A DNA stretch of 64,000 nt from IMG/VR virus record IMGVR_UViG_3300020220_004906, positions 11,463-75,462 of that record; one strand, given 5' to 3'. The DNA is from a virus. Shown here piece after piece: positions 1-64,000 of the stretch (positions within the stretch are counted from its first letter, which is position 1; the number at the start of each line of letters is the position of its first letter). Made by a program: the position numbers and the translations under genes. Below the pieces are notes generated by a model. It had not been told where the DNA came from and made no database searches. It worked only from the letters and a program-made list of their open reading frames with translations.

Positions 1-995
1 TTGATAGCAGCAAGAGCTGCAGCACAAGCAAGTGGGTGAGCGGAATAGGTATATCCGTGATAAAGCTCTATTGAATTTTTTTTTGCACTCATAAAAAGAT
101 TATAGATCTTATCATGTATAATTGTTGCTCCCATCGGAACAGTTCCGCTAGTTAAGCCTTTAGCTATAGTCATCAAGTCGGGTTCGATATTAAAAAAATC
201 TGCGGCAAAGGGTTTTCCTAATCTTCCAAAACCGGTGATAACTTCATCAAATATTAAAAGTATTTCATTATCAGTGCAAATTTTTCTTAATTTTTCTAAA
301 TAACCCACCGGTGGAATTAAAACTCCGGCAGTCCCGGCGACCGGCTCAACAATAACTGCCGCGATATTACTTGCGCCATGTTTTTCAATTTGTTTTAACA
401 AATCATCTGCTAGATGAGTGCCCCACTTAGGCTGCCCTTTAGAATACGCATTGTGCTCAAGATTATGTGTATGTGGAAGATGATAGACATCGGGTAAAAA
501 TCTTTCTGCCTGCATATTGATAAAAAGATTTCCCACAGTAGATCCTCCAAAATTGGTACCGTGGAATCCACGATTTCGTCCTATTATGATTTTTTTGTTT
601 GTCTTGCCTTGCAGCTTGAAGTAAGATAAAGCAATTTTTAAAGCAGTTTCTACAGCTTCCGAACCGGAATTTGTAAAAAATATTTTATTTAAATTTTTTG
701 GAGTAATAGAACTTAATTTCTCAGCCAGCCTAAATGCGCCAGGATGGCTCATTTGATATGAAGGTACAAAGTCCAATTTTGCTGCTTGATCTTGTATTGC
801 TCTCACGATCTCGTCTCTGTTGTGCCCAGCATTGCAACACCATAGTCCTCCGTGGGCATCTAAAATTTTATCGTTGTAGATAGTAAAATAGTACATGTCT
901 TTAGCTCTATCGATAATTCTAGGTCTGGGTAAGTTTTTAAAAATATTGTTAGGTGTAAATGGTAACCAAAGATGATCTAAATTTAAATTTTCCAT
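1..995 (-). CDS. Class III PLP aminotransferase (omega-amino acid/beta-alanine:pyruvate type), runs off the left edge
   Basis: Not in the ORF track. Hand translation from ATG 995 gives MENLNLDHLWLPFT..GLWCCNAGH..FTNSGSEAVE..LIFDEVITGFGR..TIAKGLTSG..HGYTYSAHPLAC, including the PLP lysine. Confidence 0.9.
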   Translation of the reverse strand, partial: MENLNLDHLWLPFTPNNIFKNLPRPRIIDRAKDMYYFTIYNDKILDAHGGLWCCNAGHNRDEIVRAIQDQAAKLDFVPSYQMSHPGAFRLAEKLSSITPKNLNKIFFTNSGSEAVETALKIALSYFKLQGKTNKKIIIGRNRGFHGTNFGGSTVGNLFINMQAERFLPDVYHLPHTHNLEHNAYSKGQPKWGTHLADDLLKQIEKHGASNIAAVIVEPVAGTAGVLIPPVGYLEKLRKICTDNEILLIFDEVITGFGRLGKPFAADFFNIEPDLMTIAKGLTSGTVPMGATIIHDKIYNLFMSAKKNSIELYHGYTYSAHPLACAAALAAI

Positions 996-1065
996 ATCGA
1001 ATATGTTTATTTACATACTGAATTTTTACCAATTATTTTTTTAAAAATTTAATTTGGCTAGATAA

Positions 1066-1094
1066 TTGACATTCACATTCACAAGTGTTACACT
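1066..1094 (+). promoter_or_regulatory. sigma70-type promoter for clpP
   Basis: TTGACA-17 nt-TACACT with TG extension, 8 nt before ATG 1103. Confidence 0.75.
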
Positions 1095-1102
1095 ACTATC
1101 AT

Positions 1103-1699
1103 ATGCCATTGATTCCAATAGTAATAGAGCAAACAAGCAAAGGCGAGCGCAGTTATGACATATTCAGCCGACTGCTGAAAGATAGGATCATTGTGTTGGA
1201 AGGCCCGATCGAAGAACACTCAGCATCGGTTATTTGTGCTCAATTATTATTTTGCGAATCACAGGCACCAGAGAGAGATATAACAATCTACGTCAATTCA
1301 CCAGGCGGATTGGTCACAGCAGGCATGGCCATATATGATACCATGCAGTATATAAAATGTGATGTGCAAACTATTGTAATGGGACAGGCATGTTCAATGG
1401 GATCATTGTTAGCAGCAGCAGGCACCAAAGATAAAAGATTGATATTGCCACATGCTAGACACATGATACATCAGCCACTGGGCGGAGCTTCTGGACAGGC
1501 AACAGATGTGCAAATTCAAGCTAACGAGTTGTTGAGATGGAAAGATGAATTAACACGAGTTTACGAGAAGCACACAGGCCAACCATACGAAAAATTAAAA
1601 GCCGACATGGAGAGAGATAATTTCATGACAGCCGAACAGGCCGTGGCATATGGCCTAGCCGATAAAGTTGTTACCAGCAGAGAAGCGGAAAATAAATAG
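1103..1699 (+). CDS. clpP: Clp protease proteolytic subunit
   Basis: [27 protein letters not shown] (Ser), MIHQP (His), ERDNFM (Asp); start moved to ATG 1103. Confidence 0.95.
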
Positions 1700-1730
1700 G
1701 CATTAGTCCAATGCCAGCGTTTGATTTAAC

Positions 1731-3023
1731 ATGTCTTTAGAGAAAAACTTCTGCTCGAGTCCTTGGTTCCATATGAGGATACTGCCATCTGGAGCACTGA
1801 GATATTGCCGATGGATGGAAGATAAAAAAAATCCAATCGCTTCTGACCTAACCCAACAAGATTTTTTACAATATTTTCAAAAGGACATGTCTTCGCTGCG
1901 TGTAAAAATGTTGAAAGGAGAACACATTCCCTCTTGTGATCAATGTGCCAAGATGGAACAACACGGCAAGATAAGTGGCAGGGAAAAGCAATTATTAAAG
2001 GTAGGGATCAAACTAGATCACTTTGAAAAAACTTTTAGATCCAGTACCTTTTACGATCAATTTGAAAGATCCGCCAACAACGACGGGTCGACCGAGCTAT
2101 GGCCGCAAGACTGGCAAATTGATTTAGGAAACTACTGCAATAGTGCCTGTATATTTTGCAAACCACAATATAGTTCTAGACTTACCACAGAATTTAAAAC
2201 ACTAGGGTTGATCGATCAATCACCTCAGCAGAACTGGACCGACAACGAACAAGCGGTTGACAGATTTGTAGAATTGCTATCGCAGTCCAAAAAATTATCC
2301 TACCTACATTTCCTCGGAGGCGAGACTATGATTACTCCGGCATTTAAAAAAATTTTAATGAAACTCCAAGACAAAGGATTGCACAATGACACGTCAATAG
2401 GATTCACGACCAATCTGACCGTATGGGATGAGTCCATTGTTGCATTATTGAAGCAGTATAAAGAAGTTAATCTAGGCATGAGCGTGGAATGCTTGCACCC
2501 GATAAATGATTATCTGCGCTGGCCCAGCAACATTGAAAAGGTTAAGGAAAATTTAGTGAAATGGTTGCAACTGGGTAAACAATTAGGCTGGCTAATTCAA
2601 TTTAGGATTACGCCAACAGTTTTCAGTATTGCGCATCTAAAAACGATATATGAATTTGCCTATTCGTGGGATGTCGGAGTAGAGAGTTGCAATTTTTTAC
2701 ATGATCCGTATTTTATGAGAATGTCGATATTGCCAATGCACGTGAGAAAGAACATTGCCAATGATTTACAACACTGGATCAATGGAAAAAAATTATTGTT
2801 CTCAGAGGAGAAAATTATTAATACCAGAGATCCAAATTTAGCCAGAGATTGTATAATTCAAGATGCAATGAGTTACGTGGATTACTTGCAAAATGCACCA
2901 GATGAATCAGCCAGTTGGACAGCTCTGGTATCTTATTTGAAAAAAATAGAAAGTTCTAGGAATAATTCAATCTTAGATTACGCACCCGAATATGAAAAAT
3001 TTTTACGTTCAGCAGGATACTAA
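1731..3023 (+). CDS. Radical SAM protein with N-terminal twitch/SPASM-like Cys region
   Basis: CNSACIFC (CxxxCxxC), GGE motif, N-terminal CSSPW..YC..CxxC. Confidence 0.85.
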   Translation: MSLEKNFCSSPWFHMRILPSGALRYCRWMEDKKNPIASDLTQQDFLQYFQKDMSSLRVKMLKGEHIPSCDQCAKMEQHGKISGREKQLLKVGIKLDHFEKTFRSSTFYDQFERSANNDGSTELWPQDWQIDLGNYCNSACIFCKPQYSSRLTTEFKTLGLIDQSPQQNWTDNEQAVDRFVELLSQSKKLSYLHFLGGETMITPAFKKILMKLQDKGLHNDTSIGFTTNLTVWDESIVALLKQYKEVNLGMSVECLHPINDYLRWPSNIEKVKENLVKWLQLGKQLGWLIQFRITPTVFSIAHLKTIYEFAYSWDVGVESCNFLHDPYFMRMSILPMHVRKNIANDLQHWINGKKLLFSEEKIINTRDPNLARDCIIQDAMSYVDYLQNAPDESASWTALVSYLKKIESSRNNSILDYAPEYEKFLRSAGY

Positions 3024-3423
3024 TTTAAACATAAACCTCACTTTATCACCAATAAAAGATAAAGAGTTTCCCTATGTGATTTTTACTTTTGACACAAACA
3101 TAATACACGAGGGAATATTGACAGAAACTGCATCATTTGCACTAAGCAAATCCTTGCTGGAGGCCTTTGATTTGTCCGTAGAATTAAAGCACAAAAACTA
3201 TGATGTATCTCCGGGCACTGCGGTATCTATTTCAAGCCTGCGCATCGATGATTTTGAAATTGTGCCGGGCTGGACACAACTTGCGTCATACGAGAATGAT
3301 TCAAAAATGTCAGGCCCAACAAACTATATAGGATACAATGGCACATGGAAGTTGCAGGTGCCCGAACCATTTTATAGATGGCGCCATAAAACTACAGGAC
3401 AGGGCTGGCTGCTGGAACCATGA
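2992..3423 (+). CDS. Hypothetical protein, overlapping the radical SAM gene
   Basis: 143 aa ORF overlapping the upstream stop. Confidence 0.6.
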   Translation: MKNFYVQQDTNLNINLTLSPIKDKEFPYVIFTFDTNIIHEGILTETASFALSKSLLEAFDLSVELKHKNYDVSPGTAVSISSLRIDDFEIVPGWTQLASYENDSKMSGPTNYIGYNGTWKLQVPEPFYRWRHKTTGQGWLLEP

Positions 3424-3458
3424 ATTTTACAAATATAATTTTATATCTTAAATAAATT

Positions 3459-4004
3459 ATGTTGCTTACTGTACACTTAAAACACGATTTATCGATCATA
3501 GCTAACGCCGACCATCGAGTGCATGAGGCAAGCTCCATAGGCACAAAAATATTTGACGAAAATAATAAATTTCCTAAAACCTATGTTTTAGAAAATACAC
3601 GTATCCATCAGTTATGGTGGACGAAAGAACAATTGGATTTTAAATCGATAGGCCAAGAGCTGGGCATGACTGTATGCACAGTAAGCAGCATCATAATTCC
3701 TCCCGGTTCTGTAATACCATTGCACCAGGACACATTTCACAAATTAAGAACACAATTTCCCGATCATCCAGGACACATGGTTAGGGCGGTGATCTATGCT
3801 TCTGAATATGATATGGGACAATTCACTCAGTATCTAGATGCCGGCCGCATACATAACAGCACCGATTGGAAAGTGGGAGATGGTACAATTTGGGACGACC
3901 AAGTGCCGCACGTCACTGTCAACGGCAGCATGAAAGATCTTTGCACAGTTAACTTTTCCGGATTCATGGAAAAAGAAGTTGCCTTTTATCCACTTATATT
4001 TTGA
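3459..4004 (+). CDS. Fe(II)/2OG oxygenase or cupin-like protein
   Basis: PLHQD (HxD) and distal VPH motif, WxxGD turn. Confidence 0.65.
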   Translation: MLLTVHLKHDLSIIANADHRVHEASSIGTKIFDENNKFPKTYVLENTRIHQLWWTKEQLDFKSIGQELGMTVCTVSSIIIPPGSVIPLHQDTFHKLRTQFPDHPGHMVRAVIYASEYDMGQFTQYLDAGRIHNSTDWKVGDGTIWDDQVPHVTVNGSMKDLCTVNFSGFMEKEVAFYPLIF

Positions 4005-4054
4005 AATACAAATAGAACAATATAAAAAAATCTATCTATAGATATCTTTATTTT

Positions 4055-4168
4055 TTATTTTTTTTTGAACCAGTTTATAGGATTTATTTTCGAAGACAGG
4101 TCTTCAACTTTTTCGTTGAGATACCATCCCGCTATTAAACCTATAATAAGACCTAATGTAAAAAACAT
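4055..4168 (-). CDS. Small membrane protein (37 aa)
   Basis: Hand translation MFFTLGLIIGLIAGWYLNEKVEDLSSKINPINWFKKK; GGAGG SD and TAAATA upstream. Confidence 0.7.
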   Translation of the reverse strand: MFFTLGLIIGLIAGWYLNEKVEDLSSKINPINWFKKK

Positions 4169-4213
4169 GCCGATCCTCCTATATGAGTATTTACCAAAAT
4201 AAAGTTATAAATA

Positions 4214-4242
4214 TTGACGTGAAAAGTAACCCATAGTATACT
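4214..4242 (+). promoter_or_regulatory. sigma70-type promoter
   Basis: TTGACG-17 nt-TATACT. Confidence 0.6.
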
Positions 4243-4304
4243 TTTACAATGAGTAATATTCAGATGAATTTAAAAAAATCAATAACAATAAAAAAGGATA
4301 TTGC

Positions 4305-4499
4305 ATGCGTACACGCAGGCACAAATTCAAACACAATAAACCCAAAGGTAGAAATGATTATTACAGCACCTTTGACCCCAAGGTCCATCACAGGAGCAAG
4401 GGCAGCACGGGCTACGGGCTGAAGCGAGGAGTGGCCACGGATCCAGCCGAGGATCGAGGCAGCGCTTTGGCGCATTTGTTTGACAAGTGGAAGAGCTAA
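4305..4499 (+). CDS. Small basic hypothetical protein
   Basis: 64 aa, AAGGA SD, downstream of the promoter at 4214. Confidence 0.6.
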   Translation: MRTRRHKFKHNKPKGRNDYYSTFDPKVHHRSKGSTGYGLKRGVATDPAEDRGSALAHLFDKWKS

Positions 4500-4648
4500 A
4501 ATTTAGGGAAAGGTATTTTTTCCAGAGCCCGTATCACTTCATTGTAATTGATCGGGGACTTGTCTTCTTGCTTGGGATCTTTGTCGGCAGTCACGGTGGC
4601 ACAGCCAAGAATGATCAATAGTGATAGAATAATGAATATCTTTTTCAT
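4496..4648 (-). CDS. Small lipoprotein (50 aa)
   Basis: Hand translation MKKIFIILSLLIILGC-ATVTADKDPKQ..; signal peptide with lipobox. Confidence 0.65.
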   Translation of the reverse strand: MKKIFIILSLLIILGCATVTADKDPKQEDKSPINYNEVIRALEKIPFPKF

Positions 4649-4683
4649 ACAATATTAAATTGTATTGTACTATGGTAAACCAA

Positions 4684-4712
4684 TTGACACAACCTTTCTT
4701 ATCCTGTACAAT
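4684..4712 (+). promoter_or_regulatory. sigma70-type promoter for the FTR1 gene
   Basis: TTGACA-17 nt-TACAAT. Confidence 0.7.
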
Positions 4713-4742
4713 AAGTACGATGTTTAAATTTTATCTGAATCA

Positions 4743-5342
4743 ATGACACCATTCCTCAGTTCAACTTTTGTAATATTCCGAGAGGGCTTTGAAGTGTGGT
4801 TGATCATGGTGCTGGCCATGGCCAGCGTTGGTGGTAATTTACCACAGCAACGCACCATCTGGATCAGCGCTATGGCTGCTTTTGCAGCCACAATACTGTT
4901 GGGCAGTGCAACTGCTGCTTGGCTGGGAGATCATGCAAATTTAGAGCGCTTTGAAGCTTTAATCGCCATTATAACGGGTGTTATATTGGCCTGGGTGGCC
5001 TGGTTTTGCCATGGCGCTGCACAGCACGTGCAGAACCTGCCACGGCACAGCACATTGGCGCTGGGTATCGCTGTTTTCTTCATTATTTTTAGAGAGGGTG
5101 TGGAAGTAGTGCTGTTTCTAACCGGCATCTACGCAGATCACCCTAATATTGCTTTGATGTCTTTGGGCATTTTGGTGGGTTTGGTGGTTTTGGTAATAGC
5201 AATTAAGGTTGCTAACCATCAAATCAAGAAATTGCCAGTGAAACAGATATTCTTGTACAGTCGATGGCTGTTTACTGGACTTGCGGTGTATTTCCTTTAT
5301 TCGGGCATACATGAGCTCGTGGAGCATGGCATCAGGTTCTAA
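4743..5342 (+). CDS. FTR1/EfeU-family iron permease (compact)
   Basis: Two REGxE motifs (FREGFE, FREGVE) and multiple TM helices. Confidence 0.85.
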   Translation: MTPFLSSTFVIFREGFEVWLIMVLAMASVGGNLPQQRTIWISAMAAFAATILLGSATAAWLGDHANLERFEALIAIITGVILAWVAWFCHGAAQHVQNLPRHSTLALGIAVFFIIFREGVEVVLFLTGIYADHPNIALMSLGILVGLVVLVIAIKVANHQIKKLPVKQIFLYSRWLFTGLAVYFLYSGIHELVEHGIRF

Positions 5343-5346
5343 ACAG

Positions 5347-5374
5347 TTGGCAGATCAAAATTTCCTGTTATAAT
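5347..5374 (+). promoter_or_regulatory. Promoter of the tRNA cluster
   Basis: TTGGCA-16 nt-TATAAT with extended -10 TG. Confidence 0.7.
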
Positions 5375-5382
5375 ATTTGCAA

Positions 5383-5456
5383 GCCCCCATAGTTAAATGG
5401 CATAACAAGTCCATGGTAAGGATTAGTCGCAAGTTCGATTCTCGCTGGGGGCACCA
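5383..5456 (+). tRNA. tRNA-Thr(GGT)
   Basis: GCCCCCA/TGGGGGC acceptor stem, anticodon loop ATGGTAA, TTCGA T-loop, encoded CCA. Confidence 0.9.
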
Positions 5457-5461
5457 TGCAT

Positions 5462-5537
5462 GGGGGCGTAGCTCATTTGGTAGAGCGCTTGGCTGGCAGT
5501 CAAGAGGTAGTCAGTTCGATCCTGATCGCCTCCACCA
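5462..5537 (+). tRNA. tRNA-Ala(GGC)
   Basis: Cloverleaf, loop CTGGCAG, G3:U70 identity pair, CCA. Confidence 0.93.
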
Positions 5538-5541
5538 ACGA

Positions 5542-5616
5542 GCGGGTGTAGCTCAGTGGTAGAGCGAATCGTTGCCAACGATTAGGTCGTGGGTTCAATT
5601 CCCTTCACCCGCTCCA
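5542..5616 (+). tRNA. tRNA-Gly(GCC)
   Basis: Cloverleaf, loop TTGCCAA, U73 discriminator, CCA. Confidence 0.93.
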
Positions 5617-5621
5617 AAACA

Positions 5622-5696
5622 GGGCACCTAGTTCATTGGTAGAACACGTGGTCGACATCCACGGGGTGGCAGGTTCGATTCCTGCGGTGCCCACCA
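5622..5696 (+). tRNA. tRNA-Val(GAC), with C at position 33
   Basis: CGTGG/CCACG stem, loop TCGACAT, CCA. Confidence 0.88.
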
Positions 5697-5700
5697 ATAT

Positions 5701-5777
5701 CGGGGTGTGGCCCAGCCTGGTAGGGCGCCTGGATGGGGTCCAGGAGGTCGCTGGTTCGAATCCAGCCACTCCGACCA
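5701..5777 (+). tRNA. tRNA-Pro(GGG)
   Basis: C1:G72 pair, loop ATGGGGT, CCA. Confidence 0.92.
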
Positions 5778-5783
5778 ACACAT

Positions 5784-5999
5784 ATGAAATGGCCTTTAGA
5801 TAAAGAACCAAAAAAGTTTGCAACTGACCTCACAGTGCCCCAACGCAGCCGCGGAGATCGCTACTGGGTACGTATCACCACAGAGCATTGGGATATCATC
5901 ACGCAGTGGAGAGGCACGCCACGTCAAATTGAACAAAACTGCTGGAGTTGGTATGGCAGAGATGCACTGGCGGTAGAGTTGGAACTAATAGTCAAATAA
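5784..5999 (+). CDS. Hypothetical protein
   Basis: Start moved to the ATG after tRNA-Pro. Confidence 0.55.
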   Translation: MKWPLDKEPKKFATDLTVPQRSRGDRYWVRITTEHWDIITQWRGTPRQIEQNCWSWYGRDALAVELELIVK

Positions 6000-6020
6000 T
6001 TTGAAACATTAAATATTGAT

Positions 6021-6734
6021 ATGGAATACGGATTTTTTTCTGACAACAAATTGCCAAAATTTAAACCTTATAAAAATTATAGAACAAATTCTTACGGATA
6101 TCGCTGTCCAGAATTTTTAAAGCTTCGTGAAGGTGGAAAAAATGTTGTTGTGTTAGGCTGTTCGCACACATTCGGAGAAGGGCTGGAAGATAATGAGATT
6201 TGGGTAAATGTACTGGCTGAGAATCTAGAAGACAAAAAAAACAATATAAAAAAATTAAGATGGTGGAATCTGGCGAGGCCCGGCGGCAACGCGGATCAGA
6301 TGATAAGAATCTTATATGCAACAGAAAATTTTCTATATCCCAAAATTATAATAGCATGCTGGCCCGCAATCAGTCGTAGAGAACGTCTCGATAGAGAACC
6401 AGAAAACTTAACTAGTGATTCTGAATTTTTAAAAATAGAGACATCAGACACGGATAAGAATAATTTTTTACGTAATGTTTTCTTTTTAGAAAAATTCGCT
6501 CAAAAAAACAATGCTAAAACCTTTCATTGTTTTGCAGACGAATATGTACCTTTGCAGGGAGATCTAAATATTTTAAAAAGCAAAACTATTAGGAACTGTT
6601 GGCCGGAATGGAACCATGATCGTATCATAATCCAAGAACCAAATTTAGCCCGAGATGGGGTGCATTATGGTTTGGAACATCATCAAGTATTTGCTAAATT
6701 ATTCCAAGAAAAGTTCCAAACAAAATTAAAGTAA
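6021..6734 (+). CDS. SGNH/GDSL-like hydrolase or acyltransferase fold protein
   Basis: GCSHTFG, NLARPGG, DGVH (DxxH). Confidence 0.7.
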   Translation: MEYGFFSDNKLPKFKPYKNYRTNSYGYRCPEFLKLREGGKNVVVLGCSHTFGEGLEDNEIWVNVLAENLEDKKNNIKKLRWWNLARPGGNADQMIRILYATENFLYPKIIIACWPAISRRERLDREPENLTSDSEFLKIETSDTDKNNFLRNVFFLEKFAQKNNAKTFHCFADEYVPLQGDLNILKSKTIRNCWPEWNHDRIIIQEPNLARDGVHYGLEHHQVFAKLFQEKFQTKLK

Positions 6735-7739
6735 AGATCTAAACTCAACAAAATCTTCTTTATTTTTAATTTTATCCAATATCGCAAGTAGTTTTTTATT
6801 TTCGTGGTGTGTCTCATCTGCAACAGCGACAGTATCAAAATTTGATAATGTATTCCAATCAGTAATTCTATTAAGAAATATTTTATCAGCATTATATTTT
6901 ACGCCAAGTTCTATGAATGCTTCAATCTCATGATAATTTTTTTGTTGCACGACAAAATGAAAATGTATTTTAAAATCTTTGATTGTTTTTAAAAATTCTA
7001 AGTTTTCTAAGAGTTTTTCCCAAACACCTCCCTGTCGTAATTTTTCATAGGTTTGTTTAGAAGCACCGTCTATACTAATACCAATCTGCGAAAGATTATC
7101 GGTAATATGTTTAAATTTGTGAAAATTCTTTTTAATAAGCAATCCATTAGTTTGTATACTGTATTTCAAATTTTTAAAGTGTTTGGTTTTCAACATGAAA
7201 TATCTATACACAAGACTGGCAAAAGGATCACCGTCGGATCCGATATGTACCTGTATATAGTGTTTCTGATATTTTAAAAAATCTAAAACCTTATCGATTA
7301 ATTTTATTCTTTTATTAAATTCCCCTCCGCTTTTGTAAAAAATTTTTTTTGTTCTACAACTAGGACAACTGAGGTTACAACTATCATCGATGGCTAACCT
7401 AATTTGTTTAATTTGTCTCATAGGTTCAACAAGTTTCCATGGATCAGTGCCTTTGTTATCTAATAGATAAGCACAGTGCCGATTATTACAATATCGATAG
7501 GAATTATCTAATATTGCGTGTTGAAGCGTGTTGGCCATATCTCCGTTTATAATTTCGCCGAGTGTTTTAATTTGCAAATTTCCGGCAGATTGTGGCAACC
7601 AAGACGTGCATTCGCACAGATAGCAAGAACCTTGTTTGTCTATCAACACAGTATCAAACGGTCGAGGACAGCGTTTTTTTATTTTTAAATTTTTATTGAT
7701 ATCTATATTATACCAATCAAATAATCTAGAATTAATCAC
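6726..7739 (-). CDS. Radical SAM protein with N-terminal SPASM/twitch-like domain
   Basis: CNLSCPSC, GDPF, QTNG, ISIDG. Confidence 0.85.
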   Translation of the reverse strand: MINSRLFDWYNIDINKNLKIKKRCPRPFDTVLIDKQGSCYLCECTSWLPQSAGNLQIKTLGEIINGDMANTLQHAILDNSYRYCNNRHCAYLLDNKGTDPWKLVEPMRQIKQIRLAIDDSCNLSCPSCRTKKIFYKSGGEFNKRIKLIDKVLDFLKYQKHYIQVHIGSDGDPFASLVYRYFMLKTKHFKNLKYSIQTNGLLIKKNFHKFKHITDNLSQIGISIDGASKQTYEKLRQGGVWEKLLENLEFLKTIKDFKIHFHFVVQQKNYHEIEAFIELGVKYNADKIFLNRITDWNTLSNFDTVAVADETHHENKKLLAILDKIKNKEDFVEFRSLL

Positions 7740-7930
7740 TTCTTCAAAGCCGGATTAGTCAAATGGTCTAGCGTCACCACTTCATTATCTGGAACCACGT
7801 AAACATCTACTGGTGCTTGTTGTTTGGACTTTTTTCGCTGTTCGCTGCGTCTACGCAACTCTTCCTGTTTCTGTTGTTTGCGCAGGTTTCGCTCGCCGCT
7901 CTGTGATTTGTATGTGTAGTGTATGCCCAT
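7736..7930 (-). CDS. Small basic hypothetical protein
   Basis: 64 aa, AGGAG SD, ATGA overlap with the next gene. Confidence 0.6.
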   Translation of the reverse strand: MGIHYTYKSQSGERNLRKQQKQEELRRRSEQRKKSKQQAPVDVYVVPDNEVVTLDHLTNPALKK

Positions 7931-8031
7931 TGAACATCTCCTGCTGTGTCATCATTGTTATTGTAATTATCTGCATGTATTGATGCTAAAAAATTACTTT
8001 ATTATACAATCAATTTTCGATAAAGCCTATG

Positions 8032-8754
8032 CTATAATAATGAAAAATTCAACCACGACGTAATTTGTTTACTGGAAATTTCTGCAGCGGTGAAATGATT
8101 ACCGCTGGCTAGCATATAGGCACTGAGAGGATGATAGGGTGCTCTTGAAAAAACACAATCAGGACCAACGTGTATATGATCTGTGGCCCCTTCTATGTAT
8201 AATAACGGGATAGACTTTTTAAATTTTTTTATAGTTTCAGGCATATGTCCTAATCCAGCTGGATTAAAATAGCTGAAAAAAATATCTGCTGGTAAGGTAA
8301 ATTTCTTATGAATATCACAGTTAAGATCAATAAAATCTATAAGAGTTTTATTTTTATTTCTTTTTAGATTATCTTCCGCTTTTTTTACAACATATTCATG
8401 ATGTTTGTCCTTTTTGCACATAAGATATGGAACATGTCCGGGGGTAATGGCTACAATGGCATCAGCATCACCGATATGGGATTGATAGGCTATGGCAGCA
8501 TTCGCTCCAAGACTGTGTCCTATTAACACCATTTTTTTTATTCCTTCTCGCCTATGCTGCTGAATCATTTTTGCTAAATCTTGCAGAGCCAATTCATAGG
8601 TTTGATCATATTGTCTAGTTTTGCTCCATGGCATATGGGGTTTTGCCACAACATAATTTTTCTCTCTTAAATCTTTTTCTAAAATTCTAAACACCGGAGT
8701 GTTTGGATATGACCATTTACCATGTATCAACACTGCCAAACAATTAGGAACCAT
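8032..8754 (-). CDS. Alpha/beta hydrolase
   Basis: IHG oxyanion motif, GHSLG nucleophile elbow, C-terminal GNH; start moved to ATG 8754. Confidence 0.8.
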   Translation of the reverse strand: MVPNCLAVLIHGKWSYPNTPVFRILEKDLREKNYVVAKPHMPWSKTRQYDQTYELALQDLAKMIQQHRREGIKKMVLIGHSLGANAAIAYQSHIGDADAIVAITPGHVPYLMCKKDKHHEYVVKKAEDNLKRNKNKTLIDFIDLNCDIHKKFTLPADIFFSYFNPAGLGHMPETIKKFKKSIPLLYIEGATDHIHVGPDCVFSRAPYHPLSAYMLASGNHFTAAEISSKQITSWLNFSLL

Positions 8755-8833
8755 ATGATAAAGATATTTATAGATAAGTTTTTCAACAACCAAAATGATA
8801 ACATTACCACTTTCTGCTCGATAATTACGCTAT

Positions 8834-9655
8834 ATGAGACTGGAAACACTACAACCCTATGGTGTAAAAATATACGACTCATCAGCTGATCAAGTATTAC
8901 GAGACACAGATAAGATCATCGACCTCATGATGCAAAACAAAATTTTAATTTTTAAGAACTTTGAGGCCACCCCGGATCAGTTGGTGGCCATAAACAAAAA
9001 ATTTGGCACACCCGTGCGGCACGCCAAGTGGAGGACCAATGCCCTCAAAACACATCCAGAGATATATGTGTTGCACAATGACAAGACCAAAGGACAATTA
9101 AGTCCGGAGATCTGGCACATAGACCAGTCATTCATGCAGTGTCCACCCACATTCAGTTTCTTGTATTCAATCACAGTGGCGCGGGTTGGCGGAACCACGA
9201 TATTCTCAGATCAGTCCGCTGTGTACAGAGATCTCCCCCTCGACATCAAAAAGAAGATCACAGGCAAAGTAGCAGTACACAAACACGCAACTGATTATTT
9301 TTCATCTGCTGTGCCCACGCAAGAAGAGTTGAAAGAAATGCATGCGGACGATTTGGTGTATCATCCCCTGGTTATGCCGCATTGGATATCAGGAGAGAAT
9401 TGTTTATTTTCTGTGTATGGTCACATACGACAGATATTGGGGCTCAGCAAGGAAGAGAGCGATCGCCTGTTAGAGGAGTTACGCAGATATGCCACCAATG
9501 AAAAATATGTGTATGAGCATCACTGGGACAGGAAGGATTTTCTTATCTGGGACAACATCAGCATGCTGCATTCTGCCAAAGGAACAATTGACAGCCTCGA
9601 TGATCAATATTCCAGAGAGATCTGGCGAATGAACAGCCGACACGGCGACGTCTAA
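8834..9655 (+). CDS. TauD/TfdA-family 2OG dioxygenase
   Basis: WHIDQSF, GGTT, HPLV..H, WDNISMLH, terminal R. Confidence 0.9.
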   Translation: MRLETLQPYGVKIYDSSADQVLRDTDKIIDLMMQNKILIFKNFEATPDQLVAINKKFGTPVRHAKWRTNALKTHPEIYVLHNDKTKGQLSPEIWHIDQSFMQCPPTFSFLYSITVARVGGTTIFSDQSAVYRDLPLDIKKKITGKVAVHKHATDYFSSAVPTQEELKEMHADDLVYHPLVMPHWISGENCLFSVYGHIRQILGLSKEESDRLLEELRRYATNEKYVYEHHWDRKDFLIWDNISMLHSAKGTIDSLDDQYSREIWRMNSRHGDV

Positions 9656-9736
9656 TTTTCAATCAAAATTTCAGCACGCTAACTTACGCTGTCGCTTGTT
9701 GGAAAAAAATTGCGCTGACGCAGTGCGTCTAAAATA

Positions 9737-11428
9737 TCAGCTCTTGGTAAAATTCTCTAGCACGAATGTTTTGGCGTCATAGCATTCTACATAGTCGGAA
9801 TTGTTGGCGTGCCTCACAGTGCCTTGTCCCCAGATCACGTCCTGATCATGCAAGGACACAGCACGCTTGATTGTGACATCGATATATTGTCCGTTACCCA
9901 CACCCAGCGTGACGAACGTGATGTACTGTCCCCGATCTCCACGAAATATCCTACCATTGGCTACCAGTCCTGCGAATTCAACTCGATCCATGTACAATTC
10001 TTTCACGTACAATCCGTCAAGAAATTTCTTGCCTGACCACCAGCCGTATTTCCTATATTGGAACTGCGGAGTGTCCCATCGATCTGAGCAGGAGGGAGTA
10101 ACTACCTCCAGTCCCGCACGCTTGCTTTCTAATTTGTACACCCAGCGACGATAGGAGCCCTGGCAGTGCTTCATGCAGGCCTCCCAGAATTTCTTGTTGT
10201 TGTGTGCCTTTTGATAGGCCAGTGCCCAGATTAGCCTGCCTAAATTCACCGCGTGTGCTCGGCACAGTCCAAAACCCGAAAGGCTCTGCAGCATGGTTAT
10301 TATTTCTGATTTCCTTGGATGGTTGCCCAGTCTCGTGGTGAATTCTAAAATTTTTTCTTCGTTTTTCTTGGCGAAGGCGCGTCTGTACATGTCGGCTTCG
10401 TATTTGTCTATGTCCAGCACTTCTGCTATTCTGTCTATGGCGTCATCTTCATACACTATGGTGTCCTCCATGCGCTCTTGGCTCCAGTCATGGAACATGG
10501 TGGCCTTCTTTCTGCCGGACACGGCCACTGGCCTTATGAGGGCAGTGGCGAACACGCAGTCCTTCCTGCTGGTGGGTTTTATCGCTCTGAAAAGTCTCCT
10601 CATCGCGGGCGACTCCGCCTGGGTGACCCCCAGCACGTCACCTCTGCACAGCAGTTCTGCCGTGGCATCATCGCGCTCGGGATATTCTGTCAGTTTTGTG
10701 TGTGGGTCGATCTCCAGTAATTGGCTCAGCCCTCTGTTGGCCAGTATGTCTACCTTGAGGTGTTCCAGGTCCTCCACTTCGTTCTTGTCCAGCAGTATCT
10801 GATTTTCAGCTGTGAACAGGCTTTTTGGCAAGGCTCTGCCGAACATCAATATTCCGCCGCAGTGTTTGGATATGCATCTCTTCTTCCCCAGCAATTTCTT
10901 CTCTATCCTAGCGGCCTCCCTGATGTCGATGTTGAGAGACTCATATTTGAAATTGCGAGGCAGATTGCCCTTTGCACCCAATCTCTTTGCAGCTTCTCTT
11001 CTCGCACTTTTGTCCCTGTACAGCACATAATTGGATATCCTGGCGGATCTTCCGGGCCAGCGATCGAATATTCTCTGCATGACCTCCTCCTGTTTGTGGT
11101 GTGGGAAGTCTATGTCCACGTCCGGGAGGTCGTCCCTATTGGGATTGAGGAAACGTGCTATGGGTATGTTCCATTCTATGGGATCCACATCAGTGATGCC
11201 CAACAGATAGCACACCAAGGATGATCCCGCGGAGCCCCTGGTCATGTGTGGTATGTCTCTAGTCAGAGACATGATGTCACATATCTGTATGAAGTAATCT
11301 ACGAAGCGTAATTGCAGTATGATCTTGGTTTCCTCGGCCAGACGCTGCGTGTGTTGTTCCGAGTCCGGACACTGCCTGATGAATCTTTCGTACAGCCTGG
11401 TTATGTCGTTTAGTTCCTGATCTTTCAT
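9737..11428 (-). CDS. dnaE: PHP-less DNA polymerase III alpha (DnaE-like, family C)
   Basis: RGSAGSSLVCYLLGITDVDP, PDVDIDF, HCGG, KVDIL, GVTQAES, C-terminal OB-like region. Confidence 0.9.
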   Translation of the reverse strand: MKDQELNDITRLYERFIRQCPDSEQHTQRLAEETKIILQLRFVDYFIQICDIMSLTRDIPHMTRGSAGSSLVCYLLGITDVDPIEWNIPIARFLNPNRDDLPDVDIDFPHHKQEEVMQRIFDRWPGRSARISNYVLYRDKSARREAAKRLGAKGNLPRNFKYESLNIDIREAARIEKKLLGKKRCISKHCGGILMFGRALPKSLFTAENQILLDKNEVEDLEHLKVDILANRGLSQLLEIDPHTKLTEYPERDDATAELLCRGDVLGVTQAESPAMRRLFRAIKPTSRKDCVFATALIRPVAVSGRKKATMFHDWSQERMEDTIVYEDDAIDRIAEVLDIDKYEADMYRRAFAKKNEEKILEFTTRLGNHPRKSEIITMLQSLSGFGLCRAHAVNLGRLIWALAYQKAHNNKKFWEACMKHCQGSYRRWVYKLESKRAGLEVVTPSCSDRWDTPQFQYRKYGWWSGKKFLDGLYVKELYMDRVEFAGLVANGRIFRGDRGQYITFVTLGVGNGQYIDVTIKRAVSLHDQDVIWGQGTVRHANNSDYVECYDAKTFVLENFTKS

Positions 11429-11465
11429 TGCCTTTTTTGCCTATTATTGCCTTGAGCAATATTAG

Positions 11466-12167
11466 TTATCTGGTCAAAGGTTGTGCGGAAATTTTTTGGT
11501 GTTCTCTCAATTTACTTTTAGGTATGTCAACATCTCTGCGATCACAAGCTGCTTTAATAATACAGGTGTCACACAGCGGACTGCGTGATTTACATACCAT
11601 TTTCGCATGAGTGATCAACCACATGTGGGCCCCATATTTGTATGATTGAGGAGTGGTAGCATTCACAGTGATAGATGCTTTGCTTTCATCCAAAGAATCC
11701 ACCCAGCCCAATCTCCACAGCATTCTGAATACATGGGTGTCCACTGCTATGTGTGGCTGTCCCCAAACAAATCGCATCACGATATCTGAGCTCTTGCGCC
11801 CCACGCCGGGCAGTGTCATCAATTCCTCTTGTGTCTGTGGGACCTTGCCATTAAATTTTTCTATCAGCATCTTGCTCGTGGCCAATATGTTTTTTGATTT
11901 TGCGTTGAACAGCCCGGCCGGGCGTATGGCTTCTATAATTTCTTGCTGGGTGAGTTTGAGCATGTCTTCGGGGGTGCTGGCGAGGGAGAACAGTTGCCTG
12001 CAGGCGACCGCCGTCCTAGCGTCCTGTGACTGGGCGCTGAGCATCACACCTATGAGGCTGGTGTATGCCCTGGAATAGATTTTAGCTTTGGGCTTACGAT
12101 TGGAGTGCGTGGGATAGAGCTGACTTAGTTTTTCATAGATATAAGATATGTCGTTACTGTTCTTCAT
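11466..12167 (-). CDS. nth: Endonuclease III (HhH-GPD glycosylase/AP lyase)
   Basis: LSAQ, LPGVGRK, VDTHV, C-x6-C-x2-C-x5-C 4Fe-4S motif. Confidence 0.93.
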   Translation of the reverse strand: MKNSNDISYIYEKLSQLYPTHSNRKPKAKIYSRAYTSLIGVMLSAQSQDARTAVACRQLFSLASTPEDMLKLTQQEIIEAIRPAGLFNAKSKNILATSKMLIEKFNGKVPQTQEELMTLPGVGRKSSDIVMRFVWGQPHIAVDTHVFRMLWRLGWVDSLDESKASITVNATTPQSYKYGAHMWLITHAKMVCKSRSPLCDTCIIKAACDRRDVDIPKSKLREHQKISAQPLTR

Positions 12168-12820
12168 CGGAATGCAGTTCGTTCAGCGATTGTAGGGTCA
12201 TTCTTACCAATAAACTTAAAACCGTCTAGACGATCCAAACAATTTGAACATACGCCACACGGATTCATGCTTGGTTGGTGACATGACCTAGTCAACATTA
12301 TATATTCTTGATATCCTAAATCATAATAGGCCTTGATTGTGTCCTCTTTATGTAGATTTAAAAAAGGAGCAAAAATTTTTTGATTATTTTGTAGATATAA
12401 ATTTAATCCGTTGATCCATTCCTGGGAGGAGCAATATCCATATCTGACAATATTTGCACCAACAAATATTTTATCTAAATTTGGGACACTATTCCAGACC
12501 CGCAGTAAAAATTCTTCTTTGACCCCATTTCGTGTCAATGTTTTATCATTGGTTATATCTATTTCAATTTCTTGATAGTTTGTAAGATTTAATTTTTTTG
12601 TTATTGCATTGACATATCTATGGTATATAGGCACCGGAGAGTTATCTGTTGTTACATTTTTTTGAGAAAATACATACACATTATTTTTACCATATCTTTC
12701 AATGCAAATCAATAATATTAATGAAGATTCTAAACCAGCAGAAAAAGATACTGCTATTTTTTTATAGATATTAGGAAAATATGTGTCTAAATTTAAAGAA
12801 ATATCTTTAGTTGTTTCCAT
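12164..12820 (-). CDS. QueC-like PP-loop ATPase
   Basis: SFSAGLES, APF..K, TRSC..PCGVCSNCLDR. Confidence 0.7.
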   Translation of the reverse strand: METTKDISLNLDTYFPNIYKKIAVSFSAGLESSLILLICIERYGKNNVYVFSQKNVTTDNSPVPIYHRYVNAITKKLNLTNYQEIEIDITNDKTLTRNGVKEEFLLRVWNSVPNLDKIFVGANIVRYGYCSSQEWINGLNLYLQNNQKIFAPFLNLHKEDTIKAYYDLGYQEYIMLTRSCHQPSMNPCGVCSNCLDRLDGFKFIGKNDPTIAERTAFR

Positions 12821-12823
12821 TAA

Positions 12824-14260
12824 TTACTGCTCTTCGTCTGAATGAAGATCATTTAACAATTGTCTCAACTTGCTGCCTTCCACTGTGGCTCTGATTTTAC
12901 CCACTTCATCCCCCTTGGTTGGATCTGGTTCTATCCTCGCATCTGTGGCAGTGCCGTCTGGCGAAATTTTGCTTCTCTGTTTTAGATTGTCATATATGGT
13001 CGATGTTTGTTTTTTAAACTGTTGATACTCTGGATCATCTGCAAGATCTCTTATTCGCAATGTGTCCACATCAAATTCTAGATCCACTTTCTGCCCTACG
13101 CCGCTGCTGCTCCTAGTCTTCATGAACTGCAGCTGATATCTACCACGCTCCTTCATCGCTCGACTAGTGAATATACCAAAAACGTTGTCTGCTGTCTGTA
13201 CCTTGCTCAATCCGCCCGCTATGTGGCTGTGGTCAAATTCAATTTCCTCCACAGATGCCCTATTCAGCTGTGACGCTGTGGCCATCAGCATTTTGGATTC
13301 CACGGCCAAATTCCTTAGCTCCTCTGACACGTACTTGTCTTTGATGAACAGGTCTGCCGGTGATACTCGTTTGCTCTTGGGCATCATGAGATCGAGATAA
13401 TCAATCAATATACAATCTATTTTTCTTTTAGATTTGATCTCTAATTCTTTTATATATGTTTTTATATCTAATACTGTGCTGGCCGATGGCAAATATTTGA
13501 TTTGCAGATTGCCTGATTTCTTAGCGAGCAGTTTGATCTTCATTTCAACGTTTTCGATCTCGGGAAATATTTTCCTTGTGGGTATATTAGTGATCATAGC
13601 ATCCAATCTCATCGCCACCAACATCTCGCTCAATTCAAAAGTGATATAACAACAGTTCAAGCCAGAGCTGGCCCAGTTCACCGCTAGATTTTGTAAGAAC
13701 AAAGATTTACCTGCACCTGATCCGCCTGCAAATATGTTCAGCTCACCGCGATTGAATCCACCAAACAATTTCTTGTCGATGCTGGGCCAACCTGTGCTGA
13801 CCTGTCCATTAGAGTTTTTTAATCGCTCTAATCTACCTCGAGGATCCTCGAAGTAATCCGTACCCATGTCTCTGGTCAATCCAATATTGACCGCTGCCTT
13901 GATCTTGTCTTCCACAGGAGCATAATCACCATGCTCTAACAAATCTGCAGATTCCAGTATGGCACGTGAGAGTGCTTTGTGTCGGGAAAACGTTTCGAAC
14001 TCATCTAATAACCAAGAGAAATGAGATGGGTCTAAATCTTTTGCTGATTTTAATTTGATGTCAAACTTGGCATTCACTTGCTCAACTTCCGGCAATACCT
14101 TATACTGCTCGGCATAGTCTTTGATAAATTTTGCGATGGGTATCAATTTTCTATCAAAATTATTGCTGTCAAAAATATTCTGTGATCTAGCGTATGATTC
14201 CGCATCAGCCAATAACATTTCTAGATATAATTTTTGTACGTCGAAGGTATAGTCAGCCAT
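12824..14260 (-). CDS. Replicative helicase (DnaB/T4 gp41-like)
   Basis: GGSGAGKS, IDYLDLM, ASQLNR, KTR. Confidence 0.93.
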   Translation of the reverse strand: MADYTFDVQKLYLEMLLADAESYARSQNIFDSNNFDRKLIPIAKFIKDYAEQYKVLPEVEQVNAKFDIKLKSAKDLDPSHFSWLLDEFETFSRHKALSRAILESADLLEHGDYAPVEDKIKAAVNIGLTRDMGTDYFEDPRGRLERLKNSNGQVSTGWPSIDKKLFGGFNRGELNIFAGGSGAGKSLFLQNLAVNWASSGLNCCYITFELSEMLVAMRLDAMITNIPTRKIFPEIENVEMKIKLLAKKSGNLQIKYLPSASTVLDIKTYIKELEIKSKRKIDCILIDYLDLMMPKSKRVSPADLFIKDKYVSEELRNLAVESKMLMATASQLNRASVEEIEFDHSHIAGGLSKVQTADNVFGIFTSRAMKERGRYQLQFMKTRSSSGVGQKVDLEFDVDTLRIRDLADDPEYQQFKKQTSTIYDNLKQRSKISPDGTATDARIEPDPTKGDEVGKIRATVEGSKLRQLLNDLHSDEEQ

Positions 14261-14284
14261 AAATCCTTTTATTTCCTCATATGA

Positions 14285-15472
14285 TTATAACACATTTTCT
14301 ATTTGAAGCCACTCTAAAAATGTTTTTGGAAATATTTTTAAATCGAGGTTCTTACGTCTTTTTGTGAATTCACATAGGAATTCTCTGATGTTCTTCCTTT
14401 CCAACTCGCTGGGCTCTTGTTTTATTGATTTTAATATAGGTTCATAAACACTTTTTGGTAATGTTGATAGATCCTGTGCAATCAAATCCTTGCTCTTTTT
14501 ATCAATGATGTGCGGACTCATCATTCTTGGTTGATAGGAGAACGTCACAATTATTTTATGTGATTTGTATTGGTCGTAAAATTTTTTGAATCCAAACAGG
14601 GTGAGATTGGATAATGTTGAATGAAATTCAAAATTAATCTTTTCTTTTTTAAATATATCAATCTTGTGAGAAAACTCTATCCATTTGACACCGTATCTAT
14701 TAAATTCTAATAGTTGGTCTATGTTTTCAGAACTTATTTTTACAACAAGATTTTTTATTTTTTTTATTTTTCCTATCATGTTCAAAAATCTAGAATTACT
14801 TAGACCTAGACCTGTGTACATTTCTATCTGTGTCATAGCGGGTAGATTTAATTGTTCTAAAGTATCTATGAGAGCATTATCTAACAATGGTTCTCCACCA
14901 GTTATAACTAATTTTTTCAACTTTGCTGCAGATAGTTCTATCTCTTTCAATAAGATTTTGTAGTGCTCTGTATTTTTTAATTTTGATTGACTGATTCTCA
15001 ACATGAACTTGTCTTTGATGTTGCCTTGATATCTATCATCCTGAGAATCCGTTATATCATAATTGCCATTGGTTAGGACGTCTCTCCTCCAGGCATTGCT
15101 GTATTCTTTGCAACAGTATGAACAGGTTAGATTGCAATCCGCTCCTATGGTCAAATCGATTATCTCTGGCCGTGTGACAGCTTCTTGGTGTGTTTTTTCC
15201 ACGCCGCCCTGATACAACCTTGGGCTTTGTGCGCCGTTGTCTTCTGCTTTCCAGCAATTCTGTTCGCAACTGGCATTGCGTTCGTTTCTTAACATTTGCT
15301 CTCGTTCGAATACATTCACTTTGCTGTTAAAAAGATTACCGGGGTTTTCTTTCAGCCAATCGAAATCTATTGAATGCGGAGCTGCCGCATGACAATTATA
15401 TGTTGTTTTAGATCCTAAATCAATTTTTAGGAATTTAAATTTCATTGAACAATAATAGTTTCTACTGTCCAT
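14285..15472 (-). CDS. Radical SAM protein (twitch-domain type)
   Basis: CNLTCSYC, GGEP; similar layout to 1731-3023. Confidence 0.85.
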   Translation of the reverse strand: MDSRNYYCSMKFKFLKIDLGSKTTYNCHAAAPHSIDFDWLKENPGNLFNSKVNVFEREQMLRNERNASCEQNCWKAEDNGAQSPRLYQGGVEKTHQEAVTRPEIIDLTIGADCNLTCSYCCKEYSNAWRRDVLTNGNYDITDSQDDRYQGNIKDKFMLRISQSKLKNTEHYKILLKEIELSAAKLKKLVITGGEPLLDNALIDTLEQLNLPAMTQIEMYTGLGLSNSRFLNMIGKIKKIKNLVVKISSENIDQLLEFNRYGVKWIEFSHKIDIFKKEKINFEFHSTLSNLTLFGFKKFYDQYKSHKIIVTFSYQPRMMSPHIIDKKSKDLIAQDLSTLPKSVYEPILKSIKQEPSELERKNIREFLCEFTKRRKNLDLKIFPKTFLEWLQIENVL

Positions 15473-16481
15473 ATCCTTTTTTCCTCAAATCTATTTTTAA
15501 CGCTGAAGATTCTGTAGATTTCAATATTGATTGTAGGGTAAACAATCTACCATATTTAGATACGGCGTCAGCAACGTCGATGACGCTGTGAGGCCATTGC
15601 GGAAATGCCACGCTCCAACCAAAATCCTTGGCCTGTTCTATAAGTTTTTGTCCTGCTTGATCTCTATCTGGCACAACAATAATCTGCCTATTTAGGCCTT
15701 GTATCAACTCCCTTTGTGTATCACCAATTTCGGAACCCAATATAGCAACCCCGCTCAATGATATGGCATCAAACGGTCCCTCCATGACCAACACAAATTT
15801 TCTCTGCCAGTCTTGGGCATCCATATTGAACACATATCCTGGTTGTGTCTCTGTCCAATATTTCATTTCTTTGTTACCAGTGTCAAACAATCTACCAGTA
15901 TGTCCAATTATTTCACCATGCCAATAGAAAGGCACAATCACCCTGCGATGGAAATCAGCAGTCTGATCTGGAGAATAATAAAAATCATACCAATCGGGCT
16001 CAATGCCTCGTCTCTTCAAATAATTTAGTAATTGATCTATTTTTTCGTACTGAGCAGTTGTGAGATCCTGTGCAAGATATTTTTCTAACCAAATTTCTAA
16101 CTTGTGGGAATTTTTAGGCAGTGATTTTTTTTGAAAAGTTATAAATTTTTTCTTTTCATACTTTATATCAGCTTCTTCATGACGCATAGCCTCTATGGCT
16201 AATTTTTTAATGGTATCTTCAGCGATACCTAGCCATCCCATAAGGGTTTTCATCTTGATGGACAGCTTACGACCAATGACATAAGATGCTGTATATCCAC
16301 AATTGAAACAGTGATAACTGAGAGTACCGTCTGCAGATGTCATTACTCCACCACGTTTTCTCTTATCGGTGGACTCCCCATTGTATACACAACAAGGTGC
16401 GTTAAAACTTAACCAACCCGATGGTGTTTTTTTCCTTCCGGCCGGCAAGGATGTCAGAATAGTAGATTGGATCAGGTTCAT
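15462..16481 (-). CDS. DNA primase (gp61/DnaG-like)
   Basis: Zn finger ..CC..HCFNC, TOPRIM EGPFDA and PDRD. Confidence 0.85.
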   Translation of the reverse strand: MNLIQSTILTSLPAGRKKTPSGWLSFNAPCCVYNGESTDKRKRGGVMTSADGTLSYHCFNCGYTASYVIGRKLSIKMKTLMGWLGIAEDTIKKLAIEAMRHEEADIKYEKKKFITFQKKSLPKNSHKLEIWLEKYLAQDLTTAQYEKIDQLLNYLKRRGIEPDWYDFYYSPDQTADFHRRVIVPFYWHGEIIGHTGRLFDTGNKEMKYWTETQPGYVFNMDAQDWQRKFVLVMEGPFDAISLSGVAILGSEIGDTQRELIQGLNRQIIVVPDRDQAGQKLIEQAKDFGWSVAFPQWPHSVIDVADAVSKYGRLFTLQSILKSTESSALKIDLRKKGYGQ

Positions 16482-16487
16482 CCTACT

Positions 16488-16516
16488 ATTTTAATGCCTA
16501 TAAAGTATTTTGTCAA
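16488..16516 (-). promoter_or_regulatory. sigma70-type promoter for primase
   Basis: TTGACA-17 nt-TAAAAT, 6 nt before ATG. Confidence 0.65.
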
Positions 16517-17291
16517 TTCGTCCGGTATTACCTGTGTGATTAGCCCAACTAAATCTAACATTTTGGTAAACACCTGTAAAATTGTAATAGGTCACACTGG
16601 ACGAATTATCAAAGTTGATTGTGTTGGAATGGTCTGCTGCAGTGATATCAAAATAATCATTGTGATCAGGTATCGCCGCCATGGTTCCTTGAATTCTTAA
16701 AGAACCAGAGAATGATTTTGTGTATACCGCAATGGTGTGCAGTGCCGTGTTATTATTGATTCCGGGATTGGCGTCTATCGCTGAACTTGTTCTGCTGAGT
16801 GGTCCGCCTGTGTCAGTGAAACTTGCAATTTCTGCACTGTTTATCATGTCAGGATAAGCACCGTCCAATACTTCAACAGTGCCAGCAGCATTGTAAGAAC
16901 TGTCAGCAAAGGTCACTGTCCGAGAATTATCTGCGGCTACTTCTCTGATAGCATAATTATAAAACTTGGCATCCAGCCCCAAAAGATCGCCCTCGGTGAC
17001 ATTTATGCTGGCAGTTCCTTTAGATGAGAGCGTGGAGCCATCATCTAAAATATTTAAGTTTCTGGTTAAAACAGACCTTTTAGTCTCAGAATCTATCAGT
17101 ACAAACTCATAAGTTTTAGCTGTGACATCTTGTGCCTTTTGATCTTCGTTCTTGAATATAAAAGTAAGCGGATTTGACACTCCTTTATACAGTTTTATGC
17201 GTCTATTGTACACAGTAGAATTCCTTCCATGATAACCAGATGTGCATACAATTACCACATTGTTTAGTAAATACCTTGCTACAGTTTGCAT
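16491..17291 (-). CDS. Hypothetical beta-rich protein, possibly virion
   Basis: 266 aa; TAAATA upstream. Confidence 0.65.
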   Translation of the reverse strand: MQTVARYLLNNVVIVCTSGYHGRNSTVYNRRIKLYKGVSNPLTFIFKNEDQKAQDVTAKTYEFVLIDSETKRSVLTRNLNILDDGSTLSSKGTASINVTEGDLLGLDAKFYNYAIREVAADNSRTVTFADSSYNAAGTVEVLDGAYPDMINSAEIASFTDTGGPLSRTSSAIDANPGINNNTALHTIAVYTKSFSGSLRIQGTMAAIPDHNDYFDITAADHSNTINFDNSSSVTYYNFTGVYQNVRFSWANHTGNTGRIDKILYRH

Positions 17292-17324
17292 AATACATTG
17301 CTCACTGTATTTATTGAATATAAC

Positions 17325-17699
17325 ATGAATGAAATTTTTGAAACATTAAAAAATAAATTCCCGTTTTTATCCCTTATACGCAAAGGAGATTTAGAATTTG
17401 TTGGAATCATACAAAATCAAGATAATCAAGTCACAAGCTTCTATGACTATGGGCGTATAATGTTGCCAGCAGATAAAATGAAATTCTTAAAACTGGGTGA
17501 AATGTGGTGGTGGGAATCCAATAGAAAAATTCCTATCAACATATTTTTGAAGAAAGATTTTTTGTATTTCAAACCAACGTTGGTAACTTTATCCAGCAAA
17601 GACATTAAAATAATGCATGGACCTGTGGTGAGATTAGAGGATATTTCCAAGAAAAGAGTCAAACGCCGAACTATACAGCTGATGCGCAGGCCGATTTAA
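17325..17699 (+). CDS. Hypothetical phage protein
   Basis: WWWESNR motif; start moved to ATG 17325. Confidence 0.7.
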   Translation: MNEIFETLKNKFPFLSLIRKGDLEFVGIIQNQDNQVTSFYDYGRIMLPADKMKFLKLGEMWWWESNRKIPINIFLKKDFLYFKPTLVTLSSKDIKIMHGPVVRLEDISKKRVKRRTIQLMRRPI

Positions 17700-17723
17700 T
17701 CTTTAATTTAATTTTTTTTAAAT

Positions 17724-17945
17724 TTAATCTAAATCTTCATAATAAAATAGGAAAGCCACTATGGCTCCCATGGCTCCCAAAACAAAGAAGAATGGCCCAC
17801 AGGCCGCCGCCGCCAATTTAAGCGTTCCAAGCTGGTGCCATTTGAGATTGAATATAACTAGAGGTCCCACGCTCAATGATAAGAATAGGTAAATGAATAT
17901 TGCCCATTCTGGCAGTGTCTTTAAAAATTTTTGTATACTTTTCAT
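17724..17945 (-). CDS. Small 2-TM membrane protein
   Basis: Two hydrophobic segments. Confidence 0.55.
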   Translation of the reverse strand: MKSIQKFLKTLPEWAIFIYLFLSLSVGPLVIFNLKWHQLGTLKLAAAACGPFFFVLGAMGAIVAFLFYYEDLD

Positions 17946-17949
17946 TCAT

Positions 17950-18513
17950 CTATTTATTTTTCCTTATCAAATTCATCTGAACTACAATGGCCTGAGCATA
18001 GGCAACAGCATGAGACTTTTTAAAATAGTAGCTTTCGTCTGAAGGTTTCACCCACACTTCTTTTAATATTTCCGTCCAGTATTTGTGCATGAGATGCCGC
18101 TTGGCAGGTCTGATTATTGCCAACACCGCCGCCAGCTGTTCAATATTTTTTGGTTCCAATTTATATACTATATCGAAATGGCCATTGATATGGAACAATT
18201 GATCCACAATTGTTTTATCTTTTAACATGTCCCAGTCTGGTTCTTCCAGCATCAACTCAACTAATTCCTGTTCTGTTTTCACGCCTTCATAGAGATTAAC
18301 GTTTAGCAGATCTATTTTAAAATAACCACGATCTTCTGCTCTTTTAAAATCAAAACTGCACGAGCCCAACATTGGGTCCACAGGCACTTCATGAAAGTAC
18401 ACGCCTGTCTTGTGTTTTTCTATCTCCTCGTCTTTGATTATGGATGCTGGCACATGTTTAAACAATTTGAGTGCGTGTTCTCTATTGGCAAAATCTATGT
18501 CTACGTCTGGCAT
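17950..18513 (-). CDS. Miniature DnaE-like (Pol III alpha palm/finger) protein
   Basis: MPDVDIDF, HKTGVY, GYFKIDLL, LAIIRP, FKKSHAVAYA in only 187 aa. Confidence 0.85.
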   Translation of the reverse strand: MPDVDIDFANREHALKLFKHVPASIIKDEEIEKHKTGVYFHEVPVDPMLGSCSFDFKRAEDRGYFKIDLLNVNLYEGVKTEQELVELMLEEPDWDMLKDKTIVDQLFHINGHFDIVYKLEPKNIEQLAAVLAIIRPAKRHLMHKYWTEILKEVWVKPSDESYYFKKSHAVAYAQAIVVQMNLIRKNK

Positions 18514-18737
18514 CAGTTATATTTCCTCCTGTTGTTTTCTTTTCTTATCAAACTACCCTTTTCCTTATCGATAAATTCTAACACATCCAAAGTCAATTTA
18601 TAACCCTTGCTCTCCTGGGCGGGGTTGCTTACTTCGGGCAGTATCACCTGTCCTATTGAACCATCTTCTTTTATTACTATGATGCAATCTCCCACTGCCA
18701 CATCTATGCTTTCATCGATGACAATTTTATCACTCAA
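18513..18737 (-). CDS. Hypothetical protein
   Basis: TTG start preceded by GGGAGG. Confidence 0.6.
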   Translation of the reverse strand: MSDKIVIDESIDVAVGDCIIVIKEDGSIGQVILPEVSNPAQESKGYKLTLDVLEFIDKEKGSLIRKENNRRKYN

Positions 18738-19416
18738 TTTTGGCCTCCCGAGCTGTTTCCTGCACAAAGATCGCATCCGCAGGAGATGATTTAAATTTGT
18801 TTGACCAATACTCAGGGTTGATAAACCTTTGTATCATTTGTAATTGTTCATCCGAGAGAGTTTGTAGCATTTTTTTCCCAGCGCTGCAACCAAGTATCAA
18901 CCACGGAGACAACTTGCCGTTTTGTATATGTTGCACAGCCCGCGGAGTGTTGACCAAACGGAAATAATCTGCCCATTGTACATGTTGTTCCTCTGCCCAA
19001 TCCATCATGGTTTGTATTGATCTAGTAAGGGCTGCTTCCACTGGTTCTGACTTTAACATGTCTATGAGATATGCTTCATAGAGATCGTCTCTTGCCCAAT
19101 GATCTAATTTTATTCTTGATTTGATTATGTAATCGATATACTTTTCAGGATACAGGGGACTCACATGCATGATGTATCTGCCAAATTTCACAAAAGCATT
19201 GTAGTAGGCGCTCTTGCAAAAATCTTCATAGGATTTTGGTTTGCCATTGTTCTGATGTATCTCATAGAATCTCTGGAACACCATCAGAGCGTTCTGCACC
19301 CACTTCTCATTTTTTTGCAGATGTCGACGTTTGGGTTCACACACATGCACCTGCAGAGTTCTCTCTTTCGTGAAACTCTTGCCGCAAAATGTACAGGTGT
19401 TAAGATTGCTTTCCAT
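18730..19416 (-). CDS. C2H2/C2HC zinc-finger protein
   Basis: CTFCGKSF..LQVHVC. Confidence 0.75.
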   Translation of the reverse strand: MESNLNTCTFCGKSFTKERTLQVHVCEPKRRHLQKNEKWVQNALMVFQRFYEIHQNNGKPKSYEDFCKSAYYNAFVKFGRYIMHVSPLYPEKYIDYIIKSRIKLDHWARDDLYEAYLIDMLKSEPVEAALTRSIQTMMDWAEEQHVQWADYFRLVNTPRAVQHIQNGKLSPWLILGCSAGKKMLQTLSDEQLQMIQRFINPEYWSNKFKSSPADAIFVQETAREAKIE

Positions 19417-19846
19417 GATCTTCTAGCAGTTGTTCTAGTTCGCCGTCGGTGATGATCTTATCCAGCGCTTCGAGGTCTAGCATTTTGGTGTTAGGATAGA
19501 TGTCCATCAGAGTTTGTAGTGATTTATTTACATTCTTCTTCATGGGTTTGATCCATGGATGGAACTGTTGTTTCAGCCCCCCGCACATGGCAGTCAAAAG
19601 CCAACATAATTTTTTATGTTTGCCGCTCAATTCAAAAAGATTTTTATTAACACATTCGTTGATCATTTCCACGTAGTGCTCTTGATAAAATCTATCCCCG
19701 GACACTGCGGAGGCATACCTCATAGTCATGTAAGGACTGTATAATGATCTCTCATGTTCATCGATACGATCATAGTAATCCTTGTTACGAAAGTCTATGG
19801 CTTTCATGCTGTTTCTTAATTCAAAAAATTTTTTCTTTTCACTCAT
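19400..19846 (-). CDS. Clamp-loader small subunit (T4 gp62-like)
   Basis: YSPYMTMR..N..HPWIK pattern, size and replication context. Confidence 0.6.
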   Translation of the reverse strand: MSEKKKFFELRNSMKAIDFRNKDYYDRIDEHERSLYSPYMTMRYASAVSGDRFYQEHYVEMINECVNKNLFELSGKHKKLCWLLTAMCGGLKQQFHPWIKPMKKNVNKSLQTLMDIYPNTKMLDLEALDKIITDGELEQLLEDHGKQS

Positions 19847-20081
19847 CTTCGCTCCATGTTAGTGCAAATATTGATGCATGTTTAGGATTTTTAAAAGTGA
19901 TCTCAATGTTCTTACCTCGCAACTGATAACCCTGTATGCTTAATTTTTTCTTTCGAGCATGATCTATTATCCAATCGATGTAGTGCCTGTTCATCAGCAC
20001 GGGTGTTTCTCTGTCTTGGTCATCCGGAATCATCATCACCGGAGCCTCCATGCTAACCACGTTGTCTCTTTTTTTTACCAT
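19839..20081 (-). CDS. Hypothetical protein
   Basis: ORF coupled to both neighbours. Confidence 0.6.
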   Translation of the reverse strand: MVKKRDNVVSMEAPVMMIPDDQDRETPVLMNRHYIDWIIDHARKKKLSIQGYQLRGKNIEITFKNPKHASIFALTWSEDE

Positions 20082-20578
20082 ACCGATGCGTATTCTAAAA
20101 ATTCTGATTGTCTGGATATATCCTTAACAAAATAAGCACAGGGTGGATTATCCGCATCTGTTAAAGGAACCGCAAGTATCTGTCCTGATTTGATCTTGGG
20201 GAAATACCATTTAACTTCTTGATAAATGTCCACAATATCAATTTCTGCAAATTCTGGCCTCGATCCAGTAATTGGATTGTATATAAATGCGGAAAATCCT
20301 CGATCATTGAGACTGGTTATCGGTAAGACATGTAATTCTCCCTGTTCTGCGTCTCCTATGATCATCTTCCAATCTAAAGGCATTTGTATTTTATATTTTC
20401 CTACCTGTAACACCGCCGCGGGAGCATTGAATGATTCCAAGAATATCAGAGGTATGAAGAAGTAATCTGGATCAGCAGGATTGGAATTGTCCAGAACCGC
20501 AAATCTCAATTTGTCATCCACATACTCGGGTATCTTTTCTAATACGTATGTTTTATTTTCCAGTGTAAGGATTTTCAT
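20075..20578 (-). CDS. Hypothetical phage protein
   Basis: ORF coupled to UvsW. Confidence 0.7.
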   Translation of the reverse strand: MKILTLENKTYVLEKIPEYVDDKLRFAVLDNSNPADPDYFFIPLIFLESFNAPAAVLQVGKYKIQMPLDWKMIIGDAEQGELHVLPITSLNDRGFSAFIYNPITGSRPEFAEIDIVDIYQEVKWYFPKIKSGQILAVPLTDADNPPCAYFVKDISRQSEFLEYASVW

Positions 20579-22022
20579 AATCTATCTTTTCTATATTATA
20601 CGGGTAATTGGCCTCTTTGTAAAACTTTTTCCTTTGCCCAAGATGTCTTTTTGCAAATTTGCAACTGGAAGTGATATCCCATATGTTCACATGATCCTTA
20701 TCCTCTGCTTTTCTTATACCCCTACCAATGCTTTGTATTACACGCACGAAACTTTTACCAGGCTCTATTAATACCAAATTAAAGATCCTGGGTATGTTTA
20801 TGCCCACGGAGGCCACGCCATAGGTAGCGATAATGACCTTGCGTTGCGAGATTGAGACTTCGTCGTAGTGTTCCTTTCGCTCCATATTCTTTGTGGAACC
20901 AGATATAAACACGCTGTCTGGTATCTTGCTTTCTAACAACTCACCAGCAGATATCCTGTCCACAAGGATCATCGTGTTGCCTGTAGTTGAAATATTTTCT
21001 ATAGTTTTTGCAATCCACGACATCCGAGTTTCATCAGTGGTTAGCCATTTCAATTCTTCTTGATAATTTTTGAATTCTGGATGATCCTGAGTCTGCAACA
21101 CATTGACGTGGCATAGCGCCAGCACGCCTTTGTCTTGTAATTCTTTGGCTGCTATCTTATGGGCTACATCACCTATGCTGCATCTCAATCCATAAAATTC
21201 ATAGTCCGCCTTGGGCACTGTGCCCGTGAGTCCCCAACGTATACCACACTTAGCAAAAGGTCCTGTCAGCATTCTTTTCAACACATCTGCCTTGGCCATG
21301 TGAACTTCGTCCACTATTACGGTGTTGATATTATCTATTGCTTCTAGGAATGCGGTGGTTTCATCATCGCGGCTTTTCTTCTCTAAAACGTTCAGTGATT
21401 GCCAAGTTGCGATCGTATTCTGCCTTCCTAATTCTTTCCTGTCGCCGTAATACACCCCAACATCTAGATTGCACGCTAAAAAATCATCCTCAGTCTGTGT
21501 GACTAGACTTTTGTTGGGAACGATTGTGAGAGTTCTCCCATAGTTCTCAACCAGTTTGCACAGAGCTGCCGTGATGATGGTCTTACCCGCTCCGGTGGCG
21601 ATCTCCTGTATACATTGAGGATTCTTAAGGAACTTGTTTATGGTTTCCACCTGATAGTCCCTCAACACTATTGATTGCCCCGCACAGGGATGATTCTTTG
21701 GCCATTTGATATCGGATAGATAGTTTTGATCTATCAATTTAAATTCAAAGTTGTGTGGGGTTCTTTGATCTTCCAATTCCACATACACACCGGCACCTTC
21801 CAATACTGGCAATATCTCTCCCACCAATGCTAGATAGGTATTGCCGCCCAATCCAAAGAAACTTACCTTGCCATCCCATCTGCCCAGTTTCACTGCAGGT
21901 AGATGTCGAGCATATGGTATCTCAAATTTGAATTTGTTGCTGAGATGCTTTCTATGTTCTAGAGAAAGATTTTCAAATTTGACATTTACCTCGTCTCGAA
22001 TTATCAGTTTGCATGAGCTCAT
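20553..22022 (-). CDS. uvsW: SF2 helicase UvsW
   Basis: LRDYQ, ATGAGKT, DEVH, TGT, QSIGRGIR. Confidence 0.92.
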   Translation of the reverse strand: MSSCKLIIRDEVNVKFENLSLEHRKHLSNKFKFEIPYARHLPAVKLGRWDGKVSFFGLGGNTYLALVGEILPVLEGAGVYVELEDQRTPHNFEFKLIDQNYLSDIKWPKNHPCAGQSIVLRDYQVETINKFLKNPQCIQEIATGAGKTIITAALCKLVENYGRTLTIVPNKSLVTQTEDDFLACNLDVGVYYGDRKELGRQNTIATWQSLNVLEKKSRDDETTAFLEAIDNINTVIVDEVHMAKADVLKRMLTGPFAKCGIRWGLTGTVPKADYEFYGLRCSIGDVAHKIAAKELQDKGVLALCHVNVLQTQDHPEFKNYQEELKWLTTDETRMSWIAKTIENISTTGNTMILVDRISAGELLESKIPDSVFISGSTKNMERKEHYDEVSISQRKVIIATYGVASVGINIPRIFNLVLIEPGKSFVRVIQSIGRGIRKAEDKDHVNIWDITSSCKFAKRHLGQRKKFYKEANYPYNIEKIDYENPYTGK

Positions 22023-23353
22023 ACAGATTGTATTTTGTCAGATGGTTTCTGACTCATATAATACAATCTTTTCGGCAAATTTTCAACCAGCTTGTCCAGA
22101 GTGTTGGTGCTCATGGCCCACATGGGAGTGTCCTGCAGCATGAATGCTATCTTGGGTTTGATTCCAGATCTCAATAGTGCTCTTGGTATTTTATTTCTAA
22201 CAAATATGATTTTGGTCCGCGGGGAGATCCTTTTATTGCTGACGCTCAATGCATGCAAGGTTTTCCATTGATCATATATTAGCTTACGCTCTTCCATGGA
22301 TGTTTCTGCTCCATAGATAAAATCCGCGTTAGGAAACTGGTCGACCTCTGGATCTGGATCCAGAGACATGGGTTGATTGAGCTCGAAACCAAACGTTATC
22401 TCGTCCTTGGCAATACCCGCTGACTCAAATTCCTGCAGCCACTGGTACACTGGCGTTATTTCATTCTTCACATCAAGTTCTCCGCTGAACGGACAGATTG
22501 CTGGAAGATCTCCTAACTCGATGATGGCTTGTAGTAAGGTTTTTTTATCATAAACTTTTCTGTCCACAAACAAATTAGTATCAGATGCATAGGCTATTTT
22601 TTCTGCTAGGCTTTTTGCAGGTGCAGAATTATTTCTTGTGCAAGAAACACGGATATGTTTCAATTGATCTCGCTGTTGAAGATACGACAGCGATTGGCAG
22701 TTTTGTTGCCAATAATCTGCAAGTGAGTTGGGAGCATTGATCAGTTTTATCGAGTCATACTCGATGTCAACAATGATAGGTAGATACTTTTTCTTTTCTT
22801 GTTTTATTTCTTCATAGTCAGTTAAAATTTTAAGGTTCAATATCTTGAAATCATATCTCACCGCTATCAGCGTGACATAGTAGGCCACAGTGTCGGTGTA
22901 ATTCATTGTCCATTTTTTTGTCTCCCCATCATACAACATAGGAACTAATTCTTGTGTCTTCTTTTTCAGACATCTTATCAATGCAATTAATTTCTCGTTG
23001 TAAGGAAATCTTATTTCTATAACTTCTCTGCCGTCTTCCGCATGCAATATGTCTATACTTTTTTCAAAATTTATTATCCTGAAGGGCTGGTCGTATCTTG
23101 GATTTTTAATAAGCTCGTCAACATCGAAATCAAATTTTTCTAACAGAGTTTTATATCTCTTTAAGAACAGCATGGCCAGTGTACCCTGCTTCTCTGTCCA
23201 GGCGTATGGAGCGTCAGCCAGACTTTGAATGGTTTTGAAATCTTTGTCATGCACACCAGAACTTTGCCATGCTCCTCCTGTATTGTAAGCCAGTATTCTT
23301 ATAGCGGCTTCCATGGATTCCAGCTGGCGTCGTGTTGTGTTTGTGTTTGACAT
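22019..23353 (-). CDS. Hypothetical protein
   Basis: Long ORF; start moved to ATG 23353, downstream of TTGACT-16 nt-TATACT. Confidence 0.7.
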   Translation of the reverse strand: MSNTNTTRRQLESMEAAIRILAYNTGGAWQSSGVHDKDFKTIQSLADAPYAWTEKQGTLAMLFLKRYKTLLEKFDFDVDELIKNPRYDQPFRIINFEKSIDILHAEDGREVIEIRFPYNEKLIALIRCLKKKTQELVPMLYDGETKKWTMNYTDTVAYYVTLIAVRYDFKILNLKILTDYEEIKQEKKKYLPIIVDIEYDSIKLINAPNSLADYWQQNCQSLSYLQQRDQLKHIRVSCTRNNSAPAKSLAEKIAYASDTNLFVDRKVYDKKTLLQAIIELGDLPAICPFSGELDVKNEITPVYQWLQEFESAGIAKDEITFGFELNQPMSLDPDPEVDQFPNADFIYGAETSMEERKLIYDQWKTLHALSVSNKRISPRTKIIFVRNKIPRALLRSGIKPKIAFMLQDTPMWAMSTNTLDKLVENLPKRLYYMSQKPSDKIQSV

Positions 23354-23408
23354 TTTTGGATAATTAAGTATAACATATAAGGTAATAAAGTCAATTGATC
23401 TGCCAATT

Positions 23409-23813
23409 ATGAGAAGAAAAAAAGCATTGAAATTGAGGCACAAGATAGTGAAAGAGACCCTTGATCACAAAGGACCGTATCTTACGAATAGACGTGCCAT
23501 ACATCGCTGGTTTCGTTACATCAATCGAGCAGTCTTTAACAACCAGTTACCCAATTTCGACAAGATCATAATCAAGAAATGGTTGAAACAGGCCATGGGG
23601 CAGGTGTGCGCCTATCCAGATAAAAATCCTACAAGATTTGAATTAGAGATGGTACGCAAGTATCAGACAAAGAAAGATTTTATAGAAACACTTGCACACG
23701 AGATGATACATCTATACCAATTTGCATTGAAGAAGGACACCGGAAATCACAACAGCATTTTCTACAGCTTCCGTCCTAGATTTAAATTTATCGGCTTAGG
23801 ACTTTCTCTGTAA
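23409..23813 (+). CDS. SprT-like zinc metalloprotease
   Basis: TLAHEMIH plus downstream H..F. Confidence 0.8.
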   Translation: MRRKKALKLRHKIVKETLDHKGPYLTNRRAIHRWFRYINRAVFNNQLPNFDKIIIKKWLKQAMGQVCAYPDKNPTRFELEMVRKYQTKKDFIETLAHEMIHLYQFALKKDTGNHNSIFYSFRPRFKFIGLGLSL

Positions 23814-24540
23814 ATTCAGCGTAGGTCATAAGTTTTGTATTCTTTAAGTCGATACCTGTTTGTAAATGATGCAATGGTTCTGTTGGATTATCGTGTACCA
23901 CAGTAAATTGACAATATGGTCTCTGTTTAATACAAATTCTAAATTGAGTCAGCCATCCCTCATGCAAAGTGTCGCTGTCGCGAGGACCATAGTGTTCCGT
24001 GTTTTGATAGATGTTGTTCAATTGCCCCTTGCCATATTCTTTGAAATCAAATCCTATCAAATATATATTTTTATGTCCATGCACACAGGCTGTCCAGATG
24101 GCGGCGGAACCAGATACCCAATGAGGATTATTTGGAATCAAGTTTAGTTTCTTTTTACTTTTAGTGTATTCTAAAGCCGGAGCATAACACACGCATTTTT
24201 CATAAATTTTTTCATCTACTATGGTTTGGGAAATAAATCTATCCACCATGAATAGATAATCGGGAATAAAATCTCTGTAGAGAGCATTACATCCATATAT
24301 TTGGCCAGAATCTCTGAGAAGATTGAGATCGAATCCTTTTCTGGAGGGGCCGTTGCCGATAATGTAGGCATTGCCTCGAGGCCGTGCCTTAACTACATCC
24401 TCAACATATTCCGTTTCGTGGGTTTTCTTGCCCCCTTTGATTGACACTTTGGTTATGATAGTTTCGCCTTTGTAAGGGGTCCACTCGATAGCAGTCACGG
24501 TGTGTAAGTCTTTGTGTCGTATGATTGATTGAACAGGCAT
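23788..24540 (-). CDS. Maf/DUF115/sialyltransferase-fold putative glycosyltransferase
   Basis: IIGNGPS, GCNA, YLIGFDF. Confidence 0.6.
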   Translation of the reverse strand: MPVQSIIRHKDLHTVTAIEWTPYKGETIITKVSIKGGKKTHETEYVEDVVKARPRGNAYIIGNGPSRKGFDLNLLRDSGQIYGCNALYRDFIPDYLFMVDRFISQTIVDEKIYEKCVCYAPALEYTKSKKKLNLIPNNPHWVSGSAAIWTACVHGHKNIYLIGFDFKEYGKGQLNNIYQNTEHYGPRDSDTLHEGWLTQFRICIKQRPYCQFTVVHDNPTEPLHHLQTGIDLKNTKLMTYAEFTEKVLSR

Positions 24541-25413
24541 CTATTTTATGTATCTTTCTGCAAGTCTCTGCCGTATTCTAGACCATGGCAATCCATCTCT
24601 GATTTCCTGTACTGTCCATTCCGTATAAGAAAGTTTGTGCGCCCAACCTAGTCTATTAGGCATTGCCGGTTTTTCTAAATCAAAAAGATTTGCATTGCCC
24701 ACTTCATAACACAAACTTGATTCACTCACAAAAACTGGTATACCATTAATTACAGATTCTATGGCTGGATTGCTGGAATGATTCACAACCGCCCAAGTCG
24801 ATTTGAGTGTTTTTTTAAAATCAGTATCATCATATGTGGTCCAATCCCTTTCAGGTTTTTTAATTTTCACGTTAATATATTTTTTCCCGTCAAAATCAAA
24901 GCTGTTTCTAGGATGTGGTCTAACCAGTATGGGTTTTTGACTGTATTTTCTGATTTCTTTTATCTGCTGTTCTATCCAGTGAGACATACGTGGATTTTTT
25001 TGCCATTGCTGACTAGTGTCGTGTTGTCCGCATATTACTATTACATTTCCTGTTTGCTTCCACGGTTTCATTTCTATATTGAATAGTGGCCATCTTTTGT
25101 TATCAAATATCTGATTCGCAAAATCAGCATCTCTGTTGATACCATTGATGCCCATCTTCCAAGTCGTGTTTCTCTTTAGGCCGCCCACCTCCATTACTAC
25201 CACTGGTTTATTTTTTGCTTTGTATTTTTCCCATATTTGTCTATTGCTGGCCATCCTTCCTAACCATAACACAGACCAAATCACAGCAACGTCACAATCT
25301 CTATCTTCATTGATGTATATGTTTTCTCCTTTTGCTCTGAGGTGTTCTATTAGCGCGGCGAACACGGGTTTACTGTTGAGACTGCCATTGTCTGGAAATA
25401 ATGCTATTTTCAT
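24541..25413 (-). CDS. KpsS/KpsC-like capsule-synthesis glycosyltransferase
   Basis: GQHDTS, VRPHP, VNHSSNPAIE..GIPVF. Confidence 0.65.
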   Translation of the reverse strand: MKIALFPDNGSLNSKPVFAALIEHLRAKGENIYINEDRDCDVAVIWSVLWLGRMASNRQIWEKYKAKNKPVVVMEVGGLKRNTTWKMGINGINRDADFANQIFDNKRWPLFNIEMKPWKQTGNVIVICGQHDTSQQWQKNPRMSHWIEQQIKEIRKYSQKPILVRPHPRNSFDFDGKKYINVKIKKPERDWTTYDDTDFKKTLKSTWAVVNHSSNPAIESVINGIPVFVSESSLCYEVGNANLFDLEKPAMPNRLGWAHKLSYTEWTVQEIRDGLPWSRIRQRLAERYIK

Positions 25414-26318
25414 TTTAATGACGTTGGTACTTTCTTCCAATAATCTATTTCCCACACATTTGCAGGAGCATTCTTCATTGGTGGTCTTAAATCATTTTTA
25501 GAGCTGCTGCCTAATTTTTTTCTCTTGCCTTTCATGTGATCCATGTATAATCCCAATTCGCTGTTCACGAACACGTGATGTCCCTTGACATTTTTATCAT
25601 AGCCTATGTCATTTACTTCTATATTATATTTTTTTTGGAAATATTTTACAAGATGCCAAAATAAAAAACTATCATGCCATTCTAATAATTTGAAAACTTC
25701 ATCTGTGATAAACAAATTTTCCCATTCTTTGGCAAATTCTTGTACATGGGCGTGCCTTAGATTGTAGCCAACGAAACCGCACTCTGGATATTTGCCCCCA
25801 TCATTTAGAGAAAATCTTTCTCTGCCGAGATATGTAACCATAGTATTGCTGGGTAAAAGTTTCATTAGAAACTCTAATGGCATGGATCTAAAAGTAAATG
25901 TGTCAGCATCGATCCATATTACATAATCATATTGTCTGGAATTACGTATGGCATTGATCACGCAGAAAACTTTATTACTGAATCTCACAGCGTCCCAAAG
26001 AAAGGAACCCTTATTTTTGTCCAATCCCCCCTTTTGTTGCAGACAAGCGGGCCTCCTGACTCCTCCCGGTATCTCCTGTAGCTCACCACAAGCCACTGGA
26101 TCGTTCCTGTGTCGATTTTTAAATTTCAACAACTCCGGTTCGGCAGCGTTGAGATCAATCCATGTGATCCTGGGATGGTCGTACTTGGGTTTGGGCTCTT
26201 CGAGATAGACCACAAGGTCAACTTCTGCAGGCCATTGTTCGGCAATGCTCTTGATACCTCTGCCGGAATAGAGATCCCATGTGCCTGGTTTGTAAGAAGT
26301 GATTACTTTGATTTTCAT
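25410..26318 (-). CDS. GT-A glycosyltransferase
   Basis: WIDAD (DxD), ECGF, WHD, HMKG. Confidence 0.75.
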   Translation of the reverse strand: MKIKVITSYKPGTWDLYSGRGIKSIAEQWPAEVDLVVYLEEPKPKYDHPRITWIDLNAAEPELLKFKNRHRNDPVACGELQEIPGGVRRPACLQQKGGLDKNKGSFLWDAVRFSNKVFCVINAIRNSRQYDYVIWIDADTFTFRSMPLEFLMKLLPSNTMVTYLGRERFSLNDGGKYPECGFVGYNLRHAHVQEFAKEWENLFITDEVFKLLEWHDSFLFWHLVKYFQKKYNIEVNDIGYDKNVKGHHVFVNSELGLYMDHMKGKRKKLGSSSKNDLRPPMKNAPANVWEIDYWKKVPTSLK

Positions 26319-26346
26319 GTTAAATATATTATATTTAATTGATACC

Positions 26347-26946
26347 ATGTCACAAAAAATTATTTACAATTTAACCTATATGCCTCCTGGACACACAGGA
26401 CATCTATGCCCAACCGAGCATGTGGTCAATGCATGGAAACATTTTTACAATTCATTTCCATTTACCAACGTATTGGAATTTGGATTCAATACCGGTTGGA
26501 GCAGTGCCTTGTTGATGACTATGTTTCCATCAGTAAAGATCACCAGCATCGAGATAATAGAAATAGACAGCTCCAGGAAGGGTGCGGAAATCCTCAAAGA
26601 AAAATTTCCCGGCAGGCATGAAATAGTGTGGGGTGACAGTCAGAAAGTGGCTATGGAGGTCATGCTAGGCAGCAGGTCGTTGCCGATATCAGGGTATGAC
26701 TTGGCATTCATCGACGGGGGACATTGGCCAGAGATAGTGCAGAGGGATATAGAGCTGTCCCTGCATCTCGGCATAAAGAATTTCGTATTCGATGATGGAA
26801 ACCATCCCCATATCAAACCCGGCATAGAAAAATTTAAAAATCTTAAATTCGTTCAAAAGCGAACATACTTTGATACGAGGTACAAAGCCAATTACTATAA
26901 ATTTAAAACGAGAGAAATTGATCTATGCCATTATCAAGTACATTGA
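26347..26946 (+). CDS. SAM-dependent methyltransferase (Methyltransf_24-like)
   Basis: LEFGFNTGWS, GDS, FIDGGH, FDD. Confidence 0.8.
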   Translation: MSQKIIYNLTYMPPGHTGHLCPTEHVVNAWKHFYNSFPFTNVLEFGFNTGWSSALLMTMFPSVKITSIEIIEIDSSRKGAEILKEKFPGRHEIVWGDSQKVAMEVMLGSRSLPISGYDLAFIDGGHWPEIVQRDIELSLHLGIKNFVFDDGNHPHIKPGIEKFKNLKFVQKRTYFDTRYKANYYKFKTREIDLCHYQVH

Positions 26947-28662
26947 TCACAACATCTCATACTTTTTGATCCAATCTTGCATGACCCAGGCTGGAACCAG
27001 AGCTTTGCTTGCCTTTTGGCTTACCGTTATCCTATCCAGTCTTGATTTCTCTCCGACACAGCTAGTATAAAACTTTTTTAAATTGTTATCAATGCCCATG
27101 GCCAGCCACTGTCCGATTGGCACAGTCCAACCTGTCTTTTGTTTCGTAATTATTGCATCTGGCAGTAATCCTTTGTAGGCAATTTTGGTCAATAACTTTG
27201 TCTCGTGTTTATTTTTTCCTATCTTGTGACTGGTTGGTATGTCCAGGCAATATTGCATGAACATTTTTGTGGTCAAAGGAAATCTCCCCTCCATGCCAAA
27301 CGCCATGCCGTATTTGTCGTTCCTAGAGAAGAATTCATTTGGTGCTTGTGCCACACAATCAAGGGCCATATAAGATGCTACGGGATCCACAGGATTCCAT
27401 AAGGTGTCAGGATACAACTTTATTAACTCTTCTCTCAACACCGCGGCCGGCAGAGTCGGCACTCCCACCACTAGTGGTCTTTTTATTCTTTGTAACCATT
27501 TGTCTATTATGTCTCCCCATGAACGGAACTTTTCATCTTTCATTTTCCAATACTTGGGATATCCTCCCAGTATCTCATCGCCCATGTCTCCCGCCATGGT
27601 TATGACGGTGCCGGCCTCCGACAATTTGCGATTGGTATGATAATACATGCTCATGCTGGGGTTGTAGACAGGTTGTTCCATGTAGTAGATGCTGTCTTTC
27701 CATGCCGCGATGACATCGTTGGGTGTGATAATAACTTCGGTGTGATTGAATTTTTCTTGCACAGCTAAAATTTTTGCACAGGCGGCATCACTGTTGTAAT
27801 CTTCATCGGTCACGACATTGGGCTGCATTTTATTAGTGAATGTGTTCACAGCTCCATGTATCTTCATCATCTCATATGCTACCACGCTGCTATCCAACCC
27901 ACCGCTGAGGAATACCCCCATCTGTCTTCGTCCTATGCTTGACATCTGCACAGTCTTTCTCACACGATCTCTGAACTCCGCGGGATCAAAGGATCGATTA
28001 GATCTTGGAGTGATGTAAATTCTTTCTGATGATTTTATTCTTTTTCTTGCACAGTCATATGTGATTGTTTCTCCCGGCATCAGTTGTTTTATGTTGGAGA
28101 AGAATGTGTTCCTGGTGGCATTGATGCCGGTGAGGCTCATGCAGCTGATCGCCAACTGATCTATCTTCCTGGAGTTGGGCACCTGATCCAGCATGCCTTT
28201 TATTTCTGAACCAAATATTAATCCCTCCGCGGTTTCAGCATAGTATAGAGGTTTGATGCCAGCATGATCTCTACTCAATATCAGTTGCTTTGACTGGGTG
28301 TTGTAATAGGCAAAGGCATGCATGCTGTCAATCTCTTCAACAAATTTTTCACCATGGTGATCCAATCCCCATGCTAACAATTCTGTATCACATGTGGTAC
28401 GGGGTTTAAAAGCTGTGTATTTTTTTATCAAATCAAAATAATTAAAAATCTCTCCATTATATATTAATATGTTGCCTCTCTCAGTGTGCCATGGCTGATG
28501 CGACACTTGTGGCTGATCGGTTATGCTTAAAAGATTATGTCCTAGAGTGACAGAATCATCATTCCAAATATCCTGTCCATCTGGTCCTCGATGTTCGCAG
28601 ATTTTTATATACTTTTCTATAAAGTCTCTATCTCGTTTGGTTATGCCATATATGCCACACAT
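26947..28662 (-). CDS. asnB: Asparagine synthase (glutamine-hydrolysing)-family amidotransferase
   Basis: MCGI Ntn Cys, HRGPD, NGEIFN, LSGGLDSS, GDEILGGY. Confidence 0.9.
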   Translation of the reverse strand: MCGIYGITKRDRDFIEKYIKICEHRGPDGQDIWNDDSVTLGHNLLSITDQPQVSHQPWHTERGNILIYNGEIFNYFDLIKKYTAFKPRTTCDTELLAWGLDHHGEKFVEEIDSMHAFAYYNTQSKQLILSRDHAGIKPLYYAETAEGLIFGSEIKGMLDQVPNSRKIDQLAISCMSLTGINATRNTFFSNIKQLMPGETITYDCARKRIKSSERIYITPRSNRSFDPAEFRDRVRKTVQMSSIGRRQMGVFLSGGLDSSVVAYEMMKIHGAVNTFTNKMQPNVVTDEDYNSDAACAKILAVQEKFNHTEVIITPNDVIAAWKDSIYYMEQPVYNPSMSMYYHTNRKLSEAGTVITMAGDMGDEILGGYPKYWKMKDEKFRSWGDIIDKWLQRIKRPLVVGVPTLPAAVLREELIKLYPDTLWNPVDPVASYMALDCVAQAPNEFFSRNDKYGMAFGMEGRFPLTTKMFMQYCLDIPTSHKIGKNKHETKLLTKIAYKGLLPDAIITKQKTGWTVPIGQWLAMGIDNNLKKFYTSCVGEKSRLDRITVSQKASKALVPAWVMQDWIKKYEML

Positions 28663-28663
28663 G

Positions 28664-29647
28664 CTATAATCCTAATCTATGTTTAAATCTACGAAACACT
28701 GTGCCATTAGATATCTCTTCCGTGGTCCACATTTTATATCCTATGTCATTTAACCATTGTGACCTATCAGGCAATACTGGTGATTCTATTTTGGTCAAGT
28801 CTTGGTTTGCCACAGGCCAGCATATTGCCAAATCTGACGTGCAGAAAGTAGGTATGCCTCTCACACAACTGTCTGTGCTAGCGGTGGAGTTGTGGGTGAC
28901 CACAGCATGACAATTGGCAATCGCTTCTTGAAAATTAAATCTATAGAATTTTTTATTATCTCCCGTAAAAAACTTAGGGCCTATAACTAATTCCACGTCC
29001 CCGGGAAATTCTTTTGCCCTGTCTGCTATCGCTGCCATATGATTAGGATGAGGCCTCACTAAAAATTTCCTGTGAGTCAATTTCCTCAGTGTGTCATAGA
29101 CTCCATTGAACCAATCGATCGGATCTAGCTCGTTCATGCTCCAGTTATCTTTGGGTTGTAGAACAAACAGTATCGGATCTTCGGGATTGGACTTCCTCCA
29201 GGGATCATTTTTAATATTCCATAAACTTTTCATCATTTCCCAACGATCTGGTGGAGAGTTGTCTGATAGGAAGTCGCCATTGTTCATGGGAGAATATAGA
29301 GCCACTCTCCAATGGTGATGAGGATGATCCACTGTGTTTCCAAAACTGCTCAGCAAACCACCATCAAATGTAATAATATAGATGCCTTTCTTTTTGGCAC
29401 GTTCCACAAGGTCCCTCCTTCTGCCCTTGGTGTGATGTATCTGTTTGTCACCACCATACCCAAACATGCAACCAATTGGAGCAGTGGGTTCCATCTCGTC
29501 TTGGCGCCAATTTCCTGTGAGATTTTCGTTCACAATCACGGGTTCGTCGCCGGATTTTTTTATACCCTCGGCCATGTGTTGCAATAATTCCCAGCTGGCT
29601 CCTCGACGTCTATCTTTCACTGTTCTTCTAAATATTTCAACTTTCAT
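28664..29647 (-). CDS. KpsS/KpsC-like glycosyltransferase
   Basis: LQPKD, VRPHP, VTHNSTA..GIPTF. Confidence 0.6.
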   Translation of the reverse strand: MKVEIFRRTVKDRRRGASWELLQHMAEGIKKSGDEPVIVNENLTGNWRQDEMEPTAPIGCMFGYGGDKQIHHTKGRRRDLVERAKKKGIYIITFDGGLLSSFGNTVDHPHHHWRVALYSPMNNGDFLSDNSPPDRWEMMKSLWNIKNDPWRKSNPEDPILFVLQPKDNWSMNELDPIDWFNGVYDTLRKLTHRKFLVRPHPNHMAAIADRAKEFPGDVELVIGPKFFTGDNKKFYRFNFQEAIANCHAVVTHNSTASTDSCVRGIPTFCTSDLAICWPVANQDLTKIESPVLPDRSQWLNDIGYKMWTTEEISNGTVFRRFKHRLGL

Positions 29648-30452
29648 CTAATATGCTCCATGCGTACCCATTTTGAATTTCTTCTTTTGTAAATTGTCCG
29701 TATGCCAAAGAATGATAGCAGGGCTCTCTATCCGCATACCTGGGCGTTTCTATCTTTGAGAAATCTAATTCTGCTATAGGAGCACATGAGTTCATTATGT
29801 CCGTAAACACGGGCACGCCTCTCGCTGTGGCTTCTATGGTTATGTTACTGTTAAATGCCACAATGGCATAAGTGTCATTCCAATCGATTGGTGTGGCAGT
29901 GTCCTCATTGTCGTTTGGGCCAGGCATCAGTCGACCGAACTCATCTATTTTGCTATCGGGATTATATCCTTTATTTCTCACAACTATGTCTCGATCTGTA
30001 TTAGCTCTTAAAATTTCTAAAGTTTTAGATAGCCAACCTTCCTGTTCGAACATGACCGCTATGCTGTGCGTGGGAGGGCATACTACAATTTTTTTTCCAT
30101 TCTTCTTCCATGGTTCGATCTTAAATGGGAAATATTTTTGAAAACGATCATCAGGCCTAGATTCTAAATAATTTTTTGCGTGATGGTTCTTGGTTATCCT
30201 CATGAGGTAAGGTTCGCTTCGGCTCATCCCCCAATAAGGTCGGTCAATGAAATAGAAATCTATCTTGTTTTTGATAGCCCAATGATATACCATGTTGGTA
30301 CCCCTTAATATACCCATCAATATGACCTTGTCGGCATCTCTCTGCCGAAGTACTTGATCATATGGTAAAATTTTTGATCCTGGTAAACCCTGTTGGGCCC
30401 AACTTATGTATTTCTCTGTAGTGGGTCTATCAGTCTTGCTCAGATATATCAT
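29637..30452 (-). CDS. KpsS/KpsC-like glycosyltransferase paralogue
   Basis: DRPYW, VAFNSNITIEA..GVPVF, LAYGQFT. Confidence 0.55.
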   Translation of the reverse strand: MIYLSKTDRPTTEKYISWAQQGLPGSKILPYDQVLRQRDADKVILMGILRGTNMVYHWAIKNKIDFYFIDRPYWGMSRSEPYLMRITKNHHAKNYLESRPDDRFQKYFPFKIEPWKKNGKKIVVCPPTHSIAVMFEQEGWLSKTLEILRANTDRDIVVRNKGYNPDSKIDEFGRLMPGPNDNEDTATPIDWNDTYAIVAFNSNITIEATARGVPVFTDIMNSCAPIAELDFSKIETPRYADREPCYHSLAYGQFTKEEIQNGYAWSILDES

Positions 30453-30467
30453 TTGTTATTAATTATT

Positions 30468-31550
30468 CTATTTTTGCACCTGATTAATCAATTCAAATAG
30501 AGCGGACGTGTTTACGGTGATGTCATTGAAATCTTTTTTTCTTTTTACTCCTTTGGGTTTATCTCCTGCTATTGTCACTTTTTCACCCAATAATACATGG
30601 TGGGATAATCCCAAATGATGGCTTAAAACAGGATAGACTTTTTTATCTAATAATTCCTTTTGACTTATTTCTATGATTTTTGTTCCTGCCTGGCACCATA
30701 ATAGATTGGCTAATCCAGCTCCGTGTGTAGATATTACATGACTAGCTCCTGAAAAAAGTTCTATCTGTTTTTGGGTTATCATTCCAGATAGAGTAACGGT
30801 TTCCCAACCTTGCAGAGCCATGAACACTTCCTCGGCATTAATCAATTTCCTCGCGGGGGCATCCTCCCTGCTGATAAAAATTTTTCTTGTAGGCTCTATT
30901 TTCTGGCCAAATTTATGGCGGAGCCACTTTGGCATTTCTGGCACAGTCACGCCATCCTCATGATTGCTCATGGATGGCACCAAAAGATGCGCAAATTTCC
31001 ATGTTGTGTTTTTGGGCATCACGTAATATCTAAGTTCAGGAAATAATTCTCCGGCCACACGATCGAAATATTCACTGGAGTTGCTCAACACATAGATAAA
31101 ATCCGTATATTTGTGGCTGAATTTTTTTTCCATCAATCTAAACTTTGATATCACGTCGATCCAGATGTGCCAGGCGTTGTTGGCGCTGAGCTCATCGATG
31201 GGCAACCACACGTATTTGTACTCTTCCTCAAATTTTTTGGCGGGAGCAGATAGAGATATATCTATGTTCTCTCCCCATGCACTCCATAGCCCATGTGTCT
31301 TCTTTGGTTTGTATTTTGTATTATGCAATAGGGGCCATATGTGTGAGGTAATGAGATGATTTTCATTTGTTATCAACAAGGGTAAACTGTGTGTTGTACA
31401 GTCATGGAACTCAGCCATAAACGTGGGATTGGTGATAAAAGTTTTTCGAGGAGCATCAATATGATAATCAACGGTGTATTGATATGGTGCATCTAGTATA
31501 TCAAACCGTTCTATGAAGTATTGTATAGCTGATATATTTTTTACAATCAT
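30468..31550 (-). CDS. GT61 glycosyltransferase
   Basis: WH, IFISR..RKLIN, QIELF..HGAGLANLLW. Confidence 0.85.
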   Translation of the reverse strand: MIVKNISAIQYFIERFDILDAPYQYTVDYHIDAPRKTFITNPTFMAEFHDCTTHSLPLLITNENHLITSHIWPLLHNTKYKPKKTHGLWSAWGENIDISLSAPAKKFEEEYKYVWLPIDELSANNAWHIWIDVISKFRLMEKKFSHKYTDFIYVLSNSSEYFDRVAGELFPELRYYVMPKNTTWKFAHLLVPSMSNHEDGVTVPEMPKWLRHKFGQKIEPTRKIFISREDAPARKLINAEEVFMALQGWETVTLSGMITQKQIELFSGASHVISTHGAGLANLLWCQAGTKIIEISQKELLDKKVYPVLSHHLGLSHHVLLGEKVTIAGDKPKGVKRKKDFNDITVNTSALFELINQVQK

Positions 31551-31584
31551 TGTTTTTTCTATAATTATACTATATTATACATGA

Positions 31585-32250
31585 ATGTCCAAATTGTTTT
31601 CCAATGGTTGTAGTTTCTTATGCAGGAGGCCCAAAGACAATGTTGATACGTTTGTTGCAGAAGAATTAGCCCAACATTACAATTTGCAATTAACGAATCT
31701 GGCCATGGGTGGGCGGGGCAATGATCGTATCAGTTTTACCACCAAGGTTTGGTTTGAGCAGAATGGCACCAAGGATGTATTTGCCATTATAGGATGGAGC
31801 AGTATGCATAGGAATGACTACGTAACCAATGATGGTTGGAAGGCAGGAAGAGTCAAAGGATCGGAGCTGACGTGGCGCACCTGGAAAACGCTGGATAATG
31901 TCAGCTTCCTGATAAAGAATACTGGCTGGGATATAGATAACAATGCAATCATGAACTTTTTAGACAATGTGTTCGACATCCAAAATTATTTTGAAAGAAA
32001 AAATATACCCTATGTGATGTACAATGCAATGCCAAATAGCTTTGACACCGATGTATCTGATTTCAAAATCATACGAGATTCCATCAATATGCGAAGATTT
32101 TTCTCTCCGCAGATATCACACTTTGAATATGTGGTTGAAAAAAATTTGTTTGTAAGTCCACAAGATCCCCACCCCAGCACAGAGGGACACCGACAATGGG
32201 CAAAACTTTTACAAGAATTTATAGATGCTAACAATTTACGCACCATCTGA
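31585..32250 (+). CDS. SGNH-fold protein
   Basis: NGCSF, NLAMGGRGN, DPHP..GH. Confidence 0.7.
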   Translation: MSKLFSNGCSFLCRRPKDNVDTFVAEELAQHYNLQLTNLAMGGRGNDRISFTTKVWFEQNGTKDVFAIIGWSSMHRNDYVTNDGWKAGRVKGSELTWRTWKTLDNVSFLIKNTGWDIDNNAIMNFLDNVFDIQNYFERKNIPYVMYNAMPNSFDTDVSDFKIIRDSINMRRFFSPQISHFEYVVEKNLFVSPQDPHPSTEGHRQWAKLLQEFIDANNLRTI

Positions 32251-33037
32251 TAGTCCCAAGAGTAAATGCTGGGAAGTGTTTAAAGGAATACAAAGAACCT
32301 GGCCCGAGAAAACAGAAATAAAAAATAATCTGGACACAGATGCTAAATCTCCTGCTATGTTTTGGGGATTTATTAATAACAATATTAATCTTGTGCATCA
32401 ATTAGAGCAACAGCGATCTGAGTATTGGTACACAGACACACCTTATTTTGGGAGATTTAACAATTCAAACTTAAAGAATGATAATCACTACTGGAGAATT
32501 TGTAAGAATCAGATACATGCTAAATTTATAAGAGATTGTCCTTCGGATAGGTTTGATAAATTTAACTTACCAATAAAAACAAGAAATAAAAATCAAGGAG
32601 AATATATTCTTATCTGCCCCAGCAGTCTAGGTATACACAAATATCTTAAAAAAACCAATTGGACCAACAACACTGTCAATGAGATAAAAAAATATACCGA
32701 TCGACCCATTAAGATAAGAGAAAAACCCCGGAAGGCCGGAACGTCTGGTCCTAGTGTGGCTGCAGTATCTTTGGAGCATGATCTGCGCAATGCTTGGGCT
32801 TGCGTGACCAGTTGCAGTATCAGCGCAGTTGAGGCAGCGTTGGAAGGGGTTCCGATATTCAGTGATACAAAGAGTTTTGCTTGGATCATGTCATCGCCGG
32901 GACTGTCGGAAATAGAAGATCCTTTTTACACTGATCCATCTAAATGGCTGTATTCCTTGGCTTATCAACAGTTTACGCCCGAGGAATTTGAAAATGGTAT
33001 GGCAGTCAGCATATTAAAAAACTTAAATATTTTATAA
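32225..33037 (+). CDS. KpsS/KpsC-like glycosyltransferase paralogue
   Basis: DTPYF, VTSCSISAVEA..GVPIF, LAYQQFT. Confidence 0.55.
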   Translation: MLTIYAPSDSPKSKCWEVFKGIQRTWPEKTEIKNNLDTDAKSPAMFWGFINNNINLVHQLEQQRSEYWYTDTPYFGRFNNSNLKNDNHYWRICKNQIHAKFIRDCPSDRFDKFNLPIKTRNKNQGEYILICPSSLGIHKYLKKTNWTNNTVNEIKKYTDRPIKIREKPRKAGTSGPSVAAVSLEHDLRNAWACVTSCSISAVEAALEGVPIFSDTKSFAWIMSSPGLSEIEDPFYTDPSKWLYSLAYQQFTPEEFENGMAVSILKNLNIL

Positions 33038-33732
33038 TGAAAAATTGTGTGGTACAATTCTTTATGGAGACTAAGACGTTCTCCAATCCTGATTTTGTAA
33101 ATATAAAAGTAAATCAAGAACTTTTACAATATTCAAAAAAGTCTGCCAAAATTTATGCAGACAAATGTAAAGTTGATTATATTTTAATTTCAACGCCAAG
33201 AATAAATCACGTACATCCAACATTCGAACGATTTGATTTATTTTTAAATAATGATTGGTGGGAAGAATACGATCAAATTTTATATTTAGACACCGATGTG
33301 ATTTGTTGGCCAACTGCACCCAATATTTTTGAAATGTATCCTAGAAATAATACTTTCAAGCCTTGTGTAGATAAAAGAGCTTTAAAGAGATCAATCGATT
33401 GGCATGAGGAAAGCGAAAAAAATAGCATACTAAAAGTTTTTGAGCCAAAAGTACTTAGGAATGAAAGATTTAATGCAGGGGTGTTCATGTTAAATGAGTA
33501 TTCTGCCAAAACCATTGCGCCTTTCTTAAAATTTAAAGAATATCCAGACGACGATAACAAGATTTTAGTGTACGCAACCTTAAAAAGTCAAGTTGTTGTT
33601 GAAAAAATGGATTATAGGTTTAATAAAAAAAATGGTGGTCCAAAGTGTTGGTTTGGGCACGGTTATGGGCAAAAAAAATACCTGCCAGGTAATAAAATAT
33701 TAGTAGAGTCCAATAAAATATTCAAAGATTAA
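33037..33732 (+). CDS. GT8/GT34-like glycosyltransferase
   Basis: YLDTD, FNAGVF. Confidence 0.75.
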   Translation: MKNCVVQFFMETKTFSNPDFVNIKVNQELLQYSKKSAKIYADKCKVDYILISTPRINHVHPTFERFDLFLNNDWWEEYDQILYLDTDVICWPTAPNIFEMYPRNNTFKPCVDKRALKRSIDWHEESEKNSILKVFEPKVLRNERFNAGVFMLNEYSAKTIAPFLKFKEYPDDDNKILVYATLKSQVVVEKMDYRFNKKNGGPKCWFGHGYGQKKYLPGNKILVESNKIFKD

Positions 33733-34181
33733 TAGAAAAACTTTTTTATCTTTTTGTTGGTGATATCGTCAAAATAAATTTCGCAAAAGGGCCTTTGCGG
33801 CAACTGGTGCTTTCTAGCAAGCACGTTGAAAGTTTTGTCAGTTTCTATTATTAAAATTGTGTTGCTGCAGTAGTTTAATATTTTTTTATCAGTTCCATTT
33901 GCAAGCTCTATTTCTCCCCCCTTGCTCCTATCTGTGCGTTGTTGGAAAAACCAATAGCCGATATATCCGTTGATCTTTTTTGGAGTCAACATGCTGGTGA
34001 AATCATCGTGAAAGTATACTTCGACTTTCATCTCATCGGTGAATTTTCTCCAATGTTCATGCCCTATGTTATTCCATTGCTCATACAACTTGTCGTAGAT
34101 GTTTCTTGATACTAGAGCACCGGAGTAAACATGGCATATGGGTTTTCTATGACAATTGATATTGGCTATGGACCAGCTCAC
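33729..34181 (-). CDS. Hypothetical protein (possibly degenerate 2OG-Fe(II) fold)
   Basis: GGEIEL..NTILI..R beta pattern; metal ligands unclear. Confidence 0.4.
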   Translation of the reverse strand: MSWSIANINCHRKPICHVYSGALVSRNIYDKLYEQWNNIGHEHWRKFTDEMKVEVYFHDDFTSMLTPKKINGYIGYWFFQQRTDRSKGGEIELANGTDKKILNYCSNTILIIETDKTFNVLARKHQLPQRPFCEIYFDDITNKKIKKFFY

Positions 34182-34852
34182 GACGAAAAAAGATTTATAA
34201 GTTCTTTCTTCCAGACATCACCATATTCGCAGTTCCTATAATTTTCAAACCACGGACCACCTTCGGTGTAATGTAGGATCTTTGGATGCCCGTCTCTGGG
34301 TTCCTTGTACCAGCCCACAAGCCAATTGTATTCGCAAGGCATAGAGCCAATTTCAGAATCTTCTAACCAACTGAATCTGTGCAAAAATTTTCCTGTCTCT
34401 TTGTTTAATAATTCTGGAGTTAATATTTGATTTTTTGGATGGGCACAATTCCATAACACCATTGAACTCCAGTTCTTTCGGGGATAAGCAAGTTGTAATT
34501 GCCCATCCATTTTCACACCTTCTTCTGGATTGTAATCATGTTGTACACACACTACCGCTTTACTGTCATCGTAAAATTGTTCTAGCTCCATGGCATCTAT
34601 TCGCCAGACAAAATCACAGTCACAGAATACTGCCCATCCTTGATAATTCTGCAGATATGGAATAAAAAATCTTGTGAAAGTGAATTCTGTGCTGGCCAAT
34701 TTGTCGATATCTCTGGTGTAGATTCCAGACTCCCTGAGCAGTTTCATTTTTAATGGAACCACATTAACGTCCTTATTTCTCCGTTTGATCGAGTGCTCAC
34801 ACACCTGATATGATATGTCTTCTCGAGTATCATATCCTACGAATATTTTCAT
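34178..34852 (-). CDS. GT-A glycosyltransferase resembling the plant CDI family
   Basis: IFVGYD.RE, STEFTFTRF, DCDF, YPRKNWSS, HYTEGGPWF. Confidence 0.8.
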   Translation of the reverse strand: MKIFVGYDTREDISYQVCEHSIKRRNKDVNVVPLKMKLLRESGIYTRDIDKLASTEFTFTRFFIPYLQNYQGWAVFCDCDFVWRIDAMELEQFYDDSKAVVCVQHDYNPEEGVKMDGQLQLAYPRKNWSSMVLWNCAHPKNQILTPELLNKETGKFLHRFSWLEDSEIGSMPCEYNWLVGWYKEPRDGHPKILHYTEGGPWFENYRNCEYGDVWKKELINLFSS

Positions 34853-35440
34853 CTATATCCTTTTGGTAATAATCTTATATATTTGTTGCCAATTATTTAC
34901 TCTTACGATATGTTCATGTGTTAATCCTTGGTTGTAAATGTGATTATACAATAAAGGTTTCAATCCATATTCCAATCCCTTGATAGCATTGCTCCATTTG
35001 TCTTCTATCCACCATAATCCAGTATTGTGGAACTCTGCCAATGCGGAATCCTTATGATCTCCTGTCTCCAATATGAAATAGTTTGCAAACACGGTATCAC
35101 CAAATAATTCTTCCAATCTTTTTTTCCTTAATCTTTGAGCCGGTACATCAGATGTTTGTGATGTGATGGGAATAAATGTCCAACCCTCCGCATGCAGCAA
35201 TTTCACCCAAGTTTGAGAGTCCGGCATGGGAGATTGCGTGGCCATCCATGCACTCTTGTTAAATTCTCTGATCAATTCGCTGCCGTTGTCTTTGTGTATG
35301 CCATATCTAACGCTCATGTCGTATTCTGTATTTGTATTTTTTAATTCTTTATATCCTTTAGAATGCATCCATTTTTTAAAATGATCCTCCCATTCTAATA
35401 GCACGCCGTCCACATCTGTCAATATTATTTTATTAAGCAT
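34853..35440 (-). CDS. HAD phosphatase / 5'(3')-nucleotidase-like
   Basis: DVDGVL, IEDK, YN. Confidence 0.8.
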   Translation of the reverse strand: MLNKIILTDVDGVLLEWEDHFKKWMHSKGYKELKNTNTEYDMSVRYGIHKDNGSELIREFNKSAWMATQSPMPDSQTWVKLLHAEGWTFIPITSQTSDVPAQRLRKKRLEELFGDTVFANYFILETGDHKDSALAEFHNTGLWWIEDKWSNAIKGLEYGLKPLLYNHIYNQGLTHEHIVRVNNWQQIYKIITKRI

Positions 35441-36014
35441 GTATTTTTTTCAACATAAATGATTTGAAATTATCTTCATTTGTGATGCCTATGAATTCAA
35501 ATTTATTTTTACAAACATATTCTTCTACTGCGCGATTGACTCCAAATATCACTCCATGTTTTTTTTTCGGTTTAGTCGTCCAATCATGTCCGCATATAAA
35601 TCCACCTAGTTTAATTTTTTCTCCCCATTCGATCAAATCCTTTGATACTCCTTCATAACTGTGATCCGCATCTATGTAAATCCAGTCGAGACTGTTATTC
35701 TCAAATAATTTGCTGGCATCTACGCTAGATTCTCTGATAATTTCCACCTCTAAATATTTTTGGAATTTTTTTCTTACATCATTATAATTTTTTTCCTGCC
35801 TTAGTGTTTCTTCTTGATTACGAAATTTTCCTGTCATGACATCAATCCAGCTGTCAATAAGGTAAAGTTTTTTTGGTCTCACTGCCGATAATATAAGTTC
35901 TGAAAAACGCCCGTGCTCAACTCCAAGTTCGGCTCCGATAGAATCTTTTGGCAAAAACTCTAATAGGCCCTGCCTGTCAAATGGTAAAATTTTTATGTTA
36001 TCTGATAGTGGCAT
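35433..36014 (-). CDS. SAM-dependent methyltransferase (Methyltransf_24-like)
   Basis: ELGVEHG, YIDADHSY, GHDW. Confidence 0.82.
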   Translation of the reverse strand: MPLSDNIKILPFDRQGLLEFLPKDSIGAELGVEHGRFSELILSAVRPKKLYLIDSWIDVMTGKFRNQEETLRQEKNYNDVRKKFQKYLEVEIIRESSVDASKLFENNSLDWIYIDADHSYEGVSKDLIEWGEKIKLGGFICGHDWTTKPKKKHGVIFGVNRAVEEYVCKNKFEFIGITNEDNFKSFMLKKIHA

Positions 36015-36456
36015 CTTCCATACCCGCCACTCGTAGTTTGACTATGTTGGTCAATTGCCATTGTTTTTGGTCCAGTCCCTTCGTTATACCCAACCACTTG
36101 TTTCTCAGCAGAGCGAACTCATTGATTATTTTTTCCATATCCACGACATCTGATTCACCATCCACGTACTTGTCGGCATCTCGAGAAGTCAGTGCCCTGT
36201 TGTAGTTTTCTAGGAACTTTTTAAATGTCTTTGACCTCAATCTTCTATTTTCAATGTGTAGATACTCTAATATGGCTTCGATTTCTTGCAATTGATTGAA
36301 TCTTTGCTCCACTACTCCTGGCAATGATGCTGCAGATTTTTCCAGACTGCCAAAAATATATATCTCTTTACGTGCTGTTTCCAATTCTTGCTCAAAGAAC
36401 TTGATGCAGTCTGGTATTAAACTAATATCTTGGCTGACTTTTGTATACCAACTCAT
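35998..36456 (-). CDS. uvsY: Recombination mediator UvsY
   Basis: Helical 152 aa, KYVDGE..KLRVAG C-terminus, next to uvsX. Confidence 0.7.
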   Translation of the reverse strand: MSWYTKVSQDISLIPDCIKFFEQELETARKEIYIFGSLEKSAASLPGVVEQRFNQLQEIEAILEYLHIENRRLRSKTFKKFLENYNRALTSRDADKYVDGESDVVDMEKIINEFALLRNKWLGITKGLDQKQWQLTNIVKLRVAGMEDATIR

Positions 36457-36683
36457 TATTCCTCGTAGTCTTCCTCATCTTCTTCTTCGAAAACAGTTTC
36501 TATCGCTTCTTCTAACTTGTCGTCGTATTCTCCCGCTGCCTTTATCGTCTTAGTGGATATGCCCACATCAACCAACGTCTTTATAAAGTCAACAGCGCAG
36601 TCCACTTTCTGCCTGTCGGGAACGTAATGGCTGATGGAACCCCATATCTGTTCTATGTCTTCATGCGTGAGTTCTTGCATCAA
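36456..36683 (-). CDS. Small acidic hypothetical protein
   Basis: ORF between uvsX and uvsY. Confidence 0.6.
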   Translation of the reverse strand: MMQELTHEDIEQIWGSISHYVPDRQKVDCAVDFIKTLVDVGISTKTIKAAGEYDDKLEEAIETVFEEEDEEDYEE

Positions 36684-36704
36684 TCTTTTTTCTGCCAGAG
36701 GATT

Positions 36705-37784
36705 TTAAATGCTCTTTTTTTCCTTCTTGCTCTGTGCTTCATCTGCTTGTTTTATTTCTGTTTTTTTAACGTTTTGATAATCGTTCATTATCATTGTTAA
36801 TTTATCTCCGTCCCAGTCTTTCCTATATTCTAGATGTTCTTTGCCTTTGCTATCCACGTATTTCAATCTGTTGCCTGACTGCACCAACACTCCTTGTTTC
36901 TCATAAAGATCAACCAATCCAGAATATGGATCCATGCCCGTGTCATATGGAATCTTAACCTGTACGCTCTCGAAAGGCTTGGCGTATCTGGTTTTCATGA
37001 CCTTGCATGCTGCTCTTATACCCCTCACTTCTGAGATTTTATTACCGGCTTCGTCTTCTTTTAATTTTAATTTTTTCATTGCTATCACGATTGAAGAAGC
37101 ATAGATAAATCCCTGCCCTCCAGATATCTTGTCATCGGGATCAAACATATCTTGAGAAGCGTACGTGTGATTGGTTGCGACCAATCCCACATTGTAAGAG
37201 CCAAACATGTTCACACAGTTTCTGACCAGTGCTGTAAGGGCCTTGGGCTTTCTGCCCAAGTCACCTTTCATCTCTCCTGCCTCAAATTGATTTACATCTG
37301 TGGGGGTCAATAACATTCCCAAAGAATCTATCACAAATAGTATCTTGGGTGCGGTCTGTTTGTTATCCAGGTTCTCTTCTTTATAACCTTTCATGAACTC
37401 AGATATTGTTTTTGCCACATCATCCACCATGGAAAGACTCAACTTCAATAATTTCTTTTCATCTGTGTCCACGTCCAGTGCCTGCAACCAAGATTCGTCC
37501 AATGCGTTCTCTGTATCAATCAGAATGACGTATATACCTTGTGCCTGTGCATTTTTGACTATGTTGCCAGACGCTATGTATGATTTGCCTGACCCAGGTT
37601 CGCCCGCAAACACAGTGACTTTGCCTAGAGGTATTCCTTTTTTAAAATCTCCTGACATCAAATAGTTCAATGCGTAGTTGCCTGTGGAAATCCAATCTGT
37701 GGGATCATTGAATCCTAACCCCAACCCTTGTATTGATTTGGTAATGCTTTTTCTGAATTTTGTAACGTCGAATACTTTTGTCAT
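36705..37784 (-). CDS. uvsX: RecA-like recombinase UvsX
   Basis: GEPGSGKS, DTENA, IDSLG, SGG, KTR. Confidence 0.92.
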   Translation of the reverse strand: MTKVFDVTKFRKSITKSIQGLGLGFNDPTDWISTGNYALNYLMSGDFKKGIPLGKVTVFAGEPGSGKSYIASGNIVKNAQAQGIYVILIDTENALDESWLQALDVDTDEKKLLKLSLSMVDDVAKTISEFMKGYKEENLDNKQTAPKILFVIDSLGMLLTPTDVNQFEAGEMKGDLGRKPKALTALVRNCVNMFGSYNVGLVATNHTYASQDMFDPDDKISGGQGFIYASSIVIAMKKLKLKEDEAGNKISEVRGIRAACKVMKTRYAKPFESVQVKIPYDTGMDPYSGLVDLYEKQGVLVQSGNRLKYVDSKGKEHLEYRKDWDGDKLTMIMNDYQNVKKTEIKQADEAQSKKEKKSI

Positions 37785-37802
37785 TTTTATTCCTATGTTC
37801 TT

Positions 37803-37859
37803 ATTTTAACACTAATTGGCTCCAGTGTCAATGCTGGAGCCAAAAGGGAAATTAGTGTT
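37803..37859 (-). promoter_or_regulatory. Hairpin after gp32 with an embedded sigma70 promoter for uvsX
   Basis: Stem TTGGCTCCAG/CTGGAGCCAA; TTGACA (37826-37831)-17 nt-TAAAAT (37803-37808). Confidence 0.65.
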
Positions 37860-38829
37860 ATTTGCTTTGTCTTGATCTGATCAGTTTCAAGATATCTTCA
37901 GCTCTCTTGGCGCTGTCAGTGGATGGTTGAGGTGCTGCCGCAACAGGAGCCGCTTTTACCGGTTCCGCTTTGGTTGCCAACACTTCTTCATCGACCGTGG
38001 CTGTTACTGATGCTGATCCGTTTGCAGAACCATTTGCCGTAGCTGATACTCCGGCTGGCCTGAAATACTGACCATATTTTTCCAGATCATATGCCTCGCC
38101 TTCCACAGATCTCTCAAATAATTCTTTGATTATTTTTATCTCCGCATCGGTAGGCTTCTTGGGTCTGAAGTCTGAGAGATTGAACAATCCAAACTTATCA
38201 ATCGCTGCTCGTTCCGCCTCATCCAGGGCTCTTTCTCTTCTGCTCCATTTTGAAGTGGAATAGTCAGCGTATCCGCCTTTGGATGTCTTGGTTATCCTAA
38301 AATCCACACCTCTCACGTAATCAGTTGGCAATTCTTCCATCTCTGGATCTAGCAATGCAGATCTGATTATGTTGAAAATTTGTGGACCAATGATGAATCT
38401 TCTGATAGGATTCTCAGAGGCCTTATCATCGGTTAAGGGATTTTGTAGAACAAAACCTTGGAATATGTAACTTTTCTTTTTCCAATATTTTCTGCCCATG
38501 TCTTCCATTGACTTGTCCTTGAACCAGGGTCGAACTTCCGTAAGGACCGGGCAAGTTTCTCCATACATCTCCATGCATGGTACCTGTACCTGCACTGGTC
38601 TCGAATCCGACTGTCCCTTGATCCCAGCGAAAGGCAATTTGATCATTGCTCTTTCTGTCCAGAAGAAAGTGTTACCGGTATCCTTGTCAGGCAAGAAACG
38701 AACTACTGCTTCTTGATTTTCCTGTATGTTCCAGTGTGGGTAGATGGCGTTGTCGCCGCCGGTTGATGAAGTGGAGCGATTCACTTCTTGAGATTTTAAC
38801 CTCGCTCTTATTTCAGCTAGTGTAGCCAT
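37858..38829 (-). CDS. ssDNA-binding protein gp32-like
   Basis: VRFLPD, CPV, DFRITK, ADYSTSKW. Confidence 0.88.
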   Translation of the reverse strand: MATLAEIRARLKSQEVNRSTSSTGGDNAIYPHWNIQENQEAVVRFLPDKDTGNTFFWTERAMIKLPFAGIKGQSDSRPVQVQVPCMEMYGETCPVLTEVRPWFKDKSMEDMGRKYWKKKSYIFQGFVLQNPLTDDKASENPIRRFIIGPQIFNIIRSALLDPEMEELPTDYVRGVDFRITKTSKGGYADYSTSKWSRRERALDEAERAAIDKFGLFNLSDFRPKKPTDAEIKIIKELFERSVEGEAYDLEKYGQYFRPAGVSATANGSANGSASVTATVDEEVLATKAEPVKAAPVAAAPQPSTDSAKRAEDILKLIRSRQSK

Positions 38830-38939
38830 AATGTAAGCCTCCTTGTGTGCCTATGTTTGTTTTGTTTGCCTAAATGTACATTAGACATAAAGAATAATAT
38901 ACACAGTTATTTATCTGTTGTCTATGGTGAAATTTGGTA

Positions 38940-41483
38940 TTATATACCGGATAACTTTTTAATGATTGCCAATTCGTCTTCTTTTACCGACTCGTTGGCG
39001 CTGGCAACGTTTTCTGCGGCAAAATCAAAATCTTCCAATTGCATGCCGGCCAATTCTATGGCGTCCTTCAATGAGTATTCCTTGTCGCCAACCTTGAACT
39101 TGTCGCCGGGTTTCATGCCTGCTGCCTTGGCCTTCTGCACTGCCAGGGCGAACTCATTGCCCTCGGTCTTGGCACCTTGCTTGGCTTTTTCGTCACTATA
39201 CTGTTTTGAAATAGTTGCGTATTCTTGTGGTTTTAAGTCAGTTACTTCTTTGTTGTGTGTCTTTTTCAACCAATCACGAAATTTATATTCAGCATCAATC
39301 TGGCCCTTGTATTCATTCTTCACCGATTCTATCAATCCCAAATCGGCCAATCTGGTTGTTATCCAATTTATAGGATCTCCATCTTTGGCGTTTGAAGTGC
39401 CATAGGGCATGTCTCCAGAATTTACATAATAATCCAACAAATCTGAATACAATTCTTTGTGCTTGTATAGATCGTCTCCTGATTTAAATTGCTTATAAGC
39501 ATTTTGATGTTTATTCAATATCTGCTGCACATCTTCTATTTCGTCAGGTTCTTCCGCGTAGTCTCGAAACTGCGGGCTCATGCCCACGTCTGCTGGCTCA
39601 TCTCTCTCTTTCACTGTGTCGGATACTTCCGCCATGGCCGGTTCTTTTGCCTTCATGAAATCTTTCTCGTTGGCCGTGACCGCATTGGTCAGCGCGCTGT
39701 GCTCCGCCGGGCTGTAGTAATTTTTTGCCGCCGGCATTGCCAGCATTTTCAACACATAATCTCTCACTGTCTCCCTGGCGCAGGCGTCTGGACCTTCCTT
39801 GTCTGCTAGGTCACCCAGCTGATCAAATAGATCATCATCATCAAAACCCAAACCCTGCAGTGTTGATACTGCATTTACGGCTTCGGTGCCCACTGGGAAA
39901 TGTTTGCTCATTAGATCCTTCACTTTTATGAAGTCCTTGCCTGCATGGTCCTCGTCCGGCAGTGAGCTGATGCCCTCATTGACCTTTGCCTCTATTCTGT
40001 TGGTCCAGTTCTCGAAAGGCTGTGCCAAATCTTCCTTGGCCTTGCCCTGCCTGTCTTTTTTTGGCATGAACTTGCTGGGGTCCTGTCTCACTTCGTCCCT
40101 GTAGATTGGATCTTGCTGCATCTTCTTGTAGTCATCGATATATCTCTTGGCCAGTTGTATGGCGATTTTTTTATTTTTCGTGTAGTTGGCATCGGGCTTG
40201 AAGAACAGCGAGCCCTCGTTGCCCATGTCGTCGGCCACCTGGCTGGCGAAGTTGGCTATCCTGTCTTCTTCATCGTTCCTGGTCAACATTCTCGAAGCTA
40301 TGTCAGACAGTATGGAGCTCAACATGCTGTTCTTATTTGTAAATTTAGTCAATGACAGCATCTTATCGGCTGCGGGATCCGCCCTTAGCACTAATTTTTT
40401 TTCTGGATTGGCAAGGAATGACTGCACCATCGCAGATTGATCCACTGGAGTGGACATCTCAGCATCTCGGTCATCATACTCTTTCATGATTGAATGGATC
40501 AATGGTAGAGCTGATTCTATTTTATTATCAAGATGCCTCAACGTAAATTTTTCTCTTAGACTGTTTCTGGTAGCATCATCTAACTCAGCTATTGTGGTGG
40601 GTTGGAAACTTTCTTTGGCTTTCATGTAGTGACTTTGTTTGCTTAAATTTTTTACATAACTTCTCATGTTTTCTAATTTAAGTTTACAGTTTTCTATGAT
40701 GTCACCCACTGAATTATTCAACTGATCTTTGTGAGAGGCATATCGGGCAAAGCTATTAAGTTGTGCTATCTGTTCGCTCATCTTTATTATATGTTTGCCA
40801 AAATCATCGTGAGGTACACCTCCATTAGCTACATGTCTGGCCATTGCCCTTGCACCTGCCAGATGTTTCATTGGATACTTGAATCTTTCTCCCTGCTCAT
40901 TTTCTACATATAGGCTGTTAATCTGTCTGCTTCTTGAGCCTGGAACATTTTCGTCAACTGCTTGTGAGTGTCTTATGATCAATCTAGTTTTATCTGTATT
41001 TTCGTATGAAGACTTTTTGGTTCCTGTGAGACCTTCTGCAACCGGAATTCCAGCTAGTTCTGTTAATCTGCTTAGTTCTTCTGACATATTATCACTTATA
41101 TTTACCGTTTGATTCACATCTGCGAGATTCTTAAAATCTTGTTGTGTAAGGCCGCTTTTTGTGATATCTCGCACGTCAAAAGTCACCTGGTGTTGAACTG
41201 CGAAATCTTTGAGTTCTTTTAAAAAACTGTACCAATTCGCTTTGGCTTCGTCGTCTATCTTTTCAACCAATCCTCGATTGTAAAAAACTTTCATATTTTC
41301 ACCATCGGCCAAACTGATGCTCACTCTACCAAAATTATCAGAATTTTCACTGAATTCAAAGTCGAAAAATACAGCTGATTTAGGATCAGCTGTGACGTTG
41401 CCCTCGCTGTCCCCTAGTTTTATATTAGAGAACTTGCTGCGGATTTTGTTGAATAAGTCCTGTGATGTTTTGGGCTTGATCAT
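38940..41483 (-). CDS. Large hypothetical virion/inner-head protein
   Basis: 847 aa, directly downstream of terL, TAAATA promoter. Confidence 0.6.
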   Translation of the reverse strand: MIKPKTSQDLFNKIRSKFSNIKLGDSEGNVTADPKSAVFFDFEFSENSDNFGRVSISLADGENMKVFYNRGLVEKIDDEAKANWYSFLKELKDFAVQHQVTFDVRDITKSGLTQQDFKNLADVNQTVNISDNMSEELSRLTELAGIPVAEGLTGTKKSSYENTDKTRLIIRHSQAVDENVPGSRSRQINSLYVENEQGERFKYPMKHLAGARAMARHVANGGVPHDDFGKHIIKMSEQIAQLNSFARYASHKDQLNNSVGDIIENCKLKLENMRSYVKNLSKQSHYMKAKESFQPTTIAELDDATRNSLREKFTLRHLDNKIESALPLIHSIMKEYDDRDAEMSTPVDQSAMVQSFLANPEKKLVLRADPAADKMLSLTKFTNKNSMLSSILSDIASRMLTRNDEEDRIANFASQVADDMGNEGSLFFKPDANYTKNKKIAIQLAKRYIDDYKKMQQDPIYRDEVRQDPSKFMPKKDRQGKAKEDLAQPFENWTNRIEAKVNEGISSLPDEDHAGKDFIKVKDLMSKHFPVGTEAVNAVSTLQGLGFDDDDLFDQLGDLADKEGPDACARETVRDYVLKMLAMPAAKNYYSPAEHSALTNAVTANEKDFMKAKEPAMAEVSDTVKERDEPADVGMSPQFRDYAEEPDEIEDVQQILNKHQNAYKQFKSGDDLYKHKELYSDLLDYYVNSGDMPYGTSNAKDGDPINWITTRLADLGLIESVKNEYKGQIDAEYKFRDWLKKTHNKEVTDLKPQEYATISKQYSDEKAKQGAKTEGNEFALAVQKAKAAGMKPGDKFKVGDKEYSLKDAIELAGMQLEDFDFAAENVASANESVKEDELAIIKKLSGI

Positions 41484-41493
41484 ACTGTATTTA

Positions 41494-43089
41494 TTATGAA
41501 CCTAGGTTGGCAAATATGGGCATCGGCGCAGTCCATTCTGTGGTTCTGTCGGTCCATCTTTCAAATATTTTAGGGTCGAATGTGGCCAATACCTGCATCA
41601 TGCGGGTCATCAGCAAGCATGCACTTACCAAGTCATCATGCTGGCCTGGCTTGCCTTTGTAGGACACGCCCGTGGCCACGAAGTCTTTTAATTCGGATAT
41701 CAGTGGCTTGCTGTTGAGTTTCATCTTATTTAATTCTACCAATTCCTTGAACTTGGCGCAGGCCGCTATCTTGTGTTTAGCGGTAGTGTTAAAACCTCTT
41801 CTGAACTTTCTTCGATGCCCTTTTCTGATAGGTTCGCTGATGAACTGTCCATGTATGTTCTCCTCACCAATGTCCATCACTCTTAAGAGTGCTGCTTCTC
41901 CCAACGTGTTATTTTCCATGCTGTAGAAAATGCTGGGTGTCGTGGTGGGGCTTTTTTCAATGATGGTGTCATAGATGTGCTTGGTGATTGCCTGTAATAT
42001 TCTTACCTGTTGATTGGCCGGCGTGGTGTTATGATGCCATTCCGCCACCTGCTCGAACGTGGGCAGCTCGAATACCTGAATCGCAGCGAAATCTCCACCG
42101 GTGCCCAGGCTGGGATCCAACGCCACCATGTAGGTGTTGCCCGGCGTTGGCGTCTTCCACCAACGCACCTGACCCATATTGATCAGGGGATCTCGTCCTT
42201 CCAGCTCTGCTAATCTAATACTGGAGATTAATGTTTCGTCAAAGATCAAGAACTCGCACTCGTGTTCTCTTCTGAATCTCTCCTCTCCGATTCTGCTTCT
42301 TTCCGTCTCAGCCCATTTCTCGTCTCTGTCAGGATGCTCGCTCCAGTGGGCCTTCATTGCGTAAAAACCATTGGTGCCCACGACCTTGTCAACGCCGTAG
42401 TCATCAAATCTCTTGCAGGCCTCTTTCCAGATCAATGCAAATTGATCTTCATCGGAGTTTGGGGTTGAAGTTATAAGGCACTTACCACCTGTGGACAATG
42501 TAGGAGATAATGATGTCCAAAACTCCTTGGCCTTTTCTGGCGGTTGCACGAAAGCGAACTCGTCGCAATAGATAAGAGACAAGGACATACCTCTGCCGGT
42601 GTTTTCTGTTGTGGTGGTGGCCATTATCTTGGAGCCGTTGTCAAACTCTATGGAGTTTCTATTGTATTGTGTTACTCCCGCCTTTATCCATGATGGCAAT
42701 AGCTCGTAGGCATAGCGTACCCTGCTCATGATGTCCGATGCACCTTGATACTTGTGAGCGGCTATTAGTATTTGTGAATCAGGTTTGAACATAGCATACC
42801 ATAACAGATAGCCCGAAGCGCAGGTGGTCTTTCCGGTCTGTCTTGGCAGCATGGCTATGCTGAACCTGTGGTTGTTATAAGCTTCTACCAATCTCTCCTG
42901 GAACGGATAGGGATCAAATTTCAATTCTCCTCTTGTGGGGTGCTGTATTCGCATGAATTCCCGCATGAAGAAAAGCGGTCCACTTCTGAGATCCATGCAC
43001 TTTTCCAGTCTTATCACTTGATCAGCTGTGTACTTGTGTTTTTTGTGTGCCTTTTTTATTTGGTCACTATCTAACGATATGTATGCCAT
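41494..43089 (-). CDS. terL: Terminase large subunit (gp17-like)
   Basis: RQTGKT, YCDEFAF, STPN, ALDPS, HDDLV. Confidence 0.95.
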   Translation of the reverse strand: MAYISLDSDQIKKAHKKHKYTADQVIRLEKCMDLRSGPLFFMREFMRIQHPTRGELKFDPYPFQERLVEAYNNHRFSIAMLPRQTGKTTCASGYLLWYAMFKPDSQILIAAHKYQGASDIMSRVRYAYELLPSWIKAGVTQYNRNSIEFDNGSKIMATTTTENTGRGMSLSLIYCDEFAFVQPPEKAKEFWTSLSPTLSTGGKCLITSTPNSDEDQFALIWKEACKRFDDYGVDKVVGTNGFYAMKAHWSEHPDRDEKWAETERSRIGEERFRREHECEFLIFDETLISSIRLAELEGRDPLINMGQVRWWKTPTPGNTYMVALDPSLGTGGDFAAIQVFELPTFEQVAEWHHNTTPANQQVRILQAITKHIYDTIIEKSPTTTPSIFYSMENNTLGEAALLRVMDIGEENIHGQFISEPIRKGHRRKFRRGFNTTAKHKIAACAKFKELVELNKMKLNSKPLISELKDFVATGVSYKGKPGQHDDLVSACLLMTRMMQVLATFDPKIFERWTDRTTEWTAPMPIFANLGS

Positions 43090-43094
43090 GGCTA

Positions 43095-43358
43095 TTATTT
43101 AAGTTTGAACCAATCTGTGGCGTTGGTATATGAAGTGGCACCAAAGCGGTCCATATGACCCACTTCCAGGCTGTGTATCACTGCTTCGATGTAGTCGTTC
43201 CAGTAGTCCACGAACTGCTTCATCCTAGGGTATCTGGGCGGCACGTCCAGGGTCTGCCACCAGAACTCCTGCAGTATGTTTTGATAGTCCGGCATCTTAT
43301 AAACCACCTTGATGGAGGTGTATCTCAGCCCGTCAGAATATCGTCCAAAGAATTCCAT
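43095..43358 (-). CDS. usg: Usg-family protein
   Basis: Y.MPD...LQ.F.WQ..D..P..P....F..YW...IE..IHS..V.H pattern. Confidence 0.75.
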   Translation of the reverse strand: MEFFGRYSDGLRYTSIKVVYKMPDYQNILQEFWWQTLDVPPRYPRMKQFVDYWNDYIEAVIHSLEVGHMDRFGATSYTNATDWFKLK

Positions 43359-43413
43359 AAAAATATTTAGTGGGGTCTATAATGGAATTAAACCTGGTGT
43401 TATTGGCCCCGGG

Positions 43414-44481
43414 CTACTTCTTCGCCTGCTCTTTGTCCTTCAGCGCTTTTGTCATGGGCTCGGACTTGTTGCCATCCTTGTCCACGTCCAAGAAATCTGG
43501 TTTCGAGTTGGCCGCTTCCTGATAGGTCTTCTTGAAACTCTCGTACTGCGCTCTAAGGCTGTTTGACAGTTCCTCTTCTGAGATCTCAGATTCTCCCATC
43601 TTGATGGACATGGGATTGTCTCCACCGGCCGCCTTGATGTAGGCGCCTTTTGCTCTGTGCAGATCAGTGCCGCTTGGCACCACTGCTTTCACATCGCTGT
43701 ATTTTTCTTTTGGCGTGTTTGCGAACGCCTCGTCGGCCTGCGCATCTGTTGGCACTTCTTTCGGAGCTTCAGGCTGATTGATCATGTCTTGTCCAACTGG
43801 TCTTACTCCTGCCAATTTCAGCAACTGCATCATCATGCTGGCTTCTTCTGGTGAATCAGTGGCTATCATGATTGACTCGTTCATCTTATCTTTCTTCATT
43901 TTCTTCTCCTCATGTGTTATGCCCAACTGCTTTTCTATCTTTTCGATCTCTTCTTCCGTTTCTGAAGGATCACCTGCATAGGCGTTGGCCATTTGTGCAT
44001 TGTATTTGTCTTTCAAGTCGCTCAATTTTTTCTTTAGGTCAACATTAGCAGCGTCCGCCTCGGCCATCGCCACTCCTGCCGCTGACATGAATCTTTGCAT
44101 GTCGAACCTCGGATTGCTCTTGGCCATCACGCCCGCTATCATCTCTGCTGTCTCTTTGCGCTTGATTGGGTCCTCGATCTGTTTAATTGTGTCGGCGAAC
44201 AGCTGAAAGTGCTGTCGCGTCATGGTCTCGTCGATCTCGCCTTCATTTTTCTCTATCGACTTCGCGATGTCATGCGCTTTCTCAATGGTGGATTTTTTTA
44301 GTGGTGGAGTGTCTCCTGTGGATTTCATGGCCTGCGCCATTCCGATCGCATACGGGCTCTGTGTTTTCTCTGCTACTGGTCCGTTTGCTTTCTCCACATT
44401 GCTTATGGCGTCCTTGACATCAATTGATGGATTGCTTTCCTGAATCTGTCTAAGTCTAGATAAGATATCGATCATGTCCAT
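43414..44481 (-). CDS. Acidic scaffold/inner-head-like protein
   Basis: E/K/M-rich modular protein, DVDKDG motif. Confidence 0.5.
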   Translation of the reverse strand: MDMIDILSRLRQIQESNPSIDVKDAISNVEKANGPVAEKTQSPYAIGMAQAMKSTGDTPPLKKSTIEKAHDIAKSIEKNEGEIDETMTRQHFQLFADTIKQIEDPIKRKETAEMIAGVMAKSNPRFDMQRFMSAAGVAMAEADAANVDLKKKLSDLKDKYNAQMANAYAGDPSETEEEIEKIEKQLGITHEEKKMKKDKMNESIMIATDSPEEASMMMQLLKLAGVRPVGQDMINQPEAPKEVPTDAQADEAFANTPKEKYSDVKAVVPSGTDLHRAKGAYIKAAGGDNPMSIKMGESEISEEELSNSLRAQYESFKKTYQEAANSKPDFLDVDKDGNKSEPMTKALKDKEQAKK

Positions 44482-44485
44482 AAAA

Positions 44486-45112
44486 TTATTTTCCTGCTGG
44501 ATCTGGGTTGCCTTTTACTGGCCCTTTATGAGCTGCTTTGATCGGAGATCCAGAATTTTTTTTATCCACTTCATTTTTCATCACTTCCTGTTCCACTTTA
44601 GGTTTTTCAGCAAATTCCGTTTGTTTTCTGGCTTTGAGTAATTCTTTTAATAAACTTTGATTGGCCCGATCCCCATACACCTCATCCGCTTTGACTTTTG
44701 GAGCATCTTTGTATTCTATATCATGTAACATAGACTTATATTCAGATTTTTTTTCCGCCCTGGCCTTTATTTCTTCCTGGTATTCCTCTGTTGGCTCTCC
44801 CGGTTTTCTAATTACGATTTGGTTGTCATGTAAACGCATGCTGTCAGCTATCAATGCTCTCATTTCAAATACTGATGCCGGGTACAGGGTGGTCAATTCA
44901 AAAATTGTTACTGCTTGATTTTTGATATGGGAAAAATCCAATGGCACTTCCTGTATTGGGGTTTTTTTACCTTTTGACAGAGACTTTACTTCATATTTTC
45001 GCAGTGCTGTTTCCAATTTAGAGCCAAAATCTTCGCTTATATCACCAGCTATTTTAATTTTGTAGTGATATTCCTTCGTCGATTCTGCTAGATATTGTTT
45101 AAAGTTTGTCAT
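44486..45112 (-). CDS. Hypothetical head-associated protein
   Basis: N-terminal FKQYLAES, resembling T4-type capsid-targeting leaders. Confidence 0.55.
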   Translation of the reverse strand: MTNFKQYLAESTKEYHYKIKIAGDISEDFGSKLETALRKYEVKSLSKGKKTPIQEVPLDFSHIKNQAVTIFELTTLYPASVFEMRALIADSMRLHDNQIVIRKPGEPTEEYQEEIKARAEKKSEYKSMLHDIEYKDAPKVKADEVYGDRANQSLLKELLKARKQTEFAEKPKVEQEVMKNEVDKKNSGSPIKAAHKGPVKGNPDPAGK

Positions 45113-45122
45113 AATGCTGTAT

Positions 45123-45644
45123 TTAGTCTTTCTTCAGCAGTTTCTTCATCAACTCATTGCGGTCGCTTATTATCATGCCCTCACTTTCAATCGGTTCGCT
45201 GATGTCGTCCGAGCCGCTTTTGTCAATTTTGAGTTTTTTCAGCTGTAATTCCACCATGTGTAATTTTTTATCGATTTTTTGTGATTTTGCATCTATAGCA
45301 TTGCGCAACATTGAACTTGCCACTTCAAAAATACGTCCTGAATATCTGCTGTCCACGTTCATGCCCAGATCCATGAGATTTTTATAGCTCTCTTCGGCCT
45401 CCATGGCCAGCTTATCCAGCTCGAGATCGCTTAATTCGCCCAAACCCTTGACCTGCGGTAATGCTGCCGCAATTTTATCGAATTCTTGATAGGTTTTTTC
45501 CAAGGCCTTTGCTGTCTGGGGATCAACATTTTTAGGAATAGTGTGTCTTTCCTTGTCTTCGCGTGATTTTTCCTTGGCATCCACCTTTGCGAATGCTTCT
45601 TTTACATTTGGTAAATTGAGTATATCTTCCAGCTTGCGTGTCAT
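45123..45644 (-). CDS. Putative terminase small subunit
   Basis: Size, central helical hairpin and position near terL. Confidence 0.4.
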   Translation of the reverse strand: MTRKLEDILNLPNVKEAFAKVDAKEKSREDKERHTIPKNVDPQTAKALEKTYQEFDKIAAALPQVKGLGELSDLELDKLAMEAEESYKNLMDLGMNVDSRYSGRIFEVASSMLRNAIDAKSQKIDKKLHMVELQLKKLKIDKSGSDDISEPIESEGMIISDRNELMKKLLKKD

Positions 45645-45653
45645 TTAAGATAT

Positions 45654-46088
45654 TTACTTGCGTTTCCCTTGATGGAATAATTGTTCCTCGCTCAGAACCC
45701 GAAAGGTTATCCTATTTTGCTTCGCATACGCAGAGGCAGCCTCCCATTTGGCTCGATTAATCACAACTTGTGTCTGTCTTCCAGTGCTCTTACCAGCCCG
45801 TTCCATGGTGGCTTGATTCATTGGTTTGACTTCTACCAACTCTGCGTGCTTGTTGCCGTTTTTATCAACATATACTAGAAAGAAGTCTGGCACATAGATG
45901 GTGTATTTGCCAGTCAAAGGATGGCGATAAGGTATCTTTATGGATTCGCTTGCCCACTGGTAGACATTTGGGTGCTCATCACACAGTCGCATGAAAGAGT
46001 GTTCCCAACCACTCCTATACGTTGGAGCTTTTGTTCCCACGTACTTGGCAGGATTCTTCATCAAGAATTTTCCTTTGGCGAATTTCAT
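45654..46088 (-). CDS. Head completion nuclease (T4 gp4/TnsA-like)
   Basis: KY.G..YRSGWE, YVPDF, EVKP, AKWEAA. Confidence 0.85.
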   Translation of the reverse strand: MKFAKGKFLMKNPAKYVGTKAPTYRSGWEHSFMRLCDEHPNVYQWASESIKIPYRHPLTGKYTIYVPDFFLVYVDKNGNKHAELVEVKPMNQATMERAGKSTGRQTQVVINRAKWEAASAYAKQNRITFRVLSEEQLFHQGKRK

Positions 46089-46466
46089 CTATGCTTTGAT
46101 GTTTCTGGATACGATATCTCTGCTAGTTCTGCTATTCCTTACTCCCAATCGACTGCTCTTGTATCTATTGGCATTCAAAACCACTGTGAGCAGTTCATTC
46201 AATTGGGCTGAGTCGGCCCTTGTTAAGATATCTAGCATTTGTGCCACTGGAATAGAATCTATCTTGGCCTGTTGTAAGATTACGTAAGCAGTCTCTTCCG
46301 CTGGTTGTCGGTCAAATCCTCTTTTGACAAAAAAACCTACAGCGATATCATAATCATTGGTGCTGAATTCAAATGGCTCAACATACTGTGCCTTAGTAAG
46401 ATCGTCGATGGTTTTTTGCAATCTATCTTTTTCTTTTTGTGGTAGGTTGGTGTAGAATTCTGCCAT
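46089..46466 (-). CDS. Hypothetical protein
   Basis: ORF coupled to both neighbours. Confidence 0.65.
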   Translation of the reverse strand: MAEFYTNLPQKEKDRLQKTIDDLTKAQYVEPFEFSTNDYDIAVGFFVKRGFDRQPAEETAYVILQQAKIDSIPVAQMLDILTRADSAQLNELLTVVLNANRYKSSRLGVRNSRTSRDIVSRNIKA

Positions 46467-47866
46467 TATAATCCTGCTCTTTCAGCGACGATGGCCACTT
46501 CGTTGCCCGCTCTACTGATCCTCACAAAGCCATCATTGACCAATTTTGTTGTGTCGGTCAACGTTCTGCTTCTATATATTTTTTTGACGTCATTGGATGC
46601 TGCTGTATATTCTATCTCGCTTTGGCTGATAGTAAGACCTTTTCTTGACCCGACCTGTTTGTAATAAATCCCTGCTGCCACTTTATCTTGTGCCACCAAA
46701 TTGGTTTGAACGAGATTAAAAGATTCTGTTGGCGAGAGGTAAAGCCTAGTGTCTAATACCCTAGTTGGGATTACTTGGTTGTTAGGATTGCTTTGATCAC
46801 CTAAACTCTTTGATCGTGCCAATGATGGGGCCGCGGCAAGACCTGCCACGGCCAGAGCGCCGATGGAAAAACTGCCCACAGGATTGGTTACTGTGCCAGC
46901 TTGACGGGCAATATCTATCACTCCCTCTTTCACTATGCCTTTCAATTCTTCTTTCACTGCTTGTTTGGCTTTGATCTTTTTGGCATTGTTGTAGGTGTTT
47001 ATGGCTCCAAGCACCGCTCCTAGATAATTGCCCTCTCTTACGTTGCCTATCACAGATCCAATGCCATCCACGATTCCTCCCTGCCCAAATATAGATGTGG
47101 TGCCTCGTCCCAACACACTGAGAGGGGAAGGTTCTTTGTCATAATGCAAAGTTGCGAACCCCGGCACAGATACCGGATCAACCTTACCTGCTGTGTATAT
47201 GACGGTCTCGTAAAACAATTGCATGGTGTTGGTCAACAATCCTTGCCCATCTGTTTGATCAAGATTGTCATGGCTGAAAGATCCAATGATTGGATTGACC
47301 AGAGTGAATCCGCTGAAAGTTTTTTTATGCAACACAAATATTTGCACTGATTTAAGGAATGGTTTACCTCTTTTTTGTGAATTGTCCATTCCGAACTGTG
47401 TGACCGTTTTTCTATTGGTGTCATGATACATATCATCTTTGGCAATGTCTACAATTTGTGTCCTGTTTATAGATTGTGAATCTGCGATGTTGTACTCGTA
47501 ATAGGCCTTCCAAAAGGCATTCACGGTATCAGCATGATCATCATGGAAAACTATGTTCACAGGATTATATTTTATTCTTGTGCCCACATAGACTTTTTTA
47601 TTGTATTGCAATCTTTCTTCAAGATTCATGTCATACTTGGGCAATTCACATGACTTGACCAACATGTTGAGTTCCAAACGTTCATTTGTGCTGAACGGCC
47701 TCACAGGTATGGTATTATCGATATTGAACACCACATGGAATAGGAATTTTTGTTTGGGTAGTAATCTAAAATTGTCGTCTATATATAATCTACTGGCGTG
47801 TTGAAAATCCTTCAATCCAGGAAGACCGTTTGAGAAACCTTTTAAGAAATTATTGATCTTTGGCAT
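46466..47866 (-). CDS. Tail-tube-fold baseplate/tube initiator protein
   Basis: KSCELP, YNPVNIVFHDD; follows the tail tube gene. Confidence 0.6.
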   Translation of the reverse strand: MPKINNFLKGFSNGLPGLKDFQHASRLYIDDNFRLLPKQKFLFHVVFNIDNTIPVRPFSTNERLELNMLVKSCELPKYDMNLEERLQYNKKVYVGTRIKYNPVNIVFHDDHADTVNAFWKAYYEYNIADSQSINRTQIVDIAKDDMYHDTNRKTVTQFGMDNSQKRGKPFLKSVQIFVLHKKTFSGFTLVNPIIGSFSHDNLDQTDGQGLLTNTMQLFYETVIYTAGKVDPVSVPGFATLHYDKEPSPLSVLGRGTTSIFGQGGIVDGIGSVIGNVREGNYLGAVLGAINTYNNAKKIKAKQAVKEELKGIVKEGVIDIARQAGTVTNPVGSFSIGALAVAGLAAAPSLARSKSLGDQSNPNNQVIPTRVLDTRLYLSPTESFNLVQTNLVAQDKVAAGIYYKQVGSRKGLTISQSEIEYTAASNDVKKIYRSRTLTDTTKLVNDGFVRISRAGNEVAIVAERAGL

Positions 47867-47884
47867 ACCTATATTTATAGTCAC

Positions 47885-47914
47885 AAAAAAAGCGCCGTTA
47901 AAGGCGCTTCTTTT
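47885..47914 (-). terminator. Intrinsic terminator after the tail tube gene (possibly bidirectional)
   Basis: AAGCGCC/GGCGCTT stem with T7 tract. Confidence 0.8.
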
Positions 47915-47935
47915 GCTATAAATGCAAATGTTCTA

Positions 47936-48562
47936 TTATATACCGCCGCCTGTGCTTAATGTGCCTATGGTTCTTGTCACCCTTGTGCCGATTCCTGTGC
48001 CTTGCGGAGTTTGTACTGCGTTGTCGTATCTTATGTTGAGGCTGATGGTCACTGGATCGCTGGTGTTGTAAGCCAATGTGTTGTAATTCACTGATTCGAC
48101 ATAGGAACCATAAAGTTCCCAAGTTTCTAGTATACCTGCTGTGGAAGCACCATTACCGCCATCTAGCATTTCAATTCTAGTTGTGAATTTGTAGTCAATA
48201 CCAGAAGCTGCAGAGGCTTGCTCAAAGAAATCAAATTGTTTCTGAATTTGTTCTCCCACTAATTTCGAAACTGAATTGTTGACGTCATCTCTCAATGTCA
48301 ATGCGATCGGTTCCCAAGTGTGTTTACCAGCTGCATATACTTTAGAGTTGTAAACATCTAGTGTGACAGTATCAAAAGTTAGGTTTGGTCGTGTCACATC
48401 CATTACTTGTTTGGTGATTTCTGATCTTGGAGTGGACACCCCAAAATTCTCGAGAACCACTCTGAAACGATACTGTAGTTTTGGCATCAACAAACCTTGT
48501 GATGCTGAACTCTGATCGTTTGCCAAAGGTACTGTAAATTTGCTTAGTGTTGAAATTGCCAT
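47936..48562 (-). CDS. Tail tube protein (gp19-like)
   Basis: Follows the sheath gene; AGKHTWEPIALTLRDD, IRYD. Confidence 0.85.
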   Translation of the reverse strand: MAISTLSKFTVPLANDQSSASQGLLMPKLQYRFRVVLENFGVSTPRSEITKQVMDVTRPNLTFDTVTLDVYNSKVYAAGKHTWEPIALTLRDDVNNSVSKLVGEQIQKQFDFFEQASAASGIDYKFTTRIEMLDGGNGASTAGILETWELYGSYVESVNYNTLAYNTSDPVTISLNIRYDNAVQTPQGTGIGTRVTRTIGTLSTGGGI

Positions 48563-48565
48563 ATA

Positions 48566-51500
48566 TTATACTCCAAGTTTCGCTATTTCACCTGTGTTTT
48601 TAATTCTCAACGGTATGTAGATGAACTCTACCGATTTCACAGGTTCAATCGCTATGTCCACATACAGTTCGTTTCTGTCTATTCTAGCAGCAGTATTGTT
48701 ACCCTCGTCACATACTACTAAGAAGTCATATAAAGCTCTCTTACCCACCAATTCTAACAAGAATGAGTCGATAGCTGATTTGATTTCATTTCTTGTCAAG
48801 GTATCGTTGGGTTCAAAAATAAACGGCTGGGCTATTCTGTCTAATTGTGTTCTTAGGAAAACAGTCAATCTTGCAACGTTGATTCTATCCAGAGATGAAC
48901 TTCCGGCAGCTTTTGTCAGGTTACCAAAATTGACGATGCCGGCTCCTGCGAATGCTGTGATTGGATTTATTTTCACAGTATGCATGCTGTCTCTCACAGA
49001 TTCAGTCAAGGATACTGTTTGAAATTCCCCTGTAGTAGCATCAATGTATCCTACAGATTGTGCATTGTTAACCACGCCTCTTCTAGTACCAGCTGGTGCA
49101 AACCATGGGAATCCCACATTGTCATTGTTCGCTAACACTCTCAGCATCATGTGACTTGGTGGAACCACGATGATTTTTCCTTTATTGTCTGTGGTTCTTC
49201 CCGATGGATAAAACACTCCCATATATTCACTGGAAGTAGTCAAGCCATCTTCACCGTTGTCTGCGGCGTTGGCAGAGTTGTTCGACCAGTTAGTGATTGC
49301 TGTTGCCGTGCTGGCCAGTCTGAATGGAGTGTCCCCCAATATGAATCCAGTGTAGTTTCTGTCGGCATTTAGATTCACCATTTCAGAAATCAATTCTGGA
49401 TATCCAGGACAAGCGATGAGGTTGAAGCCTCTTTGGTCTTCTCTGATGGCCTGGTTGGTATTGATCTCTGATTTCAATTGTTGTACAATTACTTTTCTCA
49501 CAGCTTTTCTGCCAAATGTGCCTGAGCCATCCGCGTTGTTGGCGTTTTTGGTCACCCATCTATCTTTGAAATATGTGGCCACGCTCTCGTTGCTGTTGAA
49601 TCTTGTGTTACCTTTGCCGCTTGATCCAGATCCTGGATATTTGACAGTGGTTATGTGATTGTTTTTATATTCTTTCACGTTGAAACCAGACCTTCTGGTG
49701 TTCCATAGCAGCATACCTTTTGGATACAGTGCTGGATCCGGAGCATCAGGATCTAAGAAGTTATCAGACAGAAGATCTTTGATGCTGCCAGCATCGCCGG
49801 TTCCGCCCACTGAGTTTGAATCAGTTCTTCCTGCCGCCTTGTTCCACCTTGCATCGGCAAATAGTATGCCGGCTCCGGTGGTTTGATCACTTTTGTCTAT
49901 CAACACAAAATCTGCACCATCTGCTAAGGTGGTGTCATATCTGTAAAGTTTTGGATAGTTTTCTGTATCACTGGAGTCAATCCATAAGTCACCGTTCACC
50001 AATGCAGTACCATCTGACTGTGTGGTAGGTTTCGTTGCTGTCAATTGCGGGCCATTGGGGTCGGTAGTTGCCAATGATCCACCTGATTGTGAAGCGGTGG
50101 TTCCATTTTTGTATCCAACGAATGTTGTGCCGTTGTGTACTAGGATGTCAGCGTCTGTGCCTGAGTTGTACCATAAAGTTCCATCTGCTGGTTCGTTGCT
50201 GGGAGCAGTCACTGAAGCTGTGTAGCTCAAGCGCTTCCAGTTAGAAGCCATCACTGTGGCAGGAGCTGTGGAATCTTCCGTAGCACCAGCTGGGACGTCA
50301 TACAAATTGTCTACCAATGTGCTTGAATTTGCTGTGTAGGTTCCGTAGCTGTGAGCAGCCGCAGCGCCGAATCCGGCATCTGAAAGTGCAGTGCCCGAAT
50401 CCACGTCAAACATTCTGAAGTCTCCACCTTTGTTGTGTGTGATTTTAATAAAATTATCACTAGTAATTTCCGCCACGATGTTGACGAATCCCGCACCATT
50501 GATAGCCGCAACGAAGTCAGTGTTTGCTGTGCCACCAAGTGTCACTGTTTCTGATTGTTCTTCCAACGCTGCTTGTCCCACTATTGATTCAGCGATCTTG
50601 ATTGAATGACCTGCTGTGAAAGTGGCTGCTGCGGTTTTAGATATGATAACGGTTTTTCCGCCTTCATATCTGAATACCTGGAAATCTGCCAGGCTATCTG
50701 TTGTGTCGAACGCGCCTAGCAATGATTGTTCGGTGACGTTGTATTGGGTGTAAAGTGTTCCTGCAGTGATGCCAGTGCCTCCACCAACAGGATCGATTCC
50801 ATAGATGGCTGCATGATTGTTGGAATAGAAAGGGGCATCCACTTCCGAGAATGCTTTGGTGGCTGAGTTGTATATTTTGATTACTACGTCAGCGCCCGCA
50901 TTTGGAGTGGTGTATTTGAACCACACTGACCCAGTGGGTCTGTCTTCTTCTGCAGTTTTCCATAACGGTCTATTAATGTGCGAAGCTTGTAAAAATTTTG
51001 CATTAGCGCCAATGGCCGTTTTCCACGCTGCACTGCCCACTTGCACCCAGGTATTGGACGTTGTTTTCAAATAAATCTTGTTTGTGACATGAGTGGTGTT
51101 GATAGCATATTGCCCAACAGTGCCAATCGATGTTAATGGAATGCCTGTAGATACACCACCAACTAAATTATCGGTCGATGTGATATAGATAGGAGTGATT
51201 GTGGTGAATGATTGATCTGTTGCCGACCATTCGAAAATCCCAGGGACTATTTTATTTAGATCTAACCAATAGGTGCCGTTGGTTGGTGCTGATGTAGGAG
51301 CACTAGTAGAGTCCACCAGTTGACCTAGATCAACATTGGCTCGTAGTACGAAAGCTCTGTTGGCAATACCTAGAAATGAGTACGCTGCTTGTAGACCATA
51401 CTCATTTAACTCATAACCATTCCGAGGATTGCTTGATGCATCTGTGAAAAATTTTGGATCTCCAAAAGTCTCAGTCAGCTCTCTCTGAGAAGAGATCAAA

Positions 51501-51673
51501 TAAACGGTGTTTGCATTAGCACTTTTTGTGCCTGCTGCTGTGGCTGTGCCTGCTCCGTTCAATTTGTCTTGAGCAGTTGCTATGATTATTAAAGGCGTGG
51601 ACGACGCGTCTGCTGGAACGTAGAAACTTTCGTCTAAAACTTGTATTTCTACGCCTGGTGATGTTAATGCCAT
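48566..51673 (-). CDS. Tail sheath protein (gp18-like), large
   Basis: SPGV N-terminus, WFAPAG.RRG, RINVARL, FEPND, IEPVKSVEFI. Confidence 0.93.
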   Translation of the reverse strand: MALTSPGVEIQVLDESFYVPADASSTPLIIIATAQDKLNGAGTATAAGTKSANANTVYLISSQRELTETFGDPKFFTDASSNPRNGYELNEYGLQAAYSFLGIANRAFVLRANVDLGQLVDSTSAPTSAPTNGTYWLDLNKIVPGIFEWSATDQSFTTITPIYITSTDNLVGGVSTGIPLTSIGTVGQYAINTTHVTNKIYLKTTSNTWVQVGSAAWKTAIGANAKFLQASHINRPLWKTAEEDRPTGSVWFKYTTPNAGADVVIKIYNSATKAFSEVDAPFYSNNHAAIYGIDPVGGGTGITAGTLYTQYNVTEQSLLGAFDTTDSLADFQVFRYEGGKTVIISKTAAATFTAGHSIKIAESIVGQAALEEQSETVTLGGTANTDFVAAINGAGFVNIVAEITSDNFIKITHNKGGDFRMFDVDSGTALSDAGFGAAAAHSYGTYTANSSTLVDNLYDVPAGATEDSTAPATVMASNWKRLSYTASVTAPSNEPADGTLWYNSGTDADILVHNGTTFVGYKNGTTASQSGGSLATTDPNGPQLTATKPTTQSDGTALVNGDLWIDSSDTENYPKLYRYDTTLADGADFVLIDKSDQTTGAGILFADARWNKAAGRTDSNSVGGTGDAGSIKDLLSDNFLDPDAPDPALYPKGMLLWNTRRSGFNVKEYKNNHITTVKYPGSGSSGKGNTRFNSNESVATYFKDRWVTKNANNADGSGTFGRKAVRKVIVQQLKSEINTNQAIREDQRGFNLIACPGYPELISEMVNLNADRNYTGFILGDTPFRLASTATAITNWSNNSANAADNGEDGLTTSSEYMGVFYPSGRTTDNKGKIIVVPPSHMMLRVLANNDNVGFPWFAPAGTRRGVVNNAQSVGYIDATTGEFQTVSLTESVRDSMHTVKINPITAFAGAGIVNFGNLTKAAGSSSLDRINVARLTVFLRTQLDRIAQPFIFEPNDTLTRNEIKSAIDSFLLELVGKRALYDFLVVCDEGNNTAARIDRNELYVDIAIEPVKSVEFIYIPLRIKNTGEIAKLGV

Positions 51674-51780
51674 TGTTTAGTCTCCTTGCAAGTATATCTA
51701 GACTTATTTAGCGTTGTGAATAGTTTTTGCGGCGTTATCTTGTCATTTTTGGTGCCTATATAGGGCACGTAAATAATGCT

Positions 51781-52131
51781 ATGAAAAGACCACTTTGTAA
51801 AACTTGTATGAGTAATCCCAGGGCTTACGGCTATCGCAAACAAGAAAAAATCTATTGGCGTAGCCAGTGTGATACCTGCATACGTAAACAAAAAAATCTT
51901 AAAGTTACTGGTGCTTCTCGTTGGTTGCTTTCTGGATACCGTAAAAAGGCTCGCTGCGAATTATGCGCTTTCAAAGCAGTCAATGAACAGCAAATGGACG
52001 TCTTTCATGTGGATGGCAACCGGAACAACACCAGTGTGTATAATTTGAAAACCATCTGCGCCAACTGCCAAAGATTAAAAAGTACCCAAGAATTGGGATG
52101 GTCTATTGGTGATTTAGAAGTAGATGATTGA
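51781..52131 (+). CDS. HNH endonuclease-like zinc protein
   Basis: CxxC pairs, HVDGNRNN..NL..CANC. Confidence 0.75.
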   Translation: MKRPLCKTCMSNPRAYGYRKQEKIYWRSQCDTCIRKQKNLKVTGASRWLLSGYRKKARCELCAFKAVNEQQMDVFHVDGNRNNTSVYNLKTICANCQRLKSTQELGWSIGDLEVDD

Positions 52132-52684
52132 TCATATGATCCACCTGCGTTTTTAGCGTCGCTAAACTGCCGGAGTTATCTATCTCATAATCAAATGTTT
52201 GTCCGATCCAATCCCACTCACTTTGATGCACTGTTTTTTCTTGCATTTCCTCTTTTGTGGGTATGGCGCCTCTTTTGATCAGAACAACTTTGCCTTTCAA
52301 TGCCTTGATGGTTTCTATCTCATTAACAAATCTTGTGTCGCTGAGCACTATTTTTCCACCATTGTAGCGAGCAATAAATGAATCGATCCAGATGCTGTCA
52401 TGGAAATGTCCCCGCATCACTTCTGTGCCCCAATACTGTAAAATGTATCGAGGGGTCACCGGCTGGTTGAGTTTGTTGCTCCAATAAGGATCAACTCTCT
52501 CCCTCCACATGCGACTCTCCTGTGTGGCTCCTTCCAGCAGTGCTCGATCCCAACCAAATATCACGCTCACAGCATCTTTTAATGATTTTGCGAAGCTATC
52601 TCGTTGAAATCCGTGATTACTAACCAAGCATTCTGCCACAGTGTCCTTGCCAGATCCTATTAAGCCTACCAATCCTATCAGCAT
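52103..52684 (-). CDS. Deoxynucleoside monophosphate kinase (gp1-like)
   Basis: GLIGSGKDT, LQYWGTE, DTRF.NE, HQSE. Confidence 0.9.
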   Translation of the reverse strand: MLIGLVGLIGSGKDTVAECLVSNHGFQRDSFAKSLKDAVSVIFGWDRALLEGATQESRMWRERVDPYWSNKLNQPVTPRYILQYWGTEVMRGHFHDSIWIDSFIARYNGGKIVLSDTRFVNEIETIKALKGKVVLIKRGAIPTKEEMQEKTVHQSEWDWIGQTFDYEIDNSGSLATLKTQVDHMINHLLLNHQ

Positions 52685-52693
52685 AGGATTATA

Positions 52694-52870
52694 TTATAGT
52701 TTTTTTATTCTTTTTGCAATCTCTTGTTTGACTTTTTCCACGGTTTTTAATATTTGCTTTCGCATTTCGGATCGATCGGCCACGCGACTCATATTTTCCA
52801 ACGCGGTGACCAACTCTTCTAATTCTTGGAAGGACAAATCTTTTATATTTTTGATGCCTGTATAAGCCAT
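52694..52870 (-). CDS. Small coiled-coil protein (58 aa)
   Basis: Hand translation MAYTGIKNIKDLSFQELEEL..KRIKKL; TAAATA upstream. Confidence 0.6.
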   Translation of the reverse strand: MAYTGIKNIKDLSFQELEELVTALENMSRVADRSEMRKQILKTVEKVKQEIAKRIKKL

Positions 52871-52922
52871 AAGCGATTTATTTAATCTGAAGTTTTAAAG
52901 AATTAAAAGGTAATAAAAAGGA

Positions 52923-53681
52923 TTAACCAATTATAAAACTGGTTGGTTTTCCGCCATCGATAAACAGTGCAATCTCCTGGTCCAGTTTCTCCATCATGGC
53001 CATGCCATCCTGCCGCAACGTTTCTCCATTGAGGGTGGTCCCTCCCTGTGGGCCGTTGATGGTGGCAAACTTGCCTCTGGCCTCGCCGAGCATAACCTTG
53101 CTCACCGCCAATGTGTAATCTCTAATCCAGGGTTTACTGTAGATGTCGTTAAGCAACACAATGTCTGGTCGGAAATTATCAGTGTGCAAAATTACCCTCT
53201 CTCCGTCCACTCGTGGGCGTTGGGTAATTGTCAATGTTTTAGTTGCGTTATCATAATGGAATTGAATGAAGGAGCCAAACATTTTGCCAACGAGCTCCTG
53301 GTAAGATGCGAAAGCATAGTAGGTGGCCAATCCGCCCACAGCACCTGCTCTCAATAGATAGGTGTTGGTGTATGCTAGATTGAATGGTTCGAATAATGTG
53401 CCTCCCTGTCCATCACCTCGTGACCCCACTGTAGCCCTTCCAATCTCTCTGACGTTGATGATCTCGTCTGGCAAGATATATTTGTTTTGATTTTGTATGA
53501 GATCCAAAAAGGCATAGCTCTCCTCTACTGAATTGTTGGATCTCTGCCTATACCTGTTCACTGCTCTTTCCAGTGCGATTTGATAGTGTTTTGGGTCCAA
53601 TTCCACCTCAATCATACCGTCTCCCAGCATGGTTTTTACGTAATCAAAAACTTGTTGCTGTGCTGTTTGTAACTCTGACAT
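52923..53681 (-). CDS. Neck protein (gp13-like)
   Basis: LG..IEVEL, WIRDY, G..RGKF..GPQGG.TLNG, terminal IG. Confidence 0.8.
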   Translation of the reverse strand: MSELQTAQQQVFDYVKTMLGDGMIEVELDPKHYQIALERAVNRYRQRSNNSVEESYAFLDLIQNQNKYILPDEIINVREIGRATVGSRGDGQGGTLFEPFNLAYTNTYLLRAGAVGGLATYYAFASYQELVGKMFGSFIQFHYDNATKTLTITQRPRVDGERVILHTDNFRPDIVLLNDIYSKPWIRDYTLAVSKVMLGEARGKFATINGPQGGTTLNGETLRQDGMAMMEKLDQEIALFIDGGKPTSFIIG

Positions 53682-53724
53682 ATGGATATTTATGGCTAGA
53701 TGCTTTTCCATAAATATGGTTAGT

Positions 53725-54894
53725 ATGCCACGTTTATCAATATACAAGCCAGAAAAAGGCAACGATTATAAGTTTTTTGATCGCAATATAAATGAGATGT
53801 TCCAGGTGGGAGGAACTGATGTTTTTCTACACAAATACGTTGGAATATATGATCAAGGAGAAGAAGGCACCAAGGACGGTGATGCTAGCCCCACACAACC
53901 TCATTACAGTGGCAGTAACTTGAATGAAAGAACTATACAAGATTTGTTATTTTTAGAAAATAGAGATAGAAAATATGACAAAGACGTATATGTAGTGAGA
54001 GGTATCTATAACGTGCAGGACACAGATTTCAATCTCAGCCAATTCGGCATGTTTCTGCAAAACGACACCCTATTCTTAACTGTGCATCTGAATGATGTGG
54101 TTGAAAGATTGGGCAGGAAGCCCATGAGCGGAGATGTTATAGAATTCCCGCATTTGAAAGATGATTACAGTCTAGACGCCAGCATTCCCATTGCACTGAA
54201 AAGATTCTATGTTGTCGAAGACGTGAACAGATCAGCAGAAGGATTTTCTCCAACTTATTGGCCACACCTATTGAGACTAAAATTAAAAACGCTGGTGGAC
54301 AGTCAAGAATTCCGTGATATCATAGGTGATGCTACCACCGCCGGATCACTTGCCAGCTATATGAGCACTTATAATAAAGAAAGAGAAATTAATGATGCGA
54401 TCATAAATCAGGCCGAAGCGGATGCCCCAAAATCTGGGTTCAATTACAAGCAATTTTATGTGACTCCTATAGATGAGAGAGGCAACGTAAGGCTGGACGG
54501 TATAAATTCCAATGCATCAATCTCGTCTAATCAGCCAATTAATGCTGTGCTGGATACTCCGGCCAGCAGCCATTATGGTTTTTATTACAACGGCGATGGC
54601 ATTCCACCCAATGGTTATGTTGCTGGAGCGGGAACCAGCTTCCCAACATCCAATGTCAACAAGGGTGATTATTTCTTGAGATTGGATTTTTTGCCTAATA
54701 GATTGTTCCGTTTCGATGGGGTGCGATGGATCAAGGTAGAAGATGCTGTGAGATTGACCACTACCAATACCAATGCTAGAAACACATTTAAAACTGGTTT
54801 CATTAACAACAGCAGCACTGCTACGATCAATGGCTTGACAGTTGAGCAGAGACAATCATTGACAGATGCTCTGAAACCCAAGGCGGATAATTAA
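53725..54894 (+). CDS. Neck/head-closure protein (gp14-like)
   Basis: LSQFG, RKPMSGDVI; lies between gp13 and gp15. Confidence 0.65.
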   Translation: MPRLSIYKPEKGNDYKFFDRNINEMFQVGGTDVFLHKYVGIYDQGEEGTKDGDASPTQPHYSGSNLNERTIQDLLFLENRDRKYDKDVYVVRGIYNVQDTDFNLSQFGMFLQNDTLFLTVHLNDVVERLGRKPMSGDVIEFPHLKDDYSLDASIPIALKRFYVVEDVNRSAEGFSPTYWPHLLRLKLKTLVDSQEFRDIIGDATTAGSLASYMSTYNKEREINDAIINQAEADAPKSGFNYKQFYVTPIDERGNVRLDGINSNASISSNQPINAVLDTPASSHYGFYYNGDGIPPNGYVAGAGTSFPTSNVNKGDYFLRLDFLPNRLFRFDGVRWIKVEDAVRLTTTNTNARNTFKTGFINNSSTATINGLTVEQRQSLTDALKPKADN

Positions 54895-56279
54895 TGCTTC
54901 ATTTTTACGATGGTCAGATAAGGAAATTCGTGACTCAGTTCATTAGAGTGCTGAGTAATTTTTCCATTGAGTTGGGCAAGGGCACAAGTGGCCAGGTACA
55001 GTTGAGACAGGTTCCTGTGACCTATGGTGACATGACGCGACAGGTGGCCAACATTATTAGGAACAACAGCGAGAATGCGCTACAATCTGCTCCCAAGATT
55101 GCTTGTTACATCTCAGCGCTTGAATATGACAGAGATAGAATGCAAAATCCTTATCACGTAGAAAAACAACATCTCAAAGAAAGAAATTACAATGAGGCCA
55201 CTGGACAATATGATAATGCCTTAGGTGCTGGATACACCATAGAAAAAGTTATGCCCAGCCCATTTAGATTGACAGTGAAGGCAGACATTTATACCACAAA
55301 CACTGATATGAAATTGCAGATATTAGAACAAATTCTGTACTTGTTCAATCCGGACTTCGAAATTCAAAAAAGCGACAATTATATCGACTGGACCAGCTTG
55401 AGTTATATCGAATTGAAAGACATAAATTTCAGTTCAAGATCTATTCCTGTTGGAGCCGAAGTGGAAATTGATGTGGCATCTATGACTTTCAGCATGCCTA
55501 TTTGGTTATCTCCTCCCGTCAAAGTTTCCAAATTGGGAGTGATACAAAAGATCATTATGAGCATCTATGACGACGATGGAGGCATCACCAAAGGATTGAT
55601 TGACGGAACTTTAATATCAAAATCTTATGTGACTCCAAACAATTATGCTCTATTATTGACCGGCAACCAATTGAGAATATTGGGCAGCACGGGCATAAAT
55701 GTAAGCTCGGGCGGGGATGGTTTCTATACAGGGGCGAGAGAAGCAACAACGCTAGATCCTTTCGAGACATTTGGTCCCCCAATTAATTGGAATATATTAT
55801 TAAATCAATATGGAAAAATCACTAATGGATTGAGCCAAGTGAAGTTGACACAAGATAACGGCAATGAAGTTGTGGGCACTATATCAGCGTCTCCGCTGGA
55901 TGAGAGCATTTTATTGTTTAATATTGATTCTGATACCATACCCGCCAATACAATAGCTTCTGTTAATAAAATTATAAATCCATTAACATTTGATGCGAGT
56001 GCTACTCCAGCCAATGGCACAAGATTCCTTATTACACAGGACATTGGGGACAGCACACAATATTGGCCAGGAAATTTGGATGCCCAGGCCAATGATATAG
56101 TACAATACAACAGCTCAACTAACACATGGAGCGTGGTATGGGCAGCGGCTGATTTTGATTCCACAGTAGAATATGTCACCAATCTCAATACTGGAATTCA
56201 ATACAAATACAACGGCACAAACTGGGTAAAGAGCTACGAAGGGATCTATATTGCAGGTAAGTGGACGCTTGTGCTATAA
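54894..56279 (+). CDS. Tail sheath stabiliser/terminator (gp15-like) with C-terminal extension
   Basis: HFYDGQIRK, VPVTYG, QILEQIL..FNP. Confidence 0.8.
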   Translation: MLHFYDGQIRKFVTQFIRVLSNFSIELGKGTSGQVQLRQVPVTYGDMTRQVANIIRNNSENALQSAPKIACYISALEYDRDRMQNPYHVEKQHLKERNYNEATGQYDNALGAGYTIEKVMPSPFRLTVKADIYTTNTDMKLQILEQILYLFNPDFEIQKSDNYIDWTSLSYIELKDINFSSRSIPVGAEVEIDVASMTFSMPIWLSPPVKVSKLGVIQKIIMSIYDDDGGITKGLIDGTLISKSYVTPNNYALLLTGNQLRILGSTGINVSSGGDGFYTGAREATTLDPFETFGPPINWNILLNQYGKITNGLSQVKLTQDNGNEVVGTISASPLDESILLFNIDSDTIPANTIASVNKIINPLTFDASATPANGTRFLITQDIGDSTQYWPGNLDAQANDIVQYNSSTNTWSVVWAAADFDSTVEYVTNLNTGIQYKYNGTNWVKSYEGIYIAGKWTLVL

Positions 56280-56286
56280 TTTATAA

Positions 56287-56715
56287 ATGCAAACAAATAT
56301 AATTTGTTCTGGAGCGTTATTCTACGCGGTGAATACCAAAAGATTTTTATTCCTGCAACGCAATGATGAAAAAACCCGTGGCATGTGGGCATTGGTTGGT
56401 GGCAGGAACAAATACACTGAGAGCGCTTTCGAGGGCTTGAAAAGAGAGATACACGAGGAGATTGGCTACACAGGAGCCTTCAAAAAAGTCATACCATTGG
56501 AGCTGTTCACCAGCAACGATCAAAAATTTTTTTTCAACACCTATGTGATCTGTGTGAGCGAAGAATTTTTACCAAAACTCAACGGTGAACACAGCTCATA
56601 TGCGTGGTGTGCGTTCGAGTGCTGGCCAAAAAACTTACATGCTGGTCTCAGGAACACCCTCAATAATAAATCTATAAAAGGCAAATTGCAGACTATTTTA
56701 GATCTAATTGTATAG
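56287..56715 (+). CDS. NUDIX hydrolase
   Basis: GG..E....LKREIHEEIG box. Confidence 0.88.
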   Translation: MQTNIICSGALFYAVNTKRFLFLQRNDEKTRGMWALVGGRNKYTESAFEGLKREIHEEIGYTGAFKKVIPLELFTSNDQKFFFNTYVICVSEEFLPKLNGEHSSYAWCAFECWPKNLHAGLRNTLNNKSIKGKLQTILDLIV

Positions 56716-56952
56716 GTCCGGATACATTTGGTGCAGGGCGTTCCGATCTATCCATGGGTACCAATAGGCAGTCACCATGTCGATGCATTTGTACACATGG
56801 TTCCAATGGCATTCCATCCACTCCAGCTCGTATGTATATTCCTGGAAATTGCCTGCGTTGGGATTGAAATTGCTGTTGTTTCCTATGGCCGGATAGACAT
56901 CATAGGCCTTGTTCTGTGTGTGTGATGGAAAAAAATCCATTATGGTGAACAT
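56704..56952 (-). CDS. Hypothetical aromatic-rich protein
   Basis: 82 aa; TAAGTA-N4-ATG start. Confidence 0.55.
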   Translation of the reverse strand: MFTIMDFFPSHTQNKAYDVYPAIGNNSNFNPNAGNFQEYTYELEWMECHWNHVYKCIDMVTAYWYPWIDRNALHQMYPDLYN

Positions 56953-56982
56953 AATGTACTTACCTCAAAAATGTTTCCGATA

Positions 56983-57159
56983 TTAGTTGCCTATTACCAT
57001 GAAGCTTTTCACTGATGTAGCCACGGCCAGCACCAGCAACGCGATGAGAATCACACCTAGCAGGGCCAAATACAAAGGTCTGCCGTTTTCTCTATCACGC
57101 TGAATCTTTTTATTGGGTTGGCTCAGCATATCATTTTCGTGTTCGTTGTAGGGCCACAT
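56983..57159 (-). CDS. Small single-TM protein (58 aa)
   Basis: Hand translation MWPYNEHEND..LYLALLGVILIALLVLAVA..; AGGA SD. Confidence 0.6.
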   Translation of the reverse strand: MWPYNEHENDMLSQPNKKIQRDRENGRPLYLALLGVILIALLVLAVATSVKSFMVIGN

Positions 57160-57220
57160 TTAAAATTCCTATTGGCACACCGAGCCCGTTGCCGAGCTCG
57201 GAGCGTCGTTTTTTTGGGTT

Positions 57221-57610
57221 TTAGTTTTTAGCTACACCGTTGGTGAAAACTGTGTAGAACTTCTGGACGTTGTCCTGAAATTCTTTCATATTCTTCTGGA
57301 TGGTCTCAGGTTTGAAACTCTCCTGCACCTTCTCATTGAAAGTCTTCACGTTTTCCATCAATACTTTGGTCTGTTCCGCGACATTTGAACCATTGGTCAC
57401 AAACTCATTGAACTTCTTTGCAGTGTCGATGATGTCCTCTGCCGTCATCACTGGGGCCTTGAACTCAGCAACCACTTGCTCGCCGTCCTTCTTCACGGTG
57501 GCTTCGTATTCTGCTAGCTTGATGTTGTAGTTGAACTCCGCCATTTGTTTGGCAAGTCCTAATAGATCGGCACGTATCTCGTAGCCGCTTTTTGATTTGA
57601 TGTTTGACAT
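57221..57610 (-). CDS. Hypothetical helical protein, probably highly expressed
   Basis: AAGGAG SD, CA-rich leader, TAAATA upstream. Confidence 0.7.
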   Translation of the reverse strand: MSNIKSKSGYEIRADLLGLAKQMAEFNYNIKLAEYEATVKKDGEQVVAEFKAPVMTAEDIIDTAKKFNEFVTNGSNVAEQTKVLMENVKTFNEKVQESFKPETIQKNMKEFQDNVQKFYTVFTNGVAKN

Positions 57611-57719
57611 AACTTAAACTCCTTTCTGTGTGTGTGTTTGTGTTCTTGTTGTGTCAGCTGTATTTATAACACGAAAACAAAGATCTGTCAATATGTGTGT
57701 TGGGATTTTGTGTTTTACA

Positions 57720-60455
57720 CTAATTTAAGGTTCTTTTTATCCTAGGTCTTGGCCAAACGGCTCCGCTAGCGGGGCGCAGTTTGTAGTTGATTTTAGGATA
57801 AACATTGCCATCATAGGGTCTTTCGGGCCTGTAGAACAAATATAAGTTAGGTGCTCCCTGTAGATCTCTAATGTCAGTAGGACCCCCGGATGTGGCTGTC
57901 AGCTGATCGGCTTTGGCAATGCCAGTGATGTAGGCTTTGGCACGCTCTTGATTCATTTCTGGATAGGTTTCCAGCGCACAAGCGAGCACTCCACAGACCT
58001 GGGGAGAAGCCATGCTGGTGCCTGACACTTTGTTCACAAAAAAACTGCCTGATCTCGGATCAGTGACCCCAGCCGTATATGCGCTTACTATGAATGTGCC
58101 CGGTGCGAAAATGTCCACTCCTTCTCCGCAATCGCTGAAAACAACTTTCTTGTCCACGCTTATTGCGTCAACGGCACCCACGCAGATGTTGGGAATGTCA
58201 TAGGTTCCGGTGGAGCTGCCATCGCCCGCGGAGTCATTGGCAGTGGGGCTGGTGCCTCTCATGTAGGGATATGGATTGGCCACGCTGTCGGGGTATCTGT
58301 TAGCCATCTCGAACGTGTTGTTCCAATCCTGCCCACCTGGCACGTCGTGCCTCCACCTGCCATTTCCAGCGGCACCCACAGTGATCACACCTTCGTCGAT
58401 CATGTCCTCTAGATCCTCATCCAATACGGAGACCCTATAAGGTATACGCTGGTTAGATATAAATCCCCAGGCGTTCAGCTGAGCTGTGGTGAAAGTGTTA
58501 CCACTTACTGTTTTACGGTTGTTTACTCCCAATTGGAGGTCTATCTGTTCTGGAGTTGCTTCATAGAATACCCATTCGTTCACCATGCCGGGGCTGCCCA
58601 AAGTACCCGTGTCGCCGGCATTTCCCTCCACTCTTATTCTAAAAGTCCTGTTTGGTGCTGTACCTTCTGTGCCATGGAAAATCCTCTGCACCGAGTTGTC
58701 AAATGAACACCACATGATCTTTGGAAATCCAGGATTGGCTTCTCCTAAATTGCTAAAGTTAGTGGATCCACCACCGAAAGTCACATAGTGGTTTGTTCCC
58801 ACAAAAATCTGATTGTAATTGATTCCAAAAAATTTCACATTGAAAGGCAGATTCAATGTCCAATATCCGTCGTCGTTGTTGCCCACAGTTGGGGTCGTGC
58901 TAGATGTAAGGCTAGCTGAGCCCAATAAGGAGGTTGCCAGCGTGGTCACCGTTGCTGCATCTGTGATGGACGGATCGTTGTCTATCAATATGTCCATGTC
59001 AAAGGCATAAACAGGTGATGTGACGCCAGCGTTGCTGATTGTGGTTGCATAGGTTACAGTGTAATTGCCTTTTGATGCCAGTGTGATTTCCTCATCTATG
59101 ATGTTGGTTGTGTTGGCCGTGCTGTCTGATGCAGGTCCCACCGTGAAAGTGTTCACAACGGTGCTGTCGCTCTGTCGGGTCACCGTGATGCTGGTCGTGA
59201 GAGTTGTGGTCCCGGAACTGCCTCCCGCGGAAACGTCACTCTGTATTCTCACACCTGCATTCACAGTGTCGGTGTTGATCACTATGCTGTAGCTGGCCGA
59301 TGGTTGTGTGACCCCCGCTATGCTGGCATGATAATTAGAGTCTCTGGTCCATGAAGATGGGTTTGACACGATACTGCCTTCTCCCTGGTCTGCTGTGCCT
59401 GTCGTTGTGATTCTGTTTCCATTGTTTTCAAAATTAACCAATGTGGCCAATCTTGTTGAGCTTGTGCATACTCCGCTGAATCCATTGAAAGTTGTGATAC
59501 CACCCGCCGGAACATTTCTTACACCTCGAAAGGTCACCGCGGTGATGTCATTAAAACTCCATGCCCCTGGGAAGATACTCCAACCCCAACTGTTGTTACA
59601 GATGGTTGGATTCTTCCTGCCGGTGGCTGCGTTGACTGGTTTATTTGCATGGAACTGTCTTATGTAGTCCATCACGTATCCGGTATCTCCCCCGCCAGCA
59701 CCGAAATAAATGTTGTAGATATTGGCATTTCTAGCCCAGCCTTGGGTATTTCCGGCCACCGTGCCGGCCACATGAGTGGAGTGGGAACCTAATGAATAGG
59801 TATAATCGCTGGCAGCAATTCCTCTGACTTCAGGATCGTGTTGAAACCAGTTGTATTGCACGGTTCTGGTTCCACCAGTGCCATCCGCATTTAATGCATA
59901 TTCTGGATGGGTCCATGGCAATCCGTTTTCGTCCACTATTACTGCATCCACATTTCTTCCGGTCTGTGTCAGTCTTATGGTTCCTGTCACGGCGGCACTA
60001 GCTTGTTCCCCGTCACCTGAATATCCGGAGCCTCCCCAGCCGTTTCTATTAGAGCCCTCCCAGCATCGCAATAGGGCCCAGTTCTTATGGTTGCTGGAGG
60101 TGGTGAAGGACTTATCCCATGCCGTGCTAGTCTGTTCTGTGGTGTTGGTTGATACTTCTTCGACGAATAGTTCCGGTGTTGAGCCCAACGTTCTCGGACT
60201 TATTTCTACTGATTTTATTCGTGGATCCGTTTTAAGCTGATTGGCTTCCCACTGGGTCATCAGATAAAGGGTCCCCCTGCTCATTGGCCTACGTTCGACA
60301 CATTCAATGGCGCGGGTCAGTTCCAGTCCTGGGGGAGTTTGATCCTGTGTTTCCAAGTCACTGTATATAGATTGTAAGTCGTCAAAATTATAGACCACGA
60401 CATAGAATTCCTTTAGCTGTATATAGGGTGCCGATGTTGAGGGCCTGTCTGCCAT
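57720..60455 (-). CDS. Subtilase (S8) with large insertion, in the tail-fibre operon
   Basis: IVD, HSTHVAGT, AAGNG, GTSMASP. Confidence 0.88.
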   Translation of the reverse strand: MADRPSTSAPYIQLKEFYVVVYNFDDLQSIYSDLETQDQTPPGLELTRAIECVERRPMSRGTLYLMTQWEANQLKTDPRIKSVEISPRTLGSTPELFVEEVSTNTTEQTSTAWDKSFTTSSNHKNWALLRCWEGSNRNGWGGSGYSGDGEQASAAVTGTIRLTQTGRNVDAVIVDENGLPWTHPEYALNADGTGGTRTVQYNWFQHDPEVRGIAASDYTYSLGSHSTHVAGTVAGNTQGWARNANIYNIYFGAGGGDTGYVMDYIRQFHANKPVNAATGRKNPTICNNSWGWSIFPGAWSFNDITAVTFRGVRNVPAGGITTFNGFSGVCTSSTRLATLVNFENNGNRITTTGTADQGEGSIVSNPSSWTRDSNYHASIAGVTQPSASYSIVINTDTVNAGVRIQSDVSAGGSSGTTTLTTSITVTRQSDSTVVNTFTVGPASDSTANTTNIIDEEITLASKGNYTVTYATTISNAGVTSPVYAFDMDILIDNDPSITDAATVTTLATSLLGSASLTSSTTPTVGNNDDGYWTLNLPFNVKFFGINYNQIFVGTNHYVTFGGGSTNFSNLGEANPGFPKIMWCSFDNSVQRIFHGTEGTAPNRTFRIRVEGNAGDTGTLGSPGMVNEWVFYEATPEQIDLQLGVNNRKTVSGNTFTTAQLNAWGFISNQRIPYRVSVLDEDLEDMIDEGVITVGAAGNGRWRHDVPGGQDWNNTFEMANRYPDSVANPYPYMRGTSPTANDSAGDGSSTGTYDIPNICVGAVDAISVDKKVVFSDCGEGVDIFAPGTFIVSAYTAGVTDPRSGSFFVNKVSGTSMASPQVCGVLACALETYPEMNQERAKAYITGIAKADQLTATSGGPTDIRDLQGAPNLYLFYRPERPYDGNVYPKINYKLRPASGAVWPRPRIKRTLN

Positions 60456-60456
60456 C

Positions 60457-61584
60457 TTACACCTCCAGTGCCACGAGGGTCAATGTTACTGTGATTGTTG
60501 TGGTAGAGCCACTCTTGTTGGTGACTGCGCAGTAGATATCAGTTGATGGTGTGCTTTCATTGCTGTATCCTATCGCTGCAGGGCTGATCAAGATAGTTTG
60601 TGCCGCGGTGGTAATGACCTCTGCTACCACACCAGCACCCGGTGTTGGGTCTGCTCCTTCTGCCCTTGACGAATCGCTCGATCTGGCAGCGGTACTCACA
60701 TAAATTCTTACCCATGCTGCGGCAGATGTTTGCACCTTGTACAGTGCATAACCTTTGTATCCTGTTATTGTGATGTTGCCTGTGGCTGCGTTTGCTATGC
60801 TGGCAGTGGTCGCGTTGGCAGTGGTCCTGCTGTATAGCCCAGTCACTCCCGCTGCCGAGATGGTGATCTTTCCTTCGGAATCACTAGTGGTGGTGACACC
60901 ACCGGATCCCACGAACTGTATTGTCTCCCCCGAGTTGATAGTTCTTGCAGTGGAATCGTCCGCTGCCACTTTCAATGAAAATCCGCCACCGCCGGCCACT
61001 CCGGAACCATCGATGGTCAATGTGTCTCCAGACACTGCAGTGGTTATTCCGCCCGATCCTGCAATCTTTAATGTCTCTGCATTGTTTAGGGTAACGCCCG
61101 TGGAGTCATCTCCCACAAATGTCATAGTGGCCTGTGGCACACCTGTGATGGTAAGTACATCTCCCGACATCGCCGTGGTGATTCCCGTTCCACCAGCAAC
61201 TTTTAAAGTTTCCCCTGAATTAAATGATGTTCCTGTTGAATCATCTCCGACCACTGTCAATATGTTTGACCCTCCACCGGATCCTGTGATTGTGAGCACG
61301 TCTCCGCTCATTGCCGTGGTCACTGAACCTGCGCCCGCTATCTTAATGGTCTCTCCATCTGAAATTCTTGTTCCTGTGCTATCATCGCCCACGAAAGTGA
61401 TACCCTCAGCTGCCGATAAACCAGCAGCAGTGAAATAACCTAGATCGGCCCATGCTGACGAGCCATTTCCAATTTTGATTTTATATGTGTCTGTTTCAAA
61501 ACCGATCTCTCCCTGACTCAGCGTGGGATTGGTTGAAGTCCAGTTCGCTGCCGTGTCTCTTCTTATTTGTATCTTGTTTGCCAT
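60457..61584 (-). CDS. Tail fibre/adhesin with Mtd-like N-terminus and GDDSTG repeats
   Basis: KIQIRRDTAANWTSTNPTLSQGEIGFETDT plus 4 repeats. Confidence 0.75.
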   Translation of the reverse strand: MANKIQIRRDTAANWTSTNPTLSQGEIGFETDTYKIKIGNGSSAWADLGYFTAAGLSAAEGITFVGDDSTGTRISDGETIKIAGAGSVTTAMSGDVLTITGSGGGSNILTVVGDDSTGTSFNSGETLKVAGGTGITTAMSGDVLTITGVPQATMTFVGDDSTGVTLNNAETLKIAGSGGITTAVSGDTLTIDGSGVAGGGGFSLKVAADDSTARTINSGETIQFVGSGGVTTTSDSEGKITISAAGVTGLYSRTTANATTASIANAATGNITITGYKGYALYKVQTSAAAWVRIYVSTAARSSDSSRAEGADPTPGAGVVAEVITTAAQTILISPAAIGYSNESTPSTDIYCAVTNKSGSTTTITVTLTLVALEV

Positions 61585-63910
61585 ATTATGCTCCGCCTCC
61601 GTTCACTGATGTTTCTCCAGCTCCATATGTTGATGCTGCAGTTCCACCATCTAGGTTTAGAGCTGCTATGTCATACACAACAGCTGAACCGGCGGCATCT
61701 ATATTTAATGTCACAAGCGTGGTTCCACTTATGGTAACATTACCTTGGGCATCCGTAGCAGTGGTTATACCGTTGGAACCCACAAATTTTAGTGTGTTTC
61801 CTGTGGTTATTGCACGTTGTGTGCTGTCATCTCCTGCCACACTGAAAGTAAATGCCGCGGGTCCATTTATTGTAAGTATATCTCCGCTCATCACAGTGGT
61901 GATACCACCGGACCCTGTGATCTTTATTGTTTCACCATCTGATATGCGAGTGCCCGTGCTATCATCGCCCACAAAAGTCAATCCCTCGGCTGTGGATTCA
62001 GCAGATCCAGTGGCGGTGATGGTCAGGGTGTCTCCCTCCATGGATGTGGTTATACCCGTGCCACCTGCAATTTTAACCGTTTCGTTATCTGAAATCCTTG
62101 TGCCTGACGAATCATCGCCTACGAAAGTGATACCTTGTGCCGATAAACTAGTATTGGCATTACCAGCCGGTGGTCTATGTAGACTAGCTCTATATCCAGA
62201 AATTTTTATTGTGCTTTGGCTACCTGCGGCCTTCAGATATACTTTGTTGCCTGAAATCTCCACAGAAAAAGTCAAATGTATTACGCCATCTGTGGTCAGT
62301 TGCGGCCCTACCATGACATACGCTTGAGCATCATCATGCACCACAGTGACTTCTGACAAGCTGGATTGTGTGTTGTCGTCATCATGCGCTGATATGGTAT
62401 AGAAAGCTGCCGTGGTATCGGTCATATGGAAGGAATCTAGAGTGGTAGCAGAAGTTGATGCAGTGACCGTGCCGATGATCTTTTGAAAAACGGTTTCGTC
62501 TCCACCCTCGTCATCTGCCAATAACAGTCTATGGAATTTCAAATTTAATAAACCGCCGGTGGAATTCGCTTTCAATCTAGCCACGCCATCAGTGATATCC
62601 GTAGTGAACTCTATAAAAATATCATCTACGTCACCGTTGTTGACAATATTGTAAATGTTCAAATATGCGTCACTGCCGTCATGCACCATGGATATTTCCG
62701 CGCTCAAGTGATAGTTGGGCAAATTTACCCCTTGTTCAGTGGCTGTGACAAAATATTTGGCAGATCTATATTGGCCTATGTTCCATGTGTCTACCACTGT
62801 GCTCGAGGTAGATATATCATCATATTGAAAGGTATTGGTCCTTCCTGTACTTCTCGTCACGGTTGTGTCACTCAAAATAGTCTTGTAAGACTGCATGCTG
62901 TTTATGGCAGAATTTCCTTCAATCTTGTAGACTATATTAGTTCCTTCTAGCACTGCCCGTGAAGCATGTTCATCTCCGGGCACGATTGTGCCTGTGCTGA
63001 TAACAGCAGATTCTGACATGAAAGCCGTCAACCCGTCGTGGATCAAATTGATTTTTGAGGCAGTGATCTTGTTGTTGACCTCGTCTCGATAAACTTGATA
63101 ATACAAGATGGCGCGATTGTCTTCCATATCAAGGATATCCACATCTTTTTCTGATGTGTCTATGCCTATCTTGGAAATTATTTTGGCATCTTCATCCAGC
63201 ATTGAAGATGGAGTATTGATTCTTCCACTGAATATCAATCCTGTCTTGCTGGCACTGATAGTTTGATTTCCTATGAATAAAGTTCCACTTCCAAAATATC
63301 CTTTTCTAAATCTTTTAGTTAATGATCCTAAATCCACGCTGTCATCTGTGGTGGGAATGATTGAAGCATTGGTAGTGATAACACCTGTGCCCGAAGTGCT
63401 GATCTCGATGTCTTCGTTGGACCTTTGTCCAGTGATTTTATTGTCGTCTATCAATAGACCACCTGTGTTTAAAGAATCTATGGAACTGGTGCCTGTGATG
63501 GTTAAAACATTTCCAGAAATAGACGTGTCCACAGAACCTGCACCCACAATTTGCAGTGTTCCGCCATCTGCGATCGCTGTACCGGTGGAATCATCTCCAA
63601 TGAAAGTGATACCCTGTGCAGGATTTGATCCATTGATTGTTAATACATCTCCACTGACTGCAGTGGTTATGTTGGAACCACCTGCTATTTTAAATGTTTC
63701 ACCTGTATTCAATGTGGTGCCAGTGCTGTCGTCACCCACCACTGTGATGGTAGAATTTGTAAGATATGATGATAAATTTGGACCAGTGATGGTCAAAGTA
63801 TCTCCCGACACTGCCGTGGTTATGCCTGTGGCACCTGCTATTTTAAATGTTTCTGCTGTGTTGATAGTGCTGCCTGTGCTGTCGTCACCCACGAACGTGA
63901 TACCAGTGAA
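60840..63910 (-). repeat. Ten dispersed copies of a ~40-aa coding repeat
   Basis: ITFVGDDSTG..ET.KIAG..GITT..SGD.LTI.G. Confidence 0.85.
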
Positions 63911-64000
63911 AGCGCTCAAACTTGTAAAACTTAACTGTCCAGCACCATTGGTGATCAATACTTGATTGGCAGAGCCATCTGTGGAGGGATAAGTGATACC
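61586..64000 (-). CDS. Long tail fibre protein, start lies beyond the right edge
   Basis: Frame open to the window edge (GITYPSTDGSANQVL..); 6 GDDST repeats. Confidence 0.8.
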   Translation of the reverse strand, partial: GITYPSTDGSANQVLITNGAGQLSFTSLSAFTGITFVGDDSTGSTINTAETFKIAGATGITTAVSGDTLTITGPNLSSYLTNSTITVVGDDSTGTTLNTGETFKIAGGSNITTAVSGDVLTINGSNPAQGITFIGDDSTGTAIADGGTLQIVGAGSVDTSISGNVLTITGTSSIDSLNTGGLLIDDNKITGQRSNEDIEISTSGTGVITTNASIIPTTDDSVDLGSLTKRFRKGYFGSGTLFIGNQTISASKTGLIFSGRINTPSSMLDEDAKIISKIGIDTSEKDVDILDMEDNRAILYYQVYRDEVNNKITASKINLIHDGLTAFMSESAVISTGTIVPGDEHASRAVLEGTNIVYKIEGNSAINSMQSYKTILSDTTVTRSTGRTNTFQYDDISTSSTVVDTWNIGQYRSAKYFVTATEQGVNLPNYHLSAEISMVHDGSDAYLNIYNIVNNGDVDDIFIEFTTDITDGVARLKANSTGGLLNLKFHRLLLADDEGGDETVFQKIIGTVTASTSATTLDSFHMTDTTAAFYTISAHDDDNTQSSLSEVTVVHDDAQAYVMVGPQLTTDGVIHLTFSVEISGNKVYLKAAGSQSTIKISGYRASLHRPPAGNANTSLSAQGITFVGDDSSGTRISDNETVKIAGGTGITTSMEGDTLTITATGSAESTAEGLTFVGDDSTGTRISDGETIKITGSGGITTVMSGDILTINGPAAFTFSVAGDDSTQRAITTGNTLKFVGSNGITTATDAQGNVTISGTTLVTLNIDAAGSAVVYDIAALNLDGGTAASTYGAGETSVNGGGA

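Follow-up and report, generated by a model that had tools for sequence, protein, structure and literature searches.

This locus raises the question of what a family C DNA polymerase devoid of a PHP domain does in a giant phage, and whether the endonuclease III gene that adjoins it is a functional partner. The stretch analysed (64,000 nucleotides, positions 11,463 to 75,462 of IMG/VR record IMGVR_UViG_3300020220_004906; hereafter the window) belongs to a 75-kb fragment that CheckV estimates to be 14% complete. Within it, dnaE563 (9737–11428, minus strand) encodes a 563-aa stand-alone family C polymerase, assigned on the basis of its open reading frame, Pfam, an AlphaFold model and homologues, and nth (11466–12167, minus strand) lies directly upstream, separated by a 37-nt spacer. 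An earlier, sequence-only reading had recognized this pair, its open reading frames and the absence of PHP and HhH regions from the polymerase exactly as Pfam and the model now confirm, and had proposed that the two genes form a mobile, GC-rich cassette. We favour, by a modest balance of probability, a different account, in which DnaE563 would be a stand-alone member of a deep, apparently virus-only clade, stably inherited in its lineage of giant T4-like (group 2.2) aquatic phages, usually encoded beside the replicative helicase gene and acting as a third polymerase in late, proofreading-free fill-in synthesis, with nth as cargo.

The only Pfam matches of the 563-aa protein are PF07733 (residues 14–230, E 1e-41) and PF17657 (residues 243–366, E 6e-15); PHP, HHH_6 and OB gave no Pfam match. 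Its AlphaFold model is confident and compact (pLDDT 88.7, pTM 0.87). Residues 2–450 superpose on residues 284–819 of Escherichia coli Pol III alpha (structural alignment, Z 26–35), residues 479–556 resemble OB folds of the SSB/PriB type (VIA-align Z about 8) as well as the OB fold of alpha, and full-length alignments to the Thermus aquaticus (Taq) and Mycobacterium tuberculosis alpha subunits extend into the OB folds of those proteins. The palm, fingers and OB-like end that had been read from the sequence are thereby corroborated. Palm and thumb occupy residues 14–230 (10739–11389, minus strand), as placed by Pfam, invariant residues and motif position; the fingers span residues 243–450 (10079–10702, minus strand), delimited by PF17657, by the E. 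coli alpha alignment, which runs to residue 819, and by invariant columns; and the C-terminal OB fold (residues 479–556; 9761–9994, minus strand) is defined by the alignments to SSB/PriB and to the Taq and M. tuberculosis enzymes. Since the model aligns to alpha 284–819 and to the OB fold, the PHP domain (alpha 1–283), the beta-binding/(HhH)2 region (about 820–990) and the tau-binding tail are missing. The linker between fingers and OB fold measures only about 28 residues, with the alignment skipping from about residue 819 of alpha to the OB fold, and the chain ends 7 residues beyond that fold, without a C-terminal tau-binding domain. Of the features that characterize DnaE-type family C polymerases, DnaE563 therefore possesses the three-aspartate, pol-beta-like palm, the RP and K/R-x-H elements of the fingers and, following these, an OB fold, and lacks the PHP, (HhH)2/beta-clamp-binding and tau-binding domains.

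The palm harbours an RGS motif (residues 64–66), the catalytic aspartates D103 and D105 within PDVDIDF (from nt 11122 downward) and K225/D227 within KVD. Together with R299-P300 and H392 of the fingers, these residues (RGS, D103, D105, K225 and D227) are invariant in a 32-sequence alignment that reaches down to 29% identity. Overall conservation is very high, comparable to that of DnaB, and dN/dS is about 0.04, a value computed, as for nth, from only 9–15 pairs per gene because, for most relatives, dS relative to the window has reached saturation. These data bear on the notion that DnaE563 is a decaying, functionless remnant truncated from a full-length phage DnaE, for which its half-usual length might speak. 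Such decay is contradicted by the conservation data, namely a length held at 540–600 aa across more than 100 clusters, the invariant catalytic residues and the low dN/dS, and equally by the compact, confident model; we regard it as scarcely credible. DnaE563 is instead best explained, on balance, as a catalytically competent, one-piece family C polymerase, as predicted from its sequence and model.

In common with the bacterial Pol III alpha subunits of the DnaE type (E. coli, T. aquaticus and M. tuberculosis DnaE1; PDB 2hnh, 3e0d, 5lew and 7pu7), DnaE563 has a palm, thumb, fingers and C-terminal OB fold, and it is far nearer to DnaE (profile E 4e-63) than to PolC (E 2e-14). Unlike them, it is about 90 residues shorter from palm through fingers and falls in a separate clade. 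More than 1600 homologues lie near its length of about 560 aa, and the best 150 cluster representatives sort into PHP-less stand-alone, helicase-fused and PHP-type forms. The first two, with about 60 clusters of stand-alone enzymes and some 20 SF2-helicase fusions, make up a single, deep clade, and the branch that divides it from PHP-type DnaE has an SH-aLRT of 100 and a length of 0.59. The fusions, known from metagenomes (P0156, P0161, P0163 and others), share the PHP-less palm–fingers–OB core and are nested within the DnaE563 clade (SH-aLRT 98), but begin with a ResIII/Helicase_C helicase of about 400 residues that DnaE563 does not have. An SF2 helicase encoded in the window itself (20553–22022) was considered as a specific relative of the fused helicase and rejected, the likeness being one of generic motifs. 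Members of the clade occur in only 3 of 185,579 cellular species genomes, in one case clearly because a phage contig had been binned into a metagenome-assembled genome, and the clade is apparently confined to viruses. Bacillus phage Blastoid, a candidate cultured case, was discarded as its polymerase gene encodes 1029 aa, which is full length.

A structural role of the PHP domain has been invoked as the reason that it is always retained. In a survey of bacterial Pol III alpha subunits, the domain was present in every protein (Timinskas et al. 2014), and our literature searches returned no description of a PHP-less DnaE. The clade has probably either lost the PHP, (HhH)2/clamp-binding and tau-binding modules or never had them. 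At slightly less than even confidence, we further suggest that these enzymes constitute an unrecognized major branch of family C confined to large viruses and working without PHP, clamp or tau contacts, that one sub-branch comprises helicase-polymerases, and that giant phages would then run a family B polymerase (PolB), a split mini-Pol III and DnaE563, the last perhaps co-regulated with gp32 through an AGGCA leader. A PHP-less clade under strong purifying selection provides a direct test of the need for the PHP, clamp-binding and tau-binding modules, and DnaE563 offers structural and enzymological work a minimal, one-piece C-family polymerase.

Another non-proofreading C-family polymerase found beside a main replicase is DnaE2/ImuC, and DnaE563 could accordingly be imagined as an error-prone translesion or mutagenic enzyme of this kind. 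It lacks proofreading and PHP functions, and its top NCBIfam model is that of DnaE2 (PRK05672, 174.8 bits versus 167.6 for the next DnaE model). That score, however, lies far under the 939-bit cut-off and barely above those of the DnaE1 models, and on the tree the DnaE563 clade stands apart from all PHP-type sequences. DnaE2 proteins, moreover, are full-length and still have a PHP domain, if a degenerate one (Timinskas et al. 2014), and they work with ImuA/ImuB, whereas DnaE563 is short and PHP-less; the absence of ImuB from the window, already remarked from the sequence, extends to the whole contig, two related fragments and one complete related genome, where the Y-family/ImuB model PF00817 found no match. 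A translesion role of the DnaE2 type is thus very improbable.

DnaE563 is not the only family C core in this phage. PDVDIDF occurs exactly twice in the six-frame translation, at residue 101 of DnaE563 and at the start of a 187-aa ORF (17950–18513, minus strand), in agreement with the two separate cores reported previously. The latter, mini-DnaE, matches phrog_11778 (E 4e-65) and is 53% identical to gp074 of Atu_ph07, with which it shares gene order; judged from its sequence, it corresponds to the C-terminal half, which binds metal and template, of the minimal Pol III alpha that group 2.2 jumbo phages encode in split form, and it is an enzyme separate from dnaE563. Like DnaE563, the split enzyme is phage-specific and PHP-less and has the same catalytic module with PDVDIDF, but it consists of two genes that supply core nucleotidyltransferase and template-binding functions only, whereas DnaE563 is a single chain with a thumb, full fingers and an OB fold. 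The N-terminal halves lie far from the C-terminal half in Atu_ph07 and in G005, a complete relative (337 kb, with terminal repeats). Three local candidates for the missing half were rejected: orf18730, a zinc-finger protein without an RGS motif; the in-frame stretch upstream of mini-DnaE, which is full of stops; and DnaE563 itself, an idea dropped because G005 has its own N-half gene.

G005 encodes a dnaE563 homologue (59% identical at the protein level), PolB and both halves of the mini-Pol III, and dnaE563 is therefore a third polymerase; for the phage of the window, whose record is incomplete as given above, PolB and the N-half are known from this relative. A family B polymerase, which the sequence-only reading had suggested should be sought in a full genome, is also encoded by the 484-kb uncultured phage LR756508.1. 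A PHP domain was found nowhere in the contig or in complete G005, and with PolB present in relatives DnaE563 is not the only polymerase. According to Iyer et al. 2021 (PMC7824862), phages with a split Pol III carry no other Pol III domains, so the combination of dnaE563 with the split form is undescribed there. Abundant aquatic giant phages thus combine three polymerase systems, and how labour is split between replication, recombination-dependent synthesis and repair becomes a testable question.

The neighbouring gene encodes a 233-aa endonuclease III-type glycosylase/AP lyase, identified by Pfam HhH-GPD and HHH matches, TIGR01083, its motifs and its pattern of gain and loss. It shares with E. 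coli Nth the HhH-GPD fold, the lysine of GVGRK, the aspartate of VDTH and a Cx6Cx2Cx5C 4Fe-4S motif (CKSRSPLCDTCIIKAAC), but differs in being phage-encoded and in scoring below the equivalog cut-off, the full-length match to TIGR01083 reaching 175.9 of the 211.7 bits required. The catalytic motifs are kept in 59 of 59 relatives and the four cysteines in 58 of 59, and nth, like dnaE563, has a dN/dS of about 0.04. From these features, the protein is predicted to be an intact enzyme of this type, and functional yet dispensable cargo is on the whole its likeliest standing.

Both genes are indeed richer in GC than the QueC-like gene next to them, as had been noted (dnaE 0.502 and nth 0.470 versus 0.304). 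The GC3 of dnaE, 0.613, is 2.4 SD over the window mean of 0.413, but its third-position and codon make-up resembles that of TerL, orf43414 and orf57221, late genes of the phage itself. The true compositional outlier is the QueC-like PP-loop gene (12164–12820, minus strand; GC3 0.224), which is recognized by partial QueC matches in Pfam and NCBIfam, sits between dnaB and nth, has homologues in 0 of 98 related loci and is an AT-rich insert specific to this phage. A DnaE tree built from 95 sequences, 94 of them from related loci and one from the window, places a single gain of nth and at least seven independent losses. The idea of a mobile GC-rich nth–dnaE cassette fails on both counts.

Base excision and gap filling by the pair, with Nth removing oxidized pyrimidines and nicking the DNA and DnaE563 refilling the gap where Pol I or Pol X would otherwise act, nevertheless deserves consideration. 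In 58 of 75 close loci (77%; 81–95% identity) nth lies between dnaB and dnaE, both genes are under purifying selection with the Nth catalytic Lys/Asp and Fe-S motif kept, and a polymerase without processivity and proofreading modules is what would be expected of a gap filler. The linkage does not persist outside this group: nth is absent from all 18 more distant family loci (59–73% identity), from all 14 outgroup loci scored on the tree, from the dnaE neighbourhood of LR756508.1 and from the vicinity of dnaE in G005, whose only weak HhH-GPD match is about 79 kb off. The conserved co-occurrence on which the sequence-only reading had staked the module is in this respect largely wanting. The organization of the locus also argues against a unit: nth is coupled in translation to its upstream neighbour and not to dnaE, the stop codon of the QueC-like gene overlapping the nth start codon (ATGA), whereas a promoter-like motif and a leader of its own serve dnaE beyond the end of nth; other genes intervene between nth and dnaE in six loci; and in other relatives the dnaB–dnaE junction is filled with unrelated cargo. 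Nth leaves a blocked 3' end that requires an AP endonuclease or 3' phosphodiesterase, and the proposed module contains no gene for either. A complex prediction for DnaE563 and Nth scored 0.00, a result that counts neither for nor against binding. A dedicated base-excision module is consequently improbable, and the dnaB–dnaE junction is better explained, by our overall assessment, as a cargo hot spot at which nth is one of many arrivals and not an obligate partner. Within the sub-lineage a functional link may exist, because 77% of close relatives retain nth and purifying selection on it is strong. For annotation, the lesson is that nth beside dnaE563 is hot-spot cargo and not evidence of a repair operon.

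The steadier neighbour of dnaE563 is dnaB, encoding a gp41-like replicative helicase (12824–14260, minus strand; Pfam DnaB_C), which precedes dnaE in each of the 75 close loci extending that far and is in tandem or convergent with dnaE in most relatives of 65–73% identity. The order orf18730–mini-DnaE–orf16491–primase–dnaB–[nth]–dnaE is kept in 80 loci. Adjacency to dnaB and primase is as compatible with a function in the replisome as with one in repair. In Bacillus subtilis, DnaE extends primers and then hands over to PolC. By analogy, DnaE563 could act in the replisome with DnaB and primase, extending RNA primers or making one strand before handing over to PolB. The steady adjacency to both genes across most of the family (65–95% identity), the fusion of sister forms to an SF2 helicase, a conservation on a par with DnaB and the similar sharing of work between PolB and the split mini-Pol III that Iyer et al. 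2021 (PMC7824862) put forward are all in keeping with this role. However, in relatives of 59% identity, complete G005 among them, the dnaE563 homologue is surrounded by auxiliary genes, a long way from the replication module, the gene has a late-type promoter motif and is not purely inside an early replication operon, and the protein lacks a clamp-binding domain. T4-type PolB, furthermore, extends primers alone. We consider a replisome polymerase unlikely.

The expression signals of dnaE563 lie in its leader (11429–11465, minus strand), where three AGGCA units (11429–11452) end at the ATG. Upstream of them, GATAACTAATATT, which contains the nth stop codon, is a diverged copy of the late-type motif GATAAATA of relatives; T4-type late promoters are defined by a TATAAATA-like -10 element at a fixed distance that is used in late transcription. 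Among the 71 unique leaders of relatives, 52 have TAAATA at about -39 to -50 (3% of random 80-mers) and 69 have at least two AGGCA units (0.9% of random 80-mers). In the window and its closest relatives the motif is altered to GATAA(C/T)TAATATT, without TAAATA, and elsewhere in the window TAAATA stands right before structural genes. A search of the window with the leader pattern yielded 7 matches versus 1.8 expected, 2 of them in the dnaE leader. The leader of the gp32-like SSB gene (37858–38829, minus strand; Pfam gp32) carries TAGGCAAAC...ACATAGGCA, which are units of the relatives' dnaE leaders, the likeness consisting of short shared units. In three related records, triple AGGCA is found in dnaE leaders and at one other site, in G006, where it falls inside the 3' end of one ORF, 68 nt before a phrog_10922 ORF, and is uninformative. 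The TAAATA motif and AGGCA leader accompany dnaE563 into three different genomic contexts. Overall, dnaE563 would seem to have expression signals of its own, comprising a predicted late-type motif about 40–50 nt upstream and a gp32-like AGGCA leader, and from the sequence motif we infer that its expression is late.

For the stand-alone third polymerase that we favour, these features suggest a mode of action. DnaE563 would operate without proofreading and without the bacterial clamp and tau contacts, and its OB fold may hold single-stranded template; this combination would be suited to short bouts of synthesis without proofreading, whether filling in or extending 3' ends, on single-stranded DNA coated with gp32. 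Gaps and recombination intermediates of late infection would be its likely substrates, production of the enzyme is perhaps tuned together with that of gp32, and Nth, where present, may create substrates for it. The polymerase itself may have a gap-filling or damage-tolerance role, as the sequence-only reading had envisaged. Homologues 71% identical to DnaE563 sit on contigs of 272–286 kb, and the stretch is present in 20 lake or freshwater DNA sequencing runs.

Both open reading frames, dnaE563 (9737-11428, minus strand) and nth (11466-12167, minus strand), are present where the sequence-only reading had placed them. The 563-amino acid product of the former matches only the palm/NTPase and finger families of Pol III alpha in Pfam. 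Its AlphaFold model (pLDDT 88.7, pTM 0.87) superposes over residues 2-450 on residues 284-819 of E. coli alpha, and contains an OB fold (residues 479-556) that superposes on SSB/PriB-type OB folds and on those of Taq and M. tuberculosis alpha. These Pfam matches and superposition ranges indicate that the PHP domain, the (HhH)2/beta-binding domain and the tau-binding tail are absent, in keeping with the earlier description of a DnaE devoid of PHP and HhH regions. The family profile matches DnaE-type chains with an E-value of 4e-63, as against 2e-14 for PolC-type chains. Across 32 sequences, with identities down to 29%, RGS, D103, D105, K225, D227, R299-P300 and H392 are invariant; judged from sequence, the catalytic centre is shown to be intact and the polymerase to be under strong selection. 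The PDVDIDF motif does occur twice in the window, as had been proposed, once in dnaE563 and once in the first residues of mini-DnaE, the C-terminal half of a split minimal Pol III alpha (mini-Pol III).

The object of interest is the polymerase itself, rather than an nth cassette. Sequence comparison places dnaE563 within a large PHP-less branch of family C polymerases that is apparently confined to viruses. A near-length search returned more than 1600 homologues, with lengths among the 120 matches listed of 494-579 amino acids, mostly about 560, several of them from Tara Oceans data. An exhaustive representative search gave 15,082 matches, the best 150 of which fall into three classes: about 60 stand-alone PHP-less clusters (540-700 amino acids), about 20 proteins of 900-1180 amino acids that have an SF2 helicase (ResIII/Helicase_C) at the N-terminus, and proteins of about 1000 amino acids that bear a PHP domain. 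In a tree of 121 cores, a single clade of 79 unites all helicase-fused and all stand-alone PHP-less forms, except four short stand-alone rows placed among the PHP-type sequences. The branch separating this clade from the PHP-type has a length of 0.59 and an SH-aLRT of 100, and the helicase fusions form a nested sub-clade (SH-aLRT 98). These fusions (cluster representatives P0156, P0157, P0161-P0164, P0166, P0174, P0186, P0188, P0190, P0191, P0194, P0197, P0198, P0203, P0206 and P0209) come from metagenomes; the helicase part of P0174 additionally holds a Hint/homing-endonuclease insert, and the sole IMG/VR relative found for them (L194) lies on a contig of 6 kb that was assigned to a giant-virus MAG bin. 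Among 185,579 bacterial and archaeal species, each represented by one genome, three members were found at 40% identity or above, the remaining matches being ordinary DnaE at 32% or below. The "Legionellales" MAG member belongs to the same phage replication module: its 42-kb contig (L114, PBLX01000009.1, 'MAG: Legionellales bacterium SP228') carries dnaE563, dnaB, primase and orf16491, in all likelihood comes from a phage and was binned with the bacterium, and is possibly a hint to the host. Of the 50,697 phage records in GenBank, a full-length member is present in just one, the uncultured LR756508.1 of 484 kb.

The window is contained in a 75,462-bp viral contig, rated 14% complete by CheckV, and near-verbatim copies of the stretch occur in 20 lake or freshwater metagenome runs. 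Its genes are those of a T4-like giant phage, including a gp32-like SSB, a UvsX-like recombinase, a DnaB/gp41-like helicase, a Toprim primase and an SF2 helicase, together with a T4-type terminase, tail sheath and gp15-like protein. Mini-DnaE (17950-18513, minus strand; 187 amino acids) is 53% identical to gp074 of Atu_ph07 and the gene order is alike, which groups the phage with the group 2.2 jumbo phages (Iyer et al. 2021). Neither a family B polymerase nor the N-half of mini-Pol III was found on the contig, which is a fragment. The relative G005, an IMG/VR genome of 337,119 bp that has terminal repeats and is rated 100% complete, encodes a family B polymerase (889-amino acid frame), the mini-DnaE C-half, a separate N-terminal, NTP-binding half situated far from the C-half (197-amino acid frame at 117.4 kb; L200, 117395-117595) and a dnaE563 homologue of 59% identity; dnaE563 is thus a third polymerase beside PolB and the split mini-Pol III. 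No PHP domain and no Y-family polymerase were found in G005. In Atu_ph07 the N-half lies about 180 kb from the C-half (L196, NC_042013.1 240841-241083; the frame around this match includes one TAA) and there is no dnaE563, in agreement with the statement that further Pol III domains are absent from phages encoding the split form (Iyer et al. 2021). The combination of dnaE563 with the split enzyme is not described in that study, nor, as far as these could be searched, in Timinskas et al. 2014 or Kazlauskas et al. 2016.

The polymerase possesses an OB fold and is without proofreading, clamp or tau modules; it adjoins dnaB (12824-14260, minus strand) in most of the family and coexists with PolB and the split enzyme in G005. 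Adjacency to dnaB would suit a primer-extending polymerase of the replisome, a role that appears rather unlikely beside the missing clamp module. An error-prone bypass enzyme would accord with the lack of proofreading, and is highly improbable. Somewhat more likely than not, dnaE563 would work distributively and without proofreading, filling gaps or extending 3' ends where gp32 covers single strands at a late stage of infection, for instance during recombination-dependent replication and repair.

The nth product is an endonuclease III homologue that keeps the catalytic Lys and Asp and the Cys4 cluster motif. In 80 close IMG/VR loci, with DnaE 81-95% identical to that of the window, the common gene order is orf18730, mini-DnaE, orf16491, primase, dnaB, [nth], dnaE. 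Among the 75 loci containing both dnaB and dnaE, a tight dnaB-nth-dnaE arrangement is found in 52, nth followed by an extra insert in 6, dnaB directly followed by dnaE in 7, and other inserts without nth in 10. Relatives show an 11-nt overlap between the dnaB stop and the start of nth, which in the window falls on the stop codon of the QueC-like gene (ATGA). On the DnaE tree, nth presence requires nine changes: it was acquired once, at the root of the 81-95% clade, and lost at least seven times, these losses being forced by well-supported branches. It is absent from 14/14 scored outgroup loci. It is also absent from more distant loci (59-73% identity), where dnaE lies in tandem with dnaB, convergent with it or elsewhere; LR756508.1 (38% identity) lacks any HhH-GPD gene, and the one weak HhH-GPD match of G005 is about 79 kb distant from its dnaE. 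Loci without nth have other genes at the junction: a methyltransferase, a sulfotransferase, a porin-like protein, a sugar isomerase/nucleotidyltransferase (a fusion) or a TonB-dependent receptor (Plug plus beta-barrel), as at L009:2517-4406(+), L030:8976-9920(+), L030:7702-8810(+) and L025:3584-4744(+). Phage-encoded outer-membrane proteins are unusual. In the loci that have it, nth retains its motifs and evolves under strong purifying selection. This gain and loss pattern, the unrelated cargo and the purifying selection argue that nth is an accessory gene that still works, lodged in a cargo hot spot and not fixed as a partner of the polymerase, and the proposed conserved nth-DnaE cassette finds little support given the losses, the outgroup loci and the alternative cargo. 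A base-excision module of dnaE563 and Nth, consistent with the tight arrangement in most close loci, is accordingly improbable on this distribution; Nth may supply dnaE563 with substrates on an optional basis.

Base composition had also been taken to mark an imported GC-rich cassette. The difference from the QueC-like gene (12164-12820, minus strand) is real, this gene having the GC3 minimum of the window (0.224) and dnaE the maximum (0.613, tied with orf57221), followed by orf43414 (0.581), TerL (0.558), nth (0.534) and TauD (0.526). Importation is not borne out: dnaE third positions, low in T and high in C and G, match those of TerL, orf43414 and orf57221, and in relatives dnaE is moderately richer (0.459 versus 0.38-0.40 in its neighbours) and nth is not (0.405). 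Since none of 98 related loci has a counterpart of the QueC-like, TauD or hydrolase genes and dnaE is native-like, the contrast is that of AT-rich recent inserts beside native genes. The QueC-like gene, of the PP-loop type, seems to have been inserted recently between dnaB and nth; it is nonetheless retained in 20 lake-water runs. The TauD-family dioxygenase (8834-9655, plus strand) and two radical SAM genes (6726-7739 and 14285-15472, both minus strand) flank the replication genes and have no close counterpart at the equivalent position in relatives, where homologues (42-75%) of the radical SAM gene at 6726 lie at varying distances downstream of dnaE.

The 80 nt upstream of the dnaE start are conserved whatever the location of the gene. 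TAAATA occurs in 52/71 unique leaders, mostly 39-50 nt before the ATG, and at least two AGGCA units lie within the last 45 nt in 69/71 (at least three in 52/71), compared with 3% and 0.9%, respectively, of random 80-mers from the same loci. TAAATA also stands 10-13 nt ahead of several structural-gene starts in the window, a placement that fits a T4-like late promoter core. In the window, the dnaE leader has three AGGCA units (11429-11452), but its upstream motif departs from TAAATA, reading GATAACTAATATT and enclosing the nth stop codon; the leader of the gp32-like gene (38830-38880, minus strand) carries TAGGCAAAC and ACATAGGCA units, like dnaE leaders. These conserved signals and the similar gp32 leader suggest that dnaE is expressed as a unit of its own, possibly under joint regulation with gp32, and the shared AGGCA-type leader may be a translational operator or an unusual ribosome-binding region. 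The AGGCA leader, of two to four units, ends at the ATG, as in the window (11429-11465, minus strand) and in the related locus L008 (about 9960-10000).

Follow-up and report, generated by a model that had tools for sequence, protein, structure and literature searches.

Among the DNA polymerases encoded by jumbo phages is an unusually small enzyme of the C family that is distributed over two genes. Iyer, Anantharaman, Krishnan, Burroughs and Aravind (2021, Viruses 13:63; PMC7824862) predicted it from jumbo-phage genomes and described it as a "minimal, split DNA polymerase III alpha" of the group 2.2 jumbo phages. According to the same study (PMC7824862), phages with the split version have a family B DNA polymerase and contain no other Pol III domains, and the role suggested for the split enzyme is templated accessory synthesis, such as repair, gap filling or the synthesis of one strand. 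A literature search for biochemical characterisation of any member of this family found none. As a predicted polymerase, the split mini-Pol III, whose two chains add up to about 365 aa, represents the smallest known C-family core. It has been put forward as a model of what the ancestral bacterial replicase looked like, and it offers a well-defined target for biochemistry.

The C-family polymerases of known structure, DnaE (E. coli, 2HNH; Taq, 2HPI/3E0D) and PolC (3F2B), provide the standard against which such a reduced enzyme can be compared, the canonical DnaE/PolC chain being longer than 900 aa. In DnaE, as in pol-beta-fold enzymes, the incoming triphosphate is bound by a strand, a GS loop and a helix. 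Cyanobacteria, too, have a DnaE-type polymerase whose two genes lie far apart, as those of the split mini-Pol III do; there the dnaE gene is interrupted at a different site from mini-Pol III and the break is healed by protein trans-splicing. The two halves of a split intein need roughly 100 and 35 residues.

Here we describe a locus from an uncultured aquatic lineage whose product, judged by its sequence, is a member of this already described family and not a new kind of protein. The window, that is, the whole stretch of 64,000 nucleotides that was analysed, comprises bases 11463-75462 of a 75,462-bp IMG/VR record with a CheckV completeness of 14%. The protein of interest (P0001; Table 1) is likely to be one half, the C-terminal one that binds Mg2+ and the template, of a minimal C-family polymerase made up of two polypeptides, the group 2.2 'split minimal Pol III alpha', and is referred to below as the C-unit. 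It is like the group 2.2 enzyme in its length, in its start at the DxD strand, in its motifs and fold, and in its location in a primase/DnaB block. It differs in being at most 55% identical to the copy of any isolated phage, and in that its lineage has a 563-aa PHP-less DnaE which complete group 2.2 relatives are without; moreover, neither the N-terminal unit (N-unit) nor the family B polymerase is on its fragment. The present window leaves the picture of the split enzyme unchanged in kind. To this picture are added thousands of aquatic-metagenome sequences, strong purifying selection, at least one fused form of 375 aa, and coexistence with a second stripped-down DnaE in one lineage.

Table 1. 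Coordinates of the C-unit gene, its coupling signals and other genes of the window (position 1 is the first base of the window)
Feature	Position	Strand	Remarks
C-terminal unit of predicted split minimal Pol III alpha (P0001)	17950..18513	-	187 aa; phrog_11778, E 4e-65
Translational coupling signals	18513..18529	-	read from sequence
87-aa ORF, stop overlapping the C-unit start	18513..18776	-	in 72/80 close relatives, median 51% identity
Zinc-knuckle protein, all-alpha	18730..19416	-	228 aa; phrog_11058 (unassigned role), E 5e-61
Convergent downstream ORF	17325..17699	+	phrog_11637, E 1e-29
Primase	15462..16481	-	homologous and syntenic to annotated DNA primase of Phosso
DnaB-type replicative helicase	12824..14260	-	syntenic homologue of Phosso 'DnaB-like dsDNA helicase' and Atu_ph07 'primase/helicase'
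Single-chain PHP-less DnaE (P0002)	9737..11428	-	563 aa; PF07733, E 1e-41; PF17657, E 6e-15

The open reading frame of the C-unit is real, and an identical protein is also encoded on a 144.5-kb contig. Its motifs run in the order MPDVDIDF (residues 1-8, with D3 and D5), HKTGV (34-38), KIDLL (66-70, with K66 and D68), LAAVLAIIRPA (127-137, with RP at 135-136) and FKKSHAVAYA (164-173, with KKSHAxAYA at 165-173). A first-pass annotation, made from the letters of the window alone, had reported this series of motifs, a start exactly at the DxD strand and a clean coupled boundary, all of which are borne out. The ATG (18511-18513) shares one base with the TGA (18513-18515) of the upstream 87-aa ORF in the arrangement TGATG, a GGAGG is located at 18525-18529, 11 nt 5' of the start, and the gene that follows begins 4 nt past the C-unit stop. 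The same annotation had taken the protein for a piece of a C-family (DnaE-type) polymerase core from which the PHP, RGS, HhH and OB regions are absent, and profile and structural comparisons agree. In a Pfam search the sole match was a sub-threshold one to DNA_pol3_finger (PF17657, E 0.029), and a genome scan with PF07733 did not detect the ORF; none of the PHP, GS-loop, HhH and OB regions of the canonical chain has a counterpart in its 187 aa. The hG[GS] loop that lies N-terminal to the DxD, an element of a complete pol-beta-fold core, is missing from this chain, which opens at M1-P2-D3, and a scan of the window for the G[GS]-loop motif found none except in the second DnaE-type protein (P0002).

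An AlphaFold2 model of the C-unit, built from its own alignment, has a pLDDT of 96.5 and a pTM of 0.87. With so confident a model for the single chain, independent folding of the C-unit is possible, and the modelled fold is that of the palm and fingers of a C-family polymerase. The best 17 matches of a Foldseek search against the PDB are all C-family polymerases, as are the top 14 chains found by VIA, in which the best unrelated chain reaches Z 3.4. VIA places the model on residues 461-836 of Taq Pol III alpha (3e0d_A; Z 9.7, rmsd 3.7, 185 aligned residues), on residues 400-779 of E. coli alpha (2hnh; Z 9.1) and on residues 971-1294 of PolC (Z 9.4). The alignment with DnaE and PolC (Z 9.1-9.7) extends over all 187 residues: the palm strands with the Asp triad and the lysine are homologous, and the HxxGV strand, RP and KSHAxAYA are common to both sides. 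A family profile aligns D3/D5 to MPDIDTDF of Taq (from residue 461), K66/D68 to LLKMDF, and RP and KSHAxAYA to the matching motifs of Taq and E. coli; a phmmer search of the PDB sequences with the single C-unit sequence found nothing meaningful, whereas the profile search did match.

What separates the C-unit from DnaE and PolC is the extent of its reduction. It covers only the Taq and E. coli stretches given above, compressed about two-fold, so that some 375 DnaE residues correspond to 187 in the structural alignment. The spacing from DxD to the third Asp is about 150 residues in Taq versus 63 in the C-unit, and that from RP to KSHA is about 115 versus 30. As only 29 residues separate DxD from HxxGV, the thumb is essentially gone; the PHP domain, the GS-loop half of the palm, and the clamp-binding/HhH, OB and tau-binding regions are likewise lacking in comparison with DnaE and PolC.

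The match to phrog_11778, a family of 197 positions annotated as 'DNA polymerase', has an E value of 4.1e-65 and joins residues 3-185 to profile positions 8-193. By tblastn, full-length copies that are 36-55% identical to the C-unit were found in 96 phage genomes. Each of these genomes belongs to a large or jumbo myovirus; among them are Atu_ph07, Phosso, PA5oct, XacN1, SCTP-2 and a Rak2-like set, and some of the copies, for example that of phage Phosso, carry the GenBank label 'DnaE-like DNA polymerase III alpha'. The metagenomic C-unit family is considerably larger, with 7592 proteins of 102-328 aa that fall into 441 clusters at 50% identity; it occurs on at least 432 IMG/VR contigs and in Tara and other marine assemblies, and a 234-kb metagenome contig carries a C-unit 74% identical to the one described here. 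The strength of the profile match, taken together with 7592 homologues of similar length in 441 clusters, places the resemblance beyond chance. The first-pass annotation had asked whether an already characterised family might explain the protein; the family had indeed been described, in Iyer et al. (2021), in PHROGs and in GenBank, but biochemically characterised it is not, as far as the literature search reached.

Conservation was assessed in 96 diverse homologues with a mutual identity of at most about 50%. D3 and D5 are each kept in 94 of the 94 sequences that have a residue at the position, and D68 in all 96. K66 and P136 are likewise found in 96 of 96, R135 in 94 of 96, and H34, G37, K165 and H168 in 89-94; the catalytic and finger residues D3, D5, D68, K66, R135, P136, K165 and H168 are 92-100% conserved. 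The lengths of the homologues cluster at about 185-215 aa, and in nearly all of them 0-11 residues stand ahead of the DxD. Against close IMG/VR relatives the C-unit has a dN/dS of 0.02-0.05, an estimate that is trustworthy for the closest three relatives, dS being saturated beyond them. These values indicate that the C-unit is under strong purifying selection. Length, Asp triad and synteny, the three properties that the first-pass annotation had proposed to follow through related phages, are thus all conserved, the last of them in the gene block described below.

The palm elements that the C-unit does not have are encoded elsewhere in the genomes of Atu_ph07, Phosso and the majority of its complete relatives. 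In the first two of these, PF07733 detects an N-unit ORF of 177 aa, the end of which falls just past the GRGS helix ('...GVGRGS...EFL[EN]stop'); in the unbroken 563-aa DnaE, the stretch equivalent to the N-unit is followed by '...PDVDIDF', which corresponds to the start of the C-unit. The N-unit family consists of 26 sequences of 165-192 aa, in which G143, G145, R146, G147 and S148 are invariant. All 26 stop within a few residues of 'EFL', and the N-unit ends a few residues past '...EFL[KR]', at the place where the C-unit starts. The genes for the two units lie 11-180 kb apart in relatives, and the same phage genera carry N- and C-units in nearly identical numbers. Of 10 large IMG/VR genomes picked for their N-unit, 8 have a C-unit as well, and the two units also occur together in G020 and G021. 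A 543,035-bp IMG/VR genome rated 100% complete (G006) carries an N-unit at L178 (PF07733, E 4.5e-10), and no C-unit was detected in it with the present protein as query; its C-unit is either very divergent or truly absent.

Both units have also been found in a single chain. The metagenomic protein P0175, with 375 aa, consists of an N-unit and a C-unit with a linker of 10 residues between them at the expected junction; it forms a singleton cluster, comes from a 2415-bp ENA metagenome contig and so has the weight of one observation. A second candidate for a fused form, the 350-aa protein P0123 on an ENA contig of 2036 bp, was rejected. In this protein an unrelated N-terminus is followed by the last 120 or so C-unit residues, and the 'long form' is probably an assembly chimera.

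A complex of the two units was modelled with a separate alignment for each chain, using as a stand-in the N-unit of another phage, G010, a complete 328-kb IMG/VR genome that is the closest complete relative and has a C-unit 60% identical to the present one. The ipSAE was 0.91 in three runs versus 0.00 for the best of 3 controls; of 80 solved complexes 58 attained that mark, and of 110 mismatched pairs only 2 did. Since both chains are halves of a fold that has been solved as one DnaE chain, this pass may reflect that likeness. The runs share at least 91% of their contacts, and the pLDDT of the partner is at least 91. In the model, residues 138-151 of the N-unit (strand and GRGS loop) contact residues 2-9 of the C-unit (DVDIDF strand), which is the beta-sheet complementation to be expected if a pol-beta-fold palm is divided after its first helix and ahead of its second strand.

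No N-unit was found in the 75-kb record, 14% complete, by a protein query, by PF07733 or by an N-unit HMM run on six-frame translations, and we therefore infer the partner of this particular copy; its gene is predicted to lie outside the fragment. Within the window the HMM matches only the unrelated 563-aa DnaE. Nor did it find an N-unit at a distance of up to 10 kb from the C-unit in any of 80 related IMG/VR contigs, and five larger related IMG/VR contigs, one of them a 122-kb contig of a sister lineage, had none when scanned over their full length. A further 15 records that bear an N-unit were scanned, and the closest C-unit among them is 46-53% identical to the present one. The 20-kb neighbourhood of the N-unit in G010 has no counterpart in the record, which suggests that the N-unit region is off the fragment and was not deleted from a conserved context. 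A search for a family B polymerase with PF00136 gave no match in the same 75-kb fragment, which represents 14% of a genome.

The C-unit gene is part of a conserved block. The order helicase, small ORFs, zinc-finger protein, C-unit, convergent ORF, virion protein, primase and DnaB is kept in Atu_ph07, Phosso and G010 and in 57-77 of 80 IMG/VR loci, and homologues of the primase and of DnaB are found in 57-58 of the 80 related loci. The primase gene is 1.5 kb downstream of the C-unit, with three small genes between them. Upstream, the C-unit is adjoined by the zinc-knuckle gene in 77 of 80 close loci and in 11 of 13 distant ones; downstream, its neighbour is the convergent ORF in 76 of 80 and 12 of 13, Atu_ph07, Phosso and G010 included. 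The 87-aa ORF was not detected in distant relatives. A zinc finger had been noted in the upstream gene by the first-pass annotation, and the N-terminal CCHC knuckle of its product is confirmed by C8, C11, H24 and C26, which are invariant in 25 homologues. The AlphaFold2 model of this protein has a pLDDT of 93; Foldseek found no match in the PDB at E <=0.001, and the best hit of a wide VIA search had Z 4.7. The T4 gp59 helicase loader was considered as its fold and rejected, the match being weak (Z 4.0, rmsd 12.2, 168 residues). The ORF at 19400-19846, a putative gp62-like gene in the first-pass annotation, matches only phrog_11758, a family of unassigned role.

A separate DnaE gene is located 6.5 kb from that of the C-unit. 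Its product, P0002, has no PHP match in Pfam and is characterised by an RGSAGSS loop, LPDVDIDF, KVD, ALIRP and an OB-like tail. The gene lies directly downstream of an endonuclease III-like gene, and this cassette (9737-12167) is syntenic in 13-14 related IMG/VR contigs only. A gene of this type is absent from five group 2.2 genomes that were checked, of which three have a completeness rating of 100%; there PF07733 detects the N-unit alone. The sole relative among isolated or deposited phages is encoded by the uncultured huge phage LR756508.1 (38% identity), and neither split unit was found in that phage. P0002 and this relative have the C-family core and PDVDIDF in common with the C-unit. Unlike the C-unit, P0002 combines in one chain an RGS loop of its own, an insert of thumb length, more complete fingers and the OB-like tail, and BLASTP detects no similarity between the two proteins apart from the motifs. 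P0002 is context and not part of the split enzyme, and its presence beside the C-unit qualifies the claim of Iyer et al. (PMC7824862) that there are no other Pol III domains.

In the two-polypeptide polymerase that we propose, the C-unit supplies two beta-strands with D3, D5 and D68, together with the invariant K66 and a reduced finger base (RP, KKSHAxAYA). Not part of it are the elements for holding the incoming triphosphate, namely the first strand, the G-R-G-S loop and the helix, which in relatives are carried by the separate N-unit of about 177 aa. The two units may assemble by beta-sheet complementation, in which the N-unit strand that precedes GRGS would form a pair with the DVDIDF strand, and the product would be a non-covalent heterodimer core of about 365 aa that is without the PHP (proofreading), thumb, clamp-binding, OB and tau-binding modules. 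Given that it has no PHP, thumb, clamp-binding or OB module, such a core would presumably be distributive by itself. The heterodimer is probably an accessory polymerase that copies a DNA template, whether in repair, in gap filling or in the synthesis of one strand, beside the other polymerases of the phage; a plain replicative role is less obvious, since the lineage already has another DnaE-type enzyme.

Two readings of the gene had been put forward in the first-pass annotation, in one of which the protein would be a purpose-built minimal nucleotidyltransferase that acts on its own in primer extension, protein priming or DNA modification. Three catalytic Asp residues, K66, R135, K165 and H168 are indeed present in this one chain, it folds confidently as a monomer, and the record shows no partner gene. 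However, the strand, the GS loop and the helix that bind the triphosphate are not part of it, which makes a self-sufficient enzyme very unlikely; a dedicated protein with exactly those elements co-occurs with the C-unit across genomes, the split point is fixed, and the fused form P0175 exists. The other reading, in which the protein is one subunit of a polymerase encoded by several ORFs, was the better option, and it stands as far as the subunit is concerned; it fails in its choice of partners among the neighbouring ORFs, for in relatives the partner is a distant N-unit. A polymerase built instead with the 87-aa ORF, the zinc-finger protein, the convergent ORF or the primase might be suspected from the near-invariance of the zinc-finger and convergent ORFs (76-77 of 80 close and 11-12 of 13 distant loci) and from the translational coupling of the C-unit start to the 87-aa ORF. 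The N-unit HMM and Pfam find no missing palm half among these neighbours, though, the model of the zinc-finger protein is all-alpha and unlike a polymerase in fold, and adjacency may reflect shared timing only, the block being a conserved cluster of replication genes. The adjoining ORFs could be accessory factors on top of the N-unit; that they replace it is highly improbable.

The abrupt beginning of the protein inside the palm domain could also be that of a remnant, either of a full-length DnaE in decay or of a DnaE half that a split intein splices back to its counterpart, as happens in cyanobacteria. The pseudogene alternative, raised in the first-pass annotation, is refuted by the invariant triad, the fixed length and the dN/dS of 0.02-0.05, which are found in a family of 441 clusters. 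With regard to an intein, the N-units end about 2-10 residues past the helix and the C-units start 0-11 residues before the DxD. These ends lie too close to the junction to leave room for intein halves, and a non-covalent heterodimer of N- and C-unit is therefore to be expected; the probability of either kind of remnant is practically negligible. A different question is whether the heterodimer, once formed, is a specialised nucleotidyltransferase that carries out untemplated tailing or makes a primer-like product, modified nucleotides or a signalling nucleotide. It is without the thumb, clamp-binding and OB elements on which processive synthesis depends; the carrier phages already have a family B polymerase (PMC7824862), and this lineage has a DnaE as well. 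These other polymerases in the same genome somewhat favour a non-replicative nucleotidyltransferase role. Against it, the retained RP and KSHAxAYA are finger motifs of templated C-family polymerases, the gene lies in a helicase-primase block, and none of the observations points to another product, so we regard a specialised enzyme of this kind as unlikely. There is also a small chance that in this lineage the mini-Pol III has become a nucleotidyltransferase module, perhaps together with its two near-invariant neighbours, or that the C-unit works with a non-canonical partner: since strong selection keeps it beside a PHP-less DnaE that is complete and, presumably, beside a family B enzyme too, it may not be a redundant replicase. 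The split, templated accessory polymerase remains the reading that we prefer.

Elsewhere in the record, DctP-like genes 5' of the window (G000, 9600-11138) show 65-88% protein identity to genes at L133:18015-19080, which lie 8 kb from an N-unit on a 77.8-kb IMG/VR contig (G016). As the DctP-like genes are all that nucleotide and protein overlap finds in common between this contig and the record, the two are not linked. Between the primase and DnaB genes lies a radical-SAM gene (14285-15472) that has a homologue in only 11 of 80 related loci and appears to have been inserted into the replication block in this lineage specifically.

Follow-up and report, generated by a model that had tools for sequence, protein, structure and literature searches.

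The retaining beta-Kdo glycosyltransferases KpsC/KpsS (GT107), the N-terminal module of WbbB (GT99) and KrkA (GT140) have a modified GT-B fold. The solved proteins KpsC, WbbB and KrkA all act on lipid-linked glycans. Assembly of the LPS-core/LOS type uses lipid acceptors on the cytoplasmic side of the membrane, as does that of the KpsS/KpsC type, for which phosphatidylglycerol is the acceptor. LPS/LOS enzymes include the GT8 and Cst families. Kdo synthesis is also encoded by a virus, Cafeteria roenbergensis virus. Glycosyltransferases encoded by mycobacteriophages decorate capsid and tail-tube proteins (Freeman et al. 2023, as cited in PMC12619734); as summarized there, these are few, soluble phage enzymes acting in the cytoplasm, with no mention of a Kdo type. 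Runs of GT-A and GT-B genes from uncultured phages were linked to DNA glycans that include a Kdo-like acid as well as di- and trisaccharides (bioRxiv 10.1101/2023.12.21.572611; PMC13326640), and the available text of these reports defines the clusters by either a ThyA-type hydroxymethylase or a C5-methyltransferase paired with a 5mC oxygenase. In pelagimyophages, glycosyltransferases lie within a tail-fibre 'host recognition cluster' (PMC7029224); the accessible part of that paper proposes O-chain modification, names only GT8 and does not describe a Kdo-transferase-like family.

The locus described here comes from an uncultured giant freshwater phage and was analyzed within a window of 64,000 nucleotides (the whole stretch of DNA studied). 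Between positions 23788 and 36014, 15 ORFs of at least 150 aa follow each other back to back, never more than 34 nt apart (31551-31584 being the widest gap). The preliminary description had counted 13 near-contiguous genes between a SprT-like gene and uvsY; the flanks and the near-contiguity were confirmed, while the number had to be raised to 15. The g12 ORF (150 aa) had not been counted. We found no paper describing such an island. Its genes and flanks are:

23409-23813, plus strand: SprT-like flank gene (PF10263, 40.4 bits, cut-off 25.6)
23788..24540, minus strand: g01, 250 aa, candidate GT42/MptE(Maf)-like CMP-sugar transferase (profile A5)
24541..25455, minus strand: g02 (P304), beta-Kdo-transferase-like GT-B protein, RPHP subfamily (AlphaFold2 model, motifs)
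25410..26348, minus strand: g03 (U312), GT-A-like candidate with DxD (motif, orthologues, ESM Atlas)
26299..26946, plus strand: g04, Methyltransf_24 methyltransferase (PF13578, 37.7 bits, cut-off 26.3)
26947..28662, minus strand: g05, AsnB-type glutamine amidotransferase (TIGR01536, 304.4 bits, cut-off 267.1)
28664..29647, minus strand: g06 (P327), g02 paralogue, RPHP subfamily (alignments A1 and A2)
29637..30452, minus strand: g07 (P271), g02 paralogue, RxK(P/G) subfamily (alignments A1 and A2, motif counts)
30468..31550, minus strand: g08, GT61 glycosyltransferase (PF04577, 73.6 bits, cut-off 27)
31585..32250, plus strand: g09 (U221), predicted SGNH/GDSL-fold O-acyl esterase or transferase (AlphaFold2, Foldseek)
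32225..33037, plus strand: g10 (P270), g02 paralogue, RxKP subfamily (alignments A1 and A2, motif counts)
33037..33732, plus strand: g11, GT8-family GT-A (PF01501, 25.8 bits, cut-off 24.3; phrog_28746, E 5.6e-28)
33729..34181, minus strand: g12 (U150), 150 aa (ESM Atlas lead)
34178..34852, minus strand: g13 (U224), GT8-like GT-A, island core gene (orthologues, motif)
34853..35440, minus strand: g14, HAD-superfamily phosphatase, NT5C-like (phrog_420, E 4.1e-28)
35433..36014, minus strand: g15, Methyltransf_24 methyltransferase (PF13578, 56.2 bits, cut-off 26.3; phrog_2675, E 4.9e-20)
35998-36456, minus strand: UvsY, the other flank (phrog_231, E 3.6e-15)

Nine of these genes are glycosyltransferase-like (four GT-B paralogues, one GT42/Maf-like, one GT61 and three GT-A), as anticipated from the first inspection and now backed by profile, orthologue, motif and structure matches. 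The others are AsnB, SGNH, two methyltransferases, HAD and g12. The block is very likely a glycan-building island.

The paralogues g06, g07 and g10 align with each other and with g02, at 20-26% identity to the latter. For g02, the start at M15 (25413) is probable, the 290-aa form being the commonest among homologues. Its AlphaFold2 model (pLDDT 93.3) matched KpsC, WbbB and KrkA best, with VIA-align Z values of 14.4, 13.3 and 11.4, compared with at most 10.5 for generic GT-B proteins. Among 48,161 representative PDB chains, the top four were KpsC (twice), WbbB and KrkA (Z 13.7-11.2), followed by a fifth at 10.7. The (K/R)XHP motif, given in the accessible part of PMC12887879 as a CMP motif common to sialyl- and Kdo-transferases, is kept in two of the four paralogues, P304 and P327: R179, H181 and P182 are invariant in P304, and R-x-H-P is found in both groups, including 9/9 members of the P327 group. 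As in the retaining beta-Kdo enzymes, a later Ser motif follows (K/R)XHP in two of the four (Ser228 is invariant). P271 and P270 carry Lys in place of the His of the HP motif. Unlike the retaining beta-Kdo enzymes, the phage-encoded proteins consist of a single module, and all four lack the Asp nucleophile of QXXXD; P304 reads Q144xxxS148, QxxxS occurs in 40/40 P304 orthologues, and the P271 and P270 groups have no Gln there. Since this Asp is replaced, a double-displacement reaction as in KpsC, WbbB and KrkA is probably not used. The paralogues matched neither Pfam Capsule_synth nor, by sequence, any PDB chain. Thus, the earlier label 'KpsS/KpsC-like' for four proteins holds for the fold (by the g02 model) and, in two of them, for the CMP motif, but not for the catalytic Asp or a Capsule_synth match. 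The family comprises at least 2,187 clusters, is unannotated and looks virus-only.

A donor of the Kdo type is probable, an assignment drawn from fold and gene context. CMP-Kdo is suggested because kdsB or kdsA lies in or beside the island of two relatives: in L025, kdsB (NF003952, 196.7 bits, cut-off 193) is within the island and adjoins two paralogues, and in L086, the P304 homologue has both a kdsB-like gene and kdsA (NF003543, 333.8 bits, cut-off 242) at a distance of about 5 kb. Neither kdsA nor kdsB was found in the 75-kb contig, and a CTP_transf_3 gene was present in only 1/47 viral records of relatives, most of them fragments. Since the QXXXD nucleophile is missing, another CMP-sugar or an altered chemistry may apply instead.

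The early proposal of a Maf/sialyltransferase-fold protein agrees with g01, whose profile A5 matched Cst-II and Cst-I (E 4.7e-5 to 4e-4; Cst-II 4.7e-5) with alignment of the blocks GNGPS..CN..Y and SG..G(Y/H)K.IYL.G(I/F)DF. MptE-like was matched by 23/28 of its orthologues and CST-I by 11/28, all under the gathering score. The GT61 gene g08, likewise expected, scored well above its cut-off and opens the minus-strand run g08 to g01. The three proposed GT-A proteins were borne out by the PF01501 match of g11, by the orthologues of g13 and by the DxD motif and neighbours of g03. GT8 was matched by 9/17 g13 orthologues (best E 3.2e-9), g13 itself being without such a match; D78 and D80 of its 'FCDCDF' are invariant, and it is 48% identical to a 'putative glycosyltransferase' of Mosig and 34% to gp166 of Caulobacter phage C2. 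In g03 (probable start M11, 26318), W145, D147 and D149 of 'WIDAD' are invariant among 39 sequences, 8/39 orthologues matched GT2 weakly, and its neighbours in the ESM Atlas are clusters of viral proteins only, close to GT8/Nucleotid_trans.

The tailoring set named at the outset (two methyltransferases, AsnB, SGNH and HAD) was supported by profiles and the g09 model, with the HAD match below its cut-off. The g05 product combines Pfam Asn_synthase and GATase_7, begins with MCGI and, from its AsnB type, is predicted to amidate a carboxylate. The g09 model (pLDDT 92.4) matched, among the Foldseek matches listed, almost exclusively GDSL/SGNH esterases or PatB; DUF6071 was matched by 14/21 orthologues, D194 and H196 are invariant, and S10 is nearly so. 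For g04, which lies opposite to its neighbours, the start is uncertain (ATG at 26347 is likely), and no homologue was found in 80 related loci. The second methyltransferase gene, g15, overlaps the end of uvsY. With PF06941 at E 0.002 (under the cut-off), a DVDGV motif and no PDB sequence match, g14 is an uncertain member of a glycan pathway. Searches of Pfam, PHROG and NCBIfam gave no match for g12; ESM Atlas feature scores of 0.92-0.93 to virus clusters, some with PF13640, and an H-x-D...H pattern spotted by eye point weakly to a 2OG-Fe(II) oxygenase.

Since 15 contiguous genes encode soluble sugar-adding or decorating proteins, the phage appears to build a complex acidic chain inside the cell. 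The block may serve as an assembly line in the cytoplasm, with an acidic oligosaccharide of complex, decorated structure as its product. The four paralogues and GT42-like g01 would use CMP-activated ulosonic acids, with CMP-Kdo the likeliest donor and, judged from the 75-kb contig, drawn from the host pool. The GT-A and GT61 enzymes would add neutral sugars from NDP-sugars. AsnB would amidate a sugar carboxylate, the methyltransferases would O-methylate, and the SGNH enzyme would put on or take off O-acyl groups. Least certain is the acceptor: the chain would be made directly on proteins of the virion (fibres, sheath or capsid decoration) without a lipid carrier. We prefer virion proteins to host envelope glycolipid and to DNA as the acceptor, with a probability of roughly 0.4.

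No membrane segment was predicted in the 15 proteins (Kyte-Doolittle 19-residue mean, maximum at most 1.46, this value falling in the probably spurious N-terminal extension of g04). As the preliminary description had stated, exporters are missing: profiles for an initiating phosphoglycosyl transferase, Wzx and an ABC-2 exporter (PF02397, PF00953, PF01061, PF01943) each matched 0/5 records, i.e., the 75-kb contig and four relatives, one of them a 345-kb genome rated 99% complete, with positive search controls. That description had concluded that a cytoplasmic pathway acts on virion or DNA rather than on exported polysaccharide. The soluble enzymes fit the cytoplasmic part, but export does not follow as excluded, since products on lipid acceptors leave by host machinery and the phage needs no exporter of its own; DNA is now weak. 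On such a route, the soluble or peripheral enzymes would extend either a phosphatidylglycerol-Kdo primer or lipid A-core (LOS) on the inner side of the inner membrane, host MsbA/Lpt or KpsMT would export the product, and the altered surface could, e.g., block superinfecting rival phages. This fits the nearest solved structures, all of enzymes that process lipid-linked glycans, and the GT8, Cst-type and AsnB-type enzymes, kinds characteristic of LPS/LOS and O-antigen loci, and the accessible part of PMC7029224 proposes such a role for pelagimyophage glycosyltransferases. Yet no membrane-anchoring segment was predicted in the 15 proteins, new LPS would presumably leave existing surface receptors in place during one lytic cycle, and homologues occur in settings that fit this route poorly, as described below. 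Envelope remodelling is thus considered unlikely, though it is the first of the alternatives.

The island sits in the replication/recombination module of the window, not in the structural module, with g15 to g12 following uvsY without a gap. Its best promoter-like site, TGGACA-16-TATAAT (31591-31564; 11/12 of the sigma-70 consensus), is just upstream of g08 and of the same kind as the sites ahead of uvsX and gp32; all such calls are consensus matches only, with 83 sites found versus 55 expected. Sites of this kind suggest expression with early or middle genes, as envelope remodelling would have it. The T4-late-like word ATAAATAC stands ahead of three structural genes and of no island gene. Module, sigma-70-like site and missing late-like word count against a virion acceptor.

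This position could also suit DNA hypermodification by the island enzymes, as could the dNMP kinase and QueC-like genes in the window, the basic P304 (pI 9.6) and the phage GT-A/GT-B enzymes reported, in the available text of bioRxiv 10.1101/2023.12.21.572611, to decorate 5hmC with glycans of one to three sugars and with a Kdo-like acid. However, a thymidylate-synthase (ThyA)-family hydroxymethylase was found in 0/5 records including the 99%-complete relative (controls positive), and nine transferases far exceed the need of any known DNA glycan. In the Tet_JBP search, the control profile matched nowhere. The GT-B enzymes of that report are described as resembling T4 beta-glucosyltransferase, which is absent among the matches listed for the P304 structure. 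We regard DNA as an improbable acceptor.

In related giant T4-like phages, the equivalent site (uvsW to uvsY) holds an island of 6.9-13.3 kb (13 loci spanning both flanks). P304, U312 and U224 each occur in 13/13 complete islands, whereas AsnB (2/13), SGNH (2/13), GT61 (5/13) and GT8 (3/13) vary; over all related loci, AsnB was counted in 25/80. Since only three genes are constant, the others could be independent additions, and the enzymes might serve a free or small-molecule-linked oligosaccharide, a non-virion cytoplasmic protein or separate targets without a single pathway; g14, being NT5C-like, might instead act in nucleotide metabolism. We consider this reading very unlikely, as a single pathway better accounts for 15 gapless genes and for transferases that co-vary with tailoring enzymes over dozens of relatives.

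Homologues elsewhere support the virion reading, but only indirectly. Cultured phages that carry the family include Caulobacter phages C2 and CcrColossus and Pelagibacter phage Mosig. In C2, the tail-fibre/tail genes gp160-162 are immediately followed by two family members (gp164, gp165) and by gp166, the U224 homologue, a location pointing to the virion and away from the host envelope. Among the matches listed, the viral proteins whose predicted structures come nearest to P304 (TM 0.75, E 8e-18) include four from Tetraselmis virus 1, of putative function and named 'capsule polysaccharide biosynthesis proteins'. This virus belongs to a different realm and infects a different host, an alga not known to have an LPS or capsule pathway; these look-alikes, too, point to the virion and argue against the envelope. 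The pelagimyophage glycosyltransferases reported within a tail-fibre cluster (PMC7029224) are a further pointer to the virion. The mycobacteriophage enzymes, as cited, are likewise soluble phage transferases, whereas the present island has nine plus tailoring enzymes, lies in a replication module, and its glycan is deduced from genes. If virion proteins are the acceptor, the variable tailoring genes would give related phages differing surface 'serotypes'. In Pelagibacter phage Mosig EXVC030M, homologues of U312 and U224 form a single run with methyltransferase genes, a sulfotransferase gene and two paralogues of the RxKP type; this cluster is smaller than the present island and lacks AsnB, GT61 and any RPHP-type paralogue. 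The g07 subfamily, RxK(P/G), occurs in both Mosig and C2.

The block between the SprT-like gene and uvsY (window 23788–36014), for which the preliminary description counted 13 genes while giving 14 functions, was found to hold 15 ORFs of 150–571 aa (g01 to g15 in coordinate order), g12 (150 aa) being the extra one; the block itself was upheld. The largest gap between ORFs amounts to 34 nt, and the genes are arranged in three runs:

g08 to g01, minus strand: run 1, interrupted by plus-strand g04
g09 to g11, plus strand: run 2
g15 to g12, minus strand: run 3, directly after uvsY

The flanks named previously, an SprT-like gene (PF10263, 40.4 bits) and UvsY (phrog_231), were confirmed, and the reported absence of transmembrane proteins was borne out, since a membrane-spanning hydrophobic stretch was present in none of the 15 island proteins.

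Four of the island proteins, g02 (304 aa), g06 (327 aa), g07 (271 aa) and g10 (270 aa), could be aligned over their full length, with 20–26% identity to g02 and 17 invariant columns. No family of Pfam, PHROG or NCBIfam was assigned to these paralogues, the sole exception being a weak GT52 match of g02 (E 0.0034). Pfam Capsule_synth (PF05159) yielded no match at E ≤ 10 in the six frames of the whole contig, and a 63-sequence profile of the paralogue family (A2) found nothing at E ≤ 10 among the PDB sequences. The fold of g02 was taken from an AlphaFold2 model based on the 63-sequence alignment (pLDDT 93.3, pTM 0.89), and g06, g07 and g10 were placed by alignment. When the model was compared with the PDB by Foldseek, KpsC, WbbB and KrkA ranked on top, with E values from 4.8e-8 (KpsC) to 1e-5. 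VIA-align gave Z scores of 14.4 for KpsC (rmsd 3.9 over 236 residues), 13.3 for WbbB and 11.4 for KrkA, as compared to Z ≤ 10.5 and rmsd > 6 for generic GT-B structures. In an exhaustive comparison with 48,161 representative chains, the top four were KpsC (twice), WbbB and KrkA (Z 13.7–11.2), and the next chain reached 10.7. Thus, judging from the g02 model and its nearest structures KpsC, WbbB and KrkA, the earlier label 'KpsS/KpsC-like' is correct at the level of the fold.

For beta-Kdo transferases of this kind, PMC12887879 describes a QXXXD motif, whose Asp acts as the nucleophile and whose Gln binds the carboxylate of Kdo, a CMP-binding motif (K/R)XHP that is common to sialyltransferases too, and phosphate-holding Ser residues. 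In the g02 group, R-x-H-P was present, with R179, H181 and P182 invariant (24 orthologues), and the g06 group showed R-x-H-P in nine of nine sequences. The g07 and g10 groups do not have (K/R)XHP and carry R-x-K-(P/G) in its place. Ser228 was invariant in all 63 family sequences. The register of the QXXXD position was set from sequence context (G-Q after the opening strand of the C-terminal Rossmann domain) rather than by residue-level superposition; at this position, Q-x-x-x-S was observed in 40 of 40 g02 orthologues, the g06 group had no Asp at Q+4 and an Asp at Q+3 in seven of nine sequences, and the g07 and g10 groups were without Gln. The phage paralogues are therefore like GT99, GT107 and GT140 in their fold (KpsC, WbbB and KrkA being nearest), and g02 and g06 have kept (K/R)XHP, whereas the QXXXD Asp and the Capsule_synth match are missing. 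Owing to this motif pattern and the lack of a Capsule_synth match, the paralogues fall outside GT99/GT107/GT140 by sequence and catalytic motif. They represent a separate branch of the KpsC/WbbB/KrkA fold, which probably still binds a CMP-sugar and whose route is probably not Asp double-displacement. To our knowledge, the known members of the fold all use the Asp double-displacement mechanism; Asp-less variants of this fold constitute a natural experiment for enzymology. The Lys-for-His subfamily is not a degenerate copy; it is the sole type in Pelagibacter phage Mosig, and in Caulobacter phage C2 it is paired with a copy of the RPHP type.

Relatives of the paralogue family are encoded in at least 597 IMG/VR stretches as judged by a pattern scan, from which 80 related loci were kept. 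A profile search of 5.8 billion proteins returned at least 2,187 clusters (90% identity) at E ≤ 0.001, and among the 120 clusters listed there was no Pfam domain and no name beyond 'hypothetical protein'. This abundance without annotation implies that a very common phage function has remained unannotated. In the 80 loci, the island was positioned with UvsW, a 474-aa protein and SprT on one side and UvsY/UvsX on the other. The 13 loci spanning both flanks contained islands of 6.9–13.3 kb. In these complete islands, the homologues of g02, g03 and g13 were each present in 13 of 13, while g01, the three other paralogues and the HAD gene were found in 7 of 13, GT61 in five, GT8 in three, and AsnB, SGNH and the 150-aa protein g12 in two each. 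The g15 methyltransferase occurred in none of the 13, and a homologue of g04 in none of the 80 related loci. A constant core with a shifting periphery is the look of glycan loci under diversifying pressure.

The 474-aa protein is encoded between UvsW and SprT in the window as well (22019–23443, minus strand) and adjoins the island in 43 of the 80 related loci. Its sole family match is a weak one to HARP (E 0.0098), and its annotated TTG start, which results in a hydrophobic N-terminus, may be spurious.

A scan of genome collections yielded 11 further loci with the island (L082–L092), all on MAG contigs filed under Rickettsiales, Verrucomicrobia, Neomarinimicrobiota, Saccharibacteria and others. 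One of these contigs, at 60,409 bases, is equal in length to the IMG/VR viral contig that carries the related locus L025. The MAG-filed contigs are probably mis-binned phage DNA, and they were therefore not taken as bacterial gene context.

Besides the four paralogues, the island encodes further transferases and tailoring enzymes. The profile of g01 matched eight PDB sequences of Cst-II/Cst-I sialyltransferases (E 4.7e-5 to 4e-4), and both its GNGPS N-terminal nucleotide-binding block and its G-x-DF block aligned with Cst-II. The Pfam matches of g01 stayed under the gathering score (MptE-like, 16.2 bits, cut-off 34.6; CST-I, E 0.011, 15.6 bits, cut-off 25), as did every match of its orthologues (MptE-like in 23 of 28, CST-I in 11 of 28). 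By sequence, g01 is a candidate GT42/MptE(Maf)-like CMP-sugar transferase. g08 belongs to GT61 (PF04577, 73.6 bits, cut-off 27), and g11 is barely over the gathering score of GT8 (25.8 bits, cut-off 24.3). g13 lacks a GT8 match of its own; GT8 was matched by 9 of 17 orthologues, and the DxD motif is invariant. DxD is also invariant in g03; GT2 was weakly matched by 8 of its 39 orthologues, and its ESM Atlas neighbours, virus-only clusters close to GT8/Nucleotid_trans, provide a lead. A comparison of the g03 and g13 profiles (A3 and A4) by hhalign was not significant (probability 0.3). Against the PDB sequences, WbbM was the sole match of the g13 profile (E 0.065), and nothing meaningful was obtained with profiles A1, A2, A3 and A6.

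The AlphaFold2 model of g09 had a pLDDT of 92.4, and nearly all Foldseek matches listed were SGNH/GDSL esterases or the O-acetyltransferase PatB (probability 1.0), which assigns g09 to the SGNH fold. In the g09 orthologues, S10 was near-invariant and G43, D194 and H196 were invariant; regarding the SGNH blocks, the Asn block was not found and the last block reads D-x-H, not D-x-x-H. DUF6071 was matched by 14 of 21 g09 orthologues. g05 was identified as AsnB (TIGR01536, 304.4 bits, cut-off 267.1), with Pfam matches to Asn_synthase (161 bits) and GATase_7 (98 bits) and with the Cys nucleophile in its N-terminal MCGI. g04 and g15 both exceeded the cut-off of Methyltransf_24. NCBIfam matched only AsnB among the island proteins, plus weak matches for g04 and g11. 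g14 is HAD/NT5C-like according to a sub-cut-off match, had no match in the PDB, and could equally serve nucleotide metabolism. For g12, a weak lead to 2OG-Fe(II) oxygenases was obtained.

With respect to the donor sugar, the 75-kb contig contained neither a KdsB/NeuA-family cytidylyltransferase gene nor kdsA, and a KdsB/NeuA-family gene was detected in 1 of 47 viral records of relatives, most of which are fragments. In the island of L025, kdsB (NF003952, 196.7 bits, cut-off 193) adjoins two paralogues, and a 2OG-Fe(II) oxygenase-like gene is also present. In L086, a locus on a 335-kb contig with a MAG label, kdsA (333.8 bits, cut-off 242) and a kdsB-like gene lie about 5 kb from the homologue of g02. 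Based on these genes in L025 and L086, CMP-Kdo is the most likely donor of the family; in this phage, it would be drawn from the host pool, as far as the contig shows. A 99%-complete 345-kb relative possesses neither kdsA nor kdsB, and its island encodes a GDP-mannose 4,6-dehydratase, a fused cytidylyltransferase-like/cupin gene, GT17 and several methyltransferases. Sugar supply varies between relatives. A fused gene combining a cytidylyltransferase-like domain with a mannose-6-phosphate-isomerase C-terminal (cupin) domain was seen at L086:3949–4746 and, in another related locus, at L068:3906–4661. Related islands also contain GDP-mannose 4,6-dehydratase, FkbM methyltransferase, GT17, a GSCFA-family protein and an APS-kinase-like gene.

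The window, which covers bases 11463–75462 of a 75,462-base IMG/VR virus record, carries the markers of a T4-like myovirus, namely a UvsW-type helicase, UvsY, UvsX and gp32, and in addition a DnaB-like helicase, primase, large terminase, sheath, tube, head closure and baseplate/fibre proteins. The large terminase was nearest to those of jumbo phages (Pseudomonas phage PA5oct and its kin, 55.5%; Agrobacterium phage Atu_ph07, 50.7%; Sinorhizobium phage Phosso, 48.0%), and CheckV estimated the completeness of the source contig at 14%. A megablast search of a phage collection with 23000–37000 gave no match at the DNA level. In twenty lake or freshwater metagenome DNA runs, 99–100% of the words sampled from the stretch were present, and among the holders listed there were no RNA runs.

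We tentatively propose, with a probability of roughly 0.3, that giant aquatic phages cover their particles with an acidic glycan that contains Kdo, resembles an LPS core and bears amide, methyl and O-acyl groups. Soluble island enzymes would build this glycan in the cytoplasm, directly on virion proteins, by means of a virus-specific branch of the Kdo-transferase fold that, since it has no Asp nucleophile, would use new chemistry. Exchange of the swappable tailoring genes would endow related phages with different surface 'serotypes'. In favour of virion proteins as the acceptor, Caulobacter phage C2 encodes two family members and a g13 homologue directly after its tail-fibre and tail genes. 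The nearest viral structural look-alikes came from the algal Tetraselmis virus 1 (four proteins, TM 0.75) and count for the virion because an LPS or capsule target is not available in that host. Glycosyltransferases of pelagimyophages are located within the tail-fibre cluster according to PMC7029224. Moreover, genes for lipid-carrier initiation or export were found in none of five records, a near-complete genome included.

Alternatively, the glycan could be assembled on a host-envelope glycolipid, which we consider rather doubtful. Every solved structural relative acts on lipid-linked glycans, and LPS-core/LOS-type routes require no phage exporter. Expression signals, read as consensus matches and not as functional evidence, would also favour this alternative. 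The best promoter-like site of the island is of the sigma-70 type, as before uvsX and gp32, and the T4-late-like word ATAAATAC, a candidate late promoter core, precedes structural genes only and is absent from the island. Its three copies, a chance number (3.08 expected), are each located just upstream of a predicted structural or virion gene:

17307–17314, minus strand: ATAAATAC, gene start at 17291
41487–41494, minus strand: ATAAATAC, gene start at 41483
57660–57667, minus strand: ATAAATAC, gene start at 57610

The T4 late word TATAAATA was not enriched (4 copies, 3.7 expected), and 7-mer enrichment revealed no clear promoter class. TATAATATA was enriched, with 7 copies against 0.72 expected and none of 100 shuffles reaching 7:

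7704, 20592, 25620, 26325, 31571, 48562 and 52690, all minus (the main coding strand): TATAATATA

Most copies lie 0–20 nt upstream of starts (g08, the probable g03 start, tail tube, dNMP kinase and an ORF at 20578), and those at 7704 and 25620 are inside ORFs. Possible readings of TATAATATA are an extended -10 element and a translation-start context. As it stands upstream of tail-tube (late-type) and dNMP kinase (early-type) genes alike, it gives no date for the island.

Phage DNA as the acceptor is a long shot. The island lies within the replication module, and phage glycosyltransferase clusters decorate 5hmC with disaccharides, trisaccharides and a Kdo-like acid, as stated in bioRxiv 10.1101/2023.12.21.572611. 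However, a ThyA-type hydroxymethylase (PF00303) was found in none of five records, in which the controls matched and of which this contig is 14% complete, and nine transferases exceed the need of any known DNA glycan. Tet_JBP (PF12851) was likewise found in none of the five records, its control also being without a match anywhere. T4 beta-glucosyltransferase was not among the structural matches listed for g02. Neither pI nor Ser/Thr content, considered for both the enzymes and the structural proteins, told the acceptors apart.

Phage glycosyltransferase clusters as a kind are known from pelagimyophages, from mycobacteriophage virion glycosylation and from DNA glycosylation, and PMC12619734 describes them in aquatic jumbo 'moraphages'. 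In the main texts of open-access papers and preprints, we found no KpsC-like transferase family or Kdo glycan island in tailed phages, and no Asp-less Kdo-transferase-fold family, four-paralogue expansion, fixed uvsW–uvsY placement or phage kdsA/kdsB link. Carried by virions, the glycan would form a phage 'glycocalyx' made from a sugar so far deemed a hallmark of the Gram-negative envelope, and it would influence host recognition and particle stability as well as grazing or immune recognition. On DNA or the host surface, the glycan would instead amount to an exclusion or anti-restriction system of unusual complexity. The acceptor is amenable to bench tests, as the core genes are present in cultured phages of Caulobacter and Pelagibacter.

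Several further features of the window were noted. Upstream, an unusual metabolic run (3–9655) comprises a class-III aminotransferase, two radical-SAM proteins (one with a SPASM domain), an FTR1-like permease fragment, an alpha/beta hydrolase and a TauD-family dioxygenase; within its bounds, the intergenic stretch 5343–6020 looks tRNA-gene-like by eye. A QueC-like gene (12164–12820) and a third radical-SAM-like gene (14285–15472) follow. At 57720–60455, a fibre-like 911-aa protein with a subtilase (Peptidase_S8) domain (residues 682–847) is encoded, and the gene directly after it (60457–61584) has an N-terminal Mtd_N (major tropism determinant N-terminal) domain. In the gp32/uvsX gap, a terminator-like hairpin (37843–37803, minus strand) includes the -35 of an 11-of-12 sigma-70-like promoter (TTGACA-17-TAAAAT), so that termination and re-initiation signals overlap.
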